DNA of 64,000 nucleotides from an uncultured Gammaproteobacteria bacterium (GTDB taxonomy: Bacteria > Patescibacteriota > Patescibacteriia > UBA1558 > UBA10009). This document shows, piece by piece, positions 1 through 64,000 of the stretch. The stretch is from positions 3,425 through 67,424 of the forward strand of contig CAZPMS010000006.1 in the NCBI GenBank assembly GCA_964588165.1, in the 5' to 3' direction. Both the position numbers and the translations under genes were made by a program. The notes beneath the pieces were generated by a model that did no database searches, had not been told where the DNA came from, and saw nothing but the letters and a program-made list of their open reading frames with translations. Numbering within the stretch: position 1 is the stretch's first letter; each line of letters starts with the position of its first letter.

Positions 1-643
1 CCCTTAAATAACCTTCCGAAAGCCTGGCGATATTTTCTAAAACTTTGCTTTCTACTTTAATTTTTTCCTTCTTGGCAATATATTCCAAGTGGGTGGCGAT
101 ATCGCCTATTGGCACCTTTCTGAAATCAAACCGCTGGCACCTGGAAATAATGGTTTCGGGAATTTTATGAATTTCGGTGGTGGCTAAAATAAATAAAGCA
201 TGAGCCGGTGGCTCTTCTAAAGTTTTTAACAAGGCATTAAAGGCCTCGGTAGTTAGCATGTGGACTTCATCTATAATAAAAACTTTATATTTGCCTTTTA
301 CTGGAGTATATTTTGTCTGCTCCCTTAGTTCTCTAATTTCGTTAATGCCTCTATTGGAAGCAGCATCAATTTCCACTAAATCTAAAAAGTTGCCCTCTCT
401 TACTTCCTTGCAACTATCACACTCACAGCAAGGTTCATTGCCTTTCCTGTTAGTACAGTTTAAAGTCTTAGCCAAAATTCTGGCAATAGTTGTTTTACCA
501 ATGCCCCTAGGGCCGGAAAATAAAAAAGCATGAGCCAGCTTGCCAGACTCAATTTCGTTTTGCAGGGTAACCTTAATGTGGTTTTGGGCGATAACTTCAG
601 CAAACTTACCCGGCCTGTATTTTCTATATAAAGTGGTAGACAT
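1..643 (-). CDS. dnaX: DNA polymerase III subunit gamma/tau, N-terminal ~214 codons (rest lies beyond window start)
   Basis: Absent from the ORF track because it is open at the window edge. Minus strand from ATG at 643 reads MSTTLYRKYRPGKFAEVIAQNH..FSGPRGIGKTT..IIDEVHMLT..LKTLEEPP..SRCQRFDF (clamp-loader AAA+ boxes). Track ORFs 258-533 and 540-749 are its antisense shadows. Confidence 0.9.
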   Translation of the reverse strand, partial: MSTTLYRKYRPGKFAEVIAQNHIKVTLQNEIESGKLAHAFLFSGPRGIGKTTIARILAKTLNCTNRKGNEPCCECDSCKEVREGNFLDLVEIDAASNRGINEIRELREQTKYTPVKGKYKVFIIDEVHMLTTEAFNALLKTLEEPPAHALFILATTEIHKIPETIISRCQRFDFRKVPIGDIATHLEYIAKKEKIKVESKVLENIARLSEGYLR

Positions 644-720
644 AAGCTATAAAATTTTAACAGAACGGATGATAAAAATCAACCTACAAAATTTACCTAT
701 TTCCATATTAAATTTAGCAG

Positions 721-761
721 AAAATAAAAAACCCCGCACGTTTTGTTAATATTACGTGCGG
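721..761 (-). terminator. Rho-independent terminator after islet ORF 1
   Basis: Stem CCGCACGT (734-741) / ACGTGCGG (754-761). The A-run 721-731 on plus gives a U-run after the hairpin on minus. Confidence 0.6.
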
Positions 762-785
762 AGTCAAAGCTCTAGAAGCTGGACG

Positions 786-1316
786 TTACACTACAAAAGC
801 CGCGGGGTCGCCGTGGCTGAAGTCATAACCAAGCCAGTGTCCAAGCCAGCCCCACCTGTCGTCGTCCCAGTAGAGGAAACGAACGCTTAGGTCGCCATTT
901 GGGTAGCGATATATGGTACCCCAGAAGAAGATACGTTTACTTTTCCATTCCTCAGGAATAAGGTACGGATAAGCAAGTAGGTAGTCAAGGACATTGGCGT
1001 TGAAAACGGGCTTACCTTTCAGCTCCTTGTAAAGCTCATTGCCTTCAATTGCACTATCACCTTCTTGCTTCTTGGAAAGATAGAAAGAAACCCCGTTGGG
1101 ATCCCATTCCAGCTGTCCGCCATTGGTATGCTCTTCGACTTTCCAGTCTTTGGGCGCGAAAGGTTTGGCATCGCAATCAATAATACTGGTACCTCTTAGT
1201 AAAATCTGCAAGCCGGCCTTGGTAATTCTTCCGCTCTCAATTTGAGCGAAAAACTCTTTTAGCTGAGCGGGCGTTGGAGCTTTTGGACCCCAGTCAGCAG
1301 CATGTGATCTATGCAT
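786..1316 (-). CDS. hypothetical protein, Trp-rich (GC-rich islet ORF 1)
   Basis: 176-177 aa ORF. ATG at 1316 lies 6 nt after AGGAGG (the track start is GTG at 1319). G+C is clearly higher than the flanks. Own promoter and terminator. No family recognised. Confidence 0.6.
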   Translation of the reverse strand: MHRSHAADWGPKAPTPAQLKEFFAQIESGRITKAGLQILLRGTSIIDCDAKPFAPKDWKVEEHTNGGQLEWDPNGVSFYLSKKQEGDSAIEGNELYKELKGKPVFNANVLDYLLAYPYLIPEEWKSKRIFFWGTIYRYPNGDLSVRFLYWDDDRWGWLGHWLGYDFSHGDPAAFVV

Positions 1317-1458
1317 CACACACCTCCTATTTTAAACACTTTGCTAGAGGACTACCCCTTGTAGTCATAGCCAGAAATTACCATCCTTCGACAAAATATA
1401 GGATAACAAGTAACTTTTGGCTATAACTACTAGATTAAATGAACTTAAAGAATATATT

Positions 1459-1487
1459 ATACTAGCATATTTTACTTATTTTGTCAA
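1459..1487 (-). promoter_or_regulatory. sigma70-type promoter of islet ORF 1
   Basis: Minus strand TTGACA (1487-1482), N17, TAGTAT (1464-1459). This leaves a ~140-nt leader with a long-range stem GTTATAGCCA/TGGCTATGAC before AGGAGG. Confidence 0.6.
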
Positions 1488-1610
1488 GTTTTTATACCGT
1501 CTCTATTAATCATACTTATTATGGTCATGCTATGACTTTAGCTTTCACCTAACCAAACCCAAAGCCAATAAAAATCAACTAGTGGAATTAAAAAAAGCTT
1601 TTCCTCAATT

Positions 1611-1693
1611 GTCATTTCGAGCTCCGTCGAGAAATCCCGTTATAAACAGTACGTTTTAATAACACGGGATCCCTCCGCTCCGGTCGGGATGAT
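1611..1693. mobile_element. 83-bp MITE, GTCAT-TIR family, copy 1
   Basis: Left arm GTCATTTCGAGCTCCGTCGAGAAATCCCGTTA. Right arm reverse-complements to ATCATCCCGACCGGAGCGGAGGGATCCCGTGTTA. Centre contains AGTACGT. Same length and layout as 57437-57519. Confidence 0.75.
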
Positions 1694-1705
1694 AAAAATC
1701 AAATC

Positions 1706-1736
1706 AAAAAACGGGGAATAAAATCCCCGCTTTTTT
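1706..1736. terminator. bidirectional hairpin terminator
   Basis: CGGGGA-ATAAAA-TCCCCG (1712-1729) flanked by an A-run and a T-run. Sits just downstream of the stop of 1750-2283 (minus). Confidence 0.7.
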
Positions 1737-1749
1737 AAATATCTTATAT

Positions 1750-2283
1750 CTATTTTTTATTGATAACGTTCTCTATGGCTGCCCATTGGCTATCGGCTCC
1801 TTTGGGCACCAAAATTACCACTTCATCGCCCTCGCCACCTTTAAAATAAGTAACCGAGGCCAAAATAACTTTAAAGGCTTTCTTTTCTGCTAAGGCACTA
1901 TATTCACCGGTGGCTTCATCCCTAATAAGCTTGCCTACTAAACGTTCTCTTTCTACCGGGCCGATTTGCTTGTAAATAAAATTACCGGCTTCATCTATAG
2001 TTAATTTTAAAATATCTCCCTCAACCAATTTTGATTTAGAAATATAGTTGGCAGGAACTGAATATTGCTTGCCATCCGGGCCGATCATTTTTTCACCATC
2101 AAACACGCCTTCTATTATTCTTTCATCGCCCTTTTTAGTTTCCTCGCCTACTACAGAAGCTTTTTTGGTAAAGTCAGTTTTATCTGTCGGGCCAATGCTG
2201 CCCCCTTCTAAAATAACTTTACATTTTTGCACTTGGATTTCAATATTATCCAAAATTTGTTTTAGTTCATTTACGTTTTTCAT
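1750..2283 (-). CDS. conserved hypothetical protein
   Basis: 177 aa AT-rich native-style ORF. No motif I can name. Confidence 0.55.
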   Translation of the reverse strand: MKNVNELKQILDNIEIQVQKCKVILEGGSIGPTDKTDFTKKASVVGEETKKGDERIIEGVFDGEKMIGPDGKQYSVPANYISKSKLVEGDILKLTIDEAGNFIYKQIGPVERERLVGKLIRDEATGEYSALAEKKAFKVILASVTYFKGGEGDEVVILVPKGADSQWAAIENVINKK

Positions 2284-2403
2284 ATTTATTTTTATTTAAT
2301 TTTATTTTGTTTTATATCTATTTTTGATAGTATTTTAAATATATCAGTAACAATAAAGCTGTCAATTAATATCTTGTTAATAAATTGTGAAAAAATAACA
2401 CCA

Positions 2404-2497
2404 ATAACACACGATGCTCACGAATGGCTCACAGATAGCGCGAGGATATATGTGCGCTATTAGTGTAATATCAGTGAGCAACAGTATTATTAGTGAT
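2404..2497 (+). repeat. noncoding element F, copy 1 (homologous to 47986-48077)
   Basis: Shares the exact 15-mer GTGCGCTATTAGTGT (2452-2466 vs 48031-48045), AGCAACAGTrTTATTAGT (2477-2494 vs 48057-48074) and ATAACAC..GATGCTC in the same order and orientation. Confidence 0.6.
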
Positions 2498-2504
2498 TAT
2501 TCTG

Positions 2505-5075
2505 TTACTTATTAGCAGTGTCCTGCGAAAGCTTCATCCTTTCCAAAATCTCCTGTTCTACAATATTCCTGTCTCGGCCGTACTTTAAGCGCGAAGCTTC
2601 TTTAACTTTAAAAACGATTGATTTATCACCAGGCTTTGGCGGATAAGTTTTAATGTTAAAAGCCGGCACGTTCTGGTTATCTATTAATAATTTTAGATAG
2701 GCGTTAAACTTAGGAATATTTATTAAATCATATTCATTAAAAACAGGGTTAAACTGTTTAGCCACTAGTTCGGCATCATCCGGGCCTATCCTAAAGGAAG
2801 CCATTGTACCTACATTGCCAAAAACAGAATCCCTGATAGAAGTATCGTTGCCTTTTACCAGCTGGCCCACATATTGGTGCGCCACAGTTAAACTTAATTT
2901 ATATTTTCTGGCTTCTGATAAAATTATAGAAATGCTTTCGGTAATGAAATTTTGGAACTCATCTATATATAAATAATAATCGTGCCGCTTTTCTTCTGGC
3001 AATTCTACTCTGGAGAGGGCGGATATTAGAATCTTGCCAACAACTACCATGCCCAATAAATTTGCGGACATATCACCAATGGTCCCTTTGGCCAGTTTAA
3101 TTAGCAAAATCTTTTTCTTGTCCATTACTTCTCTAAAATTAAAAGAACTTTTTTGCTGGGCAATAATCGGCCTTAATAAATCGCTGGAGACAAATGGAGT
3201 TAATTTACTGGTGATATAAGGAACCATATTAGCCAATGATGCTTCGCCGCCGGCTTTTTCTGCCTCTTTCTCCCAAAAATCCCTTACCACCGGATTTACA
3301 CATTTAGAAAGCTTGTATCTCCTAAAATTAGGGTCGGCTAAAACCTTGGGTACTTCCAATAAAGTTGAGCCGGACACAGGATCTTCCATCATTAGCAGCA
3401 TGGCATTACGCATATACTGTTCAAACATTGGGCCACCGGTGGCTTTAAGGTCGTAGAGCTTATCAAAAATATTTATCATTTCGTTTATCACGAAAGTTTT
3501 TTGTTCCGGCGTGCTAAACTCCAGCATATTAAGCCCGATAGGCCTCTTGGTATCAGCTGGATCAAACAAAATTACATCGTCTACTCTGCCTTCGGGGATA
3601 TGCTCCATTACTGTTTCTATTAAATCTCCGTGGGGATCTATAACGCAAACGCCTTGGTTATTTTTAATGTCTTGGATTATCATGTTGGACATAAAAACAG
3701 ATTTACCGGTACCGGACTTGCCAATTATATACATATGCCTTAAGCGGTCCGAACTTTTAATTCTTATTGGCGCTTTTATTCCCCGATATAAATTCTCTCC
3801 CAAAATAAGGCCCTCTTTGGGTAAATTAAGAGGCGGCGTGGCCTTCCTGGCTTCTAACCAATTTATATTAGGTGTTTCTGAAGAAGGCAAAGGCAAGTGC
3901 CATAGGCTGGCCATTTCTTCAGCATTTAAAATTAAACTTTTTTTTGGAATAAAACTTCTATGGATAAAATTGGAGATCAATTTGGGAACTTTAATAAATT
4001 TTGCTTTTTTAAATCCATTGCCATATTCATAAATATTAAACTGAGAAAAAGCATTAATAATATTTTCTAAATAAGCCTCGGCCTTTTGCCTGTTTGGAGC
4101 AGAAACCACTACCCTTATGTTTGCTTCCATGCCTGCCTTGCTGGTTTTTTCTTCAATACCTTTTACCACCTCTGCTTCCATGGGAGAAAGCATTCTTCTT
4201 TCATCTGCTTCTTCTATATTTTTAGAAGCATCCTTTTTAGTTTTAAAAAAGCTTAAAGTGCCAACCACAGCGTTGGTTAGCTTATCAAAAATATTGCCTA
4301 AGCCTGCTTTCCTTAAAGCTACACTTAATTTTTTACCCTGTTGCATTTCTCTTGCTACAATTACTCCTTTGCGATGCCAGCTTTTATAAGCAGACCTAGC
4401 CACCAGCTGAATGGCTGCTCCTGATTCTTCACCTATTTTTGAAAAAGCATTGGTTAAAGCATTTAACGGATCGCTATCAGACTTTTTGTAAGTTTTAATT
4501 GGAAAAATAAAATCTCTGCCAAACTTTAAATAACTGCCAACCACCACGCCCTGGGCAGAAAAAATATTATAGTCTTCTAACTCCTCTATCTGTGCAAAAG
4601 GGTAAGAAGCATGGATTTGCTGTTCTAGGGTATCTTTTAAATAATCAGGAATGGCTACATAAAAATTAATCTTGCCATTTTGGGTTACGATTTCTACAGA
4701 AAAATGGTCTGATCTGCCAAAGATCCAGCTCTTTGTCCCTCTCTGGGCTTTAAGGCCGCCTAAAACAGAAAAAATGTTTTCCGCTACACCTATTTGTTCT
4801 TGGATTGTTTGGGGGGAATCATCGGCACCTTCTTTTTTTAAATTTTCTTTAGGCACGGTAATGAGCAAAATTTTCATTTTTAAAGCAGAAGGAACCTTAT
4901 TGCTTTTGGCTAAAAAACTTCTAACAATTAAAAAGGCGGTTATTAAAACCACCAACAAGATAAATATTAAAATAAAAGCTAAAAACCAAGTATTTTCCAA
5001 AAGGGCATTAGCCTGGGCAGTAAAAGGCGAATTTGACTCTATAACTATTTGCAAGGCAAACAAAGTTAAATACAT
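2505..5075 (-). CDS. VirD4/TraG-family (type IV coupling protein-like) P-loop NTPase with N-terminal membrane anchor
   Basis: 856 aa. N-terminal TM segments, Walker A IGKSGTGKS, Walker B-like YYLYIDEFQNF, then AHQYVGQL. Assignment by motif only. Confidence 0.65.
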   Translation of the reverse strand: MYLTLFALQIVIESNSPFTAQANALLENTWFLAFILIFILLVVLITAFLIVRSFLAKSNKVPSALKMKILLITVPKENLKKEGADDSPQTIQEQIGVAENIFSVLGGLKAQRGTKSWIFGRSDHFSVEIVTQNGKINFYVAIPDYLKDTLEQQIHASYPFAQIEELEDYNIFSAQGVVVGSYLKFGRDFIFPIKTYKKSDSDPLNALTNAFSKIGEESGAAIQLVARSAYKSWHRKGVIVAREMQQGKKLSVALRKAGLGNIFDKLTNAVVGTLSFFKTKKDASKNIEEADERRMLSPMEAEVVKGIEEKTSKAGMEANIRVVVSAPNRQKAEAYLENIINAFSQFNIYEYGNGFKKAKFIKVPKLISNFIHRSFIPKKSLILNAEEMASLWHLPLPSSETPNINWLEARKATPPLNLPKEGLILGENLYRGIKAPIRIKSSDRLRHMYIIGKSGTGKSVFMSNMIIQDIKNNQGVCVIDPHGDLIETVMEHIPEGRVDDVILFDPADTKRPIGLNMLEFSTPEQKTFVINEMINIFDKLYDLKATGGPMFEQYMRNAMLLMMEDPVSGSTLLEVPKVLADPNFRRYKLSKCVNPVVRDFWEKEAEKAGGEASLANMVPYITSKLTPFVSSDLLRPIIAQQKSSFNFREVMDKKKILLIKLAKGTIGDMSANLLGMVVVGKILISALSRVELPEEKRHDYYLYIDEFQNFITESISIILSEARKYKLSLTVAHQYVGQLVKGNDTSIRDSVFGNVGTMASFRIGPDDAELVAKQFNPVFNEYDLINIPKFNAYLKLLIDNQNVPAFNIKTYPPKPGDKSIVFKVKEASRLKYGRDRNIVEQEILERMKLSQDTANK

Positions 5076-5083
5076 ATATAATT

Positions 5084-5611
5084 TTACTTTCTATTTTTTA
5101 AACCTAATATCCTATCAGCTTTTATTTTAGCTTCTTGTTCTAAAAAAAACCTGTTTACTCCAGGAATAATTTTAAGCCAGTTTATAATTAGTTCAAATAT
5201 TTTTTGTGTTTTAATTTTGGCAGCGCCTAAGAGTTGTGAAATTTTTGTAGCTGTTTCTTCGCCGGCCTTTCTAAATTCCTTCTGTTTTTCGGGCGGCATT
5301 TTGCTATAAACTTCAGCAAGGCCAGTTTCTAAAACACTCTCTATTTGCTTAAAATAGACTCCTTTAGCAACTACTGGCTGTGTTTTTATTGGTTTTGCCG
5401 GAACTGAGATTGGCGGTTCCTCTTTTTTGCCTTTTTTAAATTCCTGGTCAGCCGGCAAAGCCTCTGTTTTAACCTCCTGTTTTTGTTCAGGAACTAAATC
5501 TGGAATTTCTAAAATCTCGGGCTGTTTTTTTATAGCCTCTTTTTTAGGCAACTCTGAAGCAACTTCCAGCCCTGCCAGCGGATCTTCTATTTTATCTTGA
5601 TTTTTATCCAT
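5084..5611 (-). CDS. hypothetical protein (Lys/Glu/Pro-rich N-terminus)
   Basis: 175 aa ORF, 8 nt upstream of the ATPase gene on the same strand. No recognisable domain. Confidence 0.5.
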   Translation of the reverse strand: MDKNQDKIEDPLAGLEVASELPKKEAIKKQPEILEIPDLVPEQKQEVKTEALPADQEFKKGKKEEPPISVPAKPIKTQPVVAKGVYFKQIESVLETGLAEVYSKMPPEKQKEFRKAGEETATKISQLLGAAKIKTQKIFELIINWLKIIPGVNRFFLEQEAKIKADRILGLKNRK

Positions 5612-5655
5612 CTTAGCTTTTATTATACAATATTATTGGTTAATCTTCAATAAAA

Positions 5656-5664
5656 TGATATAAT
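5656..5664 (+). promoter_or_regulatory. extended -10 (TGaTATAAT) candidate for corA
   Basis: TGATATAAT lies 44 nt upstream of the corA ATG. No clear -35. Confidence 0.45.
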
Positions 5665-5707
5665 TTAAATGTAAAATACTACACACTACCAACTACAAAC
5701 TAATACC

Positions 5708-6640
5708 ATGCCAAAATCAAAAAACATCAAAGAGATTAAAACCAATAAAATGAAATGGATTTACTTAACCAATAACTCAAAAAGGGAAATTGATTATTTA
5801 AGGAACCATTTTTCTTTCCACCCATTAGATCTAGAAGATTGCCTTTCTCCGGCTCAACGGCCAAAGCTGGATGAATACCAAAACTATATTTTTATGATAA
5901 TGTCTTTCCCCTATTTTAACCGTTCTACCAGAGAAATACTGGCATCGGAAGTGGATTTTTTTATTGGCCCAAATTATTTAGTAACCGTTTCTGACGGCAA
6001 GCTGGCACCTTTAGCCAATTTTTTTGAACAATGCCAAATTAATGATTCTTACCGAGAAAAGTTTTTAGTTGATAGCCCGGCTTTTTTACTTTCAGAAATC
6101 TTAAATAAGCTTCAGCTTTACCTCCACCCAATGCTGGACCATATTCATGTTGATATCGAAAATGTCCAAAAAGTTATATTTGCCGGCTATGAAAAAAAGA
6201 TGGTTAAAGAAATTTTAATGGTTAAACGAAATATTATCAGCTTTAGAAAAATTATGCAGGCCCATAAAAACGTTATCCGCAAGCTCATTTCTAAAAAAGA
6301 AAAATTCTTTATTCCCAACACGGCTAATGTTTATCTTTCCAATAATCTGGAACAATCTAAAGATGTTTGGGATAATCTAGAAAGCCTTAAAGAAAATGTA
6401 GAAGCTTTGCATACAACCAACGAATCTTTAATTTCATTCAGGTTAAACGACATCATGAAAATTTTAACCATGATTTCTGTGATACTCCTGCCGATTAACT
6501 TAATTGCTTCCATTTTTGGCATGAACACGCCAATTATGCCTTTTATAAATAATCCAAACGGCTTTTATATTATTTTAGGCCTAATGTGCTGTTTGATAGT
6601 GTCTTTCTTCTTTTTCTTTAAAAAGAAAACTTGGCTATAA
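5708..6640 (+). CDS. corA: magnesium/cobalt transporter CorA
   Basis: 310 aa with two C-terminal TM helices and the signature FGMN (ASIFGMNTPIMPF). Confidence 0.85.
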   Translation: MPKSKNIKEIKTNKMKWIYLTNNSKREIDYLRNHFSFHPLDLEDCLSPAQRPKLDEYQNYIFMIMSFPYFNRSTREILASEVDFFIGPNYLVTVSDGKLAPLANFFEQCQINDSYREKFLVDSPAFLLSEILNKLQLYLHPMLDHIHVDIENVQKVIFAGYEKKMVKEILMVKRNIISFRKIMQAHKNVIRKLISKKEKFFIPNTANVYLSNNLEQSKDVWDNLESLKENVEALHTTNESLISFRLNDIMKILTMISVILLPINLIASIFGMNTPIMPFINNPNGFYIILGLMCCLIVSFFFFFKKKTWL

Positions 6641-6695
6641 ACTAGGTGGTAGTTAGTAGTTAGTAGATTCTTGATTAATTAAATATTGTTATATT

Positions 6696-6733
6696 AAAAA
6701 AGCCGTCCCGGATAAAACCGAAGGGCGGTTTTT
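6696..6733. terminator. bidirectional terminator between convergent corA and 6757-7173
   Basis: GCCGTCCC...GGGCGG stem (6702-6728) with an A-run before and a T-run after. Confidence 0.6.
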
Positions 6734-6756
6734 AATTTTAATCTACTCACTACAAC

Positions 6757-7173
6757 CTACTCACTAAATACAACTATCTCCTCATTAGTTTCTTCCAACA
6801 TATACCTTAAAGTATATACTTGGCCGTCGGACCAATAATAATAAGAAATATTTTCTGAAGCTGATGGATCTTGAGGAACTTCACCTAAAGCATTAACTAA
6901 AGCTTCATAACCATTGCTGGCTTCATCATTTTGGAAAGGAAAATTGTTATTTTGGCTATTATACTCTGTTAACTTGTTTTGAACAGCTTGAATATCTTCT
7001 TTTCTCTTAATATCTCTTTGTTTTACCAATTCTTTTTCATGATCTATGCCAGCCATAACTCCAGTACTAACCAAACCGATAATAGCTAAAGCTAACGGAA
7101 TAACTAAGATAACAGCACCTTTTTTATCTCGCCATGAGTAAATTTGAGAAGCGGATTTATTAGTTAAATTCAT
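6757..7173 (-). CDS. hypothetical membrane-anchored protein, pilin/pseudopilin-like C-terminal region
   Basis: 138 aa with an N-terminal hydrophobic helix. The RDIKRKEDIQAVQNKLTEYNSQNNNFP stretch resembles type IV pilin-like globular-domain openings. No G/FTLIE cleavage motif. Confidence 0.4.
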   Translation of the reverse strand: MNLTNKSASQIYSWRDKKGAVILVIPLALAIIGLVSTGVMAGIDHEKELVKQRDIKRKEDIQAVQNKLTEYNSQNNNFPFQNDEASNGYEALVNALGEVPQDPSASENISYYYWSDGQVYTLRYMLEETNEEIVVFSE

Positions 7174-7273
7174 ATTTTATTAGCTATATTTATATAGGTA
7201 ACTGAGGCATTATACTCTTTCTAAGAAAATCGTCAAGTTATCCTTGAAGTTAATTAAAATACATCCACGAGCT

Positions 7274-7312
7274 ATCTGCGGGTAATCTGGCGGGTAATCT
7301 GTGTTATCTGCG
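7274..7312 (+). repeat. phased heptamer array A (ATCTGCG, ATCTGGC, ATCTGTG, ATCTGCG)
   Basis: Heptamers start at 7274, 7285, 7297 and 7306 (spacing 11, 12, 9). The array ends 7 nt before TTGACA at 7319. Confidence 0.75.
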
Positions 7313-7318
7313 ACAGCA

Positions 7319-7347
7319 TTGACAAACCTGCTATTTTATGATAAGCT
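7319..7347 (+). promoter_or_regulatory. sigma70-type promoter of islet ORF 2
   Basis: TTGACA (7319-7324), N17, TAAGCT preceded by TG (extended -10-like). The leader contains CAACAAAAC-ATAGAGAGG before the ATG at 7397. Confidence 0.55.
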
Positions 7348-7396
7348 GATTTATTAAATTCTTTAACAACACCAACAAAACATAGAGAGGTCTACC

Positions 7397-8260
7397 ATGA
7401 GAAGAAGGTGGATAAAAATTGACGGTACTGATACCGTTATCCGCGGTAAAACGGTAACTTTGAATTTAGAGTTACCGAGTGAATTCCAAAACGTTCACAG
7501 TCGTGATTTGGTGATAAACTGTGATGAAGGAAATGTACTGATTTGTGAAAGGGATGGTATTCACATCGCACCGACCATTGAAGTTTTTCCTGATACTCCT
7601 GATGTTCTTACTTTGGAAGTTAAGGGTAAGCTCATTCATCAACCAACAACAAGGACTGATTCTGCAAAGGAAACCGGCAGAGGAGATCCTTACAAAGTTG
7701 GCGAGCCACAGGTGGAACCGATTTTCGCCGATCCTGATCCGGAAGCTGAAGAAGAAGCAGAACTGGAACAGATTGGTGAAAGAATTACTATCACCCAAGA
7801 AATGCCGGTATACGAAACCACTGAAATCCATCACTTTGAGGCTGAAGAAAATTATTCTGCACGCTTTACTTTCAGGGTGATTGATTCTCGGCCGCTGATC
7901 AAACGTAACGAACTCACTGAGCTTCGGTTTGAGCTACCTGATGGTTTCGGCAAAATCAATGAACATCATCTACCAAAGATTTTGGGAAAGGGCGCCTACG
8001 TTACCGAGTGGCAACAGATAGGCCAAGCCTTAACTGTTTCGGTGAAGACCAAAAAGTCTTCACCCGAGGAAATTACTCTGCGGGTTCGCGGCATGTGTGA
8101 AGGCGAACATACTGAGGAATTCTTCAAAATTGATGTAGAGCCGGAAACTGAAAAGGTTAAGAGAAAAACTCTTATAGCCTTGGCAATACTTCTGCTGATA
8201 GCTGCCAGCTTTGTTTCGGGCATATACATTTCTACTCTTTTCCCTCTGTTATTTCAGTAG
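7397..8260 (+). CDS. hypothetical tail-anchored protein with two beta-rich repeats and an acidic linker (GC-rich islet ORF 2)
   Basis: 287 aa. Internal repeat (..LTLEVKGK.. / ..ITLRVRGM..), DPDPEAEEEAELEQ linker and a single C-terminal TM helix. High G+C. SD GAGAGG. Confidence 0.6.
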   Translation: MRRRWIKIDGTDTVIRGKTVTLNLELPSEFQNVHSRDLVINCDEGNVLICERDGIHIAPTIEVFPDTPDVLTLEVKGKLIHQPTTRTDSAKETGRGDPYKVGEPQVEPIFADPDPEAEEEAELEQIGERITITQEMPVYETTEIHHFEAEENYSARFTFRVIDSRPLIKRNELTELRFELPDGFGKINEHHLPKILGKGAYVTEWQQIGQALTVSVKTKKSSPEEITLRVRGMCEGEHTEEFFKIDVEPETEKVKRKTLIALAILLLIAASFVSGIYISTLFPLLFQ

Positions 8261-8277
8261 ACCAAGTTAATTTCATT

Positions 8278-8311
8278 CCGTCGGTTAACACTAATAACCG
8301 GCGGTTTTTTA
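8278..8311 (+). terminator. Rho-independent terminator of islet ORF 2
   Basis: CCGTCGGTTA / TAACCGGCGG stem followed by TTTTTT. Confidence 0.7.
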
Positions 8312-8359
8312 TTTAAAAAAACTTAAAAATAAAAAATAGTAGATAGATATCCGCGGACT

Positions 8360-8409
8360 ATCAGTGATTAATCAGTGATCGTTCCGCGAATATCAGTGAA
8401 TTATCTATG
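8360..8409 (+). repeat. phased heptamer array B (ATCAGTG x3, ATCTATG)
   Basis: Heptamers start at 8360, 8371, 8392 and 8403 (spacing 11, 21, 11). The array ends 7 nt before TTGACA at 8416. Confidence 0.7.
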
Positions 8410-8415
8410 AAAAAC

Positions 8416-8444
8416 TTGACAAAATCAATAAATTATGCTAAATT
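8416..8444 (+). promoter_or_regulatory. sigma70-type promoter of islet ORF 3
   Basis: TTGACA (8416-8421), N17, TAAATT (8439-8444). The leader has the palindrome AATGTTgttgAACATT (8456-8471), ACATAGACAAAAC, and SD AAAGGAG. Confidence 0.65.
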
Positions 8445-8515
8445 ACAATGTTAAAAATGTTGTTGAACATTGACAAAAAAACGCTAAACATAGACAAAAC
8501 AAAGGAGTACTGAAA

Positions 8516-10882
8516 ATGGCTACCACCGCAAAAGAAGTAGCTGGCGCAGCCACTGCTACCTCAGCTGCCGCAGCCAGAGAACAATTCCGTTTGGAACTGT
8601 GGCAAGTTTTCCGCGACATTCTTATCGGCAAAGACAAGTGGGTTGATGAAGTTGCCAGAACCCATTACGAAAACCAATTCAAGGAACAGTTTTCGGAGAA
8701 ATACGACCTACTTCTGAAAATGCTTCATCCCGACAACCTAAGTACTACCGACCAGCATTGCCTGGATATGGTGGCCTTGGAACATGCCAAGTTGGCCGAT
8801 AAATCTTTGCACGAAAAGGATACGGCTAAGCTCATACCAGGGATGTTTAAAATCTTCTGCGACAAGTTGGAAGAAGTTATTGACTTGGCTACCGAAGGTG
8901 ATGAGTTTGACGTCATCAAAGCGCACACACTGCTCCGGGACAAACGCTGGATCGGTCAGGGCTTCTGGGCTCAAAGGCTAAAGGAAAACATGGGTGAAAT
9001 TCTCAAGCTGGGTTGGATTTCTGAAGGCCTGAGAAGATTTATCCAATCTCCTATCGTTCATGACTTCATGGAAGGAGCTGAACAGCCTTCCATCGATTTC
9101 TTTGAATGGGCCCAGCAGCATTACAACCTCGCAGCCAAAATACGCAGCGGAGCACCCAGTAATCGCCGTTACAGCAACAACCCCTTCAAAAACTTTTTTG
9201 TAGGGCTGCAGTTGATGATTGGTGTTGCTTGGAACTATCTGATGGTAGGCTTGGGCAAGGTGAACAAGTTAAGGCAACAGAATTGGCACAGGATTGGCAA
9301 AAGGACCTTCTGGACAACCATAATTGTTCTGGGTGTGGTCATTGCTTTCCTGATACTGCTGGGATTAGGAATCCACAACAGCTACTTCAAAAGTACCAAC
9401 TACCTTTGGCTTATTGCGACTGCTGGAATTCTACTGTTCATCATCTTTGCTACACTCAAGATTATTGAGGCTGCACTGGGATTGGCCATCTTCACGGTAC
9501 GCTTGGCTTTTGCTGTTATAGCTAGGCCGTCCCTCTGGACCGTTGAACAAGGCGGTAAGTTTATCTGGCAAGTTGGTACTTGGCCAATTGAATTTGGCTT
9601 TGACGCTATAACCGACACCTTTAAGGGGCTATTAATGTTCTTAGGGGTTGATATTGAGGACATTGAACGGTTAAGCGACAGAAAATTCGAACTGACTGAA
9701 GCTCAGAAATCTGCTTGGGGAGATTTAAGTAAACGAACAGAAGACTTGATGAAAGGCGCCCGCCAAACCAGTATTTTCATCACTGTCGGCTTCAAGTATT
9801 TTGCGGCGCTGATAACTTCCACTTCTTTCCTGATCTTGGCCAAATGGCAGTTTTCTGGCGTAGACTCCAGTGCGGTTTTGAACAATCCGGTTTTTGCTCT
9901 GCTGATTCTTTTCCTGCTGGGCTCGCTTTTCACCCATTTTGGAATCCGTGAATATCAGGCAAGAATTGCTAAAGCTACCGGCTTAGATGACAAAAAGCGC
10001 TCCTGGCGAACAGTTAACCGGATTGCTTTTGCTTGCCTTGTTCTGCTGATTCTGGCTGAATGGCGATTTGAAACCGTCACTAACGTCTGGTACTACAATG
10101 CCAGGCAATCAGCAGCCATAACCGAACACGCAAACCAAGAAAGGAGGCTTAAAACTGCGATTTGGGAAAAAAATCGCAGTGCAACAATTCATCGTGGAGC
10201 AACTGTATTTTTGGCAGAAACCGATACAGAAAACGATGATGAGTCTTACATCGTCATAACCGACTCAACTTTCAGCCGGCCAAATCCGAATGTGGTTTAT
10301 GTGGTAAAACCTGCCCTTGAGCAAAACGGCCAGGTATTTACTATCTACAACCCCATTGACCAAAATGGCATCAGGCAAGCAAGCCTGCAATACGCTGTTT
10401 TGGCTCAATATCTGGATCAGGTTACTCCAAACGAGGCAGCCCGCTTGCTGGCTACCAAAACTGAGGCAAAGCCATCATTAATGCCTAGCTCCATTACTTA
10501 CAATCCGAGCAAAGGCATGGCAGTGCTTGGGTATGTTAACACCGATGATGTTCTTTATCTGGATCCTGTCCAACTGTCACTACTTAGCTGTCCTGAAGAA
10601 AGCGATATTGGACTGAAAGGTACCCATGGTACACCGCGTAGCCGCCATGAAGATTGGCCTGAAGAATTCGTTGATCAGCGCATGCGGCTTGGCGCCCTGT
10701 TGGTGAAATTACCAGCTTATGGTTGGCAACCTTTGTACCAAGCCGAGTCATTCAACATCCGTGGCAGCGGAACAGCCATGGTCTGCGTTAATACGCGGCG
10801 TGGGCTTTTTGGCCTTAACGAAGGAGGAATGGTAGATATTGCTATCAGGCTGGAAACCTATGCCGAAATGGCACAACGTTAA
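8516..10882 (+). CDS. hypothetical polytopic membrane protein, 788 aa (GC-rich islet ORF 3)
   Basis: Long uninterrupted ORF at roughly 45-60% G+C in sampled stretches. Soluble N-terminal ~270 aa, ~8 hydrophobic helices, soluble C-terminal ~250 aa. No family recognised. Confidence 0.65.
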   Translation: MATTAKEVAGAATATSAAAAREQFRLELWQVFRDILIGKDKWVDEVARTHYENQFKEQFSEKYDLLLKMLHPDNLSTTDQHCLDMVALEHAKLADKSLHEKDTAKLIPGMFKIFCDKLEEVIDLATEGDEFDVIKAHTLLRDKRWIGQGFWAQRLKENMGEILKLGWISEGLRRFIQSPIVHDFMEGAEQPSIDFFEWAQQHYNLAAKIRSGAPSNRRYSNNPFKNFFVGLQLMIGVAWNYLMVGLGKVNKLRQQNWHRIGKRTFWTTIIVLGVVIAFLILLGLGIHNSYFKSTNYLWLIATAGILLFIIFATLKIIEAALGLAIFTVRLAFAVIARPSLWTVEQGGKFIWQVGTWPIEFGFDAITDTFKGLLMFLGVDIEDIERLSDRKFELTEAQKSAWGDLSKRTEDLMKGARQTSIFITVGFKYFAALITSTSFLILAKWQFSGVDSSAVLNNPVFALLILFLLGSLFTHFGIREYQARIAKATGLDDKKRSWRTVNRIAFACLVLLILAEWRFETVTNVWYYNARQSAAITEHANQERRLKTAIWEKNRSATIHRGATVFLAETDTENDDESYIVITDSTFSRPNPNVVYVVKPALEQNGQVFTIYNPIDQNGIRQASLQYAVLAQYLDQVTPNEAARLLATKTEAKPSLMPSSITYNPSKGMAVLGYVNTDDVLYLDPVQLSLLSCPEESDIGLKGTHGTPRSRHEDWPEEFVDQRMRLGALLVKLPAYGWQPLYQAESFNIRGSGTAMVCVNTRRGLFGLNEGGMVDIAIRLETYAEMAQR

Positions 10883-10892
10883 CAACAAACAA

Positions 10893-10932
10893 CCCCTTAT
10901 CATTTTTTCAAAATGATAAGGGGTTTTCTTTT
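10893..10932 (+). terminator. strong Rho-independent terminator of islet ORF 3
   Basis: 14-bp perfect stem CCCCTTATCATTTT / AAAATGATAAGGGG followed by TTTTCTTTT. Confidence 0.85.
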
Positions 10933-10978
10933 AAATAAATTTATTCTACAAACTACCAACTACAACCTACTCACTATA

Positions 10979-12097
10979 TTATAATCCTTCTTTTTCTAAA
11001 TCTTCCAATAACTTCTTTTGCTTCCGGCTTAAATTATCAGGCACTTCTACCTTTACTTCTACAATTAAGTCTCCCCTGCCTCGGCCTCTTAATTTATGGG
11101 AGCCTTTATTTTTAATATTAAATTGGCGTCCAGTTGGCGTACCAGCCGGAATTTTTAAACTTACTTTGCCGTCTAAGGTTTCTATCTGGACTTTATCGCC
11201 CAAACTGGCTTGAGAAAATTTAATGGTTTTAGTTGTATGCAAATTATCGCCTTCTCTGTTAAATATTTTATGGGGCAAAACCCTAACTGTTATATATAAA
11301 TCTCCGGCTGTGGAACCTTTTAAGCCAGCTTCGCCTTTACTGGTTAGCCTTACAGTTTCCCCGGTAGAAATTCCGGCCGGAATACCAACTTTAACCCTTT
11401 CTTTGCCTCTTACTATACCATTACCGTGGCACTTAGCACATTCTTTTTCCGGTTTTTTACCTTCACCCATGCAGGCTTCGCAAACAGCTGCTGTCCTAAA
11501 AGTGCCAAAAAAAGTATTTTGAGTTTTATTTACCTGCCCGGAACCGCCACAGGTTTTGCATCCGCTGATTTTAGTGCCTGGCTCTGCCCCATTTCCCTTG
11601 CATTTTTCACACAAAATATTTTTAGAAATATCCAAAGTTTTTTCTATACCAAAAATTGCTTCCTCTAAAGTAATATTTATGCCAGCTTCAATGTCTCTGC
11701 CTTTATAATTCCTTCTGGTTGCTTGTTGGCGTTGGCCACCGCCAAAAAAATCGCCAAAGATATCGCCCAAATCATCAATATTAATATTATAACTACCTTG
11801 TCTAAAACCACCTCCACCTGCTCCACCTTGCCTAAAGGCATCAGACCAGTTAAAACCGGCATCATAAGCTGCCTGGCCGCCCATGCCCTCAAAACTGGTT
11901 CCAAACTGATCATACTGCTTTCTTTTTTTATCATTGCCAAGAACCTGATAAGCTTCGTTTACTTCTTTAAACTTATCAGCATTGCCGTTGCCTTTATCCG
12001 GATGATGCTCATGTGCCTTTTTCCTAAAGGCTTTTTTTACTTCATCGGCAGTGGCGCTTTTCTCTACGCCCAATGTTTTATAGTAATCTTTTCCCAT
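10979..12097 (-). CDS. dnaJ: molecular chaperone DnaJ
   Basis: J-domain with HPD (HEHHPDKG), a G/F-rich region and four CxxCxGxG zinc-finger repeats. Confidence 0.95.
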   Translation of the reverse strand: MGKDYYKTLGVEKSATADEVKKAFRKKAHEHHPDKGNGNADKFKEVNEAYQVLGNDKKRKQYDQFGTSFEGMGGQAAYDAGFNWSDAFRQGGAGGGGFRQGSYNINIDDLGDIFGDFFGGGQRQQATRRNYKGRDIEAGINITLEEAIFGIEKTLDISKNILCEKCKGNGAEPGTKISGCKTCGGSGQVNKTQNTFFGTFRTAAVCEACMGEGKKPEKECAKCHGNGIVRGKERVKVGIPAGISTGETVRLTSKGEAGLKGSTAGDLYITVRVLPHKIFNREGDNLHTTKTIKFSQASLGDKVQIETLDGKVSLKIPAGTPTGRQFNIKNKGSHKLRGRGRGDLIVEVKVEVPDNLSRKQKKLLEDLEKEGL

Positions 12098-12110
12098 TAT
12101 AATATGTTAA

Positions 12111-12134
12111 GCCGACGGTTTTTAAACCGCCGGC
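12111..12134 (-). other. intergenic GC stem-loop between dnaK and dnaJ
   Basis: GCCGGCGGTTT / AAACCGTCGGC on the minus strand. No U-run, so more likely a processing or attenuating hairpin than a terminator. Confidence 0.45.
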
Positions 12135-12149
12135 CTGAACGTTTATTTA

Positions 12150-14084
12150 TTATTTATCTTCCTTGTCATCCGAAGAGGATGATTCCTTTACTTCTTCAAC
12201 TTCTGCTTCCACAGGTTCGTCTTTCTTTTCTTCTGATTGGTTTTCTTGACCTTCCTGACCTTCAGTTGGCTGTGCCTGCTCTTGCTGTTGTTTATACATG
12301 CTTTCACCAATTTTCTGGACAGTCTGGTTCATATCTTCCAAAGCCTTGTTAATAACTTCAGCATCTTCGCCATCTTTAACCTTTTTTAAGGCATCCATTT
12401 TTTCGGTTACTTCGGTTTTTACATCTTCCGGAACCTTATCAGCTGATTCCTTAAGTAGTTTTTCTGTTTGGAAGATTACTGAATCGGCATTGTTTTTAGC
12501 ATCAATTAAATCCTTTTTCTTTTTATCATCATCAGCATGAAGTTCAGCATCCTTTTTCATCTTTTCTACTTCATCTTTAGAAAGTCCGGATGAAGCGGTA
12601 ATGGTAATTGACTGTTCTTTACCTGTGGCTTTATCTTGCGCCTTAACGCTTAAAATGCCGTTGGCATCTATATCAAAGGTAACTTCCACTTGAGGAACGC
12701 CCCTTGGTGCCGGCGGAATTCCGGAAAGGATAAATCTGCCTAAAGTTTTATTATCTTGGGCCATTTCTCTTTCGCCCTGTAAAACATTAATTTCTACTGA
12801 TGACTGGTTATCGGCCGCAGTAGAAAAAATTTGTGTTTTAGAAGTTGGGATGGTGGTATTCTTTTCTATTAACGGAGTCCTTACGCCACCTAAGGTTTCT
12901 AAGCCTAGAGTTAAAGGAGTTACATCCAATAACAGCACATCTTTAACATCGCCTTGCAAAACACCAGCCTGGACTGCAGCTCCAAGTGCTACTACCTCGT
13001 CTGGATTAACTGAAATATTTGGCTTTTTGCCAAAATATTCCTCTACCTTCTTTAATACTAAAGGCATTCTGGTCATGCCGCCAACTAAAATTATTTCGTC
13101 TATATCTTCTTTTTTAAAGCCGGAATCTTTTATTGCTAATTCAACCGCTTTAAACGATTGTTCAACTAACTCTGTAGTTAACTCATCAAGTTTAGCTCTG
13201 GTTAATTTCATTACCAAATGTTTTGGCCCTGCCTGATCGGTTGTTATAAACGGCTGATTAATTTCAGTTTCAGTGGAAGTAGAAAGTTCTACCTTGGCTT
13301 TTTCTGCGGCTTCTTTAACTCTTTGCATGGCCATGGCGTCACCGGTTAAATCTATACCCTGGTCTTTTTTGAATTCAGCAATAATCCAGTTAATAACCTT
13401 CTGGTCAAAGTCATCACCACCTAAATGAGTATCGCCATTGGTGGATTTAACTTCTACAGTATCTTCAGAAACATCTAAAATAGAAATATCAAAAGTTCCG
13501 CCGCCAAGGTCATAAACTGCCAGCTGCTGATTTTTCTTTTTATCAAAACCATAAGCCAAAGCAGCGGCTGTTGGTTCATTAACAATACGCTTTACTTTAA
13601 AACCGGCAATTTCTCCTGCATCCTTTGTGGCTTGACGCTGTGAATCGCTAAAATAAGCCGGTACGGTAATAATGGCTTCTTCAATTTTTTCACCCAGTTT
13701 CTCTTCAGCATCAGCTTTTAGCTTCTGCAAAATCATGGCCGAAATTTCTTGGGGCGTATATTCCTTATCTCCCATTTTAACTTTAACGCCAGCACCTGAT
13801 TTGACGATTTTATAAGGCATGGTTTTAATGTCGTCTTGGACTTCTTTATCTTCAAACTTTCGTCCAATTAAACGTTTTATGGAAAACAAAGTACTTTCCG
13901 GATTGGTGACGGCTTGCCTTTTAGCCAGTTGGCCGGCTAACCTTTCGTTGGTTTTGGAAACAGCCACCATAGATGGGGTGGTTCTGTTGCCTTCTTTGTT
14001 TTCTAATATTTTTGGCTGTCCGCCTTCCATAACAGCCATGGCTGAATTTGTTGTTCCTAGATCAATACCTAATATTTTTGGCAT
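12150..14084 (-). CDS. dnaK: molecular chaperone DnaK (Hsp70)
   Basis: 644 aa. [17 protein letters not shown] and the full Hsp70 architecture, with an acidic C-terminal tail. Confidence 0.97.
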
Positions 14085-14181
14085 ATTTTTATTATTAATT
14101 ATTAATAATTGATGATTAATGACTTATGATCATACTTATAATTAATTGATCATAAATCATAGTCCATAAATTAATTTCAAT

Positions 14182-14229
14182 ATCTGCGAATAATCTGCGC
14201 GTCATCTGTGACCAATCTGCGTATCTCTT
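14182..14229 (+). repeat. phased heptamer array C (ATCTGCG, ATCTGCG, ATCTGTG, ATCTGCG, degenerate ATCTCTT)
   Basis: Heptamers start at 14182, 14193, 14204 and 14215 (exact 11-bp spacing), then 14223. Lies between the divergent dnaK start (14084) and TTGACA at 14238. Confidence 0.8.
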
Positions 14230-14237
14230 ATTAACTA

Positions 14238-14266
14238 TTGACAAATCCTGTAACTGTTGTTAAATT
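14238..14266 (+). promoter_or_regulatory. sigma70-type promoter of islet ORF 4
   Basis: TTGACA (14238-14243), N17, TAAATT (14261-14266). The leader has the palindrome TTGAAatgTTCAA (14270-14282), CAACAAAAC, and SD AAGGAG. Confidence 0.7.
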
Positions 14267-14306
14267 AACTTGAAATGTTCAACAAAACTTAACAAGGAGA
14301 TATCTG

Positions 14307-14762
14307 ATGGACCAGCATGTATTTACTTTGAAAGGACGCTTCTGGTGCCTTGGAGGCCTTAGCGTTCATAGGGCTTTATTAAGGCCAGCTGACTACCTGC
14401 AAGATCCTAGGCCGACTCTGGGCGAAATGACCAAGGCATTCTTTAACCTGATGCATCTGAAACTTGGCAGGCTCGAACTTCCTATCCAAAAGGGTGGCCA
14501 TGGAGAAATCTGGATTTTTTATCCTAATGGATCTGGATTTAAAATTGAATTCAGGGAAGGGAAATTATGCCTCATCCGTTTTGGCAAATTCAGTGATGAT
14601 AGTCTGGATGTAAAATATCATGAAAATATTCTCGCCAAAATACCAATAGGCTCCCTGCCTCCAGAAGCAATAAAACAAGATTTTGTGCTTGACAATGGAA
14701 TGATACTGAATCACGATTCAATATCTCAACTAGGAACTGTCTTTACTGGCCTAGCCGCCTAA
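14307..14762 (+). CDS. hypothetical protein (GC-rich islet ORF 4)
   Basis: 151 aa. Higher G+C than the flanks, with SD AAGGAG 7 nt upstream. No family recognised. Confidence 0.55.
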   Translation: MDQHVFTLKGRFWCLGGLSVHRALLRPADYLQDPRPTLGEMTKAFFNLMHLKLGRLELPIQKGGHGEIWIFYPNGSGFKIEFREGKLCLIRFGKFSDDSLDVKYHENILAKIPIGSLPPEAIKQDFVLDNGMILNHDSISQLGTVFTGLAA

Positions 14763-14778
14763 AGTACATTTTCATCCC

Positions 14779-14810
14779 AATGAAGAGTTTAACCGCTCTT
14801 CATTTTTTTT
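14779..14810 (+). terminator. Rho-independent terminator of islet ORF 4
   Basis: AATGAAGAG / CTCTTCATT stem followed by TTTTTTT. Confidence 0.75.
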
Positions 14811-14812
14811 CC

Positions 14813-15148
14813 TTAAAATCCTTTCAATTTTTCTATAAAAGAACTATCTTTATTAATTAACTGATGAATCTCTAAAACATTATCAGAAATAATTTCTGGC
14901 TCCAATGTATAATCCATAACTTCTATTGCTGAAAGATCTGTTAAAATTGCATTGCCGATTAAACCGTGCGGCATGGTCATAACCCTTACAATAATACTGG
15001 AAGAACAGTGGCCACAGGTTAAATATGCCAAAAAGCCTTGTTCGTTTTCATCCAATATTTCAATCTTGCCTTCGGTATAATCATGGTTGCAAACCGGGCA
15101 TTTTTGAACCAATTTCAAACTAAATTGTCCTTTTTGACTGTTATTCAT
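14813..15148 (-). CDS. hypothetical zinc-ribbon protein
   Basis: 111 aa with CPVCNH...CGHC cysteine pairs. Native AT-rich style. Sits in the heat-shock cluster. Confidence 0.5.
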   Translation of the reverse strand: MNNSQKGQFSLKLVQKCPVCNHDYTEGKIEILDENEQGFLAYLTCGHCSSSIIVRVMTMPHGLIGNAILTDLSAIEVMDYTLEPEIISDNVLEIHQLINKDSSFIEKLKGF

Positions 15149-15152
15149 TTAT

Positions 15153-15584
15153 TTATTTCTTATTTTTCTTTTTAATTTCCACTTTAACGCTTTTTGGTTT
15201 TAATTTCTCTTGTTTTGGAATACTTATCTTTAAAATACCGTCTTCATATTCTGCCTTGGCCTTATCACCGCTAACTGAAACAGGCAAAGCCACGCTCCTA
15301 TGGAATGAACCGGTTCTGACTTCTTTTCTATAATAACTTTTATCATCAATTTCAGTCTTTTTTTCAATTTTACCATCCATGGTCAAAATATCATTTTCTA
15401 CCGTGATATTTACATCCTCTGGCTTAACTCCTACAAGTGGCGCTTCTACTATTAAATTTTTTTCATCTTGATAAATATCCAAAGATGGTGCAAAACCACT
15501 CTGTCTGTTACCAGGAAAATTGGTTATAAATTTGTCCATTTCATCAAATGGTTCAAAGAATGGACTCCATCTTATTAATGTCAT
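15153..15584 (-). CDS. small heat-shock protein, Hsp20/alpha-crystallin family
   Basis: 143 aa. Alpha-crystallin domain pattern (DIYQDEKNLIVEAPLVGVKPEDVNITVEND..LPV..A.YEDGILKISIPK). Confidence 0.9.
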   Translation of the reverse strand: MTLIRWSPFFEPFDEMDKFITNFPGNRQSGFAPSLDIYQDEKNLIVEAPLVGVKPEDVNITVENDILTMDGKIEKKTEIDDKSYYRKEVRTGSFHRSVALPVSVSGDKAKAEYEDGILKISIPKQEKLKPKSVKVEIKKKNKK

Positions 15585-15602
15585 AGGATTATTAACTATT
15601 AA

Positions 15603-16106
15603 TTATTTTTTTGAAACGATAACTTGGGCTGGCTGTAAAACACTATCCTTTATTTTGTAGCCAGACTTTATCTCTTTAATTATGATATTATCAGTTTGAT
15701 CTGACTCTTCCTGGCCAACTGCCTCATGAAATTCGGGATTAAATTCTTCTCCCACTGTTTTTATCTCTTCAATAGCAAACCTTTTTAAAAATTGATCAAA
15801 TTCAGCTCTAATATGTCCAAGACCCTCTAACCATTCTTGGTCTGACTTTTCTTTAGGTTGATGGTTTAAGGCTAATTTAAAATGGTCATAAATTGTTAAA
15901 ACTTCCAATATAATTCCGGCGGTAGAATATTCAACCAGATCTTTTACTTTTTTATCTGATTCTTTTTTTAGATTTTCATAATCTGCCTGAGCTCTTTTCC
16001 AGCCATTTAAATATTCTTCACATTTAGACTGAAGCTCCTCAACTTTATCCTGATCCTTGTTTATGGATCCTTGTTTATGAATTTTATTTTTTTTTGTCTT
16101 TTCCAT
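15603..16106 (-). CDS. grpE: nucleotide exchange factor GrpE
   Basis: 167 aa. Coiled-coil N-terminus, RAQADYENLKK and a C-terminal beta domain typical of GrpE. Confidence 0.9.
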   Translation of the reverse strand: MEKTKKNKIHKQGSINKDQDKVEELQSKCEEYLNGWKRAQADYENLKKESDKKVKDLVEYSTAGIILEVLTIYDHFKLALNHQPKEKSDQEWLEGLGHIRAEFDQFLKRFAIEEIKTVGEEFNPEFHEAVGQEESDQTDNIIIKEIKSGYKIKDSVLQPAQVIVSKK

Positions 16107-16114
16107 TTTACCAA

Positions 16115-16804
16115 TTACTTATTACTAGTCACTAAATTAATTAAACCTAAATTTTTCTCATAATCCATTCTTATGGGCCCCAGGATTCCTAAAAGGCCAG
16201 TTTGCTTATTTAATTGCCATCTGCCTATAACACTGCTGCAATCTTGCCCAAAAGGATTTTCGGAACCTATCAATACTTGGGTTTGGCTAATGTCTTCAAA
16301 AATATCGGAAACTACTTGTTCTAAATGGTCAATTATTAAACTAATATTATAAACCATCTCTGTTTGTTTAAATTCCGGCTGCGAAAATAAGTTAGAAATG
16401 CCGGTATAATATATATTACTGTCTGAGAAAGCCACAATCACGGCATTATTGGAAAACTCAGCCATTTTTTTAGCAATTGACTTTATTGACTGTTCAACTG
16501 ACTCTTTTTTAAAAATATTAATTATTTTTTGAATTTCTTTTTGCTCGGTTGAATTTATTTTGCCATCCTTAATATGATTTTCTAAAAAATACTTGTAGCC
16601 TTTTTCGGTAGGAATTCTGCCGGCCGAAGTATGTGGCTGGATAATATAACCCTCTTTTTCTAAATCAGCCATTTCGTTCCTAATGGTAGCTGAAGAAACT
16701 CCCAGTTTGGATTTATCTTCCAATAATTTTGAACCTACCGGGCTGGCTTGTTTAATATACTGTTTAATTATTTGGCTAAGTAAAGCCTTTTTTCTCTCTT
16801 CCAT
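16115..16804 (-). CDS. hrcA: heat-inducible transcription repressor HrcA (short form)
   Basis: N-terminal wHTH PVGSKLL...SSATIRNEMADLEKEGYIIQPHTSAGRIPT. A CIRCE operator lies immediately upstream. Confidence 0.8.
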   Translation of the reverse strand: MEERKKALLSQIIKQYIKQASPVGSKLLEDKSKLGVSSATIRNEMADLEKEGYIIQPHTSAGRIPTEKGYKYFLENHIKDGKINSTEQKEIQKIINIFKKESVEQSIKSIAKKMAEFSNNAVIVAFSDSNIYYTGISNLFSQPEFKQTEMVYNISLIIDHLEQVVSDIFEDISQTQVLIGSENPFGQDCSSVIGRWQLNKQTGLLGILGPIRMDYEKNLGLINLVTSNK

Positions 16805-16819
16805 AGACTTGAGAATTAA

Positions 16820-16846
16820 CTAGCACTCAAGCCATATGAGTGCTAA
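16820..16846 (-). promoter_or_regulatory. CIRCE operator (HrcA binding site)
   Basis: Minus strand TTAGCACTC-N9-GAGTGCTAG. Matches the consensus TTAGCACTC-N9-GAGTGCTAA at 17/18 positions. Confidence 0.9.
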
Positions 16847-16849
16847 ATT

Positions 16850-16877
16850 AGTATAACATTTTAAAAAAGAGTGTCAA
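16850..16877 (-). promoter_or_regulatory. sigma70-type promoter of hrcA-grpE
   Basis: Minus strand TTGACA (16877-16872), N16, TATACT (16855-16850), directly abutting CIRCE. The -35 is embedded in the palindrome AGAGTGTTGACACTCT. Confidence 0.7.
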
Positions 16878-16903
16878 CACTCTGTTCAAATAATCATAAA
16901 AGA

Positions 16904-18151
16904 TTACTCGTTCCTTAAAGCAGTAATAGGATCCATTTTAGCCGCCTTTCTGGCTGGCACAAGGCCGAAAATTAAACCAATGGCGATAGAAACACTGGCC
17001 GCTATTAAAAGTGATTCCGGTTTAATTATAAACTCCCAATCCATACCCTGGCTTTTGGCACCGATTGATGTTATAAAAGATATTAAAATTCCTAAAATAA
17101 TTCCCAAGACTCCCCCGCTAAAGGTTAACACTACCGACTCCCATAAAAATTGCGATAGGATGCTTTTATAACTCGCGCCAACGGCTTTTCTTAGGCCTAT
17201 TTCATAAGTTCTTTCCGAAACAGAAACAAACATAATATTCATAATGCCCACTCCGCCAACAATTAAGCTGATGGCTACAATAGACATTAATAATAAAGTT
17301 ATACCGGCAAAAATAGCATCCCAAATTTCCATCATTTCTTCCATGGTAATTACGCCAAAATCATCTTTATTAGGATCGGTTATGCCATGCCTATCTCGCA
17401 TTAATAAAGTTATCTCCTCTGAAGTGGCTTTGCTTAATTCTTGATCTATCAAATTTCCCATAATAAACATAACGTGGTCTATGCCCATTACCAATTTTTG
17501 CAAAGTCCTCAATGGAATCAAAATCATATCATCCATATCCATATACATTATGGCGCCCCTTTCTTCCATTACTCCGATAACTTTGTAATTATTCTTGCCT
17601 ATTTTAATAGTTTCACCAACTGCATCACTTTCACCAAAATAGTCCTCTTTTATTTTTTTACCGATCACAGCCACCTTAGCTAAACTTTTATCCTCTTGGT
17701 CTGTAAAAAATCTACCTTCAGCTATTTCTGAAGTGTCTATATCTAAATATGAAGACGTAACTCCCCAAATCTGCTTCATATCCGATTCATCGTATTTTGT
17801 TACCATAGCCTGCCCGATTATGGCCGAATAGACATCAGAAATATTTGGGTGCTTTTTTACTGCATCAGCATCAGACTCTTTTAAAGTGGTTATACTTACG
17901 CCCATAACCATACTGGTGGCGTTTTCTGATGAAGCATGCGAGGTGCTGGGAGTTTTAACTTCTATTTCAATAAAATCAGATCCCCAGGCTTCTATTTGTG
18001 AAAGCATTAATCCCTTTAGGCTTTCACCAGCCGAAAATACAAGTATCACAGAAGTTATACCTATAACGATTCCTAATATAGTTAAAAAACTTCTTAACTT
18101 ATTTACGGTTAAGGCATTATAGGCGATCTTGATTGAACTTAAAAATCTCAT
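16904..18151 (-). CDS. ABC transporter permease, MacB/FtsX family
   Basis: 415 aa. N-terminal TM, large periplasmic domain, and three C-terminal TM helices with the FtsX-type motif ERTYEIGLRKAVGA. Confidence 0.85.
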   Translation of the reverse strand: MRFLSSIKIAYNALTVNKLRSFLTILGIVIGITSVILVFSAGESLKGLMLSQIEAWGSDFIEIEVKTPSTSHASSENATSMVMGVSITTLKESDADAVKKHPNISDVYSAIIGQAMVTKYDESDMKQIWGVTSSYLDIDTSEIAEGRFFTDQEDKSLAKVAVIGKKIKEDYFGESDAVGETIKIGKNNYKVIGVMEERGAIMYMDMDDMILIPLRTLQKLVMGIDHVMFIMGNLIDQELSKATSEEITLLMRDRHGITDPNKDDFGVITMEEMMEIWDAIFAGITLLLMSIVAISLIVGGVGIMNIMFVSVSERTYEIGLRKAVGASYKSILSQFLWESVVLTFSGGVLGIILGILISFITSIGAKSQGMDWEFIIKPESLLIAASVSIAIGLIFGLVPARKAAKMDPITALRNE

Positions 18152-18261
18152 TTTTCAAAAATTCTAAGCGCTAAATCTTAAATACTAAACATTTAATTAA
18201 TTAGAATTTTGAACATTTGAATTTGTTTAGAATTTAGAATTTAGAAATTATGATTTAACAA

Positions 18262-19497
18262 TTATTCATGTCTCAAGGCTTCTATAGGATCTAATTTTGC
18301 CGCCTTTTTAGCAGGGAAATAACCGAATATTAAACCAATAGCGCAAGAAACAACAAAACCTACAATAACTGACGAAGGAGTTACAACATAATTCCAACTA
18401 TATCCTAAATAATTAGCCACCATGGCTACAGCTCCAGAAAATATAGAGCCAAATAAAATTCCTGTTATTCCGCCAAGGATTGTAATAATAATAGCCTCTA
18501 TTAAAAACTGGCTTAATAAATTTTGTTTTGTGGCTCCAACAGCTTTTCTTAAGCCTATTTCTTTGGTTCTTTCTGTGACTGAAACATACATTATATTCAT
18601 AATGCCTATCCCGCCAACTAATAACGATATGGCAGCAATAGCTGCTAAGAAAAATTTAAGCGCATCGGTTATCATAGTTAACATTTCCAAAGCTTCTGCC
18701 TGATTCCTGACTTCAAAATCATCCTCTTTAGGATTTTTAATGCTATGCCTGTCTCTTATTACCTGATTAATTGCTTCGGTGGCAATTTCCATATTTTGGC
18801 TGTTATCTATTTTAGCCCTGATTAAACTAACATGGTTTATGCCCAATAAAAGCTTTTGGGCCGTTTTAAGCGGAATAAAAACATGTTCGTCTACACTTTC
18901 AAAAGCTACAGTTCCTCTTTCCTTCATTACTCCAATTACTTCAAAACTTTCCCGCTTAATTTTTATTTTATGCCCTATGGGGTCTTCGTCCTCAAATAAT
19001 TCTTTAGCTGCTTGGAAACCCAAAACCGCCACCCTAGAAATTCCCTTTTCTTCTTGCTCAGAAAAAAAATGGCCGTTTATAACAGCCGTATCTTCTATAT
19101 CTAAATAGCTTGCAGTGGTGCCTACAAAAGTTGTATCTAATTTCTGATTCTGCCAAGAAAGAGTTTCTATTCCCCTAACAAATGAGGTGGCCGCTAAAAC
19201 TTCCGGTACTTGCCTGGCTATAGCCAAGCCATCTTCATATTTTAAAGTTGTAACTGTTATGCCAAAAGCAGCAGCCGGCGGCCCATCATCAGAGGCATTG
19301 CCCGGCATAACGCTTAATAAATTAGAGCCTACTTTTTCTATTTGAGATAATATTAAACTCTGGGCTCCGGCCCCAACAGACATAATAATAATTACCGCCG
19401 AAATGCCAATAATAATCCCTAACATAGTTAGGGCACTTCTGGTTTTATTCGTTTTTAAACCAATAAAAGAAATATTGATTATGCCTCTTAAATTCAT
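18262..19497 (-). CDS. ABC transporter permease, MacB/FtsX family (paralog)
   Basis: 411 aa with the same architecture; ERTKEIGLRKAVGA. Confidence 0.85.
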   Translation of the reverse strand: MNLRGIINISFIGLKTNKTRSALTMLGIIIGISAVIIIMSVGAGAQSLILSQIEKVGSNLLSVMPGNASDDGPPAAAFGITVTTLKYEDGLAIARQVPEVLAATSFVRGIETLSWQNQKLDTTFVGTTASYLDIEDTAVINGHFFSEQEEKGISRVAVLGFQAAKELFEDEDPIGHKIKIKRESFEVIGVMKERGTVAFESVDEHVFIPLKTAQKLLLGINHVSLIRAKIDNSQNMEIATEAINQVIRDRHSIKNPKEDDFEVRNQAEALEMLTMITDALKFFLAAIAAISLLVGGIGIMNIMYVSVTERTKEIGLRKAVGATKQNLLSQFLIEAIIITILGGITGILFGSIFSGAVAMVANYLGYSWNYVVTPSSVIVGFVVSCAIGLIFGYFPAKKAAKLDPIEALRHE

Positions 19498-19501
19498 AAT
19501 T

Positions 19502-20221
19502 CTATTTAACTAATTTTCCGTTGGAAGTTGACCTCCTACTGGTAACTTTAGAATCGCTGACAGCTCTGCCGTCTCTTAGTTTAATAATTCTTTCGGCATG
19601 GTTAGCTGTATCTTGCTCATGAGTAACCAAAATAATAGTTTTGCCGCTGGCATTTAACTTTTCTAAAATTTCCATTACCTGGTCACCTGATTTTGAATCT
19701 AAATTACCGGTAGGTTCATCCGCAAAAATAATATCCGGATCATTAACTAAAGCTCTGGCAATGGCCACTCTTTGTTTTTCTCCACCCGAAAGTTGGTTAG
19801 AAAAATGTTCTAACCTATGTTCCAAGCTAACAGCCTTTAAAGCTTTTTTGGCCTTTTCATCACTTACACCTTGGCTACTATAAACTAAAGGCAGTTTTAC
19901 ATTTTCTAAAACCGTAGTTTTAGGCAGTAAAAAAAATGACTGAAATACAAAGCCAACTTCTTTATTTCTAATTTCAGCCAATTTATCTTCATCAAAATCT
20001 TTTGTTTCTTTATCTTTATATAAAAAATTGCCCGAAGAAAGCCGGTCTAAAAAACCAAAAATATGCATTAAAGTGGATTTGCCAGAACCAGAAGGCCCCA
20101 TTATAGCCACAAACTCTCCCATACTAATTTCCAAATCTATGCCATGCAAAACTTTGGTGACCACTTCATCAGTTATAAATTCTTTCTTTAAATCTGTAAC
20201 TTTTATCAATGACTTGCCCAT
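19502..20221 (-). CDS. ABC transporter ATP-binding protein (MacB/LolD-like)
   Basis: Walker A GPSGSGKST, signature LSGGEKQRVAIARAL, Walker B IIFADEPT. Confidence 0.92.
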   Translation of the reverse strand: MGKSLIKVTDLKKEFITDEVVTKVLHGIDLEISMGEFVAIMGPSGSGKSTLMHIFGFLDRLSSGNFLYKDKETKDFDEDKLAEIRNKEVGFVFQSFFLLPKTTVLENVKLPLVYSSQGVSDEKAKKALKAVSLEHRLEHFSNQLSGGEKQRVAIARALVNDPDIIFADEPTGNLDSKSGDQVMEILEKLNASGKTIILVTHEQDTANHAERIIKLRDGRAVSDSKVTSRRSTSNGKLVK

Positions 20222-20227
20222 AAAATT

Positions 20228-21889
20228 CTATTTACTGCTCTTTATATAGGTAACAACTTCATCTCCCTTATTAAGTCCATTAATTATTTCAATTAAACCG
20301 TCGTCTCCTCTTAAGCCTGTGGCAACATCTTTCTCTATCATCTGGCCGTTTTCCATTGTTCTAACAAAACGCCTGCCATAAGCTTCTATTACTGCTCTGG
20401 CCGGAATATAAATAGCATCTTCACGCTCAGCTGTAGTAACTGATAAATTAGCTGTCATACCCGACTTAACCTCGTCACTAATCTCGTCAAAAATTACTTT
20501 TACCTTATAATATACAACATCGTTAATAATGGTTTCGGCCGGATCAACTAAAGTTATATGTCCAACGAATATTTTTTCTTCGCCAAAAGCATCCAAGGTT
20601 ATTTCTGCCGCGTCGCCTGCCTTTACCTTAGCAATATCTGATTCCGGCACATCAACTTCAATTTCAAAATTACTTTCACCGATTATGGTTAAAACAGGCT
20701 CATTAGAACTTATATATTCACCTATTTCATAATTTATCTTGGTTACAATGCCTTCTAAGGGGCTTTTAATAGTATAATCGACTAAATCAGCAACTGCCTT
20801 TTGCAAACTTGCCTGAGCTTGCCTTAATTTAGCTTCATACAAATCCACATTATAATCTGTTGGGCCGGCCTGTTTTAATTCCAGTTCCGCCTGGGCAACA
20901 GCTAAAGCAGCTTCGGCTTTTTGAATTTCCGCCTGGGCAATTTCTACATTATTATCATATTCCAAAACTCCTGTTTGTAGATCGGATTTAATGCTTTGAA
21001 CGGAAGAGATGTTAGCTGAAACACTGGTTTGGTCAGCTGCTATATTAGTTTTAAATGTATCAATATTTGCCTGGGTTAAACTGCCACTTGGTAAAATATT
21101 AGAAAGTAAATCAAAAGTATCAAAAAGAGCTATACTTGCTTTGGTTAATACTTCATCAGTTTCTGTTAACAAAAATACCAGTTCATCAACTGTGCTATCC
21201 ATTGAATAATTATCAATTATATCTTCTAAAATATTCAGTTCGGCTATTCCGCTGTTATAACTGGCTTTGGCTTTTGTATGAGTTACTGGATGATTGCTAA
21301 ATTGGATAGTATAGGAATTATCATTAATAAAATCATCTATATCTTCTAAAGATTCCTTTGCCACAAAGATTGACTCATTAGCCTCATTAACAGCCTGCTC
21401 TTTTAAGGAAATTATATTCTGGTCTCTTTCACTTATGGCATGGCTTAAGGTGTCCTGTTTAGCGGCTAAATCTGCTTGAGCCTGGCTTACTTTAGCACTA
21501 GCTACAGCTATCTCTTCTGCTGTAGAACCGGCTATAATAGTTGCTAAATCAGCTTCGGCTTGGCTAACCCCGGCCTGGGCATTAGCTACCTGGCTGGCAG
21601 CCTGGCCAGATTGCAGTTCGGCCAGTATTTGACCTTTTTTAACCTTATCTCCTACTTTTAAATAAAGCTTGGCTAAATTACCGCTATTGGTAAAATTAAG
21701 GTTTGTTTCGGTAGCAGATTCAACTTTGCCAGTGGCTGAAACAGTTTGCACTAATAAGCCTTTTTCAGCAAAAGAAGTAACTATTTCTTCTGTATCTGTT
21801 TTGTTTAAATTACTATATATAATGCCTCCTGCAACTATCACAATTATAAAAATTATCCAAAAAACCTTGCTCTTAAATATTTTTTTCAT
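20228..21889 (-). CDS. periplasmic adaptor (HlyD/MacA-type membrane fusion protein)
   Basis: 553 aa. N-terminal TM, biotinyl-lipoyl-like segments flanking long Ala/Gln-rich coiled coils. Adjacent to the ABC genes. Confidence 0.75.
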   Translation of the reverse strand: MKKIFKSKVFWIIFIIVIVAGGIIYSNLNKTDTEEIVTSFAEKGLLVQTVSATGKVESATETNLNFTNSGNLAKLYLKVGDKVKKGQILAELQSGQAASQVANAQAGVSQAEADLATIIAGSTAEEIAVASAKVSQAQADLAAKQDTLSHAISERDQNIISLKEQAVNEANESIFVAKESLEDIDDFINDNSYTIQFSNHPVTHTKAKASYNSGIAELNILEDIIDNYSMDSTVDELVFLLTETDEVLTKASIALFDTFDLLSNILPSGSLTQANIDTFKTNIAADQTSVSANISSVQSIKSDLQTGVLEYDNNVEIAQAEIQKAEAALAVAQAELELKQAGPTDYNVDLYEAKLRQAQASLQKAVADLVDYTIKSPLEGIVTKINYEIGEYISSNEPVLTIIGESNFEIEVDVPESDIAKVKAGDAAEITLDAFGEEKIFVGHITLVDPAETIINDVVYYKVKVIFDEISDEVKSGMTANLSVTTAEREDAIYIPARAVIEAYGRRFVRTMENGQMIEKDVATGLRGDDGLIEIINGLNKGDEVVTYIKSSK

Positions 21890-21924
21890 ATGTTTATTAT
21901 TTTATTATTTACGTTTTAAAAATC

Positions 21925-23049
21925 CTATAGAGTCCAAATGGTATAAATAATGCCTCCAACAAAAATAAGGGAAAGTAAAAAAACTATAAGAGGACTTTTA
22001 GAAAGTTGATACTCTGGTTGGCGCTCTTTTTTATCAGCAACTTTTAAATACATTAAACCAATTAAAATACCTTCTATGCCGCCTCCAATGGCTCCAACAG
22101 TTCCCATCACCTTAACAAAATTATTTAACCCTAGTAAAAAAACAATGAGCGGTATACTAATTGTTAAAAACCAAGCAAGATTCCTATTAAAGTTAAAATC
22201 AAACCGATAGGTATTTTTTAGAGCAAGGCCCAGAGTTAAAAAACTGGTAGCCATAGTAAAAAAAGCAAACAGATTGGCAAAAATTAACATAGGCCTGCCC
22301 ATAACATCGCCCAAACCAATGGTGGCCACTTCTGTTATCCTACTGCCAGCCACGCCCACCACAATAATTGTAAAAACCAAATAAACAATAAAGGGAATAC
22401 TGGTACCTATGATTATGCTTTTTTTCACCAAATTCTCACGACCTTTTAAAACCCGCCTTAGTTGTGGTACAGCTGAAGCACCGCCAATAGAAAAAAAGAT
22501 GACTCCGTAAGGTATTAATAGTTTAGACGCATCAAAAACTGCTAAGTTAGCCCAATTTAAATCTTTAATTCCCCAAAAGGAAATAACCACAACAATAAAA
22601 AGAATGGCTATAGTTAATAAAAATTCAGTTTCCTTAATTATAACTAATCCTAAATAAACCAATAGCGAAGCAAAAGCGAAAAAAATTAAACTGTAAATAA
22701 AAGGATTGCCGCCCGTTAAAGCTGCCAAAACTTTTCCTTCGCCAATTAGATAAGCAAGCATTGCTCCGTAAAAACCAAAAACCACAGAGCCAAACATTAA
22801 ATATTTCCCTATCTTGCCTAAATATTTTTCAGCGTAACCTGTAAGTTGGTGGTGCCTCTCGGTGCTTAAAACAATCTCGCCAAGATGTAAGTTAATCAAA
22901 AGTACAGCTAAAAATATTACCAACATTAAAATTCCCCCGGTAATAAAGCCAGACTGGTAAATTACATAAGGAATTCCTAAAACGCCGGCGCCGATAATAG
23001 TGCCGACCAGAATTGAAATAGCTTCAAAAAATGGTAGTTTCTTTTTCAT
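21925..23049 (-). CDS. amino acid permease (aromatic/hydroxy amino acid permease-like)
   Basis: 374 aa, ~11 TM helices, N-terminal FEAISILVGTIIGAGVLGIPY motif. Confidence 0.65.
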   Translation of the reverse strand: MKKKLPFFEAISILVGTIIGAGVLGIPYVIYQSGFITGGILMLVIFLAVLLINLHLGEIVLSTERHHQLTGYAEKYLGKIGKYLMFGSVVFGFYGAMLAYLIGEGKVLAALTGGNPFIYSLIFFAFASLLVYLGLVIIKETEFLLTIAILFIVVVISFWGIKDLNWANLAVFDASKLLIPYGVIFFSIGGASAVPQLRRVLKGRENLVKKSIIIGTSIPFIVYLVFTIIVVGVAGSRITEVATIGLGDVMGRPMLIFANLFAFFTMATSFLTLGLALKNTYRFDFNFNRNLAWFLTISIPLIVFLLGLNNFVKVMGTVGAIGGGIEGILIGLMYLKVADKKERQPEYQLSKSPLIVFLLSLIFVGGIIYTIWTL

Positions 23050-24156
23050 TTACTGTTGCTCCTTTGGTAAATTACCATTTATCTTAGGAAAGATGTCTCC
23101 ATTTATATCACCTTGTTTTTCTTCTGTGGTGATAACTTCTTTTTGATAAATCTGGCCTGCTTCTAATATTGGTATGATTGTCATTTTTAGATTAACGGAA
23201 CTACCCAGTTCCTCCGAAAGCTGGTTGGTTAAACTATCCATCTGTTTGGGGGTTAAATTATTTTTTGCCCTAACCACAATTTCAATAAATAAAACATCAT
23301 CTCTACCGGATAACTTAATATCAGAAATTTCACTTTGGCTGACTCTTAAGTTTATTACCCCTCTGACTATTTTAATTTGTTGGTTGTTTTTTAAAGTATC
23401 GCTGGTGATTATAATAAGCGGAATAATTATTATTATTAAAAATACTACGGACCAAACTACATTATTGCGCCTTCTTTCTAAACTTTCCTCTCCTGAAAGC
23501 GGCTTAAATTTAGCCAATACAAAAAACAAGGCTGCCGAAAGGATCATGGCGATCAAATTAGAAACAAAAAGTAGAAGCGAACCGGCCGCCTGGCCAAGAT
23601 TTTTTTCTGCTAAAGAGAGGCCTACAACGCATAGGGGCGGCACAACGGCAGAAGCAATAACCACACCGGCGATAAAACTGCCCAAACCGGGATAAGAAAT
23701 AACAAAAGCGGCTACAAAACCGGCAGCCAAAGCAATAAACAATTCTAAAATAGTAGGTTGGGTCCTAGAAATAACTTCCATGCCAAATTCATTAAAAGGC
23801 AAAATTAATCCCATTAAATAGGCTACTAAAAGTATGGAAGCTGTAGCCTTAAATAAAGTGAATAGCGACTGCTCGAATAATCTTAAGCTGCCTCTTATCA
23901 TACTAAGGGCCATAGCCAAAATTGGCCAAACCAAAGGTGCCATTAACATGCCGCCGATAATCACAGCGCTGCTATTTAAAATCAGCCCCAAGGTGATTAT
24001 TATTCCGGCAAAAATAGTTAAAGTAAAAAAATCCAAATCTCCTTTGGCACTTTCTTTTATCTGTTCTAATACTTTCACGTGCCTTTCATCAGAAAGCCGG
24101 AAAACATTAAAAATTTTTCTAAAATTTAATTGCATCTTACTTATATAATAACACAA
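23050..24156 (-). CDS. hydrophobic membrane protein, DUF389-like
   Basis: 368 aa, multi-TM core with a soluble C-terminal domain. Family call is from overall pattern only. An internal Met (MQLNF) is an alternative start. Confidence 0.45.
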   Translation of the reverse strand: MCYYISKMQLNFRKIFNVFRLSDERHVKVLEQIKESAKGDLDFFTLTIFAGIIITLGLILNSSAVIIGGMLMAPLVWPILAMALSMIRGSLRLFEQSLFTLFKATASILLVAYLMGLILPFNEFGMEVISRTQPTILELFIALAAGFVAAFVISYPGLGSFIAGVVIASAVVPPLCVVGLSLAEKNLGQAAGSLLLFVSNLIAMILSAALFFVLAKFKPLSGEESLERRRNNVVWSVVFLIIIIIPLIIITSDTLKNNQQIKIVRGVINLRVSQSEISDIKLSGRDDVLFIEIVVRAKNNLTPKQMDSLTNQLSEELGSSVNLKMTIIPILEAGQIYQKEVITTEEKQGDINGDIFPKINGNLPKEQQ

Positions 24157-24169
24157 TTTATAAGATTAT

Positions 24170-25168
24170 CTAATCTAACCAAATATTGGCCGCAGCCTGC
24201 CAAATATCCACATCTCCTTGCTGTTTAAGCCAATACCACCACTCAACTCCCCATAAATAGATAGGGCTTAAGCCTGTCCTTTTGGAGTAACTTAAATTCT
24301 TACTAAAAATAATAGGATCCATAGAATGTTTTTGTTCTTCCAAGGAAGTTAAAAGTATCTGCCTAGAAACCCAGGGTTCCATTTGCATCTCTGAAATGAA
24401 TATTGAATCTACATCAGTTACAGCCCTTGCTAGTAAGCTTTTTAAATAATAATGAGCAGGAGGCAAGGGATAATAAAAATAACCAAACCATTTATTCCAA
24501 GTTATTCTATAAATACTGGAGCCTACCATATCACCCAAAGAGGAGCCCCTAAGCCAAGTGGAAAGTTCTCCGCTCTCGGTAATTACCACCGGGCGATCAT
24601 CAAGTGATTTAACTAAAGCCACCTCATTTTTATAAAAATCCTTATCCAGCCTAGGACATTCACCAAAAACAGCCAAGTAAGGTTCGTTCTCTACCTGCCA
24701 GGCAATAATAGATTTATAATCTTTAAAATGATTAACTGTTTTTTTAAGCAAGTTTAAAATATGTTCTTGGCGTTCTTCTTCATTGGAGCCAAAAATCCAG
24801 GTTGGCCAATGGCATTCCGGCCACCTGGGAACCCTATTGCCGATAGTTAACAATATTTCGCCTCCCCTTTTTTCCACCTCTTTGATTTGCCATTCCAAAT
24901 TAGAAAAATCATACTTCCCTTTAGCTGATTCAATTTTATCCCAATAAGCAATTAACCTAAATTTTTTAACGCCTAGATCATCCAAGATACTGGTAAATGT
25001 TTTTTGCCAATCAAGCTCTAATTCTTCAGCATACTTTTGGCTAAAAGTAACACCATATTCTATTACCTTGCCTTTACTAAAATCAGCTAAGTAAAGCCAG
25101 ACTATTGAAAATATAATTGCCAAAATAATAAATAAGGAAAAAACTTTTTTATAATAATTTTTAATCAT
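24170..25168 (-). CDS. putative glycoside hydrolase, TIM-barrel clan GH-A-like
   Basis: 332 aa, N-terminal anchor, WQVENEP (NEP acid/base motif) and the FRLIAYWDKIE pattern. Confidence 0.5.
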   Translation of the reverse strand: MIKNYYKKVFSLFIILAIIFSIVWLYLADFSKGKVIEYGVTFSQKYAEELELDWQKTFTSILDDLGVKKFRLIAYWDKIESAKGKYDFSNLEWQIKEVEKRGGEILLTIGNRVPRWPECHWPTWIFGSNEEERQEHILNLLKKTVNHFKDYKSIIAWQVENEPYLAVFGECPRLDKDFYKNEVALVKSLDDRPVVITESGELSTWLRGSSLGDMVGSSIYRITWNKWFGYFYYPLPPAHYYLKSLLARAVTDVDSIFISEMQMEPWVSRQILLTSLEEQKHSMDPIIFSKNLSYSKRTGLSPIYLWGVEWWYWLKQQGDVDIWQAAANIWLD

Positions 25169-25192
25169 AAATTTTAGCTACTAGATACAACC

Positions 25193-25222
25193 CCAGCCAA
25201 AGGCTGGTGAGCCTACGGCTCA
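25193..25222 (-). repeat. GC-rich twin-hairpin element, copy outside a tRNA
   Basis: Plus strand CCAGCCAAAGGCTGG + TGAGCCTACGGCTCA. The first hairpin is identical to that at 34325-34339. ATCTAG occurs on both sides. Confidence 0.7.
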
Positions 25223-25228
25223 TACTCG

Positions 25229-26137
25229 CTAGATTAGAATTAATACGATTCCTACAAACAAAACAGAGCTCCAAAGCAATTTTTGGAAAATAAATTTCTT
25301 TTTAATACTTTCTTTTAATACTTTGGGATAAAATTTTGACATCAAGTAAACCAAAAAGATTATAAAGAAAAACTGTATTCCATTTAAAGCCGATACTAAA
25401 ATTACATTGCCTAATTTAATAGCAACCTGCTGCAGAATTACTCCCAAGCTTCCAGCCAACTGGCCCAATAAAAAAGGCGCCCAAGGCTGCTTCTTTTTTT
25501 TAAACAGCTTTTTTTTCTTTCTTATTAAAACTTTAGACCATTTATTAAATAATGCCACAAACAAAACAGCGGCCATCACTGTAAACCATCTCATCCAAAC
25601 AAAAGCAGTAATAAAGGAGAGGTTATCATAGGCGATTTTACCAAAAACGTTAGAAGCACCCAACATTAAACTGGATACTATTACAAAAAGCCAGGTTTTT
25701 TTGTCCAGGTGGGTTTTTTTAAGCCCTACCTGTGAAAGCAAATAACTTCCGGCTACAATTAGCAGGGCACCAGCAACTCTTTTAACAGAAACAAGCTCTA
25801 TTTCTAAAAACCAAGAAAGAGCAAAAACTACAATTGGTATGAAACTTACTACAATAGGGTTGGATTTAGAAACTTCTGACCTGGCTATTGCTAAAAACAG
25901 ATAATAAAGTCCAAAAAATAATGAGCAGCCACCCGCCAATAGCACAGCTAACCAGCCGACGGGAAGATAAAAACCTTTTTCAAAAAAAATAAAAAAACTG
26001 CTGAGAACTCCTCCCAGCAATGATATGTAAAAAGCGAAAGAAACCGGCACTATCTTAGTTTTAGAAAGTAAATATTTATCAACCACAGCAGCTACCGCCA
26101 GAAGAAAAAAAGCAATTATGGATAAAATAAACCACAT
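25229..26137 (-). CDS. EamA/DMT-family transporter
   Basis: 302 aa, ~10 TM helices in two similar halves. Confidence 0.65.
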   Translation of the reverse strand: MWFILSIIAFFLLAVAAVVDKYLLSKTKIVPVSFAFYISLLGGVLSSFFIFFEKGFYLPVGWLAVLLAGGCSLFFGLYYLFLAIARSEVSKSNPIVVSFIPIVVFALSWFLEIELVSVKRVAGALLIVAGSYLLSQVGLKKTHLDKKTWLFVIVSSLMLGASNVFGKIAYDNLSFITAFVWMRWFTVMAAVLFVALFNKWSKVLIRKKKKLFKKKKQPWAPFLLGQLAGSLGVILQQVAIKLGNVILVSALNGIQFFFIIFLVYLMSKFYPKVLKESIKKKFIFQKLLWSSVLFVGIVLILI

Positions 26138-26139
26138 AT

Positions 26140-27492
26140 TTAATACTGTGAAATAGTTTCTAGTTTTTTAGCTTTGCCAATTTGCTTAGCCAATATTTTT
26201 TCTATATTATAGGTTCCCATTTTAGGGGCTTCTAAAAATCCTTGCGCGGCAGCCTCAGCCAGCCAGCCACTCCTAATGGCATCATCCAGCCATTCACTTG
26301 CATACCTTGGATCTTCTTGTTTTATGCCGGCGCCCAAATTAATCAGCCATCTTTGGTTAAATTCCTCTTGGGAGCCGATCGGCGGGGCAATTATAATTGG
26401 CAAACCAAGAGCGCAGTAAAAAGAAAGTTCCGAAGGCTTTGTCCATAAAATATCGGTTTTGGAAAGCAGGCTATTAAACTTTTTAAAATATTCTTCTTTT
26501 TCTCTTTCATAAAGGATGTTCACCCATTTGCCTAATTCATTAGATAATCCATTTTTTTTGATTGCCTGTTTAAAAAATTTATTTACCAAAGGGTGGATAC
26601 CGGCTATAAGATTCATTTTTAACTCATGATTTTTAATTTTACCAGCCAGCCGTTTAATTATTTCGGCTCCCAGTTCCCTTTGTGCCCCAGCTCCGCCAAC
26701 TGCAAAAGTTATAGTTAAAGGATGATTGCATTTTTTAGGAAAATTCTTTACCTTAAGTGTTTTTAATAAAGTATCTCGGTATTTATTGAGATAGTTTTTA
26801 TTGGGATCCAAATTTAATAATCGATGTTTTAGATCATCTCTAACCTTTTTAAAACTTGGCGCGCCAAGGTTAGCATCCGGCAAAGGAAAGCCGGTTAAAA
26901 AAATCCTTGATTTATCTACGCCATAAAGCTGCAGCCTATCGTAAACCCTAACATTTGGCACAAAATATTTTATCTTGCTCTTACTGGGCTCTGCCGAAAC
27001 CCAGGCCCGGCTGATATCTGCATCGCAGATTATGCAAAAAATGTCTCCAGGGTATTTGTGGACCTCCGCCATAATAGCTGTAGCAAAAAAAGAAGTTACA
27101 TATGGCAAATCAGATCTTTGGGAAACTTTTTCAATTAAATGCTTGCCCCATTTCTTATCTTTAATTACTCGAGTAGCCGAAAGTGTCTGGATTGAAGGCT
27201 TGGAAAGATCTCGCCTAGGATAAAAATTAGGAATTTCCTGAATTTTATTCATAATGCTAAAAAGTAGGTCCCCAAAAAAAGGTACTTTTTTAAAACGCGA
27301 GACAAATTCATAAAACTTTCTCTGGTTTAGCCAGATTTTCCTATCATATCTGGGAATGCCATTATAACTATTGGCATTAATAGTCCCCTGGTAAGCTTTT
27401 TTTCTTAACGGATGAGTAGCCCTTTGATGGCCATAGCCCATATCCACTGTAACCAGCCAATATTTTAATTTTTTTTTCTTTTTTAGAGGCAT
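26140..27492 (-). CDS. putative glycosyltransferase (MGDG-synthase/GT28-like), uncertain
   Basis: 450 aa. N-terminal DMGYGHQRA and later VGGAGAQ glycine motif resemble GT-B lipid glycosyltransferases. Weak call. Confidence 0.35.
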   Translation of the reverse strand: MPLKKKKKLKYWLVTVDMGYGHQRATHPLRKKAYQGTINANSYNGIPRYDRKIWLNQRKFYEFVSRFKKVPFFGDLLFSIMNKIQEIPNFYPRRDLSKPSIQTLSATRVIKDKKWGKHLIEKVSQRSDLPYVTSFFATAIMAEVHKYPGDIFCIICDADISRAWVSAEPSKSKIKYFVPNVRVYDRLQLYGVDKSRIFLTGFPLPDANLGAPSFKKVRDDLKHRLLNLDPNKNYLNKYRDTLLKTLKVKNFPKKCNHPLTITFAVGGAGAQRELGAEIIKRLAGKIKNHELKMNLIAGIHPLVNKFFKQAIKKNGLSNELGKWVNILYEREKEEYFKKFNSLLSKTDILWTKPSELSFYCALGLPIIIAPPIGSQEEFNQRWLINLGAGIKQEDPRYASEWLDDAIRSGWLAEAAAQGFLEAPKMGTYNIEKILAKQIGKAKKLETISQY

Positions 27493-27563
27493 TTTTTAAA
27501 CAAAAATTATGAGAATATTTCTTCCCTTTGTTATCTTTAATTATAACATTTTTTTGCTATTCT

Positions 27564-28952
27564 TTAAAATAATTTATCCCACAAAGTTATGAAGGAAAAT
27601 AAGCCAAAAAATAGAAAGGCTATTAGAAGTATTATCTTACGATATAATTTTGGATGAAAAACTTTAGGCAGAGTTTTAAAATTCATGATATTTACTAAAG
27701 CAATGTGGATAAACATGGCGAAGGCATTAATAACTGCTCCCAAAACAATTAGCATTTTGGGTTCATAAATATTAAAAAGAAAAAGAATAATGCCAAAAGC
27801 AATTTGTGACCATAAAAAAAGATAATAGATCTTGGAAAGATTTATTTTTACCTGTTGAGTATGGTCTGATCTTTCTAAAGCGAAATTTTCAGCCATTACT
27901 CTAGAGGTTGAATCCATTATTCCTAATTGTGTTTGAAAAAGCATAACCGAAACCATTAGCAAAAATAAAACACCAACTATTGGAACTAAACTTTTACCGA
28001 TAGCTAAACCTTCATTTATAACAAAGTTAATTCCAGTAGCATTAGATTCCAGGCCAAAAGTGGTGGTATATGAGAGAATCATTAATAAACACATGGCCAC
28101 AAAACCAACTAGCCAAAATACTAACAGATGTTCGGTATTAATCCTTTTCCACCAAATTTTAAACCGGCTGATGTTTTCTTCATTCAATTCAAATTTTTCT
28201 CCGGTAAGTTTTATCTGATTTTCTTTCTTGCTCTTAAACAGGCCTGATATTTTTTGTGAATACTTGCCCATGCCATAGCCTTTTTCCTTAATATAAATTG
28301 ACTGGGTAAGGTTTAAATTGCCTCCGGCTCCAGAATAAGCAAAGGCGCCAAAAAATGTGCCGATAGCTATGCCCAAGGGCAAAAATTGATAACCCTGCCC
28401 TATGCCTATAATCCCCCGCCCCAGTTCTACCCAATCAGCATTTTTGCTAAGCATTACCGCTAAGACTAAAATAAAAGGCACGCCAATAAAGATTATAGTT
28501 TTGGTAACCCTTTCCATAACTCCATAAACTGTTTTTCCCAAACTTAGAATTAAGCCTACTACTATTAAAAGTAAGATGGCAATCCATTTAAAATTTTCTA
28601 TGCCAATAACAAAAGCAAAAACCTTGGCCGATGCCGCTACAATTCCTGGCAGGCCAAAACCAACAAAGGTTGAAAAAATAAACCAATAAGGCGCCAGTTT
28701 AAATATTTTATTTAATCCAACAAAAACGCTTTCTCCTTTTATTAAGGCGTAGCGCTCAATTTCCATATTAATAAAAAACTGGAAAGTAATTCCCAACAGC
28801 GCTCCCCAAACAAGCCCTAAGCCGTAATTTGAAGCCAAGTAAGGCCATAATATAACCTCTCCCGAGCCCAAACCAAGGGCTAAAATAATAAAGCTCGGTC
28901 CTATGAGCTTTCTTAATCTGACTGGTTTAGGAAATTCTTTTGTTTGCTTCAT
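27564..28952 (-). CDS. Nramp-like membrane transporter (distant)
   Basis: Multi-TM protein. I moved the start to MKQTKEF (28952), 14 nt after the upstream stop; the track start 29045 would overlap the AMMECR1 gene by 80 nt. Confidence 0.45.
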   Translation of the reverse strand: MKQTKEFPKPVRLRKLIGPSFIILALGLGSGEVILWPYLASNYGLGLVWGALLGITFQFFINMEIERYALIKGESVFVGLNKIFKLAPYWFIFSTFVGFGLPGIVAASAKVFAFVIGIENFKWIAILLLIVVGLILSLGKTVYGVMERVTKTIIFIGVPFILVLAVMLSKNADWVELGRGIIGIGQGYQFLPLGIAIGTFFGAFAYSGAGGNLNLTQSIYIKEKGYGMGKYSQKISGLFKSKKENQIKLTGEKFELNEENISRFKIWWKRINTEHLLVFWLVGFVAMCLLMILSYTTTFGLESNATGINFVINEGLAIGKSLVPIVGVLFLLMVSVMLFQTQLGIMDSTSRVMAENFALERSDHTQQVKINLSKIYYLFLWSQIAFGIILFLFNIYEPKMLIVLGAVINAFAMFIHIALVNIMNFKTLPKVFHPKLYRKIILLIAFLFFGLFSFITLWDKLF

Positions 28953-28965
28953 CGCTATTATTATA

Positions 28966-29526
28966 TCACTTTTTATGACTTTCCCTAAAGACTTCCGCTT
29001 GATAAGTATAAATTTTAATTTTATCCGACTGCCAGCAATCAGCATACCAGCCTCCTTTTAAACACAGGCTGGACAAAAATTCATCTGTTGAGGAAAATCC
29101 ATGCCAAACCTGGGGTAAATAGGTTGACCCCTTGTTTCCTTGTTTTAATATTACTCCATCAATACCCGGCCTAAGCTTACTGACATCTTTAAGCCCTTGC
29201 GGAGCAGATAAAATTGATATTTCAACAATAATATTACCAAGCTCATTTAAAGACAATGGCAAAAACCTATCATCATAAAATCCGGCAGCCACGGCATTTT
29301 CTATAACACCCTGATAAAGTGGCTTAATAGGTTCGATATAACCAACACAGCCCCTTAGCTTGCCTTCTTTTTCTAAAGTGACAAAAACGCCCCTTTTTTC
29401 TTTAAGAGGCTCTGTAACTTCTGATTCATTAACTGACAGTTGTTGGCCGGTTTTAAAATAATACTCAATGGACTTACGGGCCAGTTTAAAAAGTAAAGTT
29501 ATGTTATTTTTATCAATCAATTCCAT
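28966..29526 (-). CDS. AMMECR1 domain protein
   Basis: 186 aa. GVFVTLEKEGKLRGCVGYIEP core motif. Confidence 0.8.
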   Translation of the reverse strand: MELIDKNNITLLFKLARKSIEYYFKTGQQLSVNESEVTEPLKEKRGVFVTLEKEGKLRGCVGYIEPIKPLYQGVIENAVAAGFYDDRFLPLSLNELGNIIVEISILSAPQGLKDVSKLRPGIDGVILKQGNKGSTYLPQVWHGFSSTDEFLSSLCLKGGWYADCWQSDKIKIYTYQAEVFRESHKK

Positions 29527-29581
29527 AATTTAATTATATCAAAAAAAGACGCAAAGTCCTTAATTTGAAATTTATTTATAA

Positions 29582-30061
29582 TTATACTTTTAATTTTTCT
29601 TTCACTTTATTTACAACATCTTCTAATTTCCAGTCGCTTTTAATTAAATAATCATAGGCGCCACTTTCTAACATTTCAGCAATCTTTTCCCTATCATTTA
29701 AAACTGTTAATACTATTACCTGGACTTTACTACCCCATGTATCTTTTCTTAATTCCTTTAACATCTTTACTCCGTTCATCTTCGGCATAATAATATCTAA
29801 CAAGATAATATCAGGATGCTCTTTAAATGCAATTTCTAACCCTTCCTGGCCGTTTTTTGCCTGAAAAACCCCGAAGCCGTCAATCTTTGGCATAACCAGA
29901 TCTAAAAAAAGCAAATCAAACTTTTCACTTTTTAACAAATTTAATATTTCTTCACCATTATAAGCAACTTTTACATCAAAACCGGCACTTTTTAGTTTTA
30001 ATTCCAAAGCTTTAGCCATGGGCTTTTCATCTTCTCCTATTAAAATTTTCTTATTTGGCAT
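29582..30061 (-). CDS. response-regulator receiver (REC) protein with an internal ~33-aa duplication
   Basis: ILIGEDE..., then two successive phosphoacceptor blocks: AYNGEEILNLLKSEKFDLLFLDLVMPKIDG and AKNGQEGLEIAFKEHPDIILLDIIMPKMNG. No output domain. Confidence 0.8.
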   Translation of the reverse strand: MPNKKILIGEDEKPMAKALELKLKSAGFDVKVAYNGEEILNLLKSEKFDLLFLDLVMPKIDGFGVFQAKNGQEGLEIAFKEHPDIILLDIIMPKMNGVKMLKELRKDTWGSKVQVIVLTVLNDREKIAEMLESGAYDYLIKSDWKLEDVVNKVKEKLKV

Positions 30062-30129
30062 AAAAAATAAAATTATTGTTGATATTATACCATTTTATAT
30101 AATTTTTGTAACTAAAATAACTATTTCAG

Positions 30130-31371
30130 CTATTCTTCAAAAATAAAATCCGGATAATAATTTCTGGCGTTCCACAATAGCCAGCCAGCCGTACTAGTGG
30201 CTGCTTCTGTTACATTAATCTGACTTTTGATTTTCTGATAGTCATATGTTGCACCTAAACTGAAAGCTTGGAGCCAAGGCCTTAATTTGCCTCTTTTTTC
30301 TTCTAAGGCAGGTGAACTTATATTTAAGCCATAGCTGACTACTTGGCCTGGATAAGCAGCCGGATTATCAAAACCCAAATAATTTGGCGGATAATGCGAA
30401 GGATAAACCATTGGGCAAATAAAATCAAAACTTTCTGCTGCATCAACTAGAACCTGTCCTATGCCTAAATCATAGCCCGTTTCCACGTTGTCCAAAACTA
30501 GACCGAACAAATCAACGGATATTTTAGTTTTATCCGAAAGTTGGCTGGAGGCATAAATAAAAAAATCTTTTAAGGCATCTGATCTGGTTTTGCCTTCTGG
30601 TAAATTATAGCTTAAGTTCCCAATAGGGCCATCGCTGGGATAGCGGATATAATCAAAATTAATTTCATCAAAGCCTAATTCAATTGCCTCCTTACTGATA
30701 GATAAGTTATAATCCCAAACTTCTTGCTTTTGCGGGTCGGACCAAGGCCTGCCTGCATAATTATGCCAAGTGTTGCCATTATAAGTTTTTAAAGCTAAAT
30801 CAGGATTGCTACCAACCAGCTTAGGATCCTGGAAAATAACCTGCCGGGCAATAACGTAAATTCCTGCTTGATGAAAATCATCTAAAACTTTTTCTACATC
30901 AGGCATATGTAAAGTAACTGCTCCAAACTGTTTAACTTCTTCTATATCTGTATTATATAAAACCCGTCCATAAGCATCTTTAATATCAATAACTACTGAA
31001 TTAATATAGCCAGCTGACATTTTTTCAATCAACTGGCTGCGAAAGTCGTCACGGCTGGCTGAATATGCTGTTAAATATATTCCTCTAACATATTCGGGAA
31101 GCTCAACATGATTTTGTTCTTCTTCTATTGGTTTAATAGTTTCTAAAATATTCTGTATTGGAAACTGGCTGAAATTAATAATTTGTTCAAATTTTAACAA
31201 TTGACTTTGTTGTAAAATAAAAAAGCCACTGGCAATTACTGCCACAGCAAAAATTGAATAATAAATTATGGTTTTATGTTTGTTTTCCACCTCTTTATCA
31301 TATCTTATTTTTGCTGGTTTGAAAACTAAAAAACCAGCCGACAAGGCGGGTGAACTTTTTAAAAAATACAA
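30130..31371 (-). CDS. putative glycoside hydrolase-like TIM barrel (DUF4015-like)
   Basis: 413 aa, N-terminal anchor, VRGIYLTAYSA...VVIDIKD pattern. Confidence 0.45.
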   Translation of the reverse strand: MYFLKSSPALSAGFLVFKPAKIRYDKEVENKHKTIIYYSIFAVAVIASGFFILQQSQLLKFEQIINFSQFPIQNILETIKPIEEEQNHVELPEYVRGIYLTAYSASRDDFRSQLIEKMSAGYINSVVIDIKDAYGRVLYNTDIEEVKQFGAVTLHMPDVEKVLDDFHQAGIYVIARQVIFQDPKLVGSNPDLALKTYNGNTWHNYAGRPWSDPQKQEVWDYNLSISKEAIELGFDEINFDYIRYPSDGPIGNLSYNLPEGKTRSDALKDFFIYASSQLSDKTKISVDLFGLVLDNVETGYDLGIGQVLVDAAESFDFICPMVYPSHYPPNYLGFDNPAAYPGQVVSYGLNISSPALEEKRGKLRPWLQAFSLGATYDYQKIKSQINVTEAATSTAGWLLWNARNYYPDFIFEE

Positions 31372-31374
31372 ACC

Positions 31375-31995
31375 TTATCCTTTAAAATCGTTTTTATATA
31401 TAAAATCTACAATATTTCGTATTTGACTCATGTACGGTAGATACATATCATGTAAAATGACTTTCTTTAATTGCCATTTTTCTATGTTTATATCCCGTTC
31501 AGATTTGTCACGATATTTAGCTTTCAACAATGCAATATTTTCAGGTGTATCAACCAAAATATTAAGATTGGATTGATTCTTAAAAATTATAGATGATAAT
31601 AACCCCTCAAAAAGAACTAATTTACATTTAGAAGCATCAATGTAAATTTCTTTATCTAACTCTCCGTTACTAATATTGTAACAATTTTTTTCTACAAATT
31701 TCTGTTTTTGTTTAATTTTTTCTAACACCTCCTGTGCCTTTTCTTTATTATACCAATCCATCAAAACACCTTTATCTTGCTCAAATTTATCTTTCCACTG
31801 TGTTCGAGGGATCTTGAAAAATAAATCCATCGTAAGTAAAATGGATTCTTTAAGGGAATATTTAATAATCTGATCTGCAAGATAACTTTTACCACTTCCT
31901 ACAATACCCTCAATAACTATAATAACTGGAAAATTTGTTTGCTCCTGTAAACTAATTATTTTTTGCTTAATTTTTTTAAATGTTACTGAGTCCAT
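31375..31995 (-). CDS. P-loop nucleoside/nucleotide kinase-like protein
   Basis: 206 aa. Walker A GIVGSGKS. Confidence 0.5.
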   Translation of the reverse strand: MDSVTFKKIKQKIISLQEQTNFPVIIVIEGIVGSGKSYLADQIIKYSLKESILLTMDLFFKIPRTQWKDKFEQDKGVLMDWYNKEKAQEVLEKIKQKQKFVEKNCYNISNGELDKEIYIDASKCKLVLFEGLLSSIIFKNQSNLNILVDTPENIALLKAKYRDKSERDINIEKWQLKKVILHDMYLPYMSQIRNIVDFIYKNDFKG

Positions 31996-32034
31996 AAAAT
32001 TCCCTTTTCAGTAATTAATATCTTATCATGCAAA

Positions 32035-32132
32035 TGGCAGGGATTTGCCCCGCTTTTCGTGAAAGGCGGGATAAAAACCCAGACCAACGGTTTTGGACCC
32101 AGCCCTTCGCGAAGGGCTGGGTGGAGACCCTC
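32035..32132 (-). pseudogene. ghost of tRNA-Trp 3' half carrying two GC hairpin insertions
   Basis: Minus strand GAGGGTCTCCA[CCCAGCCCTTCGCGAAGGGCTGGG]TCCAAAACCGTTGGTCTGGGTT[..CCCGCCTTTCACGAAAAGCGGGG]CAAATCCCTGCCA aligns to the tRNA-Trp anticodon stem through CCA. The 3' acceptor strand is mostly deleted. Confidence 0.75.
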
Positions 32133-32148
32133 AAAAATCATATTATTT

Positions 32149-32223
32149 TGGCAGGAGCGCTAGGATTTGAACCCAGACCAACGGTTTTGGAGACCGTCAT
32201 GCTACCATTGACACCACGCTCCC
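32149..32223 (-). tRNA. tRNA-Trp (anticodon CCA)
   Basis: 75 nt cloverleaf GGGAGCG..ACGGT-CTCCAAA-ACCGT..CTGGG-TTCAAAT-CCTAG-CGCTCCT-G-CCA. CCA is encoded. Confidence 0.9.
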
Positions 32224-32258
32224 ATCAAAAAAATATGATTATCTTAAATTTAATCTCT

Positions 32259-32483
32259 TTAAAAGACCATGATAAGCGATCCATATTGTTTTAGTTTTCT
32301 TTCCCTCACTTTGGCATCTATTTCTTTCTGATACGCTTCATAATAAAACAATTTGGGATTTTTCATCCGTTTAGTAGTATACACTTTTCCACTTTTATGT
32401 TCAGACAATCGTCTATTTAGGTTATTAGTATACCCTATGTATATTTTCCCATGATCATCAAGTTGTAAATAAACATAATACAT
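32259..32483 (-). CDS. small GIY-YIG nuclease-family protein (COG2827-like)
   Basis: 74 aa. YVYLQ..GKIYIGYTNNLNRRLSEH..YYE. Ends 36 nt upstream of tRNA-Trp on the same strand. Confidence 0.8.
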   Translation of the reverse strand: MYYVYLQLDDHGKIYIGYTNNLNRRLSEHKSGKVYTTKRMKNPKLFYYEAYQKEIDAKVRERKLKQYGSLIMVF

Positions 32484-32552
32484 AATCGCTTTTCTTAATT
32501 CTTAAAAATAGATATCAAAAAACACTACTTACCGATTACTGTTTACTAATAA

Positions 32553-32963
32553 CTAATTTCTCAGATACTGTTCAAGATTTAAATCATCAATAAGTTCTGG
32601 AAATTTCTTTAGCAAATAAACATGGCGATCTGTTCTTTCACCGGTAGCCTCATTAAACAGTGGGTTGCTGCCGGTATATACTGTATCTTTACTGTTACCG
32701 TATTTATTCAGGTTTTTTTCTTCCAGCCATTGGTCTATTTTTTCTTTGCCTTGTGAAGTGAGTTGAGCCACGAAATCATCAGCCCATCCTTCACCCTGTT
32801 CTTCCCACCAGTTTTGAGCTTCATCCAAACCTTGGTTGATTAGTAAAGGAGTTTTTTCTTCAACTTTAGTTTGCCAAGAAGCCAGCCAGGCAGAAATATC
32901 TTCATGCCAGATAAGGCCGACTAAAGCACCCATTATTATTATGAATAAAAGCGTCTTTATCAT
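32553..32963 (-). CDS. hypothetical secreted/anchored protein
   Basis: 136 aa, N-terminal hydrophobic helix, Trp/Glu-rich. Confidence 0.5.
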   Translation of the reverse strand: MIKTLLFIIIMGALVGLIWHEDISAWLASWQTKVEEKTPLLINQGLDEAQNWWEEQGEGWADDFVAQLTSQGKEKIDQWLEEKNLNKYGNSKDTVYTGSNPLFNEATGERTDRHVYLLKKFPELIDDLNLEQYLRN

Positions 32964-32981
32964 ACTTTTGATAAATTTAGC

Positions 32982-33137
32982 TTATTTAGTTTCTTTGTGG
33001 AGGGTATGTTTTTTACAATGTTTACAGAATTTCTTAAGTTCCAATCTTTCCTTTAAAGTTTTTTTGTTCTTTCTGGAATATTGGTTGACTCTTTTGCACT
33101 CTGTACATTCTAACTTTATCAAGTTATCTTGCGACAT
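32982..33137 (-). CDS. rpmG: 50S ribosomal protein L33
   Basis: Not in the ORF track (51 aa): [51 protein letters not shown]. Has the CxxC...CxxC zinc ribbon and the LHKETK end typical of L33. Confidence 0.9.
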
Positions 33138-33211
33138 AGTATTTTTAGTTAAATTACAAATTATTTAATGGCCGCGCCATGAAGTTTATGAGCGCAGCGA
33201 ATAATACTTCA

Positions 33212-33286
33212 TGGAGCCGAGAAGAGGAATCGAACCCCCAACCTACAGTTTACAAAACTGTTGCTCTACCATTGAGCTATCTCGGC
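33212..33286 (-). tRNA. tRNA-Thr (anticodon UGU)
   Basis: 75 nt GCCGAGA-TA-GCTC-AATGGTA-GAGC-A-ACAGT-TTTGTAA-ACTGT-AGGTT-GGGGG-TTCGATT-CCTCT-TCTCGGC-T-CCA. Confidence 0.9.
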
Positions 33287-33308
33287 GTGTATCTATTTTT
33301 AAAATGTT

Positions 33309-33415
33309 CCTACAGTTTATGCCGCCTTTAGGAGGTGGCAAAACTGTTGCTCCCTGCCCCGTTTACTCCAAACAAATGTGAGGAGTTATGCGGGGTACCA
33401 TTGAGCTACAACGGC
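33309..33415 (-). pseudogene. ghost tRNA-Thr(UGU), 5' two-thirds, different acceptor (GCCGTTG), two hairpin insertions
   Basis: GCCGTTGTAGCTCAATGGT[43-44 nt hairpin 33353-33396]GAGCAACAGTTTT[GCCACCTCCTAAAGGCGGC 33321-33339]ATAAACTGTAGG. T-arm and 3' acceptor are missing. Confidence 0.8.
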
Positions 33416-33553
33416 TCGTTAGACTCACGATGCCTCTCAACTTCGTTCGAGACACTCGACTTCTTCTTAATATATCTCATTATATATCTCATTAATAAAT
33501 TATGGTCGTAGGCCACGAGCGTAGTATCGAACAAAGTGAGATACGAAGTCGAG

Positions 33554-33638
33554 TGGTGGGCCGGGCAGGATTCGAACCTGCGAAGGCAGAGCCAACAGAT
33601 TTACAGTCTGTCCCGTTTGACCGCTTCGGTACCGACCC
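33554..33638 (-). tRNA. tRNA-Tyr (anticodon GUA), class II with long variable arm
   Basis: 85 nt GGGTCGG..ACAGA-CTGTAAA-TCTGT-TGGCTCTGCCTTC-GCAGG-TTCGAAT-CCTGC-CCGGCCC-A-CCA. Confidence 0.9.
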
Positions 33639-33882
33639 ACAAATTTTTAACTAGCTCCTTAAAGGCTCTTCCTCCTTTATAAGATTTTATCAGAAGCTCT
33701 CTTTTATATGCATCTTGTTTAGAAAAATATCTTTCCGAATAAACCAACTTCCAAGGGACACCTGATTTTGTTGATTTTACAAAACCTTTATTATGTCTAG
33801 CTAAACGATTAAATAAATTCTTACAATGACCTGTATAGTATCTATCTAAAGATTTACTATGCAATATATAAACTATAAACAT
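33601..33882 (-). CDS. small GIY-YIG nuclease-family protein whose 3' end is encoded by tRNA-Tyr
   Basis: IVYILHS..RYYTGHCKNLFNRLARH. ATG at 33882 (the track uses GTG at 33885). The last 38 nt are tRNA-Tyr positions 1-38, and the stop TAA is the GUAAA of the anticodon loop. Confidence 0.8.
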   Translation of the reverse strand: MFIVYILHSKSLDRYYTGHCKNLFNRLARHNKGFVKSTKSGVPWKLVYSERYFSKQDAYKRELLIKSYKGGRAFKELVKNLWVGTEAVKRDRL

Positions 33883-33896
33883 CACTTTTCATTTAA

Positions 33897-33995
33897 GATT
33901 TATGCCCGCCTATGGCGGCACCCCGCCGTAGGCGGTGGCAGTCTGTCCCGTTTATCCCGCCAAAGGCGGCGATTTGACCGCTTCGGTACCGACCC
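33897..33995 (-). pseudogene. ghost tRNA-Tyr 5' half (positions 1-41) with hairpin insertions in the D-loop and anticodon loop
   Basis: GGGTCGGTACCGAAGCGGTCAAA[TCGCCGCCTTTGGCGGGAT, TTT duplicated]AAACGGGACAGACTG[36-nt double hairpin 33903-33938]TAAATCT, then diverges into the GIY-YIG gene. Confidence 0.8.
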
Positions 33996-34086
33996 GATGG
34001 AGCCGTTGTGCGGACTCGAACCACAAACCCCTTCCTTACCCCCGCAAGATTTCGTTTCACTCAATCTGCGGGGCAAGCATGGAAGT

Positions 34087-34202
<116 letters not shown>

Positions 34203-34318
34203 AAGTGCTCCCTGCCCCGCTTACTCCGAACAAAAGTAGGAGTTATGCGGGGTACCAACTGAGCTACAACGGCAATAATGTTTTTTTAAAAAAACATATT
34301 CTTATGGCATAACTTCTT

Positions 34319-34371
34319 TCTACCCCAGCCAAAGGCTGGTCCGCCTCTGACGGAAACTGAGCTATGTCGGC
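34319..34371 (-). pseudogene. third tRNA-Thr-like 5' fragment (acceptor GCCGACA) with a twin hairpin in the D-loop
   Basis: GCCGACATAGCTCAGTT[TCCGTCAGAGGCGGA][CCAGCCTTTGGCTGG]GGTAGA, then decays. The perfect palindrome ATGTTTTTTTAAAAAAACAT (34279-34298) lies downstream. Confidence 0.65.
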
Positions 34372-34394
34372 ACGTTAGGCATTACTTTATTTAA

Positions 34395-35279
34395 CTATAA
34401 CTTCTCAATCACTTCCTTAAATTCTGATAATTTTTGATTTTCAGGATTAACTTCCTTTAACTGGCTAAAAGCCTTTAAAGCAGCACCTTTATCTCGGACT
34501 ATTATACTGACTTCTATCAAAAAGTCAAGAACTTTGGGGTTATTAGGCTCAATACTGGCAGCACGGCTAATTATTTCAAAGGCCTGTTCCGGCTCATCTA
34601 AATTTAAATATACTTCGGAAAGGTCCAAATAGCTGGAAATATCGGTTGAATCTAATTCTAAAGATCTCTGTAACTCCTGCTGGGCCTTTTTTAAATCACC
34701 TTTATCTGAAGCAATTTCACCCAAGCTCCGATAAACAGAAGAATCCTGATCGTTTAAATTTAATAGGAATTCAAAGGTTTCTTTAGCGTGTTCGTAATCT
34801 TTCTGTTCTAAATAAAGTTTGCCTAAGCCTTTATAGGCAATAGTGTTTTTATTATCAACCTGCAGGATTTCAATATACTTTTTTTCCGCTTCAGCATATT
34901 TGCCAAGTTTAGCTAAAGTTTCTGCTTCAGTTAAAAGCTGGTTAGTAAACTGCTGTTTATCAACTTTATCTTTAAAGCTTGATTTGAGCGTCTTGTGCCT
35001 GTATTTTTCCTCCAACTCTATCAAGCGCTGATACCAATTTTTAGATTTACTTATAATTAGTCTGCCCAAGGGTTTTAAAAATAATAATGATTTATCCAGA
35101 GTTCCTTTAAATCTTCTATCTAACCTTTCTTCTAAAATTTTTCTTTTTACCTGAAGCTGCTTTACCATGGGGGTTGCCTTAGAATTTACAGCTACTGCCT
35201 TGGGTACCTTCTTTAAAAAAATGTAAGCAATAACTCCCAAGCTAACTATAATGATTACTATTAAAACGTAAAAAAACAT
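34395..35279 (-). CDS. TPR-repeat protein with N-terminal membrane anchor
   Basis: 294 aa. Repeated AxxxYxxAL/GxYxxA TPR-like units (e.g. LGKYAEAEKKYIEILQVDNKN). Confidence 0.7.
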   Translation of the reverse strand: MFFYVLIVIIIVSLGVIAYIFLKKVPKAVAVNSKATPMVKQLQVKRKILEERLDRRFKGTLDKSLLFLKPLGRLIISKSKNWYQRLIELEEKYRHKTLKSSFKDKVDKQQFTNQLLTEAETLAKLGKYAEAEKKYIEILQVDNKNTIAYKGLGKLYLEQKDYEHAKETFEFLLNLNDQDSSVYRSLGEIASDKGDLKKAQQELQRSLELDSTDISSYLDLSEVYLNLDEPEQAFEIISRAASIEPNNPKVLDFLIEVSIIVRDKGAALKAFSQLKEVNPENQKLSEFKEVIEKL

Positions 35280-35284
35280 ATTTC

Positions 35285-36139
35285 TTAAATATTAAATAAA
35301 TTGGCTTTTTTTTCAACTACTTGGCTTACTGCTTCTATAGAAGGTTTTATAACTTCACGGGGGTCAACTAAATTCCCTTCCATTTTTATAGTTTGTTTTA
35401 AACTATTGGTAAAGGCAATTCTTAAATCGGTATCCACATTAATTACCCTAACGCCGCCGCCGATTGCCTTTTTAACTTGTTTATCTTCTACGCCAGAACC
35501 GCCATGCAGAACAATGGGAATATCAATTTCCTTAGTTATTTTTTTTAATCTGGCAAAATCAATATTTTCTTCTCCTACAAAATTACCATGCATGCTGCCA
35601 ATAGAAACAGCTACAGTATTAACCCCTGTTCTTTCTATAAATTCCTTAATCTGTTCTGGATTTGTCATTAACTTTTTTAAATCTTCTCCTTGCTGCATCT
35701 TTATAAGCCCTTCTTTGCCGTAAATGTTGCCCAATTCTCCTTGAACCCAAACTCCTTTTTCTTTAGCTATTTCCACTGCTTCTTTGGTTAGCTTTATATT
35801 TTCTTCAAAAGAATACTCTGAAGCGTCCATGTGGACAGAAGAAAAACCCAGTTCAACACAAGCCCTTAGAACTTCCAAATTTTTACCGTGATCTAAATGA
35901 ATGGCTATAGGCACATCTCCACTTTCTTTTTCTATGGTCTTCTTAATTAAACAGTACAAAGCCTCTAAACCGGCATACTTTATGGATTTTTCAGTAACTT
36001 GAATAATAGCGGGTAAATTTGACTTCTTTATTCCACTGACAATACCTTGGGTAACTTCTAAATTAAAAGTATTAAAAGCGCCTGCTGCTGTTTGGTTTTT
36101 TACTTTTTCTTCAACTATTTCTTTAATATGAGTTAACAT
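35285..36139 (-). CDS. fba: class II fructose-bisphosphate aldolase
   Basis: 284 aa with the HLDHG, SVHMDAS and VLHGGSG motifs. Confidence 0.9.
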   Translation of the reverse strand: MLTHIKEIVEEKVKNQTAAGAFNTFNLEVTQGIVSGIKKSNLPAIIQVTEKSIKYAGLEALYCLIKKTIEKESGDVPIAIHLDHGKNLEVLRACVELGFSSVHMDASEYSFEENIKLTKEAVEIAKEKGVWVQGELGNIYGKEGLIKMQQGEDLKKLMTNPEQIKEFIERTGVNTVAVSIGSMHGNFVGEENIDFARLKKITKEIDIPIVLHGGSGVEDKQVKKAIGGGVRVINVDTDLRIAFTNSLKQTIKMEGNLVDPREVIKPSIEAVSQVVEKKANLFNI

Positions 36140-36170
36140 AATATGATGATTGAAAACTGTTGATTGATGA

Positions 36171-36186
36171 TTGATGAATAATGATT
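36171..36186 (-). repeat. 16-nt upstream motif AATCATTATTCATCAA (copy 1, before fba)
   Basis: Exact 16-mer (plus strand ttgatgaataatgatt), also at 42099-42114 and 47831-47846. Each lies 10-32 nt upstream of a minus-strand start codon. Confidence 0.6.
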
Positions 36187-36223
36187 AAAAACTAATCAAT
36201 CATTAATTTTTAATTATTAGTTA

Positions 36224-36988
36224 TTAGCTCTGTTTAACTAATTCAATAAATGTATCCGGCTTTAATGAAGCTCCACCAACTAAAATACCGTCCACCGTTG
36301 GCTGAGAAGTAAAACTGTTAACATTTTCCGGGTTAACACTGCCGCCATAAGTGATGCTGGTTTTCTTATCGGCAATCTCTAAAGATAATTTATCCAATAA
36401 AACCTGCCGTATTACCCTGTTAGTATGTTCTGCTTCTTCTGCCTGAACAGCCTGGCCAGAACCAATTACCCAAACAGGTTCGTAAGCAATTACCAAATAA
36501 TCATCCGATAAAATTTTAACATCTGCCAATGCCTTATTAATCTGCTCCATAATCACAAAATCTTTTCTGCCTTCTTTCCTTTGTTCAAAAGTTTCACCCA
36601 CGCAGATAATGGGAATTAAATTATTTTTAAGGGCAGACAAAACCTTTTTATTAACCATTTCATCTGTTTCTTTTAAATACTGCCTCCTTTCGGAATGGCC
36701 AACAATAACATATTTACAACCCAGCTCCTTTAAAACTTTAGGTGAAACTTCGCCGGTAAAAGCGCCTTCATCGTCCCAAAAGCAATTTTGGGCGCCTAAA
36801 GATACTTTATTTGAATTTTTTACAACCTCGCCAATGGAAGCGATTGAATCAAAAGTTGGACACAGTATAACTTCCACTTTTCCTTCTGACCATTCATTTT
36901 CTTTTTCTACAATTTCTTCTGCCAGCTTAAGGCTTTCGGAAGGTTTAAGATTCATTTTCCAATTAGCAATTATAATTGTTTTTTTCAT
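36224..36988 (-). CDS. tpiA: triosephosphate isomerase
   Basis: 254 aa. IIANWKMN, VGHSERR, AYEPVWVIGSG. Confidence 0.95.
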   Translation of the reverse strand: MKKTIIIANWKMNLKPSESLKLAEEIVEKENEWSEGKVEVILCPTFDSIASIGEVVKNSNKVSLGAQNCFWDDEGAFTGEVSPKVLKELGCKYVIVGHSERRQYLKETDEMVNKKVLSALKNNLIPIICVGETFEQRKEGRKDFVIMEQINKALADVKILSDDYLVIAYEPVWVIGSGQAVQAEEAEHTNRVIRQVLLDKLSLEIADKKTSITYGGSVNPENVNSFTSQPTVDGILVGGASLKPDTFIELVKQS

Positions 36989-37007
36989 AATATTAAAATT
37001 TAAATTT

Positions 37008-37472
37008 TTAGAAAAAACTAAATATTCCCAAAGTTGCCAAAACCACCAAAACTGCGGAAAGGATAAGGCCGGTTATAATCAATAATAAAGCTCTATTTTT
37101 TGGAATGTCAAACAAATATGCGATTATAGCACCGGTCCAAAAGCCGGATCCTGGCAAAGGCACGGCCACAAATAAAATTAACGCCCACTGGCCATACTTC
37201 GTATATTTCTTTACCGCCCTATCTCTGGTTTTTTCAAAAATCCAGTTAAAAAATCTTTCTAAAAAACCAATATGCTTAGATAATAACTTAACCGCCGGAT
37301 CAATAAACTTAAGCAACAAATAACTGCCGATAAAACTGCCCAAAAGCGACCAAAGAACAGCTTGAAAAACAGACATTTTATAAACAACTATAGCCACAGG
37401 AATAGAAGCCCTAATTTCCCCTATAGGCAAAGCTGAAAGTAAAATTGTTAGTATTTCTGGTGGTAAATTCAT
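37008..37472 (-). CDS. small multidrug-export-like membrane protein (COG2426-like)
   Basis: 154 aa, 4 TM helices, N-terminal LPIGEIRASIPVA motif. Confidence 0.55.
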   Translation of the reverse strand: MNLPPEILTILLSALPIGEIRASIPVAIVVYKMSVFQAVLWSLLGSFIGSYLLLKFIDPAVKLLSKHIGFLERFFNWIFEKTRDRAVKKYTKYGQWALILFVAVPLPGSGFWTGAIIAYLFDIPKNRALLLIITGLILSAVLVVLATLGIFSFF

Positions 37473-37558
37473 CTTTAAAATAGCTTAAATTGCTAAATAT
37501 GTAAACATTTTAGGAGGTAAGGATGTTAGAAGGTTAGTTAAACCGACATCTTAGCATT

Positions 37559-38485
37559 CTAACTTTCTGACATACTAGTTTCTGGCCAATAATAGTTATC
37601 AAACGACCATTGTGATAAGGCTTTCACCTCTTGGAAACGGCTATCTTCTGTTTCGCTGCCTAAAACAACCACTAAAACCTCATGGCCATTATTATCAATA
37701 TTGCTTACTAAGCAGTAACCGGCTTCATCCAAAAAACCTGTTTTTCCGGAAACCACATTAAGGTAACTATTTAATAACCGGTCGGTATTTTTTAAGGTGT
37801 AGTTTCTGGGGGCATTTATGATGCTAAACTTATATTCTTTCTGTTTAGTGGCTGCCGCAATATCCGGTTGGCTTAAAGCCGTTTGGGCAAGTTTGATTAT
37901 ATCAAAGGCAGTAGAAACATTAGCGGGATCCAACCCAGTTGGTTCAAAAAAAATTGAATCAGACATGCCCAATTCTTGAGCCTTCTGGTTCATGGCTTCT
38001 ACAAACCCTTCTTCTGTAAGGCCAGTGGACCTTGCCAAAGCCATAGTTGAATTATTGGATGAAGCAACCAGCGAAGCATTAAACAAATCCTTTACATACA
38101 TTTTTTCTCCATTATAAACTCTTACTCGGCCACCTTCTCTGGAATCTGATTCTTGAATTGTAACTTCCGTTTGCCAGCCGGGATTATTATCCAAAAAAAC
38201 CAAAGCTGTCATTAATTTAGTAATACTGGCAATTGGACGGGCTTCTTCCGGGTTCTTCTGCCACAAAATAGAGTTGGTTCTTTTATCCACTACCATAGCC
38301 GAGGCAGCAGATATTTTTATACCCAAGGAACTACTATTTAATCTGTAAGGAGCATCTTTTTTATAAACAGCGCTGATTAAATTAATATTGCCTTCAACAT
38401 TGCTATCAATCGTTTGGGTAACAATGGCCGGTAAGGTAACCAGGCTATATAAACCTATTAAATTAGCTAAGATAGATAGTAACAT
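37559..38485 (-). CDS. D-alanyl-D-alanine carboxypeptidase (S11, PBP5/6-like)
   Basis: SITKLMT (SxxK), SSNN (SxN) and KTGF (KTG) motifs in the right order. Confidence 0.8.
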   Translation of the reverse strand: MLLSILANLIGLYSLVTLPAIVTQTIDSNVEGNINLISAVYKKDAPYRLNSSSLGIKISAASAMVVDKRTNSILWQKNPEEARPIASITKLMTALVFLDNNPGWQTEVTIQESDSREGGRVRVYNGEKMYVKDLFNASLVASSNNSTMALARSTGLTEEGFVEAMNQKAQELGMSDSIFFEPTGLDPANVSTAFDIIKLAQTALSQPDIAAATKQKEYKFSIINAPRNYTLKNTDRLLNSYLNVVSGKTGFLDEAGYCLVSNIDNNGHEVLVVVLGSETEDSRFQEVKALSQWSFDNYYWPETSMSES

Positions 38486-38855
38486 TAAAAGGTCCTTTAA
38501 TTAAATAAAAAATACTTTTAAAATCAGTAAAGATTAAAGAGAGCCATAACAGAATAATTCCAATTATTGATAAGTTTATAATCATAAAAATAAACATCCA
38601 AACAGCTGCCACATAATTGGTTTTTAACAAAGTCTTGGCAATTGGACGTGCCGTTAATATAATCAACACAACAACTAAAATTATATAAAAAAACTTTAAA
38701 GCAATCTGCAAATTATTCATCCCTATATTGTTAAGCAGACGTGATAGGACAAATAAAACAATCCAGCCAATAATAGCTACTACATAAACTTTAACGCTTT
38801 CAGCTAAAGAAATCTGCCATAGTCTTTTTAATTTATTTTGATACTTTTTACTCAT
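38463..38855 (-). CDS. hypothetical membrane protein
   Basis: 130 aa, 3-4 hydrophobic helices. Overlaps the next gene by 23 nt. Confidence 0.45.
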   Translation of the reverse strand: MSKKYQNKLKRLWQISLAESVKVYVVAIIGWIVLFVLSRLLNNIGMNNLQIALKFFYIILVVVLIILTARPIAKTLLKTNYVAAVWMFIFMIINLSIIGIILLWLSLIFTDFKSIFYLIKGPFNVTIYLS

Positions 38856-38976
38856 ATGATTTTTCGTCAGCGGTTAGCGAAAAGTCTGCGAAAGTTCGTG
38901 CGATATGTGATGTTAGCGAATTACGCATACCGCGCTGACACAACTGACCAATCGCAAACCGCGAACAATAATTTAT

Positions 38977-39579
38977 TTATTGATCACTACTTACCTCCAC
39001 CTTAACAACCTTATCTTCTTTTGCTTCTTGCTGGCTGACTTTACTATCCAGCAATTTATGTAAATTCTCATCACTATTTAGTTTTTCAAAATCGGGCAAA
39101 TCTACCACTGAATTTATGCCTAAGTGTTTAAGGAAGTCCATAGTGACTGAATAAACGGTTACGCCTTTTTGCTTGCTGTATTCCGCTTCTACCAAACCTC
39201 TAATCATTAAGTTCCTTAAGATTAGGCTGCAGTTAACGCCCCTTATCTGTTCCATTTCGGCTTTGGATACCGGCTGACGGTAAGCAACTATAGTCAAAGT
39301 TTCCAATGAAGGTTCTGTTAGTTCACCGGTTATATCATCTTTTAAATAAGTTTTAACCAAATCGGCATTGGCTGGATTAGAAGCCAGCTGGACTGAATTA
39401 TTATTTTTAATCAGCCTGATTCCCCCGCCATTTTGGTTGTATTCCTGATTTAACTGGACTAAAACTTCTTCTATCTTTTTTGGTTTAACTTTTAATATTT
39501 CTGCCAGTTTTTTTACGGAAATTGGTTTTGAAGTTACCAGTAATATACTTTCCAGTTGTGACTTTAATTGGTCTGACAT
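38977..39579 (-). CDS. scpB: segregation and condensation protein B
   Basis: LESILLVTSKPISVKKLAEIL..., two wHTH-like halves. Downstream of scpA. Confidence 0.85.
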   Translation of the reverse strand: MSDQLKSQLESILLVTSKPISVKKLAEILKVKPKKIEEVLVQLNQEYNQNGGGIRLIKNNNSVQLASNPANADLVKTYLKDDITGELTEPSLETLTIVAYRQPVSKAEMEQIRGVNCSLILRNLMIRGLVEAEYSKQKGVTVYSVTMDFLKHLGINSVVDLPDFEKLNSDENLHKLLDSKVSQQEAKEDKVVKVEVSSDQ

Positions 39580-39600
39580 TTTAATTATTGATTATTTATT

Positions 39601-40314
39601 TTAATTATCATCTTGATGGCCATTTTTTTGAACAGTAATATCAGTAAATAAACCGCTCTGATCTACACTGATGGTTCGCTGTTTAACCAACTCCAGCATA
39701 GCTAAAAATGAAACTATCACTTCTGTTTTATCACCATTATTTAAAATATTCTTAAAGTTAAAAGAAAACTTTTCCATAATCATATTTTTTATATGTTTGA
39801 TCTTCTCGCCGATGGAAATAGTTTTTTTAATAACATCTTTAGGCAAATTTACAATTGGCTCTAATCTTTTTACAATTCTTTCAAATATTAATCCTAAATC
39901 CTTGGACCTTAGCTTTTCCGGTGGACTAAACCTAGGTGTAAATACCCTAATTGGCTTAGCTCTAGTAAACATAAAGCTCTCTTGCTTAAGCATCTGTTTT
40001 ATTTTTTTTGAAGCATCAAAATATTCTTTATAAATTTTTAGCTGGCGTTCCAAGGAACCCTCGTCTTCATCTTCAAAATCCAAACTTGGCATTAAAACTT
40101 TTGACTTTAATAGTAGAAGTTTTGAGGCAACAACTAAAAAGTCTGCCACCTCGCCCGGATTCATTTCTTCTGCTTCATTTACATAAGTAATAAACTGGTC
40201 AGCTACTTTAGCCAAAGAAACTTCCGTAATATCCATTTCCTGGTCTTCTATCAATTTCAATAAAAGGTCCAGAGGACCCTCAAATTGTTCCAGTTGTATT
40301 TTATATGTTGACAT
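39601..40314 (-). CDS. scpA: segregation and condensation protein A
   Basis: MSTYKIQLEQFEGPLDLLLKLIEDQEMDITEVSLAKVADQF. I prefer the ATG at 40314 over the track's TTG at 40329. Confidence 0.85.
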   Translation of the reverse strand: MSTYKIQLEQFEGPLDLLLKLIEDQEMDITEVSLAKVADQFITYVNEAEEMNPGEVADFLVVASKLLLLKSKVLMPSLDFEDEDEGSLERQLKIYKEYFDASKKIKQMLKQESFMFTRAKPIRVFTPRFSPPEKLRSKDLGLIFERIVKRLEPIVNLPKDVIKKTISIGEKIKHIKNMIMEKFSFNFKNILNNGDKTEVIVSFLAMLELVKQRTISVDQSGLFTDITVQKNGHQDDN

Positions 40315-40484
40315 ATCGCAAAAACGCAAAAAATTGAAAACGCAAAATTTTTCTACTATATTTTTGCGTCAAAAGTTGTTTACAACTCTTTTAATCTCCA
40401 ATGTTGGTTTGGAAAAATTTAATAATAATCCTAATTTCAATCCAGTTGTTTTTAAATATGATAATAACTGCGCTTTATGTACAG

Positions 40485-41048
40485 TTATCTTTTCTTTTTC
40501 ACTTTAGTATTTTTTCTCTTTGGCTTTTTTGTGGTTCTGCGTTTTTGCGCTTTTGCGGTCTTCGCGCCTTTGCGTTTAATCTTCTTTATTTCTGAAAATA
40601 GATGGACTATTGGCTCTTCCAACTTTTTATAATCATTAACTGTCATTTTGATGCTTTCCACCAATGAACCTCCGGAAAAAATTACTTTCTTTACTTTGTC
40701 AAAACCCTTATCTAGAATAACTTCAACTTTATGGATAGAACCAAATCCGGTTAATGAACCGGGCTTAATTTTAAAAGCTTTAATAAGTTCCGCTTCTTTT
40801 GGAATAACCACTTTTTTGGCCTTAAGGGCTTTTTTTAATTTAGATAAATTTACGTTCTTGTCTGAAGCCAAAATTAACAAATAATAGTTCTTATCAGCTT
40901 TAACAACTAATGACTTGGCGATTTCATCTAATTTGACTTTAAGAGTTGCCGCAGCATCAAAGGCAGTATAAACTTTTTTATGCGGTACAATTTCGTATTT
41001 TACTTTTTTATCATCTAAATGTTTTAGCACTTTCTTTGAAGTTGACAT
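40485..41048 (-). CDS. YbaK/aminoacyl-tRNA deacylase-domain protein with a Lys/Arg-rich C-terminal tail
   Basis: The YbaK-like core covers ~150 aa. The last ~35 aa (KKIKRKGAKTAKAQKRRTTKKPKRKNTKVKKKR) are encoded by a reiterated CGCAAAA-type word tract. Confidence 0.7.
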   Translation of the reverse strand: MSTSKKVLKHLDDKKVKYEIVPHKKVYTAFDAAATLKVKLDEIAKSLVVKADKNYYLLILASDKNVNLSKLKKALKAKKVVIPKEAELIKAFKIKPGSLTGFGSIHKVEVILDKGFDKVKKVIFSGGSLVESIKMTVNDYKKLEEPIVHLFSEIKKIKRKGAKTAKAQKRRTTKKPKRKNTKVKKKR

Positions 41049-41064
41049 ATATTTTAATTTAATT

Positions 41065-41123
41065 ATCTGCGGAATATCTGCGTGTCATCTGCGCCTGCCC
41101 GCCTATTGCGGGGTCAATCTGCG
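41065..41123 (+). repeat. phased heptamer array D (ATCTGCG x4) interrupted by a GC hairpin
   Basis: ATCTGCG at 41065, 41076, 41087 and 41117 (spacing 11, 11, 30). The CCCGC-CTATT-GCGGG hairpin lies between them. The array is 17-75 nt upstream of the minus-strand start at 41048. Confidence 0.75.
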
Positions 41124-41429
41124 TTATCTTTTTCCCTTTTTAAATTGAAAACTTTTTTGTTCGCCTAATAACTTTTTAGCAATTAAACGACCTTTAGGTG
41201 TTAGGCTTACTTCTTTAATAAACCACTTATGCTGAGTTCTTTGGCCATAACCGACCATTAAACCCTTATCAATTAATCTATCTATGCTTTTTGAAATTAT
41301 TTTAACCTGTTCTAATTTTGATGGAGTTTTTTTGCCGTTGTAATATTTATGGTAACGGCTGCGTAAAATCTTATTCCTTTGCCCAAAACTTTCTTTAAGT
41401 ATAAATTTTTGTAGGGCTGAAAGCTTCAT
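41124..41429 (-). CDS. hypothetical small basic protein (possible wHTH)
   Basis: 101 aa, Lys/Arg-rich. ATGA overlap with the upstream HD gene. Confidence 0.45.
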   Translation of the reverse strand: MKLSALQKFILKESFGQRNKILRSRYHKYYNGKKTPSKLEQVKIISKSIDRLIDKGLMVGYGQRTQHKWFIKEVSLTPKGRLIAKKLLGEQKSFQFKKGKR

Positions 41430-42088
41430 GCTAATTTAAATTTATTTATTTCTAAGCTGAATTTATAACCTAAATATTCTGCCGAATGCCGACAATAAAC
41501 CATCCTGGCGGTAAATATTTCAAAATAATTCATTGGCTGGGTAAACTTGGTATCAATTGTTAAATCAAGAGTGATGGTTTTTTTGCCATTATTTATTTTA
41601 AGTTGGTTGTCCTTAACAGCATAATTAACTCGGTCATGGATATCCGCTTTTATTTTATCCATCTTTTTAGTTAAAACCCGGCTACGATGAACATCGGACT
41701 TATCGGCAATTATGGCAGCTGCAGAAACTTTACTCATTATATTTATATCTTCTTTATCATGGGCCACAATGGCTTCCATAATGTCAGAAACCTGTTTAAC
41801 ATCTTTGTTATTGCCAAAAACCTGATGGAATAAAAGCCCAGCCCAATAATGATGGTAAGTCCTGCCTAAAAAATTACCCATATCATGGCAATAGCCGGCT
41901 ATCTTGGAATTTTCCGTATCAACTTTGCTAAACTTTAAATTCCTGGCAATTTTTCCTGCCCTATCGGCCACAATGCCCACGTGCCTAAAACCATGGTCAG
42001 TATAACCAATATCTTTTAAATATCCAGCTGACTGTTTTATAAACTGCTGGATTTGCGGATTAGCTTTTACTTGTTCAAAGGTTATCAT
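41426..42088 (-). CDS. HD-domain phosphohydrolase
   Basis: 220 aa. H..HD pattern (FRHVGIV...GYCHDMGN). Confidence 0.75.
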   Translation of the reverse strand: MITFEQVKANPQIQQFIKQSAGYLKDIGYTDHGFRHVGIVADRAGKIARNLKFSKVDTENSKIAGYCHDMGNFLGRTYHHYWAGLLFHQVFGNNKDVKQVSDIMEAIVAHDKEDINIMSKVSAAAIIADKSDVHRSRVLTKKMDKIKADIHDRVNYAVKDNQLKINNGKKTITLDLTIDTKFTQPMNYFEIFTARMVYCRHSAEYLGYKFSLEINKFKLA

Positions 42089-42098
42089 GATTTAATAA

Positions 42099-42114
42099 TT
42101 GATGAATAATGATT
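42099..42114 (-). repeat. 16-nt upstream motif AATCATTATTCATCAA (copy 2, before the HD gene)
   Basis: Exact copy, 11 nt upstream of the ATG at 42088. Confidence 0.6.
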
Positions 42115-42123
42115 CATGACTGA

Positions 42124-43506
42124 TTATTTAATCTTTATCCCTAATTCTTTAAGTTGGTCTTTATCCACTTCCGATGGTGAATCCATCAATGGATCTCTAT
42201 TATCAGAAGTTTTTGGAAAAGCCATTACTTCTCTTATGCTGGTTTCGCCCGCTAAAATTGCGATTAATCTATCTAGGCCAAAAGCAATACCTCCATGAGG
42301 CGGAACACCATATTTGAAAGCCTCTAAAAGATGTCCAAACTTATCTTTAATTTCCTTATCTTTATGGCCTAAAACTTCAAAAATTTTATAAAGAATTTTA
42401 GGATCAGAAGTTCTAATAGAGCCGCCGGCAATTTCTTGGCCGTTTAAGGCTAAATCATATTGTAGGGCCCTAACATCTTTTAAGTCACCTTTTTCTACTT
42501 TATCTAAATCTTCGGAATTAATAGCGGTAAAAGGATGATGAGCTGCACCCCAACGCTTATCGCCTTCTTTATATTCAAACATCGGAAAATCAGTTACCCA
42601 AACAAAGGCTAATTCATTATCATCTTCTTTGTTTTTTCTAACATCTGGCTTGTCAGACTTATACTTTTCTATAGCTTCTTTATGTGTCATTCTAGAAATA
42701 CTCATTTTGGCTTCTGGCTTAACTTTGGCAACAACTGACTTTATCAATTTTTCTATCAAAGAAATAATTTCTTTTTGATTTACAAAGCTCATTTCCATAT
42801 CCAGTTGAGTAAATTCCGCTTGCCTATCGCCTCTTTGGTCTTCATCTCTAAAACATCTAACTATTTGAAAATATTTTTCCATCCCGGCAATCATTAACAT
42901 CTGTTTGTACTGTTGTGGGCTTTGAGGCAAAGCATAAAAATTTCCTTTAAAATTTCTTGAAGGAACTAAAAAATCTCTTGCGCCTTCGGGTGTAGACTTA
43001 GAAAGAAATGGGGTTTCTATTTCTAAAAAATCTTCTTTATAAAAGAATTCTCTAATAGTTTTAATAACTTCGTGCCTTAATTTAATATTTTTCTGCATTC
43101 TTTCATGCTTTAAGTCTAAATATCTGTATTTAAGCCTAAGTTCTTCGTTAGCTTGCCTATCTTCATTATCAATCTCAAATGGCGGAGTTACTGCTTCTGA
43201 TAAGATTTTGACTTGCTTAGCCAATACCTCAACTGTACCGGTTGGTATATCTTTATTAACCTGCTTATCACCTCTTTTATTGACGGTGCCGTTTATTTCT
43301 AAAACATATTCAGGTTTTATGTTCTTGATAATTTCGGCTGAATCTTTATCCAGTTCTGATGGCACCAGGACAACCTGAACAATGGCAGATTTATCTCTAA
43401 GGTCTACAAACATTATCTTGCCCATTTTCCGGACGCTATGCGCCCAGCCGGCCAGCAAAACTTCTTTATTAATTTGTTTAGTTGTTTCTATATTATTTAT
43501 TTTCAT
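42124..43506 (-). CDS. aspS: aspartate--tRNA ligase (compact form without the large insertion domain)
   Basis: 460 aa. OB-fold N-terminus, class II motif 2 FRDEDQRGDRQAEFTQLDMEMSF, motif 3 GGIAFGLDRL. Confidence 0.92.
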   Translation of the reverse strand: MKINNIETTKQINKEVLLAGWAHSVRKMGKIMFVDLRDKSAIVQVVLVPSELDKDSAEIIKNIKPEYVLEINGTVNKRGDKQVNKDIPTGTVEVLAKQVKILSEAVTPPFEIDNEDRQANEELRLKYRYLDLKHERMQKNIKLRHEVIKTIREFFYKEDFLEIETPFLSKSTPEGARDFLVPSRNFKGNFYALPQSPQQYKQMLMIAGMEKYFQIVRCFRDEDQRGDRQAEFTQLDMEMSFVNQKEIISLIEKLIKSVVAKVKPEAKMSISRMTHKEAIEKYKSDKPDVRKNKEDDNELAFVWVTDFPMFEYKEGDKRWGAAHHPFTAINSEDLDKVEKGDLKDVRALQYDLALNGQEIAGGSIRTSDPKILYKIFEVLGHKDKEIKDKFGHLLEAFKYGVPPHGGIAFGLDRLIAILAGETSIREVMAFPKTSDNRDPLMDSPSEVDKDQLKELGIKIK

Positions 43507-43519
43507 ATTTTACCTCTAC

Positions 43520-43600
43520 GTCATTCCGAGCGAGGCTAAACCCTCGCCTTAACGTTTAAATTATTAAAAAATTGTTTAACGAAGAATTCAGCTTATCATT
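43520..43600. mobile_element. degenerate GTCAT-TIR MITE (copy 3)
   Basis: The left arm GTCATTCCGAGCGAGGCTAAACCCTCGCCTTAACG is clear. The right arm TAACGAAGAATTCAGCTTATCATT is only weakly related. Total length is ~81 bp, like the 83-bp copies. Confidence 0.4.
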
Positions 43601-43632
43601 CTAGTTTTTATATTTTTAGTTTTCATAAATTA

Positions 43633-43875
43633 TTACTCAACTGATTGACGTTCAATATCTTCCTCATGACTGGTAACAGTATCGCCCCAATCTCCATCTG
43701 TTTGATCAAGAGTTGGCTTGGTTCCGGTAGCCCTGTCTTTTTTAGGGGGTTGTTGAGTATCTTCCAAAAAAGCAGCGGCAACCTCCGGATCATTTGGTAC
43801 ACCAGATTGATCTAATAAATCTTTAGCCTCTGGTGGTATCTCCCCTCCGTTTTCAAATGATTTTCCGTCAAACAT
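43633..43875 (-). CDS. hypothetical acidic Pro/Asp/Glu-rich protein
   Basis: 80 aa. Intermediate G+C and no SD. Bracketed by GTCAT-type arms at 43520 and 43924 in the same orientation. Confidence 0.4.
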   Translation of the reverse strand: MFDGKSFENGGEIPPEAKDLLDQSGVPNDPEVAAAFLEDTQQPPKKDRATGTKPTLDQTDGDWGDTVTSHEEDIERQSVE

Positions 43876-43923
43876 ATTTTTATTGGTTAATTAATTATTA
43901 TTTTTTTTGTATTCTACTACTAC

Positions 43924-44299
43924 GCCATTCCGAGCTTGTCGAGGAATCCCGTTATTCCGGAAAGACGATTTTTAAATTCTTATTAACTCGCTTTATTAAA
44001 TCCAATTTTTTAAAACGACTCCATTTTTTTAACTGTTTTTCTCTATCAATCGCTTCAATAATACTTTCATAACTTTCAAAATAAACTAATTCATCAACAT
44101 TATATTTTTTAGTAAATCCTTTTAATTTTAATTGATGTTCATCTAATCTTCTAGCTAAATCATTGGTAACTCCTATATAAATCACTGTTCTCCTATGATT
44201 CATTAAAAAATAGACGTAAAATTCTTTTTGTAACACATTTTAAACTTTCCTACCCTGATACATTTATTAACGGGATCTCTCCACCTTGGTCGAGATGAC
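43924..44299 (-). mobile_element. GTCAT-TIR element carrying a GIY-YIG gene (putative autonomous partner of the 83-bp MITEs)
   Basis: Plus-strand left arm GCCATTCCGAGCTTGTCGAGGAATCCCGTTA (43924-43954). The right arm 44268-44299 reverse-complements to GTCATCTCGACCAAGGTGGAGAGATCCCGTTA. The ORF stop TAA lies inside the left arm. Confidence 0.7.
43952..44236 (-). CDS. small GIY-YIG nuclease-family protein (COG2827-like)
   Basis: 94 aa. FYVYFLMN..VIYIGVTNDLARRLDEH..FTKKYNV..LVYFE. Confidence 0.85.
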   Translation of the reverse strand: MLQKEFYVYFLMNHRRTVIYIGVTNDLARRLDEHQLKLKGFTKKYNVDELVYFESYESIIEAIDREKQLKKWSRFKKLDLIKRVNKNLKIVFPE

Positions 44300-44309
44300 G
44301 TCTGAGAAA

Positions 44310-45599
44310 CTACGGTTTTAATCTGGTAATCATTCTAGGAAATGGAATTGTTTCCCTAACATGTTTAGTACCGCAGATCCAGCCAACCAGCCTTTCTAAG
44401 CCAACGCCGAATCCGGAATGAGGCACACTACCGTATTTTCTTAAATCCAAATACCATTGGAAATCTTTTATAGGCAATTTGTGTTCTTTAACTCTTTTGA
44501 GTAAAGTGTCATAATCATCCTCACGTTGACTGCCGCCGATAATTTCACCAAAACCTTCTGGGGCTATCATATCATCACAAAGTGCCAACTTGCCGGACTT
44601 ATCGCGCTTCATATAAAAAGCTTTAATGGCTGCCGGCCACTTATCTACAAACACCGGCACATCTGAATCTTTGGTTAATAAAGTCTCATCATCGCCGCCT
44701 AAATCCTCGTTATCTTTAATATCTGATCCAAGTTTTTGAAGTTTTTTTACAGCCTCTTTGTGTGTCATTCTTACAAATGGAGCTTTGATTTTTTTAAGCT
44801 TAGCAGTATCCCGTTCTAAAATCTCTAATTCCTTTTTATTTTCTGAAAGTACCTTTTTAACAATATATGAGACTAACTCTTCCTGGATCTTCATATTTTC
44901 TTCATGTTCAACAAAGGCTGCTTCTGCGTCCATCATCCAAAATTCTGTAAGATGCCTGCGGGTTTTGGATTTCTCGGCTCTAAACACTGGGCCAAAGTCA
45001 AAAACCTTGCCTAACGAAAATATGGCCGCTTCTATATATAACTGTCCTGATTGCGAAAGGTAAGCTTTGCCTAGGTCAAAATAATCCAGTTCAAATAAAG
45101 TTGTGGTGCCCTCACAGGCGTTGGGAGTTAAAATCGGCGAATCAATCTTAATATAGCCCTGGTTATTTAAAAATTCGTAAATTGAGTTTATGATGGTGTT
45201 CCTAACTTTTTGGATGGCCCACTGTTTGTTTGAACGTAGCCATAAATGACGATTATCCAATAAAAAATCCGGTCCATGCTCTTTTTTGGAAATCGGATAT
45301 TCTTCAGCCACCTGGACTAATTCAATATCGCTGACTTGGAGTTCATATTCTTCCTTTTTTGGATGTTTACTTATTTTTCCAGATAATATAGCTGACGATT
45401 CTTGAGTGATTTTCTCAACTTCCTTCCATACCTTGCCAGATACTTCCTTTTTATTAACAATGGCCTGAATAAAACCAGAACCGTCTCTAACCTGTAAAAA
45501 ATAAAGGCTTCCGGAAGATCGGAAGTTATAAATCCAGCCCTGAATTTTTGCTTCTTTACCCTCAAATTCAGAAGCTTTCGTAATTGTAATTTTTTCCAT
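44310..45599 (-). CDS. asnS: asparagine--tRNA ligase
   Basis: 429 aa. OB-fold N-terminus, FRAEKSKTRRHLTEFWMMDAE (motif 2), GFGVGLERL (motif 3). Confidence 0.92.
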   Translation of the reverse strand: MEKITITKASEFEGKEAKIQGWIYNFRSSGSLYFLQVRDGSGFIQAIVNKKEVSGKVWKEVEKITQESSAILSGKISKHPKKEEYELQVSDIELVQVAEEYPISKKEHGPDFLLDNRHLWLRSNKQWAIQKVRNTIINSIYEFLNNQGYIKIDSPILTPNACEGTTTLFELDYFDLGKAYLSQSGQLYIEAAIFSLGKVFDFGPVFRAEKSKTRRHLTEFWMMDAEAAFVEHEENMKIQEELVSYIVKKVLSENKKELEILERDTAKLKKIKAPFVRMTHKEAVKKLQKLGSDIKDNEDLGGDDETLLTKDSDVPVFVDKWPAAIKAFYMKRDKSGKLALCDDMIAPEGFGEIIGGSQREDDYDTLLKRVKEHKLPIKDFQWYLDLRKYGSVPHSGFGVGLERLVGWICGTKHVRETIPFPRMITRLKP

Positions 45600-45652
45600 A
45601 AGTTGTAGATATTATACTATTTTTTGACTATTTTGTGAAGTTAATGATTGTA

Positions 45653-45681
45653 TTGACTAAACTAAGTTAACGTGTAAAAAT
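45653..45681 (+). promoter_or_regulatory. candidate promoter of islet ORF 5
   Basis: TTGACT (45653-45658) with TGtAAAAAT about 15-17 nt downstream. A second TTGACT lies at 45624. Weaker than the other islet promoters. Confidence 0.4.
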
Positions 45682-45736
45682 ATCCCTATTGTACATTACA
45701 AAACATACATCGTTTAACTAGCTGGAGATTAGAACC

Positions 45737-46354
45737 ATGAAGAAAGTTTTTGGAGTCTTAGCCGTTCTTTTATGCTTTCTGCTGTTGGTAGCTACCTTTG
45801 CCTTCCCATTCTGGAACGATAATCGGTTGGCCGTCAAAGAGCGCAGCGAAGCCATTGTAGCTGCTCAGGAATTCACCGTTGAAGGCCAATTGCTGGCTAC
45901 CGTTCACTATTCACTGGAAGGTATTGAAACCAAGGGAGAATTTAACCAGACTTTCATTGAACTGGTAAACCAACAAATTCCCTCCTACAACGACGCCGGC
46001 CAACGGCTGATAACCTATTGCTATATAGCCGGCCAAGAATCGTCTTCACAGCAAGAAATCTTATTGGCCAAACAGAACCTTAAGCCTTGCCAGAATTCGA
46101 TTATGATATTTTTGGCAAATTCCGAAGGGAAAACAAATTGCTACTTGATTATTGATAATTATTGGTCGAGCAACATGCCTGCAATTATGGGAATGTTTAT
46201 GAAGCCGAATACTGGACCGCTAACAGAGACTTTTACAGCTTTGATGATTGGCGCAACAATAAAAATTCCTTCAACTGTTTTATTGACCGGTGGCTGGATT
46301 CCCAATAACCTGGTGTATTTCTCCGATGAACAAATCCCTTATTTAACCAGTTAA
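45737..46354 (+). CDS. hypothetical secreted/anchored protein (GC-rich islet ORF 5)
   Basis: 205 aa. N-terminal signal/anchor MKKVFGVLAVLLCFLLLVATFAF. SD GGAG. Higher G+C than the flanks. Confidence 0.55.
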   Translation: MKKVFGVLAVLLCFLLLVATFAFPFWNDNRLAVKERSEAIVAAQEFTVEGQLLATVHYSLEGIETKGEFNQTFIELVNQQIPSYNDAGQRLITYCYIAGQESSSQQEILLAKQNLKPCQNSIMIFLANSEGKTNCYLIIDNYWSSNMPAIMGMFMKPNTGPLTETFTALMIGATIKIPSTVLLTGGWIPNNLVYFSDEQIPYLTS

Positions 46355-46372
46355 TTATTTGACCACCTCTAT

Positions 46373-46410
46373 CCGCCAAGCTACTTATGCCTGGCGGTTT
46401 TTATTTTTTT
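46373..46410 (+). terminator. Rho-independent terminator of islet ORF 5
   Basis: CCGCCAAG...CCTGGCGG stem followed by TTTTTATTTTTTT. Confidence 0.7.
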
Positions 46411-46558
46411 ATAAAACTTTTAATTTCTTCTGAAGTTAATTCCCGCCAATTTCCAGGCGGTAAATCTTCCATTTTAATGCTACCAACTCTGATTCTTTTC
46501 AAACTGACCACTTCATAGCCTATATTTTCTACCATCCGCCTTATTTGCCTATTCCAGC
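46401..46558 (-). pseudogene. orphan 3'-terminal fragment of the rluB-type pseudouridine synthase gene
   Basis: An open frame without a start: GWNRQIRRMVENIGYEVVSLKRIRVGSIKMEDLPPGNWRELTSEEIKSFIKK*. A ~103-bp block (46456-46558) is near-identical to 47193-47295 inside the live gene. Confidence 0.85.
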
Positions 46559-46562
46559 CCTA

Positions 46563-46591
46563 TTGACAATATTTTTAATATATGATATTAT
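46563..46591 (+). promoter_or_regulatory. sigma70-type promoter of islet ORF 6
   Basis: TTGACA (46563-46568), N17, TATTAT (46586-46591). Starts 5 nt after the end of the duplicated rluB block. Confidence 0.65.
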
Positions 46592-46619
46592 TTATTATTC
46601 GATCTTTCTTTATTGACCA

Positions 46620-46640
46620 TTTAGTACTAATAGTACTAAA
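46620..46640. promoter_or_regulatory. 21-bp near-perfect palindrome in the islet-6 leader (operator-like)
   Basis: TTTAGTACTAATAGTACTAAA (two TAGTACTA palindromes) between the -10 and the SD. Confidence 0.45.
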
Positions 46641-46682
46641 CTTCAAAAGAGTGAAAAGTGCCAAACCACAGTGAGGGAAATT

Positions 46683-47096
46683 ATGAGGTATCCGAACTCT
46701 TTTCTGAAGAATGGTCCGCTTTATGTGGTCATTCTAGCTGCTCTCGTTTTCGTAACGGGGTTTGTTCAGTACAACAGCGACAGCCATCACTTCAGCATTC
46801 AGCACGAAACTTTCGTCGCAGGCGACAACCAGGCCTCATTGATCGGCTACACAGTTGCTGATCTGGAAAATTATGGGCAACGTTACCTTGAAGCCAAGTA
46901 TCCTGGGACATCCCAACTGCCACGCTTCGTAAACGTGGCATTAGGAATGATACCTGTACTACTTCTTCCACCAAACATTTTTTGGTCGCCAGCAATCATT
47001 CTTACATTTATGCTATGCGGAATCTGCGGAATATTGCTTACCGGAATAATTTCTAACCGCAATATGAATTGCCTCAAACCAACTTTATCACAATAA
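46683..47096 (+). CDS. hypothetical membrane protein (GC-rich islet ORF 6)
   Basis: 137 aa from the ATG at 46683, with SD GAGGGA (the track starts at GTG 46671). About 3 TM helices. Higher G+C. Confidence 0.5.
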   Translation: MRYPNSFLKNGPLYVVILAALVFVTGFVQYNSDSHHFSIQHETFVAGDNQASLIGYTVADLENYGQRYLEAKYPGTSQLPRFVNVALGMIPVLLLPPNIFWSPAIILTFMLCGICGILLTGIISNRNMNCLKPTLSQ

Positions 47097-47125
47097 ACAA
47101 TGAGAGGTACAAATTTTCTAAACGA

Positions 47126-47821
47126 TCATCCTCTGAAAGCCTCGGCAAATGCTGAGGCTTTTTCTTTTTCTGTAAGATTACGCCACTTACCGGGCGGTAA
47201 ATCTTCCATTTTAATGCTACCAACTCTGATTCTTTTCAAACTAAGCACCTCATAGCCTATATTTTCTACCATCCGCCTTATTTGCCTATTCCAGCCTTGG
47301 TGGACTACAATTCGTAATTTATTATCCGAAACTCTTAAAATCTTATCGGCCTTGGCAATTCCCTCCCTCAACTTGATGCCCTGTCTCAATTTTTTAATTG
47401 ACTGTTCATTAATTACTTGTTCAGTTTCTACTAAATATTCTTTTTCATGTTTGAACTTGGGATGCATTATTTTATTGGCAAAGTCGCCGTCATTAGTAAG
47501 GATAATCAAACCGGATGATTCTACATCTAACCTGCCAACCGGATAAATTCTTTCTTTAATATCAATCTTTTCTATAATATTATCTCTTTTTGTCTCATCA
47601 GTTGTGCAAATAACACCAACCGGTTTATGGTAAGCAATGTAAATTGATGACTGATGATTAATGATTAATTTTTTTCCGACCTTAACTTCATCAGTCTCAT
47701 CAACCTGGCTACCAAGTTCGGCTATCTCATCATTAATAAAAACCTTGTTTTGTTTTATTAGTTCATCAGCTTGCCTGCGTGAACAGTGTCCGCTTTCGGC
47801 TAAATATTTGTTTATTCTCAT
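47126..47821 (-). CDS. rluB: 23S/16S rRNA pseudouridine synthase, RsuA/RluB family
   Basis: S4 domain MRINKYLAESGHCSRRQADELI, catalytic VGRLDVESSGLIILTNDG. The C-terminal ~10 aa derive from islet sequence. Confidence 0.88.
   Translation of the reverse strand: MRINKYLAESGHCSRRQADELIKQNKVFINDEIAELGSQVDETDEVKVGKKLIINHQSSIYIAYHKPVGVICTTDETKRDNIIEKIDIKERIYPVGRLDVESSGLIILTNDGDFANKIMHPKFKHEKEYLVETEQVINEQSIKKLRQGIKLREGIAKADKILRVSDNKLRIVVHQGWNRQIRRMVENIGYEVLSLKRIRVGSIKMEDLPPGKWRNLTEKEKASAFAEAFRG
47139..47170 (+). terminator. terminator of islet ORF 6, embedded in the rluB 3' coding end
   Basis: GCCTCGGCA-AAT-GCTGAGGC followed by TTTTTCTTTTTC. Its reverse complement encodes the last residues (ASAFAEAFRG) of the live rluB gene. 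Confidence 0.7.
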
Positions 47822-47830
47822 ATTTAATGA

Positions 47831-47846
47831 TTGATGAATAATGATT
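47831..47846 (-). repeat. 16-nt upstream motif AATCATTATTCATCAA (copy 3, before rluB)
   Basis: Exact copy, 10 nt upstream of the ATG at 47821. Confidence 0.6.
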
Positions 47847-47854
47847 AATGAATT

Positions 47855-47936
47855 ATCTGTGAGTAATCCCTACCTTCCGGCAGGCAGGCGTGGGTCATCT
47901 GGTGGGTAATCAGTAAATATCTGTGACTTATCCGTG
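47855..47936 (+). repeat. phased heptamer array E (ATCTGTG, ATCTGGT, ATCAGTA, ATCTGTG, ATCCGTG) with a GC hairpin insert
   Basis: Heptamers start at 47855, 47897, 47909, 47919 and 47930. The hairpin CCTACCTTCCGGCAGGCAGG lies at ~47868-47887. The array abuts TTGACC at 47937. Confidence 0.65.
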
Positions 47937-47965
47937 TTGACCCTATTTTAACAGATTTAACTATA
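47937..47965 (+). promoter_or_regulatory. candidate promoter facing element F copy 2
   Basis: TTGACC (47937-47942), N17-19, ACTATA/TATATA. No plus-strand ORF follows. Confidence 0.4.
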
Positions 47966-47985
47966 TAAAACTAATTTTTTCACAT

Positions 47986-48077
47986 ATAACACGAATGCTC
48001 GCTATTCTTTTACAGATTACACACTAATCCGTGCGCTATTAGTGTTTTATCCGTAAGCAACAGTGTTATTAGTTATT
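47986..48077 (+). repeat. noncoding element F, copy 2 (possible sRNA or cis element)
   Basis: Homologous to 2404-2497 (see that feature). Lies between candidate promoter E and the islet-7 terminator. Confidence 0.55.
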
Positions 48078-48087
48078 TACGCATAAA

Positions 48088-48122
48088 TGAAAAAGCCACC
48101 CATTATAGAGATATGAGCGGCT
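48088..48122 (-). terminator. Rho-independent terminator of islet ORF 7
   Basis: Minus strand AGCCGC...GUGGCU stem followed by UUUUUC. Confidence 0.6.
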
Positions 48123-48150
48123 TATTATGTTCTTCTTTTGAGTTGACGTT

Positions 48151-48645
48151 TTACTTTTTCAGCTTCTTGCCGAAGCCTTCATTGTCAAGAAATGTGAGCG
48201 CTTCAATCCAGAGAATGGCCTTAGCCATTTCTTGTGCGACACACTTCACGTTTCGACCACCAGGACCGTAAGTGAATTTACTGACACCCAGCGGGTATTG
48301 AGTACTGAAAGAGGCAATAATACCCTCAGTCATTTTCTGTTTTCCGCTGGTCTCGATAATTTGAGTTACGATTGGCCACTTAAAGTCATCACGGGTATGG
48401 TTGGATACCACTGCCCCGACTACCATCCCAAGGTTCCAGTTGACATCGCGTAGATGATCAAGCCCTTTGCCCTCAGCAAGCCACTCGTTGACCACCGTTT
48501 TTACTATTGGCCAGCTCCATTGCCAGCAACCAACTCCCACCAGAAGCAAATCACGATTGTCATGTACTCGAATGCCAGCCTTAGAAAACTTTATAAAGTT
48601 TTCTTTTAAAGCCCTTTCCTCTCGATTCTTCTCTTTGAAAGTCAT
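48151..48645 (-). CDS. hypothetical protein (GC-rich islet ORF 7)
   Basis: 164 aa, preceded by AGGAGGAG 3 nt upstream... of the ATG. Higher G+C. No family recognised. Confidence 0.55.
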   Translation of the reverse strand: MTFKEKNREERALKENFIKFSKAGIRVHDNRDLLLVGVGCWQWSWPIVKTVVNEWLAEGKGLDHLRDVNWNLGMVVGAVVSNHTRDDFKWPIVTQIIETSGKQKMTEGIIASFSTQYPLGVSKFTYGPGGRNVKCVAQEMAKAILWIEALTFLDNEGFGKKLKK

Positions 48646-48703
48646 CTTCTCCTCCTAACAATAAGGGGATTATGCTGCGCCACCATTAGCACAGTCTGTT
48701 TAT

Positions 48704-48732
48704 AATGTAACATATTTTTATATTTATGTCAA
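48704..48732 (-). promoter_or_regulatory. sigma70-type promoter of islet ORF 7
   Basis: Minus strand TTGACA (48732-48727), N17, TACATT (48709-48704). Confidence 0.65.
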
Positions 48733-48747
48733 GTTTTACTGGATATC

Positions 48748-48776
48748 AAAAAACTCAATAAAATTGAGCCTTTTTT
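48748..48776. terminator. bidirectional hairpin terminator downstream of tRNA-Asn
   Basis: CTCAAT-AAA-ATTGAG flanked by A6 and T6 runs. Confidence 0.6.
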
Positions 48777-48777
48777 A

Positions 48778-48954
48778 TGGCTGCCGGGGCTGGATTTTCA
48801 CCCCGCCGTATTGGCTGTGGAGACAGGACTCGAACCTGTAACATTCGCATTAACAGTGCGACGTTCTACCATTGAACTACTCCACAACTAATGTAGATAG
48901 ACGAAAATACTGCCCGCCAAAGGCGGGTCCGCCCTTGGCGGAAACTACCCGGCA
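48778..48954 (-). pseudogene. outer (disrupted) tRNA-Asn-like gene enclosing the intact tRNA-Asn
   Basis: The 5' piece is TGCCGGG-TA-GTT[twin hairpin 48913-48942]CAGTA (48954->48908). The 3' piece is ...CCCGGCA-G-CCA (48809->48778). The acceptor halves TGCCGGG/CCCGGCA are perfectly complementary. The anticodon arm is missing. Confidence 0.7.
48812..48886 (-). tRNA. tRNA-Asn (anticodon GUU)
   Basis: 75 nt TGTGGAG-TA-GTTC-AATGGTA-GAAC-G-TCGCA-CTGTTAA-TGCGA-ATGTT-ACAGG-TTCGAGT-CCTGT-CTCCACA-G-CCA. A U1-A72 pair also occurs in E. coli tRNA-Asn. Confidence 0.9.
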
Positions 48955-48977
48955 AACTTGTTCGCCGAAGAGGCGAA

Positions 48978-49003
48978 ATAAAAAACCCGCCGAACTTGGC
49001 GGG
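48978..49003 (-). terminator. Rho-independent terminator downstream of the GerMN lipoprotein gene
   Basis: Minus strand CCCGCCAAGTTCGGCGGG followed by TTTTTTAT. Confidence 0.7.
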
Positions 49004-49156
49004 ATTATTACTTTTTACTAAATAACAACTCACCAAGTTCTAAACCGGTTATTATTGTTTAAATTGTTGTCTTTTCTTAACATATTAATAATTTATCAGA
49101 TTTAATCTATTTGTCAACTCTTCCTAGTTACTAATTACCAGTTACTAATTACCAAC

Positions 49157-50077
49157 TTATGGCTGCAAAGCAGACTGGCTATCCCCTTCTACCTGGATTT
49201 CCACCTCTTTAATTTCTAAATCAGTAACTTCATTTAAAGACATTAAAGTTTTGGCTATCTGGCTCCTGCGCATTTCCATTAAACAACTGCCTCCGCCTTC
49301 ATTTAAATCAGCATTAAAATTAACAATGGCCTTATTATCTTCATAACCAAATGACCTGATCCTGGTATTAATTGGGATAGCAGTTAATAAATTTTCCTGT
49401 TCCAGATCTTCCGGAACCGAAAGCTGAATTAACAACTTTATAATTTCCGGGATTAAACCTAAATCTTCACTAGGCCTTCTAATTGTGGCCGTTTTTACGG
49501 CTGTAGCCTCACAGTTAAAATTTTCTAAACTGGCACTATCAAAATAAAGTTTAACTGTAATATTTTGGCCTTTTTTAGTTGAATCAAACTTAGCAAACGA
49601 GAAGTCGCTTATAAACTTGGCAAATTCAGCTGAGCCCGGTTTGCTATTAGTAACTAAAATTATAAATTCTCCGGTTTCAATTATTGCACCTTCAAACCTG
49701 TTATTATCATTTGTAGTACCAAATAAACTTGTGGCCAAACTGGCAAAAACTTCTGTTTGGCTTTGGCTTTCTATATTATAATCTTTTAAGACTTCGTCTG
49801 CCGTTGTTTGATAAAAAATCTCTACCTTGGTAGTTTCTTCTAGATTTGAAAAACTGACTTTATCGTTAAAACCCTCTAAATTTCCAGTGGAAGTTTCTTC
49901 AACTAAATTATTATTCAAATACCTGGCAGTAAAAGAAAACTTTTCAAAAAGCTCACTTCGATAAATCTCGTAGCTAATTTCAGTCTCTTTTAACTGATCA
50001 TCTTCTTGTTTATTTAAAAAACAACCACTTATTATCAGTGGCACTATTAATAATAGCAATAAATAATATTTCTTCAT
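49157..50077 (-). CDS. lipoprotein with C-terminal GerMN-like domain
   Basis: Signal plus lipobox (LIISGC). The C-terminus GGGSCLMEMRRSQIAKTLMSLNEV..VEIQVEGDSQSALQP resembles GerMN domains. Confidence 0.6.
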   Translation of the reverse strand: MKKYYLLLLLIVPLIISGCFLNKQEDDQLKETEISYEIYRSELFEKFSFTARYLNNNLVEETSTGNLEGFNDKVSFSNLEETTKVEIFYQTTADEVLKDYNIESQSQTEVFASLATSLFGTTNDNNRFEGAIIETGEFIILVTNSKPGSAEFAKFISDFSFAKFDSTKKGQNITVKLYFDSASLENFNCEATAVKTATIRRPSEDLGLIPEIIKLLIQLSVPEDLEQENLLTAIPINTRIRSFGYEDNKAIVNFNADLNEGGGSCLMEMRRSQIAKTLMSLNEVTDLEIKEVEIQVEGDSQSALQP

Positions 50078-50079
50078 AT

Positions 50080-51591
50080 TTAGTGTTTAAAAGCTCTAAT
50101 TTTTGTAAAGACCATAGCCATTTTAAGTTCATCTGCTGCGGCAATTACTTCTTCATCTTTTATTGATCCTCCAGGCTGTACAATAGATTTTATCTCATTT
50201 TGGGCTAACTTGTCAATACTATCTCTAAATGGAAAAAATGCATCAGAAGCTACTGCACAGCCCTTAATATTTTCAGCTGCTTTTTTAATAGCCATATCCA
50301 CAGCGTCTACCCTGGACATTTGTCCGGCACCTATTCCTACTGTGGCTCCTCCTTTTACCAAAACAATAGCGTTGGACTTTACATGCTTAACAACTTTCCA
50401 GGCAAATAATAAATCTTTTAATTGATTTTCTGACGGTTTTTCTTTAGTAACGATTTTTAAATCTTTTTGACTAAGTTGATGGTTGTTATAATCCTGCTCT
50501 AAAATCCCACCAACCACTTTTTTATAATCTTTTTGATTCTTGATTATGGATAATGGGTTATTGATTTTCAAAATCCTAATATTCTTCTTTTGCTTTAAAA
50601 TATTGAGTGCCTCAGCTTCATAATCCGATGCTATAACAATTTCTGCAAAAACTTTGTTGATTTCTTCAGCAATCTCTTTGGTGCATTCTCTATTTAAAAT
50701 TATAATTCCGCCAAAAGCTGAAAGAGAATCAGCAGCATAAGCTTTTTTAAAAGCTTGGGTGATGTTATCAGCTACCGCACAACCGCAAGGGTTAGTATGT
50801 TTAATTACTGCGGCTGCCGGTTCATCAAACTCTCTGATTAGATTTAAAGCACCATCAGCATCTAAAATATTGTTATACGAAAGTTCTTTTCCATGAAGTA
50901 CCTCCGCATTAATAATGCCTTGCCCCTTGTTACCTGCCCCTTGTTCCTCAAAAAGAGCAGCTTTTTGATGTGGATTTTCACCATACCTTAAATTATATAG
51001 TTTTTTAAAGTTAAGTGACAAATTCTTTCCTCCTGAAAAATAATCGGCAATCATAGCATCATAATCAGCCGTATGACAAAATGCTTTATAAGCCAATTCC
51101 TTTCTTAAATCTTTCAGTCTTTCAATCTTTTTATCTTCAACTTCAGACAAAGCTTCCAAAATCATATTATAGTCCTCAACATCACTGACAACTGTAACGT
51201 CTTGATAATTTTTAGCTGCCGCTCTTAATAAAGTAACACCGCCAATATCAATATTTTCTATGCCTGGCTCTTTGTCAAATTGATATAAATTACAGACTAC
51301 TAAATCAATAATAGGTATCTTATTGTCTTCGGCCTGATTAAGATGATCTTCTTTTGATCTATCAGCCAGAATCCCGCCAAATATCTTGGGATGTAAAGTT
51401 TTAACCCGGCCATCCATAATTTCCGGAAAGCCGGTAATTTCTTCCACCTTTTTTAGATTTTTGATGCCTTCCCCCTTTAATAATTTATACGTACCGCCGG
51501 TAGAAATTATTTCATAATCCAAAGAAACCAAACTCTTGGCAAATTCAGCTAAACCTTCTTTATTGCAAACGCTGATTAAAGCTTTTTTCAT
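50080..51591 (-). CDS. purH: bifunctional AICAR transformylase / IMP cyclohydrolase
   Basis: 503 aa. MGS-like N-terminus (ALISVCNKEGL..), GRVKTLHP, and a C-terminal AICARFT domain ending FKH. Confidence 0.95.
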   Translation of the reverse strand: MKKALISVCNKEGLAEFAKSLVSLDYEIISTGGTYKLLKGEGIKNLKKVEEITGFPEIMDGRVKTLHPKIFGGILADRSKEDHLNQAEDNKIPIIDLVVCNLYQFDKEPGIENIDIGGVTLLRAAAKNYQDVTVVSDVEDYNMILEALSEVEDKKIERLKDLRKELAYKAFCHTADYDAMIADYFSGGKNLSLNFKKLYNLRYGENPHQKAALFEEQGAGNKGQGIINAEVLHGKELSYNNILDADGALNLIREFDEPAAAVIKHTNPCGCAVADNITQAFKKAYAADSLSAFGGIIILNRECTKEIAEEINKVFAEIVIASDYEAEALNILKQKKNIRILKINNPLSIIKNQKDYKKVVGGILEQDYNNHQLSQKDLKIVTKEKPSENQLKDLLFAWKVVKHVKSNAIVLVKGGATVGIGAGQMSRVDAVDMAIKKAAENIKGCAVASDAFFPFRDSIDKLAQNEIKSIVQPGGSIKDEEVIAAADELKMAMVFTKIRAFKH

Positions 51592-51593
51592 AT

Positions 51594-51622
51594 TTGACTG
51601 ATTTACTTATTTTTGATAATTT
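51594..51622 (+). promoter_or_regulatory. candidate promoter of the 30-codon mini-ORF
   Basis: TTGACT (51594-51599, overlapping the purH start region), N17, TAATTT. Confidence 0.45.
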
Positions 51623-51654
51623 TTAATTATACTGTTCTTTACTAGGAGTTTAAG

Positions 51655-51747
51655 ATGAGCGATGAAAAACCAGATACCGAACAAGATGAGCCCACCCCAG
51701 CAGAATTAAGTGGAATGGGACTAGCACATGATTTGTGCGGCAAATAA
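51655..51747 (+). CDS. 30-aa acidic peptide ORF (GC-rich mini-islet 8), coding status uncertain
   Basis: MSDEKPDTEQDEPTPAELSGMGLAHDLCGK. AGGAG lies 6 nt upstream and a hairpin terminator follows. The G+C is far above the surrounding spacer. Not in the ORF track. Confidence 0.3.
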   Translation: MSDEKPDTEQDEPTPAELSGMGLAHDLCGK

Positions 51748-51759
51748 CATCTACCCAGG

Positions 51760-51788
51760 ACCGCCTCTTTACTAAGTTGCGGTTTTTA
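51760..51788 (+). terminator. terminator after the mini-ORF
   Basis: ACCGC...GCGGT stem followed by TTTTTAT. Overlaps the purN stop codon. Confidence 0.5.
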
Positions 51789-52370
51789 TTTCGCCTCTTC
51801 AGCGAACATTTTAATGCCTTCTAAAATAACTTGCTGTTCTAATTTTTGAACCTTATTTCTTAATGACTCTACGGTTTCATTTTCAACAATTTTAACTTTT
51901 TTTTGAATAATGGTTGGGCCCCCGTCCAAATCTTCATTTACAAAATGCAAAGTGCAACCGCTTTCTTTTTCTTTATTAAATAAAACTTCTTTATGAACAT
52001 CCAAATCCATACCCGGATATTTAGGCAACAGCGAAGGATGAATGTTCATTATTCTATTTTTATACGGATTGATAATAACTGATGTCATTATCCGCATATA
52101 ACCAATTAGTACTATCAAATCAATTTTATGCTCCTGGCAAACCTTTAAGCATTCTGCATCAAATTTTTCTCTGTTTTTATTTTTTTGATTAATGTAGATG
52201 GTATTAATACCGGCTTTACGGGCACGTTCCAAAGCATAACAATCTTTTTTATTGGATAAAACAAACTTTAAATCAGCAAACTCAAGATTACCAGATTCCT
52301 TAGCGTCAATTATAGCTTGTAAATCTGTTCCTTTGGTTGAAGCAAATACTGCTAAATTGATTTTATTCAT
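51786..52370 (-). CDS. purN: phosphoribosylglycinamide formyltransferase
   Basis: 194 aa. LAVFASTKGTDLQAII, MNIHPSLLPKYPG, and the ESGCTLHFVNEDLDGGP pattern. Confidence 0.92.
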   Translation of the reverse strand: MNKINLAVFASTKGTDLQAIIDAKESGNLEFADLKFVLSNKKDCYALERARKAGINTIYINQKNKNREKFDAECLKVCQEHKIDLIVLIGYMRIMTSVIINPYKNRIMNIHPSLLPKYPGMDLDVHKEVLFNKEKESGCTLHFVNEDLDGGPTIIQKKVKIVENETVESLRNKVQKLEQQVILEGIKMFAEEAK

Positions 52371-52381
52371 AATTTTATCGA

Positions 52382-52557
52382 CGAGGATAAATTCCTCGCC
52401 TGCGGAATATTATATTTATTAGCGAGGCTAAACCCTCGCCTGAACGATCTACTATCCCCAAAGTTGAGCAGAGGGTTTAGCCTCTGCATAAAATCCGTAG
52501 ACTATAAATGTAATAAATTACTTAACAAAATACCGTAACAGAGGAATTTATCCTCTG
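52382..52557. repeat. four-hairpin composite repeat filling the purD-purN spacer
   Basis: H1 CGAGGATAAATTCCTCG (52382), H2 GCGAGGCTAAACCCTCGC (52422), H3 GCAGAGGGTTTAGCCTCTGC (52468), H4 CAGAGGAATTTATCCTCTG (52539). H3 resembles rc(H2) and H4 resembles rc(H1). H2 plus its flank equals the arm at 43527-43554. Confidence 0.65.
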
Positions 52558-52562
52558 CAAAT

Positions 52563-53933
52563 TTAAGACTTTAATTCTTCCATCATCTTAATTCTTTTTT
52601 CTATCAATTCCTTAGTTCCAATATCCGGCCTATAGAAAACCGGACCGGTTATCTTTTTTATTTCTGCTTCTACCATTTTTTCTGCTTCATATAAATCTTC
52701 ATGAATACCCACTAATGCCACGGCCCTGGAACCGGCTAGATACAGGCCGTCTTCTCTTTGATCGACTGAGGCATAAAAAACTTTAACTTTAGACTGGTCT
52801 ACTTTAGAAACATCAATCTTTTTATCTTTGGTAGGATTTTCCGGATAACCTTCTGGCACTACATATTTACAGACTGTAGATTTTTTTTGAAGCTCTGGCT
52901 TTAATTGATCTAAATTACCGTTAATAATGGCTGAACATATTTCTAAAAAATCTGCTGATTTGTTGGCGGGAAAAGTTTTAGGCGGGAAAAGTGGCAACAC
53001 ATTCATGGCCTCTGGATCGCCTAACCTGGCATTATACTCAATCAGTTTGACTCCATTCTTAGTTAGCATAAAACCGCCATACAAAAATCCCTTATAGCTT
53101 TTACCAAACTTCTTTTTTAAAGCAACAGCCGTAGCTTCATTTACCCGACGGGCTTCTTTAATATCTTCTTCATCTAAAAATGGTAAAGAAAAATCTGCCA
53201 TAGAATAAGAACCCATGCCACCGGTATTAGGTCCTTTATCATCTACTAGAGCTCTTTTATTATCTTGAACCGCTGGCAGATGTAATAAATGTTCGCCATC
53301 ACAAAAACTCATCAAACTAAATTCCTGGCCAACCAATTTTTCTTCTATAACAACCTTATGACCTGATTCAAAATGTTTTTTTATAATCTCCAGGCCTTCG
53401 TTCATATTTTTAAAATGGTCGCCAGCCACAGTTACTCCTTTACCGCCAGCTAAACCGTCTTGTTTAATTACAAAATTTTCTTCCAAATGTTGAATCCAGT
53501 CTTCTACCCCTTCCATATCTTCACCCAGTCCTTCGCGAAGAGCTGGGTCAAAAACCATAAACTCGGGACTGCCATTTATTTTATAATCCTTAAATAATTC
53601 ACGAGTGAAGGCTTTACTGGTTTCTATCTGGGCTAAATCCTTGTCCGGGCCTACTGATGGAATGCCAACTTGGGATAAAACATCTACTACTCCTTGGCCT
53701 AAAGGAGCTTCTGGACCGATAAGGCAAAAATCAATAGATTTTTCGGTGGCATAACTAACTATAGAAGTATTATTTTTAAGCTCGCCAACTTTATAATCAG
53801 TTGCCAGCTCTTTAGTGCCTGGATTTGTGGATGAGGCAAATACATAAAGCTCTATTTCTTCTTTAGAAGATTTTAAAACAGAAGCCATGGCATGCTCTCT
53901 GGCACCAGAGCCAACTAACAAAACTTTTTTCAT
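52563..53933 (-). CDS. purD: phosphoribosylamine--glycine ligase
   Basis: 456 aa, ATP-grasp. VLLVGSGAREHA, GLAGGKGV, NARLGDPE. Confidence 0.93.
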   Translation of the reverse strand: MKKVLLVGSGAREHAMASVLKSSKEEIELYVFASSTNPGTKELATDYKVGELKNNTSIVSYATEKSIDFCLIGPEAPLGQGVVDVLSQVGIPSVGPDKDLAQIETSKAFTRELFKDYKINGSPEFMVFDPALREGLGEDMEGVEDWIQHLEENFVIKQDGLAGGKGVTVAGDHFKNMNEGLEIIKKHFESGHKVVIEEKLVGQEFSLMSFCDGEHLLHLPAVQDNKRALVDDKGPNTGGMGSYSMADFSLPFLDEEDIKEARRVNEATAVALKKKFGKSYKGFLYGGFMLTKNGVKLIEYNARLGDPEAMNVLPLFPPKTFPANKSADFLEICSAIINGNLDQLKPELQKKSTVCKYVVPEGYPENPTKDKKIDVSKVDQSKVKVFYASVDQREDGLYLAGSRAVALVGIHEDLYEAEKMVEAEIKKITGPVFYRPDIGTKELIEKRIKMMEELKS

Positions 53934-55420
53934 AATAATGAAGATTTACCGTGGTTATTATTAATATTTGATCTTTCTTGCTTTCTTCGTTTTTCTATTT
54001 CAACTAAAACTTCTTCGTTTATCTCTTCGGTTGGATATTTGCCATCAAAATAAGCGCAGTGCGGCCGGCTGAATTTTAGTTTTCCTTTCCTGGTTACTGC
54101 CTCTATTAAATCATCTAAATCTTGATAAATTAAAACATCTGCTCCAATACTTTGCTGTATTTCTTCTACACTGCGGTCGTAGGCAATATATTCTTCTCTG
54201 GTAGGCAAATCTATGCCATAAATATCCGGCCATCTAAGAGGCGGGCTGGCTGAGCCAAAATAAACTTTTTTAGCTCCATTCTCCCTCATTAACTTAACTA
54301 TATGCCTGGATACATTACCTCTAACAATACTATCATCTACTACCAATACGTTTTTATTTTTGATTTCTTGCTTAATGGCTGATAATTTATATTTGTTGGC
54401 TTTTTGCCTGGCTTCTTGGCCCGGCATTATAAATGTCCTGCCAATAAAAGGATTTTTGTAAATACCCTCTGTATATCTAACTCCTAATTCATTAGCGCAA
54501 GATAGGGCTGCTGTAGTAGCACTTTGCGGTGCCGGAATTACCACATCAATATCTAAACCGGGATGTTCTCTTTTAATTTTTTTAGCTAAGTTTTGGCCCA
54601 TTCTTAATCTGGATCTATATATGCTAACTCCGTTTAAGAATGAATCTACTCTGGCAAAATAAACATATTCAAAAATACAAGGCTTAAATTCTTTCTCTGT
54701 AACTCTTTTAGTTTTAACTTCTCCGTTTAAATCAATAAAAACAACCTCTCCTGGTTCTATGTCCCTATAAAAATCGTAGCCTAAAATTTGCAACATGGTA
54801 TTTTCGGAAGCAAAAATATGTTCAGTTTTAAAACTGGTTTTCCTCTGGCCCCAAATTAGCGGCCTGATTCCATGAGGATCTCTAAAAACAACCATTCCCT
54901 TATCGGCAATCATAGAAACTACAGAGTAAGCCCCTTTTACTCTTTTATGAACACTGCTCACTGCCTGGCAAACTGAATCAAAAAAATCACGATGGCAAAA
55001 CCGCGAAAGTTCATAAGCAAAAACATTTAAAATTACCTCCATATCACTGCTGGAATTTGTATGCCTTAGATCATTTTTAAACAACTCTTCCTTAAGCTGC
55101 CAATAGTTATAAACATTGCCATTATAGGCCATAGAAATTCCATAGGGAGAATTAACGTAAAATGGCTGGACTTCTTCTTTAGTAATAGCACCTACTGTAG
55201 GATACCTAACCTGTCCAATACCCATATTGCCTTTGAGATCAAAAATATCTTCTTGAGAGAAAACCTCTCTTACCAAGCCTAGCCCCCTTTTTTGATGAAA
55301 ACACTTATTATAGGTGGAAATGCCAGCACAATCCTGGCCCCGATGCTGCAAGGCCAATAAACTTTCATATAATTCTGTAGAAACTTGACCATTGCCAATT
55401 ATTCCGGCTATTCCGCACAT
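53930..55420 (-). CDS. purF: amidophosphoribosyltransferase
   Basis: The start is moved to MCGIAGIIG (55420), the Ntn-hydrolase Cys1 signature. The PRTase motif VLVVDDSIVRGN is present. Confidence 0.93.
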   Translation of the reverse strand: MCGIAGIIGNGQVSTELYESLLALQHRGQDCAGISTYNKCFHQKRGLGLVREVFSQEDIFDLKGNMGIGQVRYPTVGAITKEEVQPFYVNSPYGISMAYNGNVYNYWQLKEELFKNDLRHTNSSSDMEVILNVFAYELSRFCHRDFFDSVCQAVSSVHKRVKGAYSVVSMIADKGMVVFRDPHGIRPLIWGQRKTSFKTEHIFASENTMLQILGYDFYRDIEPGEVVFIDLNGEVKTKRVTEKEFKPCIFEYVYFARVDSFLNGVSIYRSRLRMGQNLAKKIKREHPGLDIDVVIPAPQSATTAALSCANELGVRYTEGIYKNPFIGRTFIMPGQEARQKANKYKLSAIKQEIKNKNVLVVDDSIVRGNVSRHIVKLMRENGAKKVYFGSASPPLRWPDIYGIDLPTREEYIAYDRSVEEIQQSIGADVLIYQDLDDLIEAVTRKGKLKFSRPHCAYFDGKYPTEEINEEVLVEIEKRRKQERSNINNNHGKSSLL

Positions 55421-55483
55421 AAATTTTATAATTAATGAACCATGATCAATAATCAATTATTATCATGGTTTATGGTTTATAGA

Positions 55484-56839
55484 TTATTTAATATACTTAT
55501 CTACCAGCTTACTGGCTAAACCGATATAATTTTCCGGGGTAAGCTTTAGCAGCTGATCCTTTGCCTGTTTGCTTATCTTTAAACTTCTAATGAATTTATG
55601 AAGCTCAATTTTATTTATAGTTTTTCCTCTGGTTAATTTTTTTAAAGCCTCATACGGTTTAGGATAGCCTTCTTTTCTTAAAACCACCTGGATTGGTTCG
55701 GCTAAAAGCTGCCATTGGTCTGATAATTCCTCTGCTACTTTTTGTTTATTTACTTCTAAACGTGATAAGCCTTTTAAAGTTGATTTTAAGGCCAATAAAC
55801 TATAGCCAATGGCCACGCCTTGGTTTCTCAATACTGTACTATCAGAAAGATCACGTTGCATCCTGGAAACTGCTAATTTTTCTGCTAAATGATTTAGAAT
55901 TGAGTTGGACAGCCCAAGATTACCTTCACTATTTTCAAAGTAAATTGGATTTACCTTATGGGGCATGGTTGATGAACCGACTTCTCCCTTAACTTTTTTC
56001 TGTTTGAATATGCCACGACTGATATAAAGCCAGATATCTTGATCTAAATCTTTGATAATATTATTAACTCTTATTAAATGATGGTAAGCTTCAGCTGATC
56101 CGTCATGAGGCTCTATTTGAGTTGTTAAAGGATTAAATTCAAGGCCGAATGATTCAATAAAATTTTTGCTAAAGCCAAGCCAGTCTACTTTTGGATAAGC
56201 AACCAAATGGGCACTCCAATTACCAACTGCTCCGGAAAATTTTCCTTTTAACGGCAACTGATTAATTTGATCATTGATTCTCTTATAAAAAACTGCTAAC
56301 TCCTTGCCAATGGTAGTTGGGCTGGCTGGCTGGCCATGGGTTAAAGCCAGTAGTGGAGTCCTGCGATGCTTGACTGCTGTTGACCTTAGTTCTTTCAATA
56401 ATTTATTTAAAGATTTTTTATAAGTAGCTAAGCCATCTTTTAACATTAAGGTGTAAGCCAGATTATTTATATCTTCTGAAGTTAAGCCGAAATGAATAAA
56501 TTCCTGATAGTCTTCCAATCTTTTAATCTTCTTAATCTTCTCCTTCAAATAATATTCAACCGACTTAACATCATGATTAGTTGTTTTTTCTATCTTCTTA
56601 ACTTTCTCAGCCTCCTTTATATCAAACTTTTCATAAATAGTTCTAAGTAGCACTCTTTCTTCGTCTGTGAATTCCCGCACTTCCGGAATTTTTGATTCGT
56701 TGGATAAGGCGATTAAATATTCCACTTCAACCTTAAGCCTGTACTTCATTAAAGCACTTTCAGAAAAAATTGAGTTTAGTTCTTTAACCTCATTATAATA
56801 ACGACCATCCAATGGAGAGATTGATGTTAAATTTGACAT
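55484..56839 (-). CDS. purB: adenylosuccinate lyase
   Basis: 451 aa. ISPLDGRY, the fumarate-lyase signature GSSTMPHKVNP. Confidence 0.93.
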   Translation of the reverse strand: MSNLTSISPLDGRYYNEVKELNSIFSESALMKYRLKVEVEYLIALSNESKIPEVREFTDEERVLLRTIYEKFDIKEAEKVKKIEKTTNHDVKSVEYYLKEKIKKIKRLEDYQEFIHFGLTSEDINNLAYTLMLKDGLATYKKSLNKLLKELRSTAVKHRRTPLLALTHGQPASPTTIGKELAVFYKRINDQINQLPLKGKFSGAVGNWSAHLVAYPKVDWLGFSKNFIESFGLEFNPLTTQIEPHDGSAEAYHHLIRVNNIIKDLDQDIWLYISRGIFKQKKVKGEVGSSTMPHKVNPIYFENSEGNLGLSNSILNHLAEKLAVSRMQRDLSDSTVLRNQGVAIGYSLLALKSTLKGLSRLEVNKQKVAEELSDQWQLLAEPIQVVLRKEGYPKPYEALKKLTRGKTINKIELHKFIRSLKISKQAKDQLLKLTPENYIGLASKLVDKYIK

Positions 56840-56946
56840 AAATGATTAAATTACCAATTAACAATTTCCAATAACCAATAAAATTCCAATTCTAAATTTA
56901 ATAATTTTTAATTTATTGGATATTGGTTATTGTAAATTAGATATTA

Positions 56947-57393
56947 TTAAAAGCTTTCTTTTATTTCCTTGATCTTATTTTTAACTTTATTTTGGATTGA
57001 CTCATCGGCCAAACCAAATATCCTAGCACAGGCAGCAGCCACATTTTTAGGATCCAAAACTGTAAGTACCGGCGTATCAGAAGGCATTTGCAAAGTTGAA
57101 TTAATGTTTACCATCATGTCTGATTTATCTTTAAAAGGCGGACAGGCAATAACCGGATGGACGGAATTGGCAGCCACTACTCCGGAAAGGCCGTTTGACC
57201 TACCGGCAATAGTTACGTAGACCAAATCTTTTTCCTTATTATTATTTTTTACAATTTCAAAAACCTTTTCCGGCACTTTATGGGCCGAAGCTATAATGGT
57301 TTCTGATTCTAAATCCCATTTCTTTAATTCCGATGATATTTTGTCAGCCCAATCTTTATCGGACGGACTGCCCATTATTAGAATGACTTTCAT
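56947..57393 (-). CDS. purE: AIR carboxylase/N5-CAIR mutase catalytic subunit
   Basis: 148 aa. IMGSPSD...ASAHK..P...AGRSNGL pattern. Confidence 0.85.
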   Translation of the reverse strand: MKVILIMGSPSDKDWADKISSELKKWDLESETIIASAHKVPEKVFEIVKNNNKEKDLVYVTIAGRSNGLSGVVAANSVHPVIACPPFKDKSDMMVNINSTLQMPSDTPVLTVLDPKNVAAACARIFGLADESIQNKVKNKIKEIKESF

Positions 57394-57436
57394 AAATTTA
57401 TGAATAAAAAATGTTATGGAAAACTTTACTTCTATC

Positions 57437-57519
57437 TGTCATCCTGAGCTTGCCGAAGGATCCCGTTACTTTTAGTACGTGCTATATAATACGGGATTCC
57501 TCAATGTAACTCAGAATGA
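57437..57519. mobile_element. 83-bp MITE, GTCAT-TIR family, copy 2
   Basis: Left arm GTCATCCTGAGCTTGCCGAAGGATCCCGTTA. The right arm reverse-complements to GTCATTCTGAGTTACATTGAGGAATCCCGTA. Centre contains AGTACGT. The outer flanks AAACTTTACTT / AAGTAAAGTTT are also inverted. Confidence 0.8.
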
Positions 57520-57544
57520 CAAAAAGTAAAGTTTTACCTGATTA

Positions 57545-58546
57545 TTATACAAGATAACCGCTTTTTTTCAAATTTTCTTCTATTCTATCCTTAATACTAC
57601 CCTCTTTGGCCTTAAACTGTTGGCCAGTTATCATTTCATACAGTTTTATATATCTGGATGAAAGTTCCACGACAAGCTCTTTAGGGGCTTCTGGCAGTTT
57701 TTCGTCATTATACGGATCACAGTGATCTTTAAACCACAATCTTAAAAATTCCTTATCAATATTATCAGGTTCTTTGCCATCTGATATTCTTTGTTGATAA
57801 GACTCTGCCAGCCAATACCTGGATGAATCCGGCGTATGGATTTCATCTATAAGCATAATATTACCTTCTTCATCCTTTCCGAATTCATATTTGGTATCAA
57901 CTAAAATTAAGCTGTTTTTGCTGGCTACTTCTTGGCCGAATTTAAAAAGTTCCATAGCTTTTTGGGAAATATAATCCCACTCTTGGGCAGTAGCAAAATG
58001 TTCCAACAAAATATCATTTTTGGAAATATTCCTGTCATGTTTTTCAAATTTAGTGCTGGGCGTAATTATTGGTTCCGTAAACTTTTGATTCTTCATCATA
58101 CCTTCTGGAAGTTTATTGCCGCAGAATTCCCTAACGCCTTTTTGATAATTAGTCCAAACTGCTGTATCAGTAGAACCAGTCATGTATCCCCTAACAATTA
58201 CTTCAAACGGAAACACTTTACATTTTTTACCAACTACTACGTTAGGATCAGGAATATCTAAAACAAAGTTGGGAATAATATTTTTAGTTTGCTTAAACCA
58301 CCAGGCGCTTGTTTGGTTTAGAACTTGGCCTTTAAACGGAATTGAGGCTAGCACTCTATCAAAAGCTGACTGCCTATCAGTTGTAATTAAAATTATTTTA
58401 TCTTCTGCTTGTCCTGAACCAGCTTTAGCTTGGTGCTGGATAAAATAGGTATCCCTTACTTTACCTGTCTTTTTTTCACCAAGGCCTTTAAAGTCAATCT
58501 CGGTTAAAACGTTATGAATGTTTTTTTCAATAATTTTTTTATCCAT
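57545..58546 (-). CDS. purC: SAICAR synthetase (long form)
   Basis: 333 aa. GKVRDTY..., ILITTDRQSAFD, LILVDTKYEFG. Confidence 0.9.
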   Translation of the reverse strand: MDKKIIEKNIHNVLTEIDFKGLGEKKTGKVRDTYFIQHQAKAGSGQAEDKIILITTDRQSAFDRVLASIPFKGQVLNQTSAWWFKQTKNIIPNFVLDIPDPNVVVGKKCKVFPFEVIVRGYMTGSTDTAVWTNYQKGVREFCGNKLPEGMMKNQKFTEPIITPSTKFEKHDRNISKNDILLEHFATAQEWDYISQKAMELFKFGQEVASKNSLILVDTKYEFGKDEEGNIMLIDEIHTPDSSRYWLAESYQQRISDGKEPDNIDKEFLRLWFKDHCDPYNDEKLPEAPKELVVELSSRYIKLYEMITGQQFKAKEGSIKDRIEENLKKSGYLV

Positions 58547-58559
58547 ATTATTATTTTAA

Positions 58560-59123
58560 TTATTTTCTAGCTTGTTTAAGGGCTCCTGCATACCATTCCA
58601 GTTCATCTAAAAAATTAACTACCCGCTTATTATATTTTTCATCCAAGGCTTTGCCATTTTCATCAAAAGCATCATTAATCCCGGAAACCATAAAGGAAGT
58701 TGGAATACTAGATGCGCCAAGTTCACCCATTACCGCCCTCAAAGGATTTAAAACTCTAACCCCAGCAAACGGACCTGCAGAATAAGTTACAATTCCACTG
58801 GGCTTGTAATGATATTCAGCTTGAAAATGGTCTAAAATATTTTTTAAAACCGGCGGCACACCATGATTGTATTCACCGGAAACCAATACAAAACCATCGG
58901 CCTGCTCTAAAACCTGATGGACTTTTTCTATGGGCTCTGGAGCTTTGCCAGCATCATATTCCTTATACATTTTATCTAGCATAGGCAAATTAAATTCCAG
59001 TTGATCAACTAGTGTAACTTCGTGTCCGCGCTCTTTTAACTGGTTGGTAATAAATTTTGCCAGTTTAGTGCCCTGGCGTTCGGTCCTTACGGAACCGTAA
59101 ATTACTGCAATATTTAAAGACAT
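58560..59123 (-). CDS. NADPH-dependent FMN reductase family protein
   Basis: 187 aa. IAVIYGSVRTERQGTKLAKF and SGEYNHGVPPVLKN patterns. Confidence 0.7.
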   Translation of the reverse strand: MSLNIAVIYGSVRTERQGTKLAKFITNQLKERGHEVTLVDQLEFNLPMLDKMYKEYDAGKAPEPIEKVHQVLEQADGFVLVSGEYNHGVPPVLKNILDHFQAEYHYKPSGIVTYSAGPFAGVRVLNPLRAVMGELGASSIPTSFMVSGINDAFDENGKALDEKYNKRVVNFLDELEWYAGALKQARK

Positions 59124-59134
59124 AATTTTATTGG

Positions 59135-59533
59135 TTAATTTTTTTTTTCACTGAGAACTTCTTCTATAGTTCTCTTTTTTATAATTAAAGGATGATAATA
59201 AAAAACTGATTGATTATTAAATTCACCTACAAGATATATTTTCAACTTCTTATCTTTAGCCTGAAGCGCTAAAGCCATTCCCAGTTCCACATACTTTCCC
59301 CTGCCTTCAGCAGGATCGGTAAATAAAATAAATACATCTGCTTCCAATAATCCATCTAAATCCCTCACTGCTCTAAAGCTGGCTTCTTCTGATTTGGCTT
59401 CCCTTTCTTTAGTAGAAATCGGCACGTCATTGAACCACTCAACAACGATTTCATGTCCTGATTTTTTAACCAGATCTGCTGCCTTAACAACTTCTTCTTT
59501 GCTTTCTAAAGTTCCGGCCAAATAAACTTTCAT
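59135..59533 (-). CDS. nucleoside 2-deoxyribosyltransferase-like protein
   Basis: 132 aa. MKVYLAG... Rossmann-like start and an acidic motif after beta-4. Weak call. Confidence 0.45.
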   Translation of the reverse strand: MKVYLAGTLESKEEVVKAADLVKKSGHEIVVEWFNDVPISTKEREAKSEEASFRAVRDLDGLLEADVFILFTDPAEGRGKYVELGMALALQAKDKKLKIYLVGEFNNQSVFYYHPLIIKKRTIEEVLSEKKN

Positions 59534-59535
59534 AA

Positions 59536-60771
59536 TTAATAATTTTCAATTGATTGAGAAAAAGGATTTGCTAAAATATTTGATTCTAAAATTTTCTGCC
59601 AGTCATCTGCTGAACATTCAACTTCCCACAAAACTCCATTTTTTATTGAACTGATCTCGGACATATTTAATCTATTATTTAATGTATCAAGTTTTGCCTG
59701 CCCCGTAAAATCGTCTTTGTATCTAGTGAGTAGTTTGTAGGTGGTAGTGAGTAGTTTTGATTTGTCATTAATATAAGGAATCTCCTTATTGGTATTTAAC
59801 AGTTCGTTTGATTTTATTAATTGGTCCACAAACTGTTCTGACTGATCAATAGATTGAATTTCCCAATGAGTATAACGTTTAACTTTGACGCCACTAAAAC
59901 CAAGGTTATTTAAAGCAGTTTGAAGGGTTTCTGCTTCATTGTCGGTAATTATAAGTTCAACCAACATTTCCATAGCCTCTTCCGGTTTTTTATATTCCCC
60001 ATTTTGAATTTGATTATTAAAATTTTGTATCTTGTCTGTTTCTTGCTTCTTGTTTCTTGCTTCTTGTTTATCTAAATAAGCTTTCATTGATTCAAATATA
60101 ATCTGTCCATCATCCGTTCTTTCCGGATGAGGCATTAAAGCTAAAACATTACCAGCCGGATTGCTAACTCCGGCTAAATTATAAACAGCACCATTGGGAT
60201 TAATAGGAAATTGATCTTTTACTTCCCCATTTTTGTCACAATACCTAAAAACTGTCTGGCCATTTTCTTTTAATTGATTTAAGACATCCTCATTAATAAC
60301 AAACCTGCCTTCACCATGGGCAATGGGTAATCCAAAATGATGGCCTTGTTTATAATTATTAAAAGCTGATCTTCCTGACTGAACATCATTTTTAATTCTA
60401 ACCCAAATATTTAAATAACCATGGTTATTCCAAGCCAAGGATGATCCTAAATGGTGGTTTTCTAATCCAGGAATCAATCCAGATTCAACCAAAATCTGAG
60501 CGCCATTACATATACCAATAACCGGCTTGCCTTTGGCTGACTCTTGTTTAACAATATCCATCAAAGGATCCCGGCCGGCAATAGCGCCTGACCTTACTCT
60601 ATCTTCGTAACTAAAACCACCGGCAATAAAATAACCGTCAAATTCCTTTAATTTATTATAATCATCGTTCCATCTAAAAAATTCCGCGTCCATACCGGCT
60701 TTTTTTATAGCCCGAGCTGACTCGTACTCACAATTAGTGCCGGGAAATTGAATAATAGCTATTTTATGCAT
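59536..60771 (-). CDS. purQ: FGAM synthase glutaminase subunit PurQ fused to two PurS-like repeats
   Basis: The N-terminal ~230 aa are a class I GATase (IAIIQFPGTNCE, GICNGAQIL, MPHPER). The C-terminal ~150 aa contain two PurS-like units ending LLNTNKEIPY and ILANPFSQSIENY. The linkers are encoded by reiterated word tracts. Confidence 0.85.
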   Translation of the reverse strand: MHKIAIIQFPGTNCEYESARAIKKAGMDAEFFRWNDDYNKLKEFDGYFIAGGFSYEDRVRSGAIAGRDPLMDIVKQESAKGKPVIGICNGAQILVESGLIPGLENHHLGSSLAWNNHGYLNIWVRIKNDVQSGRSAFNNYKQGHHFGLPIAHGEGRFVINEDVLNQLKENGQTVFRYCDKNGEVKDQFPINPNGAVYNLAGVSNPAGNVLALMPHPERTDDGQIIFESMKAYLDKQEARNKKQETDKIQNFNNQIQNGEYKKPEEAMEMLVELIITDNEAETLQTALNNLGFSGVKVKRYTHWEIQSIDQSEQFVDQLIKSNELLNTNKEIPYINDKSKLLTTTYKLLTRYKDDFTGQAKLDTLNNRLNMSEISSIKNGVLWEVECSADDWQKILESNILANPFSQSIENY

Positions 60772-60773
60772 AA

Positions 60774-61607
60774 TTAATTTGTATCAATATTATTTTGTAG
60801 TTCTTCATTGGAAATAAATTTTGGCCAATTCGGAAGTTGTTGATTACTGTATCTGATAACCTCTGCTTGTGGGGTTTTCTTTTTCCTAATTTCTTCTCTA
60901 TCTTTTATTTCATCTAAAATACCGAATAACATTCTAAAGCTTCCATTATGCCCGGAAACTAAAATTTTTATTGGTCGGTTATTTTGTTCTTGAAACTTTT
61001 GGGCTAATTTATATACATCATTTAAAAACCAAATAAGTTTCCCCAGCACCATTGAATAATTTTCACCGCCTGGAAAAAATCTGCCATAAGAGAATCCCTT
61101 AGCTTTTTCTTCGGCTGCCAATGAATCTTTTTTCTGGCCACCATATTCACCGTAACACCTCTCATTTATTCTTTGATCGATAACAAACCTTTCTTCAGGA
61201 ATTTCTATACCAGCTGACTTTAAAGTTTCTCTGACAGTAACATCAGTTCTGCTCAAACCAGATCTAACTACCAAATCAAATTCTTCTCCTTCTAAATTTT
61301 TACCCATAGCCTGAGCCTGTTCATAACCTTTCTCGGTTAATTCAGCATCAACTGTTCCGGTAAATTTTTTTGCCTCATTATGGGTTGTTTGGGTATGCCT
61401 GATAAATGAAAAATCTATTGCTGTTTTACCAATCTCTTCTTTTAACTTTAAATATTGCTGATATAAATATTCTATTTTGGGTAAAATTTCTCTTAAAATA
61501 TCCGGAGTGGGAATATCTTCTAAATTTTTAGACAAGGTTGAAGCACTTTCCCATAGTTCTCTAATAGAAATTCTCTCTTGCTCAAATTGTGGACCCTCTT
61601 CGTTCAT
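60774..61607 (-). CDS. histidine phosphatase (phosphoglycerate mutase-like) family protein
   Basis: 277 aa. FIRHTQTTHN (RHG-type motif) and a later SGHNGSF (H of the catalytic pair). Confidence 0.65.
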   Translation of the reverse strand: MNEEGPQFEQERISIRELWESASTLSKNLEDIPTPDILREILPKIEYLYQQYLKLKEEIGKTAIDFSFIRHTQTTHNEAKKFTGTVDAELTEKGYEQAQAMGKNLEGEEFDLVVRSGLSRTDVTVRETLKSAGIEIPEERFVIDQRINERCYGEYGGQKKDSLAAEEKAKGFSYGRFFPGGENYSMVLGKLIWFLNDVYKLAQKFQEQNNRPIKILVSGHNGSFRMLFGILDEIKDREEIRKKKTPQAEVIRYSNQQLPNWPKFISNEELQNNIDTN

Positions 61608-61629
61608 GTTTAAATTAATTTATTGCTGA

Positions 61630-61766
61630 CAGATTTTAAATCTTTTTTATATGATGCGGACAGATTTTAAATCTGCCCCTTTCTTACCGCTAACCACTTT
61701 ACCTATTTCGAAAACTTTCTCACCTGATTTTTCCAATTCTGAACGAACAGATTTTAAATCTGCCCC
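61630..61766. repeat. three copies of the 15-bp palindrome CAGATTT-T-AAATCTG at the purM 3' end
   Basis: Copies at 61630-61643 (14/15), 61661-61675 and 61748-61762. The last two are embedded in the 20-mer ACAGATTTTAAATCTGCCCC, 87 bp apart. Confidence 0.75.
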
Positions 61767-62684
61767 GACGATTAATACCATGCCAATGCCCATATTAAAA
61801 ACTCTATACATTTCTTCTTCTGCCACTTCTCCAACTTTTTGGATTAATTTAAAAATTGGCAGTATGTCCCAGGAATGTTTTTTTATCTCAACAGATAAAC
61901 GTTTTGGCAAAACTCTGGGAATATTATCTATAAATCCACCGCCAGTTATATGAGCAATACCGTTTATTTTTTCAACTAAAGGCAAAACTGACTTTACATA
62001 AGATTTATGTGGCATAGCCAACTCTTTGCCTAAACTAAAATTCAGTTCATCAAAATGGCTATCGGCCGTGTAATTATTTGCTTCAAAAAATATCTTTCTA
62101 ATTAAAGATGCGCCGTTAGTATGCATGCCGGATGATGCTAATCCCAGTAAAACATCACCTTCTTTAATTTTTTCACCGGTGATTATTTTATCTTTTTCTA
62201 CAATACCCGTAATACAGCCGGCTACATCATGTTCGCCTTTAACGTAGACTCCCGGCATTTCTGCAGTTTCTCCGCCAATTAAACTGACTCCGTTTTCCAT
62301 GCAGGCTTTGGCCATGCCTGTAACTATTTCTTCTATTTCTTTAGGATCAAGCTTATCGGCAGCTATGTAGTCTAAAAATGTTAAAGGTTTAGCTCCTTGG
62401 CACAAAATGTCATCACAGCAATGGTTAACAATATCCTCACCAACAGTTTCTAGGTTACCAACCATTTTGGCAACTTTAAGCTTAGTGCCTACGCCGTCTA
62501 TGCTTTGGACTAAAATTGGTTGGTTATAATCTTTTAATTGGCTGGCATCATACATGGCTCCAAAGGAACCTAAACCGGTAACCACATTGGCATCAAAAGT
62601 GGCCTTTACTTTATCTTTTATTTTATTTACTGCTTCATTACCGGCATCTATGTTAACACCAGAAGATTTATAACTAATTGACAT
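61647..62684 (-). CDS. purM: AIR synthetase (phosphoribosylformylglycinamidine cyclo-ligase)
   Basis: 345 aa. YKSSGVNIDAGN, DGVGTKL, GGETAEMPG. The C-terminal GADLKSVRII repeats an internal GADLKSVR. Confidence 0.93.
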   Translation of the reverse strand: MSISYKSSGVNIDAGNEAVNKIKDKVKATFDANVVTGLGSFGAMYDASQLKDYNQPILVQSIDGVGTKLKVAKMVGNLETVGEDIVNHCCDDILCQGAKPLTFLDYIAADKLDPKEIEEIVTGMAKACMENGVSLIGGETAEMPGVYVKGEHDVAGCITGIVEKDKIITGEKIKEGDVLLGLASSGMHTNGASLIRKIFFEANNYTADSHFDELNFSLGKELAMPHKSYVKSVLPLVEKINGIAHITGGGFIDNIPRVLPKRLSVEIKKHSWDILPIFKLIQKVGEVAEEEMYRVFNMGIGMVLIVGADLKSVRSELEKSGEKVFEIGKVVSGKKGADLKSVRII

Positions 62685-62746
62685 ATTTTTTACTTATTAA
62701 AAATATTTTAACACCGGCTTGTCCGCCGAAGCCTTGGCGTAGGTGG

Positions 62747-62787
62747 GCATCAATATTAACGCCTGATGATTTATAATCTATTGACAT
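62747..62787 (-). pseudogene. duplicated purM 5' end (first ~14 codons)
   Basis: Minus strand ATGTCAATAGATTATAAATCATCAGGCGTTAATATTGATGC (MSIDYKSSGVNIDA) versus the real MSISYKSSGVNIDA at 62684-62644. A GC hairpin (~62714-62735) lies between the copies. Confidence 0.75.
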
Positions 62788-62808
62788 ATTTTATTTATTA
62801 TATAATAT
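62781..62808 (+). promoter_or_regulatory. sigma70-type promoter of islet ORF 9
   Basis: TTGACA (62781-62786, the reverse complement of the duplicated purM ATGTCAA), N16, TAATAT. Confidence 0.55.
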
Positions 62809-62847
62809 ATATTAATTCGTACCTTTAAACCAACGAGGATTAAAAAA

Positions 62848-63345
62848 ATGCGTTTACGCAGCAGTGTTTTTCTAGCTTTATTACTGTTTTTGCTGTTTGG
62901 TTGTGGATTTATGTTTGAAGAACCGGAACAACCGACCTTTGAAGAAACCCTGAATCTAGTCCAACAATATACCTTTGAAGGGACGGTAGAAAAAACAGAA
63001 ATGCCCATATTTGATACCATTATCATATCTGCAAAGTCTGGAGGAAGAATATACACAATAGGGGTAATGAATCCCAACTGGATCTACTATAACCAAATGG
63101 ATCCTATTGCCCAGTTTGAAAACCCCTTTGATTATGAAAATGTTCATAATCTAAAAAATCAGTTAACAACTGGCTCCCGAATCCGTATTGCTATTAATCA
63201 AGCTCTACCAATTGAATGCAGTGTCCCTTTCAGACTAGTTTACGCAAATAATGATAGTATTCCTTATATCGACTATTTCCTCGAAGGTTTTACTATTCCA
63301 GCATATTTTTCTCCAACTGGTATTACTGAAATACCAATTCCTTGA
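62848..63345 (+). CDS. hypothetical lipoprotein (islet ORF 9)
   Basis: 165 aa. Signal peptide with lipobox LLFGC. SD GAGG. Sits between purM and purL on the opposite strand. Confidence 0.55.
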   Translation: MRLRSSVFLALLLFLLFGCGFMFEEPEQPTFEETLNLVQQYTFEGTVEKTEMPIFDTIIISAKSGGRIYTIGVMNPNWIYYNQMDPIAQFENPFDYENVHNLKNQLTTGSRIRIAINQALPIECSVPFRLVYANNDSIPYIDYFLEGFTIPAYFSPTGITEIPIP

Positions 63346-63361
63346 ATAACTCATTTTCCAA

Positions 63362-63389
63362 ACAGATAGCTTAGGCTGTCTGTTTTTCT
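63362..63389 (+). terminator. terminator of islet ORF 9
   Basis: ACAGATAGC / GCTGTCTGT stem followed by TTTTTC. Confidence 0.6.
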
Positions 63390-63400
63390 TATTTAAAAAA

Positions 63401-64000
63401 CTAATTATTCATTTTATCCCTTAAACCGTTCAACCATTTATCTGCCATTTCTTGAACTGATAAATTGATAATTTCTTGTACCGACGCAATGTCATCCTGA
63501 GCGGAGCCAAAGGATTGCGTCGCTACCTTTAGCGACTGACCACCAGTCTTACCTATTTCAATAGCTTCAATATTATATTTCTCACAAATCTTCTGTACCG
63601 ACGCAACATCCTTAGTTTCTAAAACAAAGCCGCCTGTTTCGGAAAATAATTTCCCTGACGGATAAATTCCGTCAGCTGCGGTTTGGGTGAATTCTATTTC
63701 GCAGCCAATTTTATTTTTCCCATTCCCGCCAAAACACATTTCAGCAAGAGCAACTGCCAATCCACCGTCTGATATATCATGGCAAGCCAACAGTAATTCA
63801 TTATCAATCATATCTGTTACTGCATATATTTGATTTTCTGCCTCTTTAAAATCAGGCTTTGGCACATTGGCACCTAACTCGTTATGGATTTGATAGTAGA
63901 CCGAACCGCCCAGTTCATCTTTACGTTGGCCAATTAATAAAATTGACGAACCGGTTTTTTTAAATTCCATAGTAATGGCCTTATTATAATCCTGAATTCT
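63401..64000 (-). CDS. purL: FGAM synthase II (PurL), C-terminal part; gene continues beyond window end
   Basis: ..LLACHDISDGGLAVALAEMCF.. is typical of the PurL C-terminal AIRS-C domain. The frame stays open to position 64000, and the track start at 63970 is only an internal Met. Confidence 0.88.
   Translation of the reverse strand, partial: RIQDYNKAITMEFKKTGSSILLIGQRKDELGGSVYYQIHNELGANVPKPDFKEAENQIYAVTDMIDNELLLACHDISDGGLAVALAEMCFGGNGKNKIGCEIEFTQTAADGIYPSGKLFSETGGFVLETKDVASVQKICEKYNIEAIEIGKTGGQSLKVATQSFGSAQDDIASVQEIINLSVQEMADKWLNGLRDKMNN
63482..63522 (-). repeat. GTCAT-type hairpin element inserted in frame within purL
   Basis: Plus strand CGACGCAAT-GTCATCCTGAGCGGAGCCAAAGG-ATTGCGTCG, translated as ..ATQSFGSAQDDIAS... 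The 12-mer GTACCGACGCAA is repeated at 63478 and 63595. Confidence 0.6.

Follow-up and report, generated by a model that had tools for sequence, protein, structure and literature searches.

A pseudouridine synthase gene in the window (the whole 64-kb stretch of DNA that was analysed) is trailed by a stranded copy of its own last 53 codons, and the question raised by this locus is how that copy came to be there. The best explanation, which is considered probable, is the tandem stacking of two alternative versions of a variable gene slot by one recombination event: two slot versions recombined head to tail would leave the synthase trailed in this way. A sequence-only reading of the same DNA had described instead an islet inserted into the 3' end of rluB, flanked by a duplication of the gene end.

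A direct repeat in two parts

The live gene (47126-47821, minus strand) encodes a 231-aa pseudouridine synthase of the RsuA/RluB/RluF family with Pfam S4 and PseudoU_synth_2 domains. The name rluB is not upheld by the scores, which place the protein closest to RluF. The NCBIfam RluF model was its best match (229.9 bits; the cutoff of 318 was not reached), the RluB model scored 123.9 bits against a cutoff of 290 and thus missed equivalog level, and the subfamily model TIGR00093 was the sole one passed. The protein is alone in its cluster, with 66-69% identity to the next relatives. The C-terminus reads ..LPPGKWRNLTEKEKASAFAEAFRG*, and, as had been noticed from the sequence, its final codons are the reverse complement of a terminator hairpin at 47135-47162. 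The last 11 codons of the gene run through this terminator, and the stop codon (47126-47128) lies 7 nt past the hairpin.

The orphan 3' fragment (46401-46559, minus strand) comprises the last 52 codons and the stop of a synthase gene, with a core at 46458-46559, a tail at 46404-46457 and the stop at 46401-46403. It reads ..LPPGNWRELTSEEIKSFIKK*, and upstream of it nothing of the synthase gene is present. The earlier description of an intact C-terminal frame lacking its 5' part is therefore correct, and no promoter-like site was predicted on the minus strand upstream of the fragment. Its end, ..LTSEEIKSFIKK*, is the family-typical one, which indicates that the orphan tail was until recently part of a functioning gene; of the two tails, it is the live one that is aberrant.

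In a repeat search of the window, 46424-46559 and 47161-47296 formed a direct repeat of 136 nt with 89% identity and a spacing of 737, and this pair was also the top-scoring repeat in a self-comparison of the window. The right copy, on the minus strand inside the live gene, consists of a core (47195-47296) and a tail of 12 codons with 61% nucleotide identity (47161-47194). Blastn aligned 116 nt of the two copies at 94.8% identity, with E = 2.5e-46 in the whole-window self-comparison and 1e-47 for the seven contigs described below. The similarity of the two blocks on which the earlier reading depended is confirmed. Its near-identical blocks (46456-46558 and 47193-47295) correspond to an aligned core at 46458-46559 and 47195-47296 that is identical at 99 of 102 nt. 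The weaker similarity that it had extended to 46401 and 47140 does not reach that far; alignment in codon register gives a repeat length of 136 nt, not 155, and the final seven codons of the two tails are unrelated (KASAFAEAFRG in the live gene versus IKSFIKK in the orphan).

Within the repeat, identity falls in one step. The core, which covers the first 34 codons (47296-47195 and 46559-46458), contains three mismatches, all inside 7 nt, whereas the next 12 codons differ, in frame, at 14 of 36 nt (22/36 identical, 61%; Fisher p = 2.8e-7 for the step). Five of the seven amino acids conserved in these 12 codons are encoded by different codons in the two copies. The divergence between the two tails is as large as that for tails from other genera, and the core of either copy is matched by relatives at only 54-71 of 102 nt. 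A core with three mismatches joined to a 61% tail with different codons indicates that the two tails derive from long-separated functional alleles. The step from 97% to 61%, with its synonymous-type differences, further indicates that one tail came on DNA with its own homologous synthase 3' end. The suggestion that the homology was carried by the incoming DNA is thereby supported, and fits the C-terminal displacement model for rhs loci (PMC2935791). Over its first 12 codons the live tail most resembles that of the nearest relative, L088 (28/36 nt and 10/12 aa; the orphan tail reaches 20/36 nt).

The repeat was confirmed to be real and no artefact of assembly. The region 45600-47900 is 100% identical in four spanning JGI and ENA contigs, and three shorter contigs match their own overlapping parts of it at 99.9-100%, so the repeat is identical across seven independent metagenome assemblies, which stem from different samples and were made by different pipelines. 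Samples in which this genome is present are JGI 3300009375, 3300009374, 3300008627 and 3300009405 and ENA ERZ23499057, ERZ23499079 and ERZ23498658. The sequence across the junction 46559|46560 is unique, and no inverted repeats were found at the repeat boundaries in the repeat search.

A variable slot with two facing units

In ten syntenic relatives asnS comes after the synthase gene at a distance of 37 to about 1,780 nt, and one or two small genes directed towards the synthase are often found between them. These genes have no Pfam match and carry membrane or lipoprotein-type N-termini (several with lipoprotein-type signal peptides), and the slots contain unrelated facing ORFs. The interval between synthase and asnS is thus a variable slot in this clade, occupied by zero, one or two facing small genes. 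Each slot gene has a strong promoter of its own next to that of asnS, and its terminator abuts or overlaps the A-rich end of the synthase gene. In this genome two units, those of ORF141 and ORF205, stand in tandem, each beginning with a synthase 3' end. No orphan fragment was found in the relatives' slots, also with permissive short-query searches; among about 165 relatives' loci the fragment is limited to this lineage.

ORF141 (46683-47096, plus strand) is a small predicted membrane protein that faces the live synthase gene and comprises 137 aa from the ATG at 46683, or 141 aa from a GTG at 46671. Word-indexed and exhaustive HMMER searches of 5.8 billion and 1.84 billion sequences returned only ORF141 itself, and no match was obtained in Pfam, PHROG, PADLOC, NCBIfam or viral contigs. 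The sole other match, a hydrophobic stretch of a repetitive 2,742-aa protein, was taken as compositional. An AlphaFold2 model is helical and of low confidence (pLDDT 57), too low for a fold search. The GC content of ORF141 is 44%, against 36% for the window. The stretch 46560-47160 holds this single 137-aa ORF and no endonuclease, transposase or other domain. The intrinsic terminator of the unit (47135-47172, plus strand) has a 12-bp stem followed by a T-run that is the complement of the EKEK codons of the live gene, with a folding energy of -19.8 kcal/mol (z = -4.15).

The ORF141 promoter (46563-46591, plus strand) reads TTGACA-17-TATTAT with a TG element and matches the consensus at 11 of 12 positions. 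Its TTGACA does lie beside the repeat boundary, as had been noted, and starts 3 nt after the last repeated base. The promoter belongs to a slot-specific motif, TATTGACA-N11-ATATGATATWAT, which occurs once in the window even when three mismatches are allowed. Among the relatives' loci the exact motif was found in L091 only, at the promoter back-to-back with asnS, and near-identical versions are present in L092, L090 and L171. Two features speak against the view that the ORF141 unit is an alien islet: its promoter is the one that belongs to this slot within the clade, and the adjoining tail is, over its first 12 codons, nearest to that of the nearest relative.

ORF205 (45737-46354, plus strand), a predicted membrane-anchored or secreted protein, faces the orphan fragment. 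The T-run of its intrinsic terminator (46373-46410, plus strand; -14.3 kcal/mol, z = -3.84) is the complement of the last codons and stop of the orphan tail. This tight overlap of terminator and gene tail is common to both units, and their ORFs are without similarity to each other (E = 1.6; Smith-Waterman score 27). A word-indexed search with ORF205 found only itself, and neither of the two ORFs had a hit in Pfam, PADLOC or NCBIfam. ORF238 of the relative L170 matches it end to end by BLASTP (E = 6e-10), with a Smith-Waterman score of 114 that was reached by none of 1000 shuffles (30 +/- 4.5). Both genes adjoin asnS, are divergent from it and have similar promoters, and ORF205 is the positional homologue of L170 ORF238.

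The conserved downstream neighbour asnS (44310-45599, minus strand), assigned by domain search and synteny, bounds the slot. Back-to-back promoters serve asnS and ORF205 at 45611-45681: that of asnS (45639 to 45611, minus strand; TTCACA-17-TATAAT) is conserved in L009 and L171, and that of ORF205 (TTGACT at 45653 to AAAAAT at 45681) lies on the plus strand. A third, older gene-tail remnant was considered at 45611-45650, since this stretch matches the gene end ..SQKIV* of L088. It was rejected, as in L009 and L008 this sequence serves as the conserved asnS promoter and the synthase gene ends far from it; the L088 synthase gene has simply extended into the asnS promoter.

Probable stacking of slot versions, and the alternatives

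The explanation is built on direct observations: the two-part repeat, the variable slot, the conserved promoters and the ORF205 homologue. The structure contains one illegitimate junction only, at 46559-46560, where the 5' edge of the orphan core, at a codon boundary (GGC TGG..), abuts the ORF141 promoter at its upstream edge (cta TTGACA). Each stacked version would have run from codon 179 of the synthase through tail and terminator to a facing gene and its promoter. A single event, with a homologous exchange at one end and an illegitimate join at the other (46559|46560), would have set the second version beside the first and not in its place; the homologous end may have lain in the core or body of the synthase or, alternatively, in asnS. 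The live gene would have retained one tail, read through the ORF141 terminator, and the other tail, together with 102 nt of core, would have been left behind as a silent piece that remains tied to the ORF205 terminator.

From the arrangement we infer both the mechanism of recombination and the order of events. That the ORF141 unit rather than the ORF205 unit was the second arrival is slightly favoured. The clues to direction conflict: the live tail is nearest to L088 and the ORF141 promoter nearest to L091, whereas the positional homologue of ORF205 is old and the canonical tail is that of the orphan. As the structure is symmetrical about one illegitimate junction, the ORF205 unit with the orphan fragment could equally be the added piece. 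Near-identical cores with very different tails need a same-species donor with an earlier tail swap, or a later gene conversion, and either is an extra, unobserved step that counts against the explanation. Loss of the ORF205 unit would join ..CTATTGACA directly to the asnS promoter. A relatives' allele lacking the islet had been proposed as a check, and neither an empty site nor a conspecific single-unit strain nor a donor was found. Searches of phage records, plasmid records and viral contigs and a pattern scan of metagenomes yielded no relative of the unit. An exact 27-mer of the core had no match in viral collections or in the metagenome collection, from which contigs of this organism are evidently absent.

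Campbell-type integration, proposed in the earlier reading, is possible though doubtful. A 737-bp circle carrying the core, an alternative tail, the terminator, ORF141 and its promoter would have entered by a single crossover in the resident 102-nt core, which predicts exactly the observed order of a live gene with a new tail, the cargo, and a partial core with the old tail. A circle model has been proposed for rhs tip arrays (PMC2935791), and the canonical tail does lie in the orphan, still locked to the conserved neighbour ORF205. Against it, a circle that matches the host's core at 97-100% yet its tail at only 61% would itself have to derive from this species, or else from a previous copy of such a structure, and no circle, replication or transfer function or second copy was found in the collections searched. 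Since the circle junction would equal the chromosomal junction, assemblies cannot reveal a circle. Such a circle is a sub-case of stacking in which ORF141 is the newcomer and the resident gene has the canonical tail. That the 737-bp unit is a recurrent non-autonomous cassette, a small circle with a replacement 3' end inserted by single crossover, is decidedly unlikely. The opposite direction may be entertained tentatively: the resident order would have been synthase with the live tail, ORF141 and asnS, and incoming strain DNA would have covered codon 179 through ORF205, with a homologous join in asnS or its promoter and an illegitimate one just upstream of the ORF141 promoter. A single chromosome and a standard one-sided homologous event would suffice for this. 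The scheme also agrees with the closeness of the live tail to L088 and with the match of the ORF141 promoter to that at the slot of L091 and L171, the closer relatives. It is countered by the aberrant nature of the live tail and by the L170 homologue of ORF205 with its similar promoter, which means that ORF205 is not evidently foreign.

The other alternatives fare worse. Spontaneous tandem duplications are common, and an in-place duplication, followed by replacement of one tail and facing gene through homologous recombination with a foreign allele, would account for identical cores with one illegitimate junction; it is nevertheless improbable, as it takes two events where one suffices, a replacement crossover exactly at the core/tail boundary, and two facing genes as dissimilar as ORF141 and ORF205. 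Duplication followed by divergence of one unit was rejected because these ORFs are unrelated and the orphan tail still looks selected. A remnant or satellite of an integrase-driven element with a replacement gene end, moved in trans or trimmed, would have the right form, a duplicated gene end whose element-side copy has diverged yet remains coding. It is highly improbable: the gene calls in the flanking 6 kb or so on each side include no recombinase, a recombinase domain is also absent from those ORFs of the window that are off-strand or high in GC, the unit is just 737 bp with a single ORF, no phage, plasmid or viral collection gave a match, the boundaries lack inverted repeats, and the unit promoter is the relatives' chromosomal slot promoter. 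Transposition can be set aside, in agreement with the earlier reading, for target duplications measure about 2-15 bp and this repeat, part of which has diverged, spans 102-136 nt, which is far too long; there are also no inverted repeats at the boundaries and no transposase domain. A long target-site duplication of recipient sequence is contradicted by tail parts that differ at 14/36 positions in a mostly synonymous pattern. An integron gene cassette was discarded, as Rfam gave no match except tRNA, no integrase was found within about 6 kb or among the atypical ORFs of the window, and the cassettes have their own promoters. Homing-type integration, the other mechanism suggested at the outset, finds no support, as 46560-47160 contains no endonuclease gene; the nearest nuclease-domain gene, a GIY-YIG ORF at 43952-44236, lies about 2.2 kb off and has the same position in L171, which is without the duplication. 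Finally, the left block could in bare principle be a second, independently truncated paralogue or an assembly chimera, which is scarcely credible, since no second synthase copy exists within 3-5 kb of the gene in about 165 relatives' loci or elsewhere in the window, and seven assemblies from varied samples and pipelines share the structure.

Significance and comparison with known systems

The whole structure is a tidy but ordinary recombination scar, and it gives no pointer to a new class of mobile element or a new enzyme. It accounts for an odd 44-codon gene call and for the aberrant C-terminus of the synthase. It also indicates that the orphan-tip architecture of polymorphic toxin loci is possible at an ordinary housekeeping gene, and needs only a variable neighbouring slot and recombination. 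The slot would be a small recombination hotspot in a streamlined candidate-phyla genome, where unrelated genes for membrane proteins or lipoproteins are swapped behind a conserved promoter, several of these genes having no detectable relatives. The defined junction and the pair of 102-nt repeats can be tracked in reads to gauge recombination in a natural population. If the circle-cassette reading were true, candidate-phyla bacteria would possess a recombinase-free means of stacking and swapping strongly expressed, lineage-specific surface-protein genes at a fixed slot, a housekeeping-gene counterpart of toxin-tip displacement.

The architecture is that of C-terminal displacement at rhs, cdiA/CDI and T6SS effector loci (Jackson et al. 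2009, PMC2935791; Kirchberger et al. 2017, PMC5361080). At rhs loci, the partial cores hardly differ from the upstream gene, and every one of them ends in a dissimilar tip (PMC2935791). Homology-facilitated illegitimate recombination (PMC5361080) and circular intermediates (PMC2935791) have been proposed for such arrays, and the same mechanisms, a homologous anchor with an illegitimate end or a circular intermediate, are proposed here. Likewise, the core of the downstream fragment is near-identical to that of the full-length gene (99/102 nt), the C-terminal tips are dissimilar (22/36 nt, then unrelated ends), each tip has its own downstream gene, and the fragment is startless and probably silent. 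In contrast to those systems, the gene is a housekeeping rRNA pseudouridine synthase and no polymorphic toxin, the tip is only 12-23 codons long and has no domain of its own, the neighbours lie on the opposite strand with their own promoters in place of co-oriented immunity genes, and just one fragment has been displaced.

Homology-facilitated illegitimate recombination is described for naturally transformable bacteria (de Vries & Wackernagel 2002, Prudhomme et al. 2002 and Meier & Wackernagel 2003, as cited in PMC5361080; PMC3240628). The present locus may resemble it: one end of the arrangement would lie, without a scar, in homologous sequence, the other is a single illegitimate junction at 46559|46560, and the net gain is about 0.75-0.9 kb. 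In the experimental events reported, the usual outcome is a deletion of recipient DNA, not a partial gene duplicate left behind. The prophage e14 and phage 21 integrate in the 3' end of icd in E. coli and bring a replacement gene end with them. As in those cases, a duplication of about 100-170 nt of a gene 3' end flanks the insert and the gene stays intact, but the insert measures 0.74 kb, has no integrase or phage genes, and carries a promoter native to the relatives' chromosomal slot. Replacement-type flexible genomic islets hold unrelated genes between the same conserved flanks in different lineages. The slot described here is similar, with a boundary of variability that reaches into the end of the flanking gene; unlike those islets, it contains two alternatives that are stacked and not exchanged, and the orphan fragment exposes the recombination boundary.

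The duplicated end of the pseudouridine synthase gene

The pseudouridine synthase gene (47821 to 47126, minus strand) encodes S4 and PseudoU_synth_2 domains (Pfam), and its nearest homologues are found in Komeilibacteria-type Patescibacteria. In NCBIfam, it is nearest to RluF (229.9 bits), followed by RsuA and RluB, but falls under all equivalog cutoffs. The name rluB proposed in the sequence-only reading is therefore suitable as a family-level label and not as a specific name. Between this gene and asnS (45599 to 44310, minus) lie ORF141 (137–141 aa; 46683/46671–47096, plus), a 44-codon ORF (46535 to 46401, minus) corresponding to the 3' end of this synthase gene, and ORF205 (205 aa; 45737–46354, plus).

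The duplication of the gene end was correctly recognized in that reading. Positions 46424–46559 and 47161–47296 share 89% identity over 136 nt in a repeat search (94.8% over 116 nt by blastn, E = 1e-47), which is the top score in a self-comparison of the entire 64-kb window (E = 2.5e-46). Four JGI and ENA metagenome contigs span 45600–47900 with a 100% match, and three further, shorter contigs match overlapping parts of it at 99.9–100%. The junction at 46559/46560 is unique sequence; thus, an assembly chimera is very unlikely to be the source of the duplicated end.

The repeat starts at a codon boundary in the synthase frame (GGC TGG, encoding Gly-Trp of the HQGWNRQIRR motif). Over the first 34 codons, the core, the copies differ by three nucleotides clustered in 7 nt (GAG GTG CTT versus GAA GTG GTC), a pattern more suggestive of a small mosaic patch than of mutations arising independently. 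In the following 12 codons, 14 of 36 positions differ and 7 of 12 amino acids are kept, five of these with different codons; beyond them the two gene ends are unrelated. The drop in identity from core to tail is sharp (Fisher p = 2.8e-7). The core of either copy matches relatives at just 54–71 of 102 nt, and the two tails are as unlike each other as they are unlike those of other genera (13–28 of 36 nt). The cores are therefore of very recent common ancestry, and the tails derive from alleles long separated yet kept under selection.

The orphan, as the second copy is called here, has a family-typical end (WRELTSEEIKSFIKK). The live, full-length gene ends in WRNLTEKEKASAFAEAFRG, which is not family-typical; the hairpin and T-run of the ORF141 terminator, read on the complementary strand, make up the final 11 codons of this gene. 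The synthase of the closest relative, L088, also has a long non-canonical tail (..KSSLPKSQKIV; 870–906), which crosses the asnS promoter and places the stop codon within the -10 box TATAAT. This tail is another sign that the last synthase residues are expendable in the clade.

The variable slot between the synthase gene and asnS

Approximately 165 loci encoding synthase relatives were collected, and the order of synthase followed by asnS is kept in 10 of them. The gap between the two genes is ~37 nt in L088, ~70 nt in L173, ~85–110 nt in L008 and L172, ~305 nt in L090, ~540–550 nt in L091 and L171, ~1,040 nt in L009, ~1,560 nt in L092 and ~1,780 nt in L170, compared with ~1,530 nt in this window. 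Occupied gaps contain small ORFs oriented towards the synthase gene. Each is served by a separate promoter next to that of asnS, and its terminator hairpin adjoins the A-rich synthase gene end. Several start with lipoprotein-type signal peptides. These ORFs are mutually unrelated except for two pairs, L091/L171 (85% identity) and ORF205/L170 ORF238. At the end of the facing ORF174 of L009 there is a perfect ~30-nt tandem direct repeat (cttcttctgccatcgattcctgtggcgg..; 5740–5800). What seemed to be a third synthase-tail remnant is in fact the conserved asnS promoter.

Neither the ORF141 nor the ORF205 unit looks out of the ordinary for an occupant of the slot. The promoter motif of ORF141, TATTGACA-N11-ATATGATATWAT, has a single occurrence in the window, even when three mismatches are allowed. 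Among all fetched loci, the exact motif was found elsewhere only in the L091 slot promoter, with near-identical versions in L171, L092 and L090; in all four, it and the asnS promoter stand back to back. ORF205, which a word-indexed search had left without relatives, is homologous to L170 ORF238 across its full length (BLASTP E = 6e-10; Smith-Waterman score 114, against 30 +/- 4.5 in 1000 shuffles). ORF238 has the same position and orientation adjoining asnS and a similar promoter. Neither 5.8 billion clustered sequences nor 1.84 billion representatives, the latter searched exhaustively, yielded a relative of ORF141, and no family was matched in Pfam, PHROG, PADLOC or NCBIfam; the ORF141 structure model is helical and of low confidence.

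The G+C content of ORF141 (44%) and ORF205 (42%) exceeds that of the window (36%). Five further ORFs of the same flavour (42–49%), at 786–1319 (minus), 7397–8260 (plus), 8516–10882 (plus), 14307–14762 (plus) and 48151–48645 (minus), gave no Pfam match. Three of these are on the plus strand, while 57 of the 64 long ORFs of the window are on the minus strand.

A possible tRNA-Asn leader and further repeats

In four lineages, tRNA-Asn is preceded by a short Asn-codon-rich ORF: in this window (~48960–49090, minus, upstream of tRNA-Asn at 48812–48886; MLRKDNNLNNNNRFRTW), L170 (~4370–4480; MELKYRQIINNNDNNRFRAR), L009 (~6440–6555; MSRKYCQIINNNDNNRTS) and L092 (~3025–3135; MRLTRDNNNNDNNRL). In all four, a GC-rich hairpin and a T-run come after the ORF, an arrangement that looks like a leader-peptide attenuator sensing Asn-tRNA; Rfam gave no match at this region. 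In the window, the module of putative leader and tRNA-Asn (48812–49156) is located between a Germane-domain gene and ORF164/synthase, and in the other three lineages between the synthase gene and asnS, so the lineages are separated by a local rearrangement.

Other repeats were also observed. The two copies of a 47-nt direct repeat (87% identity; 2452–2498 and 48031–48077) follow closely behind two unrelated minus-strand genes, an 856-aa ORF and ORF164. The two copies of a 38-nt repeat (89%; 42082–42119 and 47815–47851) span the start-codon region of a 220-aa ORF downstream of aspS and that of the synthase gene, respectively. TGATTAATGA-like motifs are abundant in this repeat and occur again at 47643–47669. 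One copy of a 69-nt repeat (91%; 33348–33415 and 34206–34273) stands just upstream of each of two tRNA-Thr genes. The adjacent minus-strand ORFs at 16904–18151 (415 aa) and 18262–19497 (411 aa) share stretches of ~79% nucleotide identity and appear to be tandem paralogues.

Origin of the duplicated end and comparison with known architectures

A transposon target duplication, already doubted in the sequence-only reading because of its length, is excluded by repeat length and the diverged part; terminal inverted repeats and a transposase are also lacking. No recombinase gene was called within ~6 kb of the duplicated end or among the atypical ORFs of the window, and the ORF141 unit had no phage, plasmid or viral match in the collections searched. 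These results, together with a unit promoter that is chromosomal in relatives, make an integrase-driven element very unlikely. Homing, which had also been proposed, finds no support: the unit contains no endonuclease, and the small GIY-YIG ORF between asnS and aspS (43952–44236, minus) is also present in L171 (5548–5850), which has no duplication; this ORF is absent in L008, L009 and L172. A truncated paralogue common to relatives is excluded as well, since even a permissive search revealed no duplicated synthase 3' end in their loci.

The window carries, head to tail, two versions of one interval: synthase from codon 179, tail, terminator, facing gene and promoter. The only illegitimate junction in the duplicated region is 46559/46560, where the ORF141 promoter, at its upstream edge 3 nt ahead of the -35 box, joins the 5' edge of the orphan core; apart from this, the whole region is colinear with the normal locus. 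The simplest history would be one recombination event between two slot alleles, with homologous joining at one end only and an illegitimate join at the other; the second allele would thereby have been added rather than exchanged. Near-identical cores with long-diverged tails would require that the tail and slot of a putative same-species donor had undergone replacement beforehand or, alternatively, that the cores were homogenised later.

The ORF141 unit is somewhat favoured as the newcomer. The canonical tail sits on the orphan and is closely interlocked with the ORF205 terminator, and ORF205 has an old positional homologue. A circle model, too, would account for the arrangement in this direction alone. 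The reverse direction, with ORF205 and the orphan added later, is only modestly less probable: over its first 12 codons, the live tail is most similar to that of the nearest relative, L088 (28/36 nt, 10/12 aa), and the ORF141 promoter is closest to those of nearer relatives.

In rhs loci, each partial core is nearly identical to the gene upstream and bears a dissimilar tip, and circular intermediates recombining through the core have been proposed as one mechanism (PMC2935791); homology-facilitated illegitimate recombination has also been proposed for such arrays (PMC5361080). The general mechanism suggested earlier, homology carried by the incoming DNA, is reasonable, and its Campbell-type form corresponds to the circular-intermediate model. 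The more noteworthy biology is a slot where membrane or lipoprotein genes are freely exchanged and the promoter is conserved, and the duplicated synthase end is a recombination scar at this slot. As in rhs loci (PMC2935791), the synthase is followed by a near-identical partial core with a dissimilar tip; the duplicated end is a small-scale, housekeeping-gene case of a known architecture and not a new kind of element.

Follow-up and report, generated by a model that had tools for sequence, protein, structure and literature searches.

Small palindromic repeats of intergenic DNA, such as the REP/BIME elements of enterobacteria, the Correia elements of Neisseria and other MITEs, can act as transcriptional terminators. 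Response regulators of the OmpR/PhoB type recognise direct-repeat operators, for instance the Pho boxes, in which 7 conserved bases and 4 variable bases give an 11-bp phase. TIGR-Tas arrays are common in CPR bacteria. A TIGR array consists of 36-nt units in which a box C and a box D flank two ~9-nt spacers, and it lies beside a Nop-domain Tas gene (bioRxiv 10.64898/2026.09.09.750476).

The locus described here lies at positions 47,855 to 48,732 of a 64,000-nt stretch of DNA, to which we refer as the window, and contains a palindromic repeat (F) that abuts an array of phased heptamers. Our preferred reading, to which we assign a probability of roughly 45%, is that two unrelated, lineage-specific families of non-coding repeats, the F hairpin and the heptamer array, have come to lie side by side. 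A relationship with TIGR-Tas was considered and rejected: the arrays found here repeat every 11 nt and leave only 4 bases variable, F is base-paired over nearly its entire length and lacks unpaired 9-nt spacers, and Pfam searches revealed neither a Nop nor a Tas gene.

The window has a G+C content of ~35% and carries most of its genes on the minus strand. Its source is an uncultured Patescibacteria (CPR) bacterium that is Komeilibacteria-like; among named organisms, Candidatus Komeilibacteria are the closest, with RluF proteins at most 59% identical to the one encoded in the window. The same strain is represented by more than 10 metagenome contigs, and because these are 99.8–100% identical to the window, population variation is uninformative.

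Two copies of F are present in the window, F1 (2404–2497) and F2 (47986–48077). Their homology, already proposed in the initial annotation, is borne out by a local alignment score of 64 versus a maximum of 22 in 500 shuffles. The alignment of the two copies is convincing for one arm only. The 47-nt right arm (48031–48077 in F2 and 2452–2498 in F1), which contains two TATTAGT(G) direct repeats and an ATCNGTR heptamer, is 87% identical between the copies, and it is to this arm that firm homology is restricted. The left arms are marginally alike, 11 of 500 shuffles reaching the same score, and the overall divergence is roughly 25%. Since the flanks of F1 and F2 are not homologous, and these flanks include the array and the promoter next to F2, the array and the promoter are outside the repeated unit. 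F has terminal inverted repeats (ATAACAC...GTGTTAT) and can form a full-length hairpin in both copies. Folding and alignment identify F1 (2398–2500, minus strand), with a long hairpin spanning 2399–2495, as the intact copy, and F2 (47980–48080, minus strand) as an eroded copy of the same ~100-bp imperfect palindrome. F is described here as a lineage-specific palindromic repeat of ~95–100 bp.

In both copies the fold is stronger on the minus strand than on the plus strand. For F1, the predicted folding energies are -40.4 kcal/mol (z -7.1) on the minus strand and -32.3 kcal/mol (z -4.3) on the plus strand, and the minus-strand fold is the most stable of 6394 GC-corrected 104-nt folds in the window. 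For F2, these energies are -24.6 and -19.5 kcal/mol, respectively (z about -2.2 to -2.4), corresponding to ranks 183 (minus) and 1046 (plus) among the same folds. Inspection of the folds indicates that F2 resembles F1 from which the tip of the hairpin has been deleted, and that the left arm of F2 pairs with a shifted stretch of the conserved right arm. The far better conservation of the right arm than of the left hints at a sequence-specific role that the model of a plain hairpin does not explain. The possibility that F is a gene for a small protein was discarded: frames of 33 codons in F1 and 10 codons in F2 share ATGCTC and then go out of frame with each other, and no ribosome-binding site was seen by inspection.

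F1 is located at the end of a VirD4/TraG-like ATPase gene (2505–5075, minus strand; Pfam DUF87, TrwB and DUF8128), which is a core CPR gene with more than 3500 homologues, in the main from Patescibacteria. On the minus strand, the F1 hairpin begins 10 nt past the ATPase stop codon, and a U-run, UUAUUUUUU, comes after it; the U-rich tail directly 3' of the hairpin, as read from the sequence, is UUAUUUUUUCAC (2387–2398). Beyond the tail lies a strong promoter that belongs to the following gene; it reads TTGACA-16-TATATT, has a TG upstream (2338–2365, minus strand) and matches the consensus at 11 of 12 positions. F1 alone thus has the stable hairpin and U-run after a stop codon that define an intrinsic terminator; F2 is followed by AUGUGAAAAAA, which is an A-run rather than a U-run. 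Judged from its sequence and position, the F1 hairpin probably works on the gene-sense strand as a terminator or insulator, most likely of the ATPase transcript, ahead of the promoter of the next gene. What speaks against this reading is that the F1 stem is rich in A+T at its base, in contrast to the G+C-rich terminators that are usual in this genome.

The initial annotation placed F1 next to both the ATPase gene and islet 1. The ATPase gene does adjoin F1, but the neighbour on the other side (1750–2283) is not an islet: it is a conserved 177-aa gene whose product shares 89% identity with its counterpart in a relative, and its promoter is kept in the related locus L092. The actual insertion near F1 is that of positions 683–1750. 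In L092 and L093, which encode ATPases 76% and 71% identical, respectively, to that of the window, the ATPase gene is directly followed by a methyltransferase-like gene of 173 or 174 aa, and then by a 176-aa gene and dnaX. The methyltransferase-like gene is missing from the window, which instead contains 233 bp (2314–2546) made up of the diverged 3' end of the ATPase gene, F1 and the promoter region. Based on this comparison of gene order, F1 marks a site of gene loss and not an islet. A derivation of F from the lost methyltransferase-like gene itself was rejected, as no similarity exists in DNA or protein.

At the other locus, F2 and the array lie upstream of a gene encoding an rluF-type pseudouridine synthase (47126–47821, minus strand; Pfam S4 and PseudoU_synth_2). 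A Germane-domain gene abuts or overlaps rluF in the relatives L012 and L013; in the window the two genes are separated by 1335 bp. This lineage-specific insertion contains a tRNA-Asn(GTT) gene (48812–48886, minus strand), F2, the array and the islet-7 cassette, which has a promoter and a terminator of its own. Both the islet-7 ORF (48151–48645, minus strand) and the terminator assigned to it were confirmed. The ORF encodes an orphan protein of 164 aa without a Pfam match, for which a single homologue (66% identity) was found among 5.8 billion proteins; its AlphaFold model is all-helical with a pLDDT of 57, which is too low for a fold search. A promoter scan placed its promoter, TTGACA-17-TACATT with an upstream TG, at 48704–48732 on the minus strand, and this region is homologous to the promoter region of the homologue, located on L011. 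The intrinsic terminator (48093–48123, minus strand) is formed by an 11-bp stem followed by UUUUU (-14.6 kcal/mol, z -3.4). On the plus strand, the fold of 48086–48150 has a z-score of only -0.54, its stem is interrupted and a clean U-run is absent, and the terminator is thus predicted to be functional on the minus strand only. F2 lies behind this separate, conventional terminator, at ~0.75 kb from the tRNA gene.

Because the insertion has cut rluF off from its ancestral upstream gene, rluF needs a new promoter within 47822–48090. No minus-strand promoter for rluF passed a sigma-70 scan. The best candidate read from the sequence is an extended -10 element, TGtTAAAAT (47945–47953, minus strand), that might serve as a replacement promoter of rluF.

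The initial annotation described F as a conserved element and stated that a lack of additional copies or of conservation in relatives would refute its proposal; neither was encountered in ~81 kb of this genome, in the related loci retrieved or in three public collections, which, as far as these sequences reach, is the refuting outcome. The ~81.5 kb formed by the window and the extra flank on L094 and L098 contain the same two copies as the window, with none in the 17.5 kb of extra flank. Moreover, F was found neither in 81 more distant loci searched with blastn-short, nor in L092 and L093 when these were compared directly with the F regions, nor near the closest rluF relatives (L104–L106; 63–69% identity and different upstream neighbours), nor on the contig carrying the sole homologue of islet 7. 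In L104, the closest relative, a stretch of 13 nt upstream of rluF matches F2 in the opposite orientation; this match was unconvincing once multiple testing was allowed for. A strict F pattern gave zero matches in collections of metagenomes and genomes, and a looser one gave two chance matches in metagenomes and zero in viral contigs; the same pattern matches all ten same-strain loci, so that the source samples are evidently missing from the metagenome collection.

Together, these features allow F to be compared with the REP/BIME, Correia and MITE families. Like them, F is non-coding, ~100 bp long and an imperfect palindrome with inverted termini, is confined to intergenic spacers, is limited to one lineage, in which its copies have decayed to different degrees, and provides in one copy a 3' hairpin followed by a U-run. 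Unlike them, it was seen in two copies versus tens to hundreds in the known families, conservation is concentrated in one arm, and neither a cognate transposase nor a target-site duplication was recognised, the latter by inspection of the sequences flanking F. The IS1595-type transposase, the only one found and located outside the window, was rejected as a source of F because its element has unrelated ends (GGGAATGTCCTAGTTTAAGG...). Since both copies occupy spacers made by recent rearrangements, F behaves as a small mobile or recombination-borne palindromic repeat of the MITE or REP kind, and either mode could have spread it. If F acts at all, it would do so as a long 3' hairpin in transcripts of the minus strand, which is the gene-sense one; F2, as an eroded copy without its hairpin tip, has probably little function left.

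The heptamer array next to F2 extends from 47855 to 47936 on the plus strand, with units at 47855, 47866 (truncated), 47897, 47909, 47919 and 47930. Five ATCWGYG heptamers had been counted initially, of which those at 47855 and 47919 are strict matches, whereas those at 47897 (ATCTGGTG), 47909 (ATCAGTA) and 47930 (ATCCGTG) deviate from the pattern. Across the window the heptamer is enriched, with 33 matches found versus 14 expected, a number reached in none of 100 shuffles. At least six arrays of ATCYGYG units with an 11-bp phase, in which 7 bases are conserved and 4 vary, were identified, all on the plus strand; five start in the window, at 7274, 8349, 14182, 41065 and 47855, and one at 18899 on L098, ahead of guaB. 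Four of the six abut a -35 box, and three directly precede TTGACA-N17-TAAnnT promoters of orphan plus-strand ORFs with Shine-Dalgarno sites. The guaB array is located within the 5' UTR and ends 3 nt ahead of the ATG. Two minus-strand genes flank the array at 41065, which has been inserted into a spacer that measures ~16 nt in L012. This array shares with the one at 47855 a related G+C-rich insert, and both end 17–34 nt upstream of a minus-strand start codon. In the array at 47855 the insert occupies 47869–47896 and, together with the next unit (GCGTGGGTCATCTGGTG), resembles GCGGGGTCAATCTGCG of the array at 41065. The five other arrays occur without any F, and no such arrays were present in the fetched loci of other organisms.

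Because the combination of array and -35 box recurs ahead of ORFs with Shine-Dalgarno sites, the label of cis-regulatory module, one of those originally offered, is a reasonable one. It applies to the array and the promoter, which are a separate, recurring module distinct from F. The sequences of the array family suggest a protein-binding operator array, which a DNA-binding protein would contact on one face of the helix. As in OmpR/PhoB-type operators, direct repeats of a heptamer and a 4-nt spacer follow an 11-bp phase, with four to five units per array, and the arrays tend to lie beside the -35 region (four of six). Unlike those operators, the arrays are upstream of an intact TTGACA and do not replace it, the guaB array is in the 5' UTR directly ahead of the start codon, some arrays are interrupted by G+C-rich inserts, and all six share one chromosomal orientation. 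Neither was a winged-helix regulator identified: no candidate for an array-binding protein was found in the window, which encodes a receiver-only response regulator alone. The heptamers were also compared with CIRCE, CtsR and DnaA boxes and the PurBox, none of which fits. The uniform chromosomal orientation of all the arrays is not predicted by simple operator models.

At the F2 locus, the array would most plausibly control initiation in the new spacer upstream of rluF, by way of a new minus-strand promoter for rluF, a weak plus-strand promoter diverging from it, or both. We consider a restart of rluF transcription, or a weak or relic promoter, more plausible here than the gene for a small RNA or antisense regulator that had been proposed on the basis of the plus-strand sequences.

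According to that proposal, an array-activated plus-strand promoter would produce an sRNA from F2, or an RNA antisense to the islet-7 mRNA, and F would be a family of regulatory RNAs. A promoter-like sequence facing F2 and islet 7 is indeed present on the plus strand (47937–47967), with TTGACC at 47937–47942 and TATATA at 47962–47967; the layout of array and -35 box is the same as in the three promoters that drive real ORFs, and motifs of the type TTGACM-N16-19-TAWWWW are ~3-fold enriched in the window, mostly ahead of genes. As in cis-antisense and sRNA genes, this motif is followed by ~170 nt of non-coding DNA converging on a protein-coding gene. No credible ORF follows it: the plus-strand ORF of 10 codons, given initially as the longest, is real (at 47995), although a mechanical search also returns one of 52 aa (48113–48271), which starts within the terminator, is antisense to the islet ORF and has no convincing ribosome-binding site ahead of it, and which we judged not credible. 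Moreover, F2 can form a plus-strand hairpin (z -2.2). However, the spacer of the promoter is exactly 19 nt and the final T of the -10 box is missing, unlike the other array promoters, which have a 17-nt spacer and a TAAnnT -10 box, and the sequence was not called by the sigma-70 scan. A credible terminator on the same strand is absent at F2, and the predicted plus-strand RNA as a whole (47972–48150) folds on a par with shuffled sequences (z -0.47). Nor does the second copy help: no plus-strand promoter adjoins F1, and a plus-strand RNA made from F1 would continue in antisense through the ATPase gene. In both copies the opposite strand gives the better fold, and the repeated unit does not include the array and promoter. 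Rfam searches, of the whole window at gathering thresholds and around both F copies at permissive E-values, yielded nothing but tRNAs and chance matches to microRNA hairpins; no homologues were found in the related loci examined, and two copies are too few for covariation. F2 as a small-RNA gene therefore receives little support, and we regard the proposal as improbable; a plus-strand transcript, if present, would be unterminated read-through antisense to islet 7 and not a discrete, conserved sRNA. A broader version, in which the arrays define a regulon comprising the new orphan genes together with the housekeeping genes guaB, rluF and a ybaK-like gene, and its regulator drives a plus-strand RNA through F2 that silences islet 7 by antisense transcription, seems very doubtful to us; if it were true, the shared orientation of the arrays would reflect the direction of replication or head-on transcription.

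It is also conceivable, though we think it rather unlikely, that F is a neutral, decaying relic, either a dead MITE or a segmental duplication, that has no function in either copy, and that the hairpin and U-run of F1 are incidental. The low copy number, the divergence of roughly 25%, the lost hairpin tip and unremarkable fold of F2, and the lack of F in relatives all agree with such a relic, as do the several other short repeat and hairpin families held in the spacers. Chance is less easily reconciled with F1 being the most stable fold in 64 kb at the exact position of a terminator, and uniform neutral decay would not leave one arm 87% identical and the other barely above chance. In yet another reading, F would be an att- or attC-like recombination site, or the scar of an islet insertion or deletion, and the heptamers would be arm-type sites for an accessory protein. 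Relative to the related loci, both copies sit exactly where a gene was lost or DNA was inserted; a tRNA gene lies close to F2, the imperfect palindrome of F has AAC...GTT close to its termini, and ATCNGTG-like heptamers occur within it in inverted orientation. Read against the integron consensus RYYYAAC/GTTRRRY, however, the ends of F (TATAAC/AATAAC...GTTATT) do not fit, and no integrase or recombinase genes are present in the window and its 17.5-kb flanks. Neither islet 1 nor the cassette at 46560–47125 is bordered by F, the cassette showing a 136-bp target duplication instead; the islets are dispersed and have their own promoters, and five arrays lack F. The homologue of islet 7 in another organism is likewise without F, and with F1 at a site of gene loss, an association of F with islets as a rule, as suggested in the initial annotation, does not hold. 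We consider a recombination site very unlikely. Two abutting repeat families, with F1 as a probable terminator or insulator and the array as a separate module, remain the reading that we prefer.

As a single locus, a lineage-restricted palindromic repeat beside a promoter module matters little, and there is no sign of a conserved RNA. Its surroundings tell more, and show a small CPR genome in the course of remodelling tightly packed operons: short, self-contained gene cassettes, tRNA genes, repeat arrays and hairpins have been inserted into spacers that are 0–16 nt long in relatives, and the downstream genes therefore need new promoters. To our knowledge, no regulon has been characterised in this lineage, and the arrays of phased heptamers represent a concrete candidate for the regulon of a transcription factor in these uncultured bacteria. 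Besides F and the arrays, the spacers of this genome also house several other families of short repeats and hairpins.

All six phased ATCYGYG arrays, candidate operators built of heptamer units at an 11-bp phase, have the plus orientation on the chromosome, yet about 90% of the genes are on the minus strand. These arrays are located at 7274, 8349, 14182, 41065 and 47855 of the window, and upstream of guaB at 18899-18937 of L098, a locus of the same genome that provides additional flanking sequence. The guaB gene lacks a Shine-Dalgarno sequence, and its ATG is positioned 3 nt past the end of the array. G+C-rich palindromic motifs of the TTCGCGAA type (GGTTCGCGAA, TTCCGCGAAC) recur 5' of the divergent guaA/guaB promoters (L098 18670-18770), and one copy of this type is inserted within the array at 8349 (8381-8392). 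These palindromes may constitute a second regulatory motif.

Degenerate tandem repeats with a period of 7 nt were also observed directly 5' of start codons, at six sites in the window (5678-5702, 14094-14130, 36144-36186, 42093-42119, 47825-47853 and 56849-56879). Their units are TCATTAA/TCATCAA (on the gene strand), CTACAAA and AATTACC, and inspection of the genes behind them did not reveal Shine-Dalgarno sequences. Similar repeats are present within 3' spacers at 6649, 10946, 49128 and 56914. The period-7 repeats could be G-poor, unstructured leaders.

The promoters of the orphan cassettes have in common an extended -35 module (AAAACTTGACA...), which is located at 1463-1493, 8410-8440 and 48712-48737 of the window, at 13639-13660 of L094, another locus of the same genome, and at 153-185 of L011, the contig carrying the sole islet-7 homologue. 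Moreover, the promoter of islet 7 and that of a 73-aa orphan gene located outside the window share an identical run of about 20 nt. The orphan cassettes appear to carry along, or reuse, promoter modules.

The 3' end of rluF is duplicated (46424-46559 versus 47161-47296; 136 bp, 89% identity), and the two copies lie on either side of an inserted cassette (46560-47125) that comprises an orphan ORF (46671-47096) and a promoter of its own (TTGACA-17-TATTAT). The arrangement resembles the outcome of an insertion in which the end of the target gene was restored. Partial tRNA-like duplicates are present about 100 nt from the intact genes for tRNA-Trp (32069-32097, beside 32149-32223) and tRNA-Thr (33998-34040, beside 34104-34179). 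These duplicates may mark past integration events at tRNA genes. Outside the window, some 1.4-3.3 kb from its start, lies an IS1595-family element (L094 13669-15589); it encodes a DDE transposase and a P63C-domain protein, and has terminal inverted repeats of about 24 bp (GGGAATGTCCTAGTTTAAGGTAGT) and an 8-bp duplication (ATTAATTA). Comparison of window positions 2314-2546 with two loci of relatives (L092 3502-4121 and L093 12572-13096) showed that a methyltransferase-like gene, present in the relatives 3' of the gene for the VirD4-like ATPase, has been lost in the window lineage.

Other short G+C-rich hairpin/terminator sequences are shared by distant spacers with 92-96% identity (48959-48984 and 51783-51808; 25190-25214 and 34322-34346), and therefore the palindromic repeat F is not the only dispersed hairpin family. 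A metagenome contig of the same strain ends at window position 47977, 3-9 nt short of the left edge of F copy F2 (47986-48077), which, as a single case, would be consistent with the repeat having interrupted the assembly.

Follow-up and report, generated by a model that had tools for sequence, protein, structure and literature searches.

The locus described here lies on the minus strand of a 64,000-nucleotide stretch of DNA (the window) whose host is a Komeilibacteria-like, ultra-small Patescibacterium. A consensus scan pointed to a promoter-like site (TTGACA, 16 nt, TAAATT; 49090-49117), downstream of which lie a leader ORF rich in Asn codons (MLRKDNNLNNNNRFRTW, then a stop; 49030-49083), with counterparts upstream of tRNA-Asn in relatives, and a predicted attenuator terminator recognized in the terminator scan (hairpin CCCGCCAAGTTCGGCGGG and a T run; 48980-49003). 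A 26-nt repeat copy containing the hairpin TTCGCCTCTTCGGCGAA (48959-48984) separates this leader region from the tRNA sequences, which extend from 48954 to 48778. They begin with TGCCGGG, TA and GTT (48954-48943), readable as the 5' acceptor strand, U8 A9 and G10 T11 T12 of a tRNA. Directly 3' of it stands a 30-nt twin hairpin made up of the perfect hairpins TCCGCCAAGGGCGGA and CCCGCCTTTGGCGGG (48942-48913), followed by CAGTA (48912-48908) and by a 21-nt spacer (TTTTCGTCTATCTACATTAGT; 48907-48887).

An intact tRNA-Asn(GUU) gene occupies positions 48886-48812. It has the acceptor strands TGTGGAG/CTCCACA, G73 and an encoded CCA, was called by ARAGORN, matched the Rfam tRNA model with 75 bits (E 1e-14), and is presumed to be functional. 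Behind it follow ATACGGCGGGGTGAAAATC (48811-48793) and the string CAGC, CCCGGCA, G, CCA (48792-48778), in which the end of a T stem, a 3' acceptor strand, a discriminator base and a CCA end can be recognized. Judged from its sequence, an AT-rich hairpin with a T run (CTCAATTTTATTGAG; 48777-48745) may end the tRNA-Asn transcription unit, although the terminator scan made no call there. The whole 511-nt intergenic region was 100% identical in eight contigs from eight different JGI, ENA and Logan sample or run records, so an assembly artefact is excluded as the source of the locus; no empty or intermediate strain variant was present among these eight identical contigs.

Outer fragments and inner gene

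The outer strands TGCCGGG (48954-48948) and CCCGGCA pair at seven of seven positions and are completed by the discriminator G and CCA, as a first-pass annotation of this DNA had noted. The outer copy thus has a 7-bp acceptor helix, a discriminator and a 3' CCA end like those of tRNA-Asn in this lineage. Its D and T arms are only partial, and no second anticodon arm was found in the interval 48954-48778 outside the inner tRNA-Asn, in agreement with the earlier statement that the outer gene had lost this arm. ARAGORN made no call on the joined outer ends. A covariance check against Rfam (E up to 10), run on both tRNA regions, also gave no tRNA match for any fragment, a result that speaks neither for nor against their tRNA nature since internal truncated matches go unreported there.

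One explanation would be that an ordinary tRNA happens to lie between complementary sequences, or that the locus is an assembly chimera. The flanks are indeed rich in G+C palindromes, which raise the frequency of a chance 7-mer complement followed by NCCA to 1.1% in 200,000 shuffles of the flanks. When U8-A9-G10 was also demanded after the 5' 7-mer, however, only 43 of the 200,000 shuffles qualified, the fragments occupy an orthologous position and match the tRNA-Asn genes of relatives (see below), and eight independent assemblies are identical. We therefore regard this explanation as already refuted.

The Asn-codon leader and terminator, with a tRNA-Asn gene after them, are conserved in L001, L002, L005, L019, L028, L037 and L048, and RNAalifold predicted a competing leader:terminator pairing with seven compensated pairs. 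In L001, L005 and L019, no more than about 10 nt separate the T run from the start of the tRNA-Asn gene, and the outer 5' end of the window sits where these intact genes start, directly 3' of leader and terminator. After removal of a hairpin insert of about 19 nt, the window spacer and acceptor, TTTTTTAAAGTT followed by TGCCGGG, align with TTTTTAAATTGTCT followed by TGCCGAG in L005. The first-pass annotation had asked for an intact homologue with the outer acceptor in relatives; L005 and L019 do carry an intact tRNA-Asn (TGCCGAG...CTCGGCA-G-CCA), but its acceptor is one compensated base pair off that of the window. In numbers, the outer acceptor equals that of L005 and L019 at 12 of 14 bases, whereas the inner acceptor does so at only 8 of 14 positions. 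The outer 5' side (first 14 nt without the hairpin) agrees with L005 at 13/14, and the outer 3' side (last 18 nt, ATCCAGCCCCGGCAGCCA; 48795-48778, which is the remnant with the preceding ATC) agrees with the 3' end of the L005 tRNA-Asn at 16/18. Rejoining GTT and CAGT across the twin hairpin restores GTTCAG(C/T)GGTA as in L001 and L037, by which CAGTA can be read as the continued D stem and D loop of the resident gene (C13 A14 G15 T16). Because of the orthologous position of the 5' end behind the Asn leader and terminator and the match of both ends to the tRNA-Asn genes of relatives, the outer pieces are the two ends of a disrupted, older resident tRNA-Asn gene. The central proposal of the first-pass annotation, a tRNA-Asn(GUU) enclosed by such ends, is thereby upheld.

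The inner gene has its counterparts elsewhere. Scans of genomes and metagenomes, which used the GerMN alignment, returned 26 loci. Among the loci found, a tRNA-Asn of the TGTGGAG type with both flanks was present in only two genomes, that of the window and a second one represented by L037 and by L050, the latter from a different ENA sample record; this distribution could reflect horizontal spread or old vertical inheritance with losses. In both L037 and L050, the acceptor strands and the 10 nt of 5' flank (CTACATTAGT, the last 10 nt of the window spacer) are identical to those of the window, the 3' flank agrees at 15 of 16 nt, and the inner CCA and a terminal GCCA are 34 nt apart, as in the window. 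A near-identical 3' motif (GGGCGGGTGAAAATC) stands behind an un-nested, different tRNA-Asn in L048. The candidate incoming segment would consist of CTACATTAGT, tRNA-Asn and ATRCGGCGGGGTGAAA, the downstream flank being also given as ATRCGGCGGGGTGAAAATC. Since they are conserved in L037 and L048, the approximately 19 nt right after the inner CCA are assigned to this segment and not to the resident gene; the possibility that ATACGGCGGGGTGAAAAT, after the inner CCA, is the decayed T arm of the resident was rejected on the same grounds. The search of GerMN and AsnRS neighbourhoods for more copies of the segment gave only L037/L050 and L048, and no tRNA-Asn was found near the locus in L040, L049 and L051.

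Similarity of whole tRNAs was tried as a donor marker and dropped, as all tRNA-Asn genes compared are 71-80% alike except for the L005/L019 pair (97%). Because the inner tRNA-Asn bodies of the window and L037 (80%) are no closer than those of the window and L005 (79%), what links L037 to the window is the acceptor stem together with some 26 nt of flanking sequence. A complementary TCCAAG/CTTGGA pair lies outside the tRNA-Asn in L037 and L050; in L037 this outer pair is only 6 nt long and the GCCA is also part of another hairpin. Within this small set of genomes, the nested state is seen in the window and possibly in L037, and the un-nested state in L001, L002, L005, L019, L028 and L048. The viral contigs scanned gave only unrelated matches or none (one unrelated phage tRNA-Asn, L047, for the 5' 24-mer of the inner tRNA; one unrelated high-GC coding match, L053, for the 3' flank motif; no match for the twin-hairpin junction), so they show no sign of a phage origin.

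Mini-palindromes and the other tRNA genes of the window

The twin hairpin at 48913-48942, which was flagged as terminator-like in the terminator scan, follows AGTT within the D stem of the resident gene. Homologous twin hairpins were found at 34325-34354, after AGTT in a tRNA-Thr remnant, and in intergenic DNA at 25193-25223. A 24-nt palindrome is present in a tRNA-Trp remnant (32097-32122) and again, in frame, within purD, where it adds nine residues (DPALREGLG) and is flanked by a TGA duplication; the PurD proteins of L001 and L005 are without this insert. The 26-nt element upstream of the resident gene is a 96% inverted copy of the 3' end of purN (51783-51808). About 19 nt of it are an insertion between the terminator and the start of the resident tRNA, it overlaps the T run of the terminator at 48980-48984, and it is missing from the corresponding spacer in L001, L005 and L019. 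Altogether, members of the palindrome family occupy intergenic DNA, purD and remnants of four other tRNA genes. The intact tRNA-Asn and tRNA-Thr genes of relatives carry no palindrome inserts, and the D-loop hairpin of the outer tRNA-Tyr is absent in L044. L037 contains, in addition to an intact tRNA-Asn, a perfect tRNA-Asn broken only by a 20-nt D-loop palindrome. With several copies at unrelated sites and absence from orthologous sites in relatives, the twin hairpin is an independently dispersed mobile mini-palindrome and not part of the tRNA. The initial description of TGCCGGG-TA-GTT, twin hairpin and CAGTA as one 5' acceptor and D arm is therefore right for the tRNA parts but not for the hairpin between them.

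Each of the five tRNA genes in the window (Trp, Thr(UGU), Tyr, Thr(GGU) and Asn) is accompanied by remnants of a second copy of the same isoacceptor. With three inserts taken out, the outer Thr(GGU) is called as tRNA-Thr; L042, L044 and L046 each have a single Thr(GGU) gene, to which it is orthologous by position and by sequence. The first-pass annotation had equated the architectures of the Asn and Thr(GGU) loci; recurrence holds, but the two events differ in that part of the resident gene was deleted at Asn and not at Thr(GGU), and for this reason the Asn event is counted as a replacement rather than a simple insertion.

GIY-YIG ORFs abut two of the five tRNA genes, tRNA-Tyr and tRNA-Trp (Pfam E 8e-12 and 8e-13). 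The encoded proteins have 74-94 amino acids and comprise the catalytic domain only, with a cleavage specificity that is putative; the ORF at tRNA-Tyr is intact. The arrangement of a 5' half, a twin hairpin, a GIY-YIG gene and a full tRNA-Tyr was found again in L044, and this site is empty in the clean clusters of L042 and L046, few genomes being available for the comparison. No ORF was found in the insert of about 115 nt at Asn, and no nuclease or recombinase gene is present at that locus. At a pseudouridine synthase gene, too, one gene end is displaced in similar style.

Alternative explanations and proposed mechanism

These observations are best read as a recurrent process in which incoming tRNA segments overwrite resident tRNA genes. 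For the Asn locus itself, we consider it probable that the resident tRNA-Asn was overwritten by such a segment and that a palindrome was inserted separately, the inner gene being the working copy and the outer pieces non-functional relics. Alternatively, a gene could have been duplicated or inserted locally within the resident, without import, after which the copies diverged and the outer one decayed. Data from the other loci are in keeping with this: both for Tyr and for Thr(GGU), the outer copy has lineage-specific substitutions in common with the inner one, the tRNA-Tyr copies being identical within each genome and different between genomes, and the Thr(GGU) copies sharing the anticodon stem CTTCC/GGAAG where L042 and L044 have ACTCC/GGAGT. 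Such substitutions could be explained without import, by duplication on the spot or by gene conversion that still goes on. Moreover, the variable loop and T arm of the inner Asn gene resemble the resident type in L005. At Asn, however, the inner and outer acceptors differ at 6 of 14 positions while the outer one is within a single compensated pair of L005 and L019, and the inner acceptor recurs with both flanks in L037 and L050 and the 3' flank also in L048, which makes a purely local origin unlikely.

It would also be conceivable that the nesting is functional or intron-like, the inserts being removed or tolerated at the RNA level and the outer helix having a role of its own, be it that of a second tRNA or that of a CCA-ended processing or minihelix element. 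The palindromes are almost confined to the loops of the D, anticodon and T arms, taking out the inserts leaves faultless stems both in the outer Thr(GGU) and in the L037 tRNA-Asn whose D loop holds a palindrome, the outer Asn pairing is intact with G73-CCA, and spliced tRNA introns exist in Patescibacteria (PMC13011429). Nevertheless, an outer Asn gene with no anticodon arm and a partial D arm cannot be a tRNA, these palindromes are also found in ordinary intergenic sequence and, as a translated part of the reading frame, in purD, and an intact copy stands beside every interrupted copy in the window and likewise in L037. Intron_gpI gave no match at the gathering threshold across the window, nor at E up to 10 across the locus. 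A bulge-helix-bulge motif was not seen on inspection by eye and the outer Asn gene cannot be completed, which does not fit a spliced or nested tRNA of the archaeal type. A functional design is thus very unlikely. An even more doubtful explanation holds that the fragments are att-site scars of a deleted integrative element that targeted a tRNA. Integrating elements are classically a source of tRNA gene fragments, according to PMC9897764, but this locus has no recombinase gene, its insert measures only about 115 nt, and instead of direct repeats of a 3' part the two fragments represent the opposite, complementary ends (5' and 3') of a single gene, with a complete second tRNA between them.

Under the preferred reading of an overwritten resident, the ancestral tRNA-Asn would have sat directly behind its Asn-codon leader-peptide attenuator. 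A segment with another tRNA-Asn allele (TGTGGAG/CTCCACA with its own short flanks) would then have recombined into the middle of this gene and replaced the part that extends from the D loop through most of the T arm, leaving outside the two acceptor strands of the resident, still complementary and the 3' one keeping G73-CCA; before or after this, the 30-nt twin hairpin would have been inserted into the resident D stem. Arrival may have occurred by homologous or gene-conversion repair with tRNA-Asn homology as arms, possibly driven by the small GIY-YIG nucleases that lie beside the equivalent tRNA-Tyr and tRNA-Trp arrangements. The inner gene would now be the working tRNA-Asn and the outer pieces non-functional relics; the transcript of the inner gene presumably starts at the leader promoter and passes the attenuator and then the dead remnant of the 5' end, and the tRNA is released from it by RNase P and 3' trimming.

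Known systems and significance

In the tRNA gene cluster of phage T4, the GIY-YIG gene segB is said to be a free-standing homing-endonuclease cassette that brings part of its target gene with it and displaces the resident part. Mobile ORFs of fungal mitochondria replace the 3' end of a gene, the old end being left as a pseudogene. The loci of the window resemble such cassettes in having a working copy beside displaced fragments of an older one, in the GIY-YIG genes that abut the sister genes tRNA-Tyr and tRNA-Trp, with a site that, in the few genomes compared, is occupied in L044 and clean in L042 and L046, and in the displaced end at the pseudouridine synthase gene. They differ in that no nuclease gene is present at Asn, that a whole tRNA is nested instead of one end being replaced, that the nucleases are tiny, with only a catalytic domain and putative activity, and that the host is a Patescibacterium chromosome rather than a phage or an organelle. 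As with attL/attR tRNA fragments, the intact gene has next to it a partial tRNA of its own isoacceptor, which standard tRNA finders miss; unlike those fragments, the present ones have no integrase, enclose an insert of about 115 nt, are two complementary ends, and come with a complete tRNA and not with a 3' part.

The mini-palindromes, G+C-rich hairpins dispersed in an A+T-rich genome, recall Rickettsia palindromic elements, REP sequences and the GC clusters and double-hairpin elements of mitochondria. Further likenesses to small mobile palindromes are that not only RNA genes but also protein genes are invaded, the latter in frame (nine residues in purD), the short target duplication at the 24-nt palindrome and the resemblance of the twin hairpins to double-hairpin elements. 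In contrast, those of the window, at about 20-40 nt, fall far below Rickettsia palindromic elements in length and, unlike small mobile palindromes, are concentrated in tRNA loops and remnants. No linked transposase was identified among nine ORFs scanned near the loci, and the literature searched held no report of mini-palindromes of this kind in Patescibacteria.

Archaeal multi-intron, split and permuted tRNA genes share with these loci the non-canonical interruption sites (D loop, position 26/27 and anticodon loop) and the nested look, and the outer Thr(GGU) is likewise intact after removal of its three inserts. Here, however, the host is bacterial, no bulge-helix-bulge was seen, the outer Asn is without an anticodon arm and there is always an uninterrupted copy. 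In Patescibacteria, group I introns have been described at position 35/36 of tRNA-Asn and tRNA-Asp (PMC13011429), that is, in the same phylum and the same isoacceptor, and the genes they interrupt are also missed by annotation tools; the Asn locus differs from them in lacking a ribozyme (no Rfam group I match), in having a complete tRNA and palindromes inside, and in that its outer gene is not restorable. Nested or overwritten tRNA genes were undescribed in the literature searched, where, apart from general reviews, only the work on group I introns was found.

Generally, tRNA genes are seen as stable, vertically inherited housekeeping genes and as passive landing pads for mobile elements. In the window, the tRNA gene itself appears to have been replaced, and the same holds for each of its five tRNA genes, within 64 kb of an otherwise extremely economical genome. 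If general, such replacement would be a mechanism by which the translation apparatus of Patescibacteria turns over. It would also explain some of the tRNA genes reported as missing or odd in Patescibacteria MAGs, given that palindrome-interrupted genes such as the L037 tRNA-Asn are missed by standard tRNA finders and that relics are ignored entirely, and it would offer a natural system of small GIY-YIG nucleases and of 20-40-nt palindromes entering RNA loops and, in frame, proteins.

A tentative extension, which we hold to be possible rather than probable, is that these tRNA genes are selfish, self-replacing cassettes with short conserved flanks, with or without a tiny GIY-YIG gene, that home into and overwrite residents of the same isoacceptor in other genomes, and that loop-seeking mini-palindromes inactivate or mark the losers. 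The tRNA set of reduced genomes would then be turned over continually by horizontal replacement, and nested 'Russian doll' loci would be a fossil record of successive rounds. At tRNA-Tyr, the GIY-YIG frame has no stop codon of its own and ends at a UAA contributed by the anticodon-loop bases 35-37 of the target tRNA-Tyr.

A disrupted tRNA-Asn gene around an intact one

The window carries five tRNA genes, all on the minus strand as called by ARAGORN and Rfam. One of them, an intact tRNA-Asn(GUU) at 48886-48812 (acceptor TGTGGAG/CTCCACA, G73, CCA encoded), lies between two pieces that the first-pass annotation had read as the ends of another, disrupted tRNA-Asn gene. Along the minus strand, the outer 5' piece TGCCGGG-TA-GTT starts at 48954 and is followed by two adjoining perfect hairpins, TCCGCCAAGGGCGGA and CCCGCCTTTGGCGGG (the twin hairpin, 48942-48913), by CAGTA and by a 21-nt spacer; directly after the inner gene come ATACGGCGGGGTGAAAATC and the outer 3' piece CAGC-CCCGGCA-G-CCA (48792-48778). 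The outer 7-mers TGCCGGG and CCCGGCA pair at 7 of 7 positions and end in CCA as claimed, and no second anticodon arm was found in the interval 48954-48778, which bears out the proposed loss of that arm. Of 200,000 shuffles of the Asn flanks, 1.1% gave a 7/7 complement with NCCA after it, and 0.02% did so when U8-A9-G10 was also required; chance is a poor explanation of this pairing. An assembly artefact is excluded, since eight contigs, which differ in sample and assembler, carry the 511-nt intergenic region without a single difference. Covariance models, proposed earlier as a check, gave the outer minus-strand fragments no score, a result that reflects how the tools handle internal fragments and is not counter-evidence to a tRNA origin.

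The gene order purF-purD-purN-purH-GerMN ... pseudouridine synthase ... asnS is the same in related genomes, and the GerMN-domain protein next to the locus has homologues labelled Patescibacteria or Candidatus Komeilibacteria (G+C content of the window, 36%). In the relatives L001, L005 and L019, an intact tRNA-Asn starts about 10 nt past the T run of its leader; the corresponding spacer of the window is broken by a hairpin of about 19 nt, and TGCCGGG starts at the orthologous place. Intact homologues of the outer acceptor, which the first-pass annotation had suggested looking for, do exist: the tRNA-Asn of L005 and L019 reads TGCCGAG...CTCGGCA-G-CCA, one compensated base pair from the outer pair of the window. 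The outer ends agree with L005 at 13 of the first 14 nt and 16 of the last 18, and over the acceptor positions the outer gene matches L005 at 12/14 but the inner gene at merely 8/14. Judged by position and sequence, the outer tRNA-Asn is the old resident gene.

In several relatives, tRNA-Asn is preceded by a conserved Asn-codon-rich short ORF with a G+C hairpin and a T run, and in most of them this Asn leader stands upstream of asnS as well. In the window, leader and terminator/antiterminator span 48980-49117 (minus strand), with a promoter-like site before the leader at 49117-49090. The leader peptide is MLRKDNNLNNNNRFRTW in the window, MEMIRNNNNNNNRLIAW in L001, MAVFRSNDNNNNNRFRTR in L002, MSRKYCQIINNNDNNRTS in L005 and METIRAIINNNDNNNRTFSPASF in L048, each followed by a stop codon; leader regions lie at L001 5945-6052, L002 6910-7024, L005 8432-8548, L019 5733-5850, L028 8834-8950, L037 3054-3220 and L048 7716-7850. 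RNAalifold on six species paired the 3' part of the leader with both terminator arms (26 pairs, 7 compensated) and placed the leader stop codon in the segment pairing with the terminator 5' arm, a predicted layout that would be the classic ribosome-stalling arrangement. Rfam returned weak sub-threshold matches to Phe and Trp leaders and nothing else. The element looks like a leader-peptide attenuator controlling a tRNA gene, of which we found no published account, and the inner tRNA-Asn is probably still under it.

Travelling flanks and mini-palindromes

The acceptor strands TGTGGAG/CTCCACA of the inner gene recur in the tRNA-Asn of L037, which belongs to another Komeilibacteria-like genome (AsnRS 77% identical to that of the window), and in that of L050, where the L037 locus is seen again in a separate ENA sample record. 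Window, L037 and L050 agree in the 10 nt before the gene, CTACATTAGT; the 3' flank ATGCGGCGGGGTGAAA of L037/L050 is 15/16 identical to the window, and in all three a terminal GCCA follows the inner CCA at a distance of 34 nt. Outside the L037/L050 gene lies a complementary pair, TCCAAG/CTTGGA, which is short and whose GCCA doubles as part of another hairpin. The un-nested tRNA-Asn of L048 is followed by AGTGGGCGGGTGAAAATC. Because the flank recurs in L037, L050 and L048, about 19 nt past the inner CCA travel with such tRNA-Asn genes, and the resident sequence on the 3' side is CAGC-CCCGGCA-G-CCA (48792-48778) only. The TGTGGAG-acceptor gene with both flanks was seen in two genomes only, and the tRNA bodies of window and L037 are about 80% alike, no nearer than to other lineages. 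These comparisons indicate that the inner tRNA-Asn came with its own flanks.

The twin hairpin, which interrupts the outer D stem, has a homologue after AGTT in the outermost tRNA-Thr 5' fragment (34354-34325), and a further one lies in plain intergenic DNA (25223-25193). A tRNA-Trp remnant has a 24-nt perfect palindrome, CCCAGCYCTTCGCGAAGGRCTGGG, in its anticodon loop (32097-32122), flanked by a TCCA duplication, and the same palindrome lies in frame in purD (52563-53933, minus strand) at about 53521-53550, flanked by a TGA duplication; there it adds DPALREGLG, a stretch that PurD of L001 and L005 lacks. A 26-nt element with the hairpin TTCGCYGAAGAGGCGAA supplies the last codons and stop of purN (51783-51808; ..MFAEEAK), where PurN tails of relatives diverge after MFA, and an inverted copy (96%) lies beside the outer tRNA-Asn at 48959-48984. 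At L037 3349-3443, and in the L050 neighbourhood, a complete tRNA-Asn whose stems are all perfect has a single interruption, a 20-nt palindrome, CCTGCCTGCCGGCAGACAGG, in the D loop after GGTA, and ARAGORN called the gene only with the insert removed. These small palindromes are demonstrably insertions. Insertion at the DNA level fits, because comparable sites share local sequence (AGTT| and TG|TAAA) and not a common tRNA position, and the twin hairpin is a separate mobile element rather than a part of the tRNA.

Remnants at the Thr, Tyr and Trp genes

Each of the five tRNA genes in the window is accompanied by remnants, and the earlier view of replacement as recurrent, not a one-off, holds for the outer Thr(GGU), Tyr, Thr(UGU) and Trp remnants between 34371 and 32035, all on the minus strand. 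The Thr(GGU) locus is a triple nest (33998-34371) whose outermost 5' fragment carries the twin hairpin. The outer Thr(GGU) (34273-33998) has three interruptions, namely a D-loop hairpin, the inner Thr(GGU) and an anticodon-loop hairpin; without them it is a perfect tRNA, called tRNA-Thr(ggt), and it is orthologous to the one Thr(GGU) gene that L042, L044 and L046 each have (acceptor GCCGTTG/CAACGGC in all), the tRNA clusters of L042 and L046 being clean. The inner gene lies between GCCAATAGCC and GGCTATTGGC, a 10-bp flanking inverted repeat, with a possible ACTT target duplication.

At the Tyr locus (33554-33995), an outer 5' half with two hairpin inserts is followed by a GIY-YIG ORF and an intact tRNA-Tyr, and L044 3134-3545 shares with the window the layout of 5' half, twin hairpin after G34, GIY-YIG ORF and full tRNA-Tyr. 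In both genomes the ORF is intact and reaches 37 nt into the tRNA; lacking its own stop codon, it terminates at the anticodon-loop UAA. Outer and inner copies of tRNA-Tyr have the same 5' half within a genome but a different one in each of the two genomes, which points to gene conversion or independent local duplication. The 5' remnant before the intact Thr(UGU) (33309-33415) combines a UGU anticodon arm with an acceptor, GCCGTTG, of the Thr(GGU) kind, and its D-loop insert (CCCCGC...GCGGGGCAGG) is that of the outer Thr(GGU); this mixed remnant suggests that the Thr genes recombined among themselves. Directly upstream of tRNA-Trp is a further GIY-YIG ORF (32260-32483), and downstream a decayed Trp 3' remnant (32035-32129), which has lost 8 nt and carries two palindromic hairpins, in the anticodon loop and the T loop.

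Probable gene replacement and known systems

The nested tRNA-Asn is confirmed as an observation, and its first interpretation is supported with refinements: a resident tRNA-Asn is split by a segment with another allele, GIY-YIG genes are physically linked at two of the five tRNA loci, and both occupied and empty sites are present among relatives. The incoming segment may have been installed by recombinational repair using tRNA homology, with one junction in the D arm and the other in the T loop or T stem. Such repair could have been set off by GIY-YIG nucleases, as with free-standing homing endonucleases, and the relics would gather palindromes after, or before, installation. The Asn locus is best read as a case of mobile-element-driven gene replacement acting on the tRNA genes themselves in a reduced genome, the horizontal mobility of the segment and the role of the nucleases being proposals.

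Homing-endonuclease cassettes carrying part of their target gene come nearest in how the locus works, but the Asn locus has no nuclease gene, and there the old gene encloses an entire tRNA. An integrase att-site scar would likewise leave tRNA fragments beside an intact gene, yet the Asn locus has neither a recombinase gene nor direct repeats of the tRNA 3' part. A group I intron would also interrupt tRNA-Asn, and in the same phylum, but the locus has no Rfam match to such an intron; an archaeal-type spliced tRNA shares the non-canonical interruption sites, whereas the outer Asn gene is not completable. The mini-palindromes resemble REP, Rickettsia palindromic elements and mitochondrial double-hairpin elements in being small and dispersed, but they are not as long and they cluster in tRNA loops and relics. 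In the literature searched, the sole paper found on tRNA interruption in Patescibacteria describes group I introns at position 35/36 (PMC13011429), with no mention of hairpins, palindromes, pseudogenes or GIY-YIG; nothing equivalent to the nested tRNA-Asn was found.

Further repeats were observed in the neighbourhood. A duplicate of the final ~136 nt of the pseudouridine synthase gene lies about 740 nt downstream (46424-46559 and 47161-47296, 89% identity), with an ORF of unassigned family in between (46671-47096, plus strand); a palindrome closes the active copy but is missing from the displaced one, and the displaced gene end follows the pattern seen at the tRNA genes. The interval between asnS and aspS holds a third GIY-YIG ORF (43952-44236, minus strand), at the site it also occupies in the L044/L051 genome (L051 9308-9610). 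Motifs of the type CTCGGAATG(A/G)CGTAG flank this ORF and appear again next to a hairpin, GCGAGG...CCTCGC (43530-43547), which stands alone at 52422-52439. An A+T-rich motif, approximately TTGATGAATAATGATTAATGA, is repeated immediately past the start codon in several genes of the minus strand (36143-36207, 42088-42135, 47813-47867 and 14084-14127), possibly as a promoter or leader element common to them. Short (A/G)CGC(A/G)GAT arrays adjoin an intergenic CCCGC..GCGGG-CAGG hairpin (41060-41130, minus strand), and L002 has a comparable array between its Asn terminator and tRNA-Asn (7020-7060).
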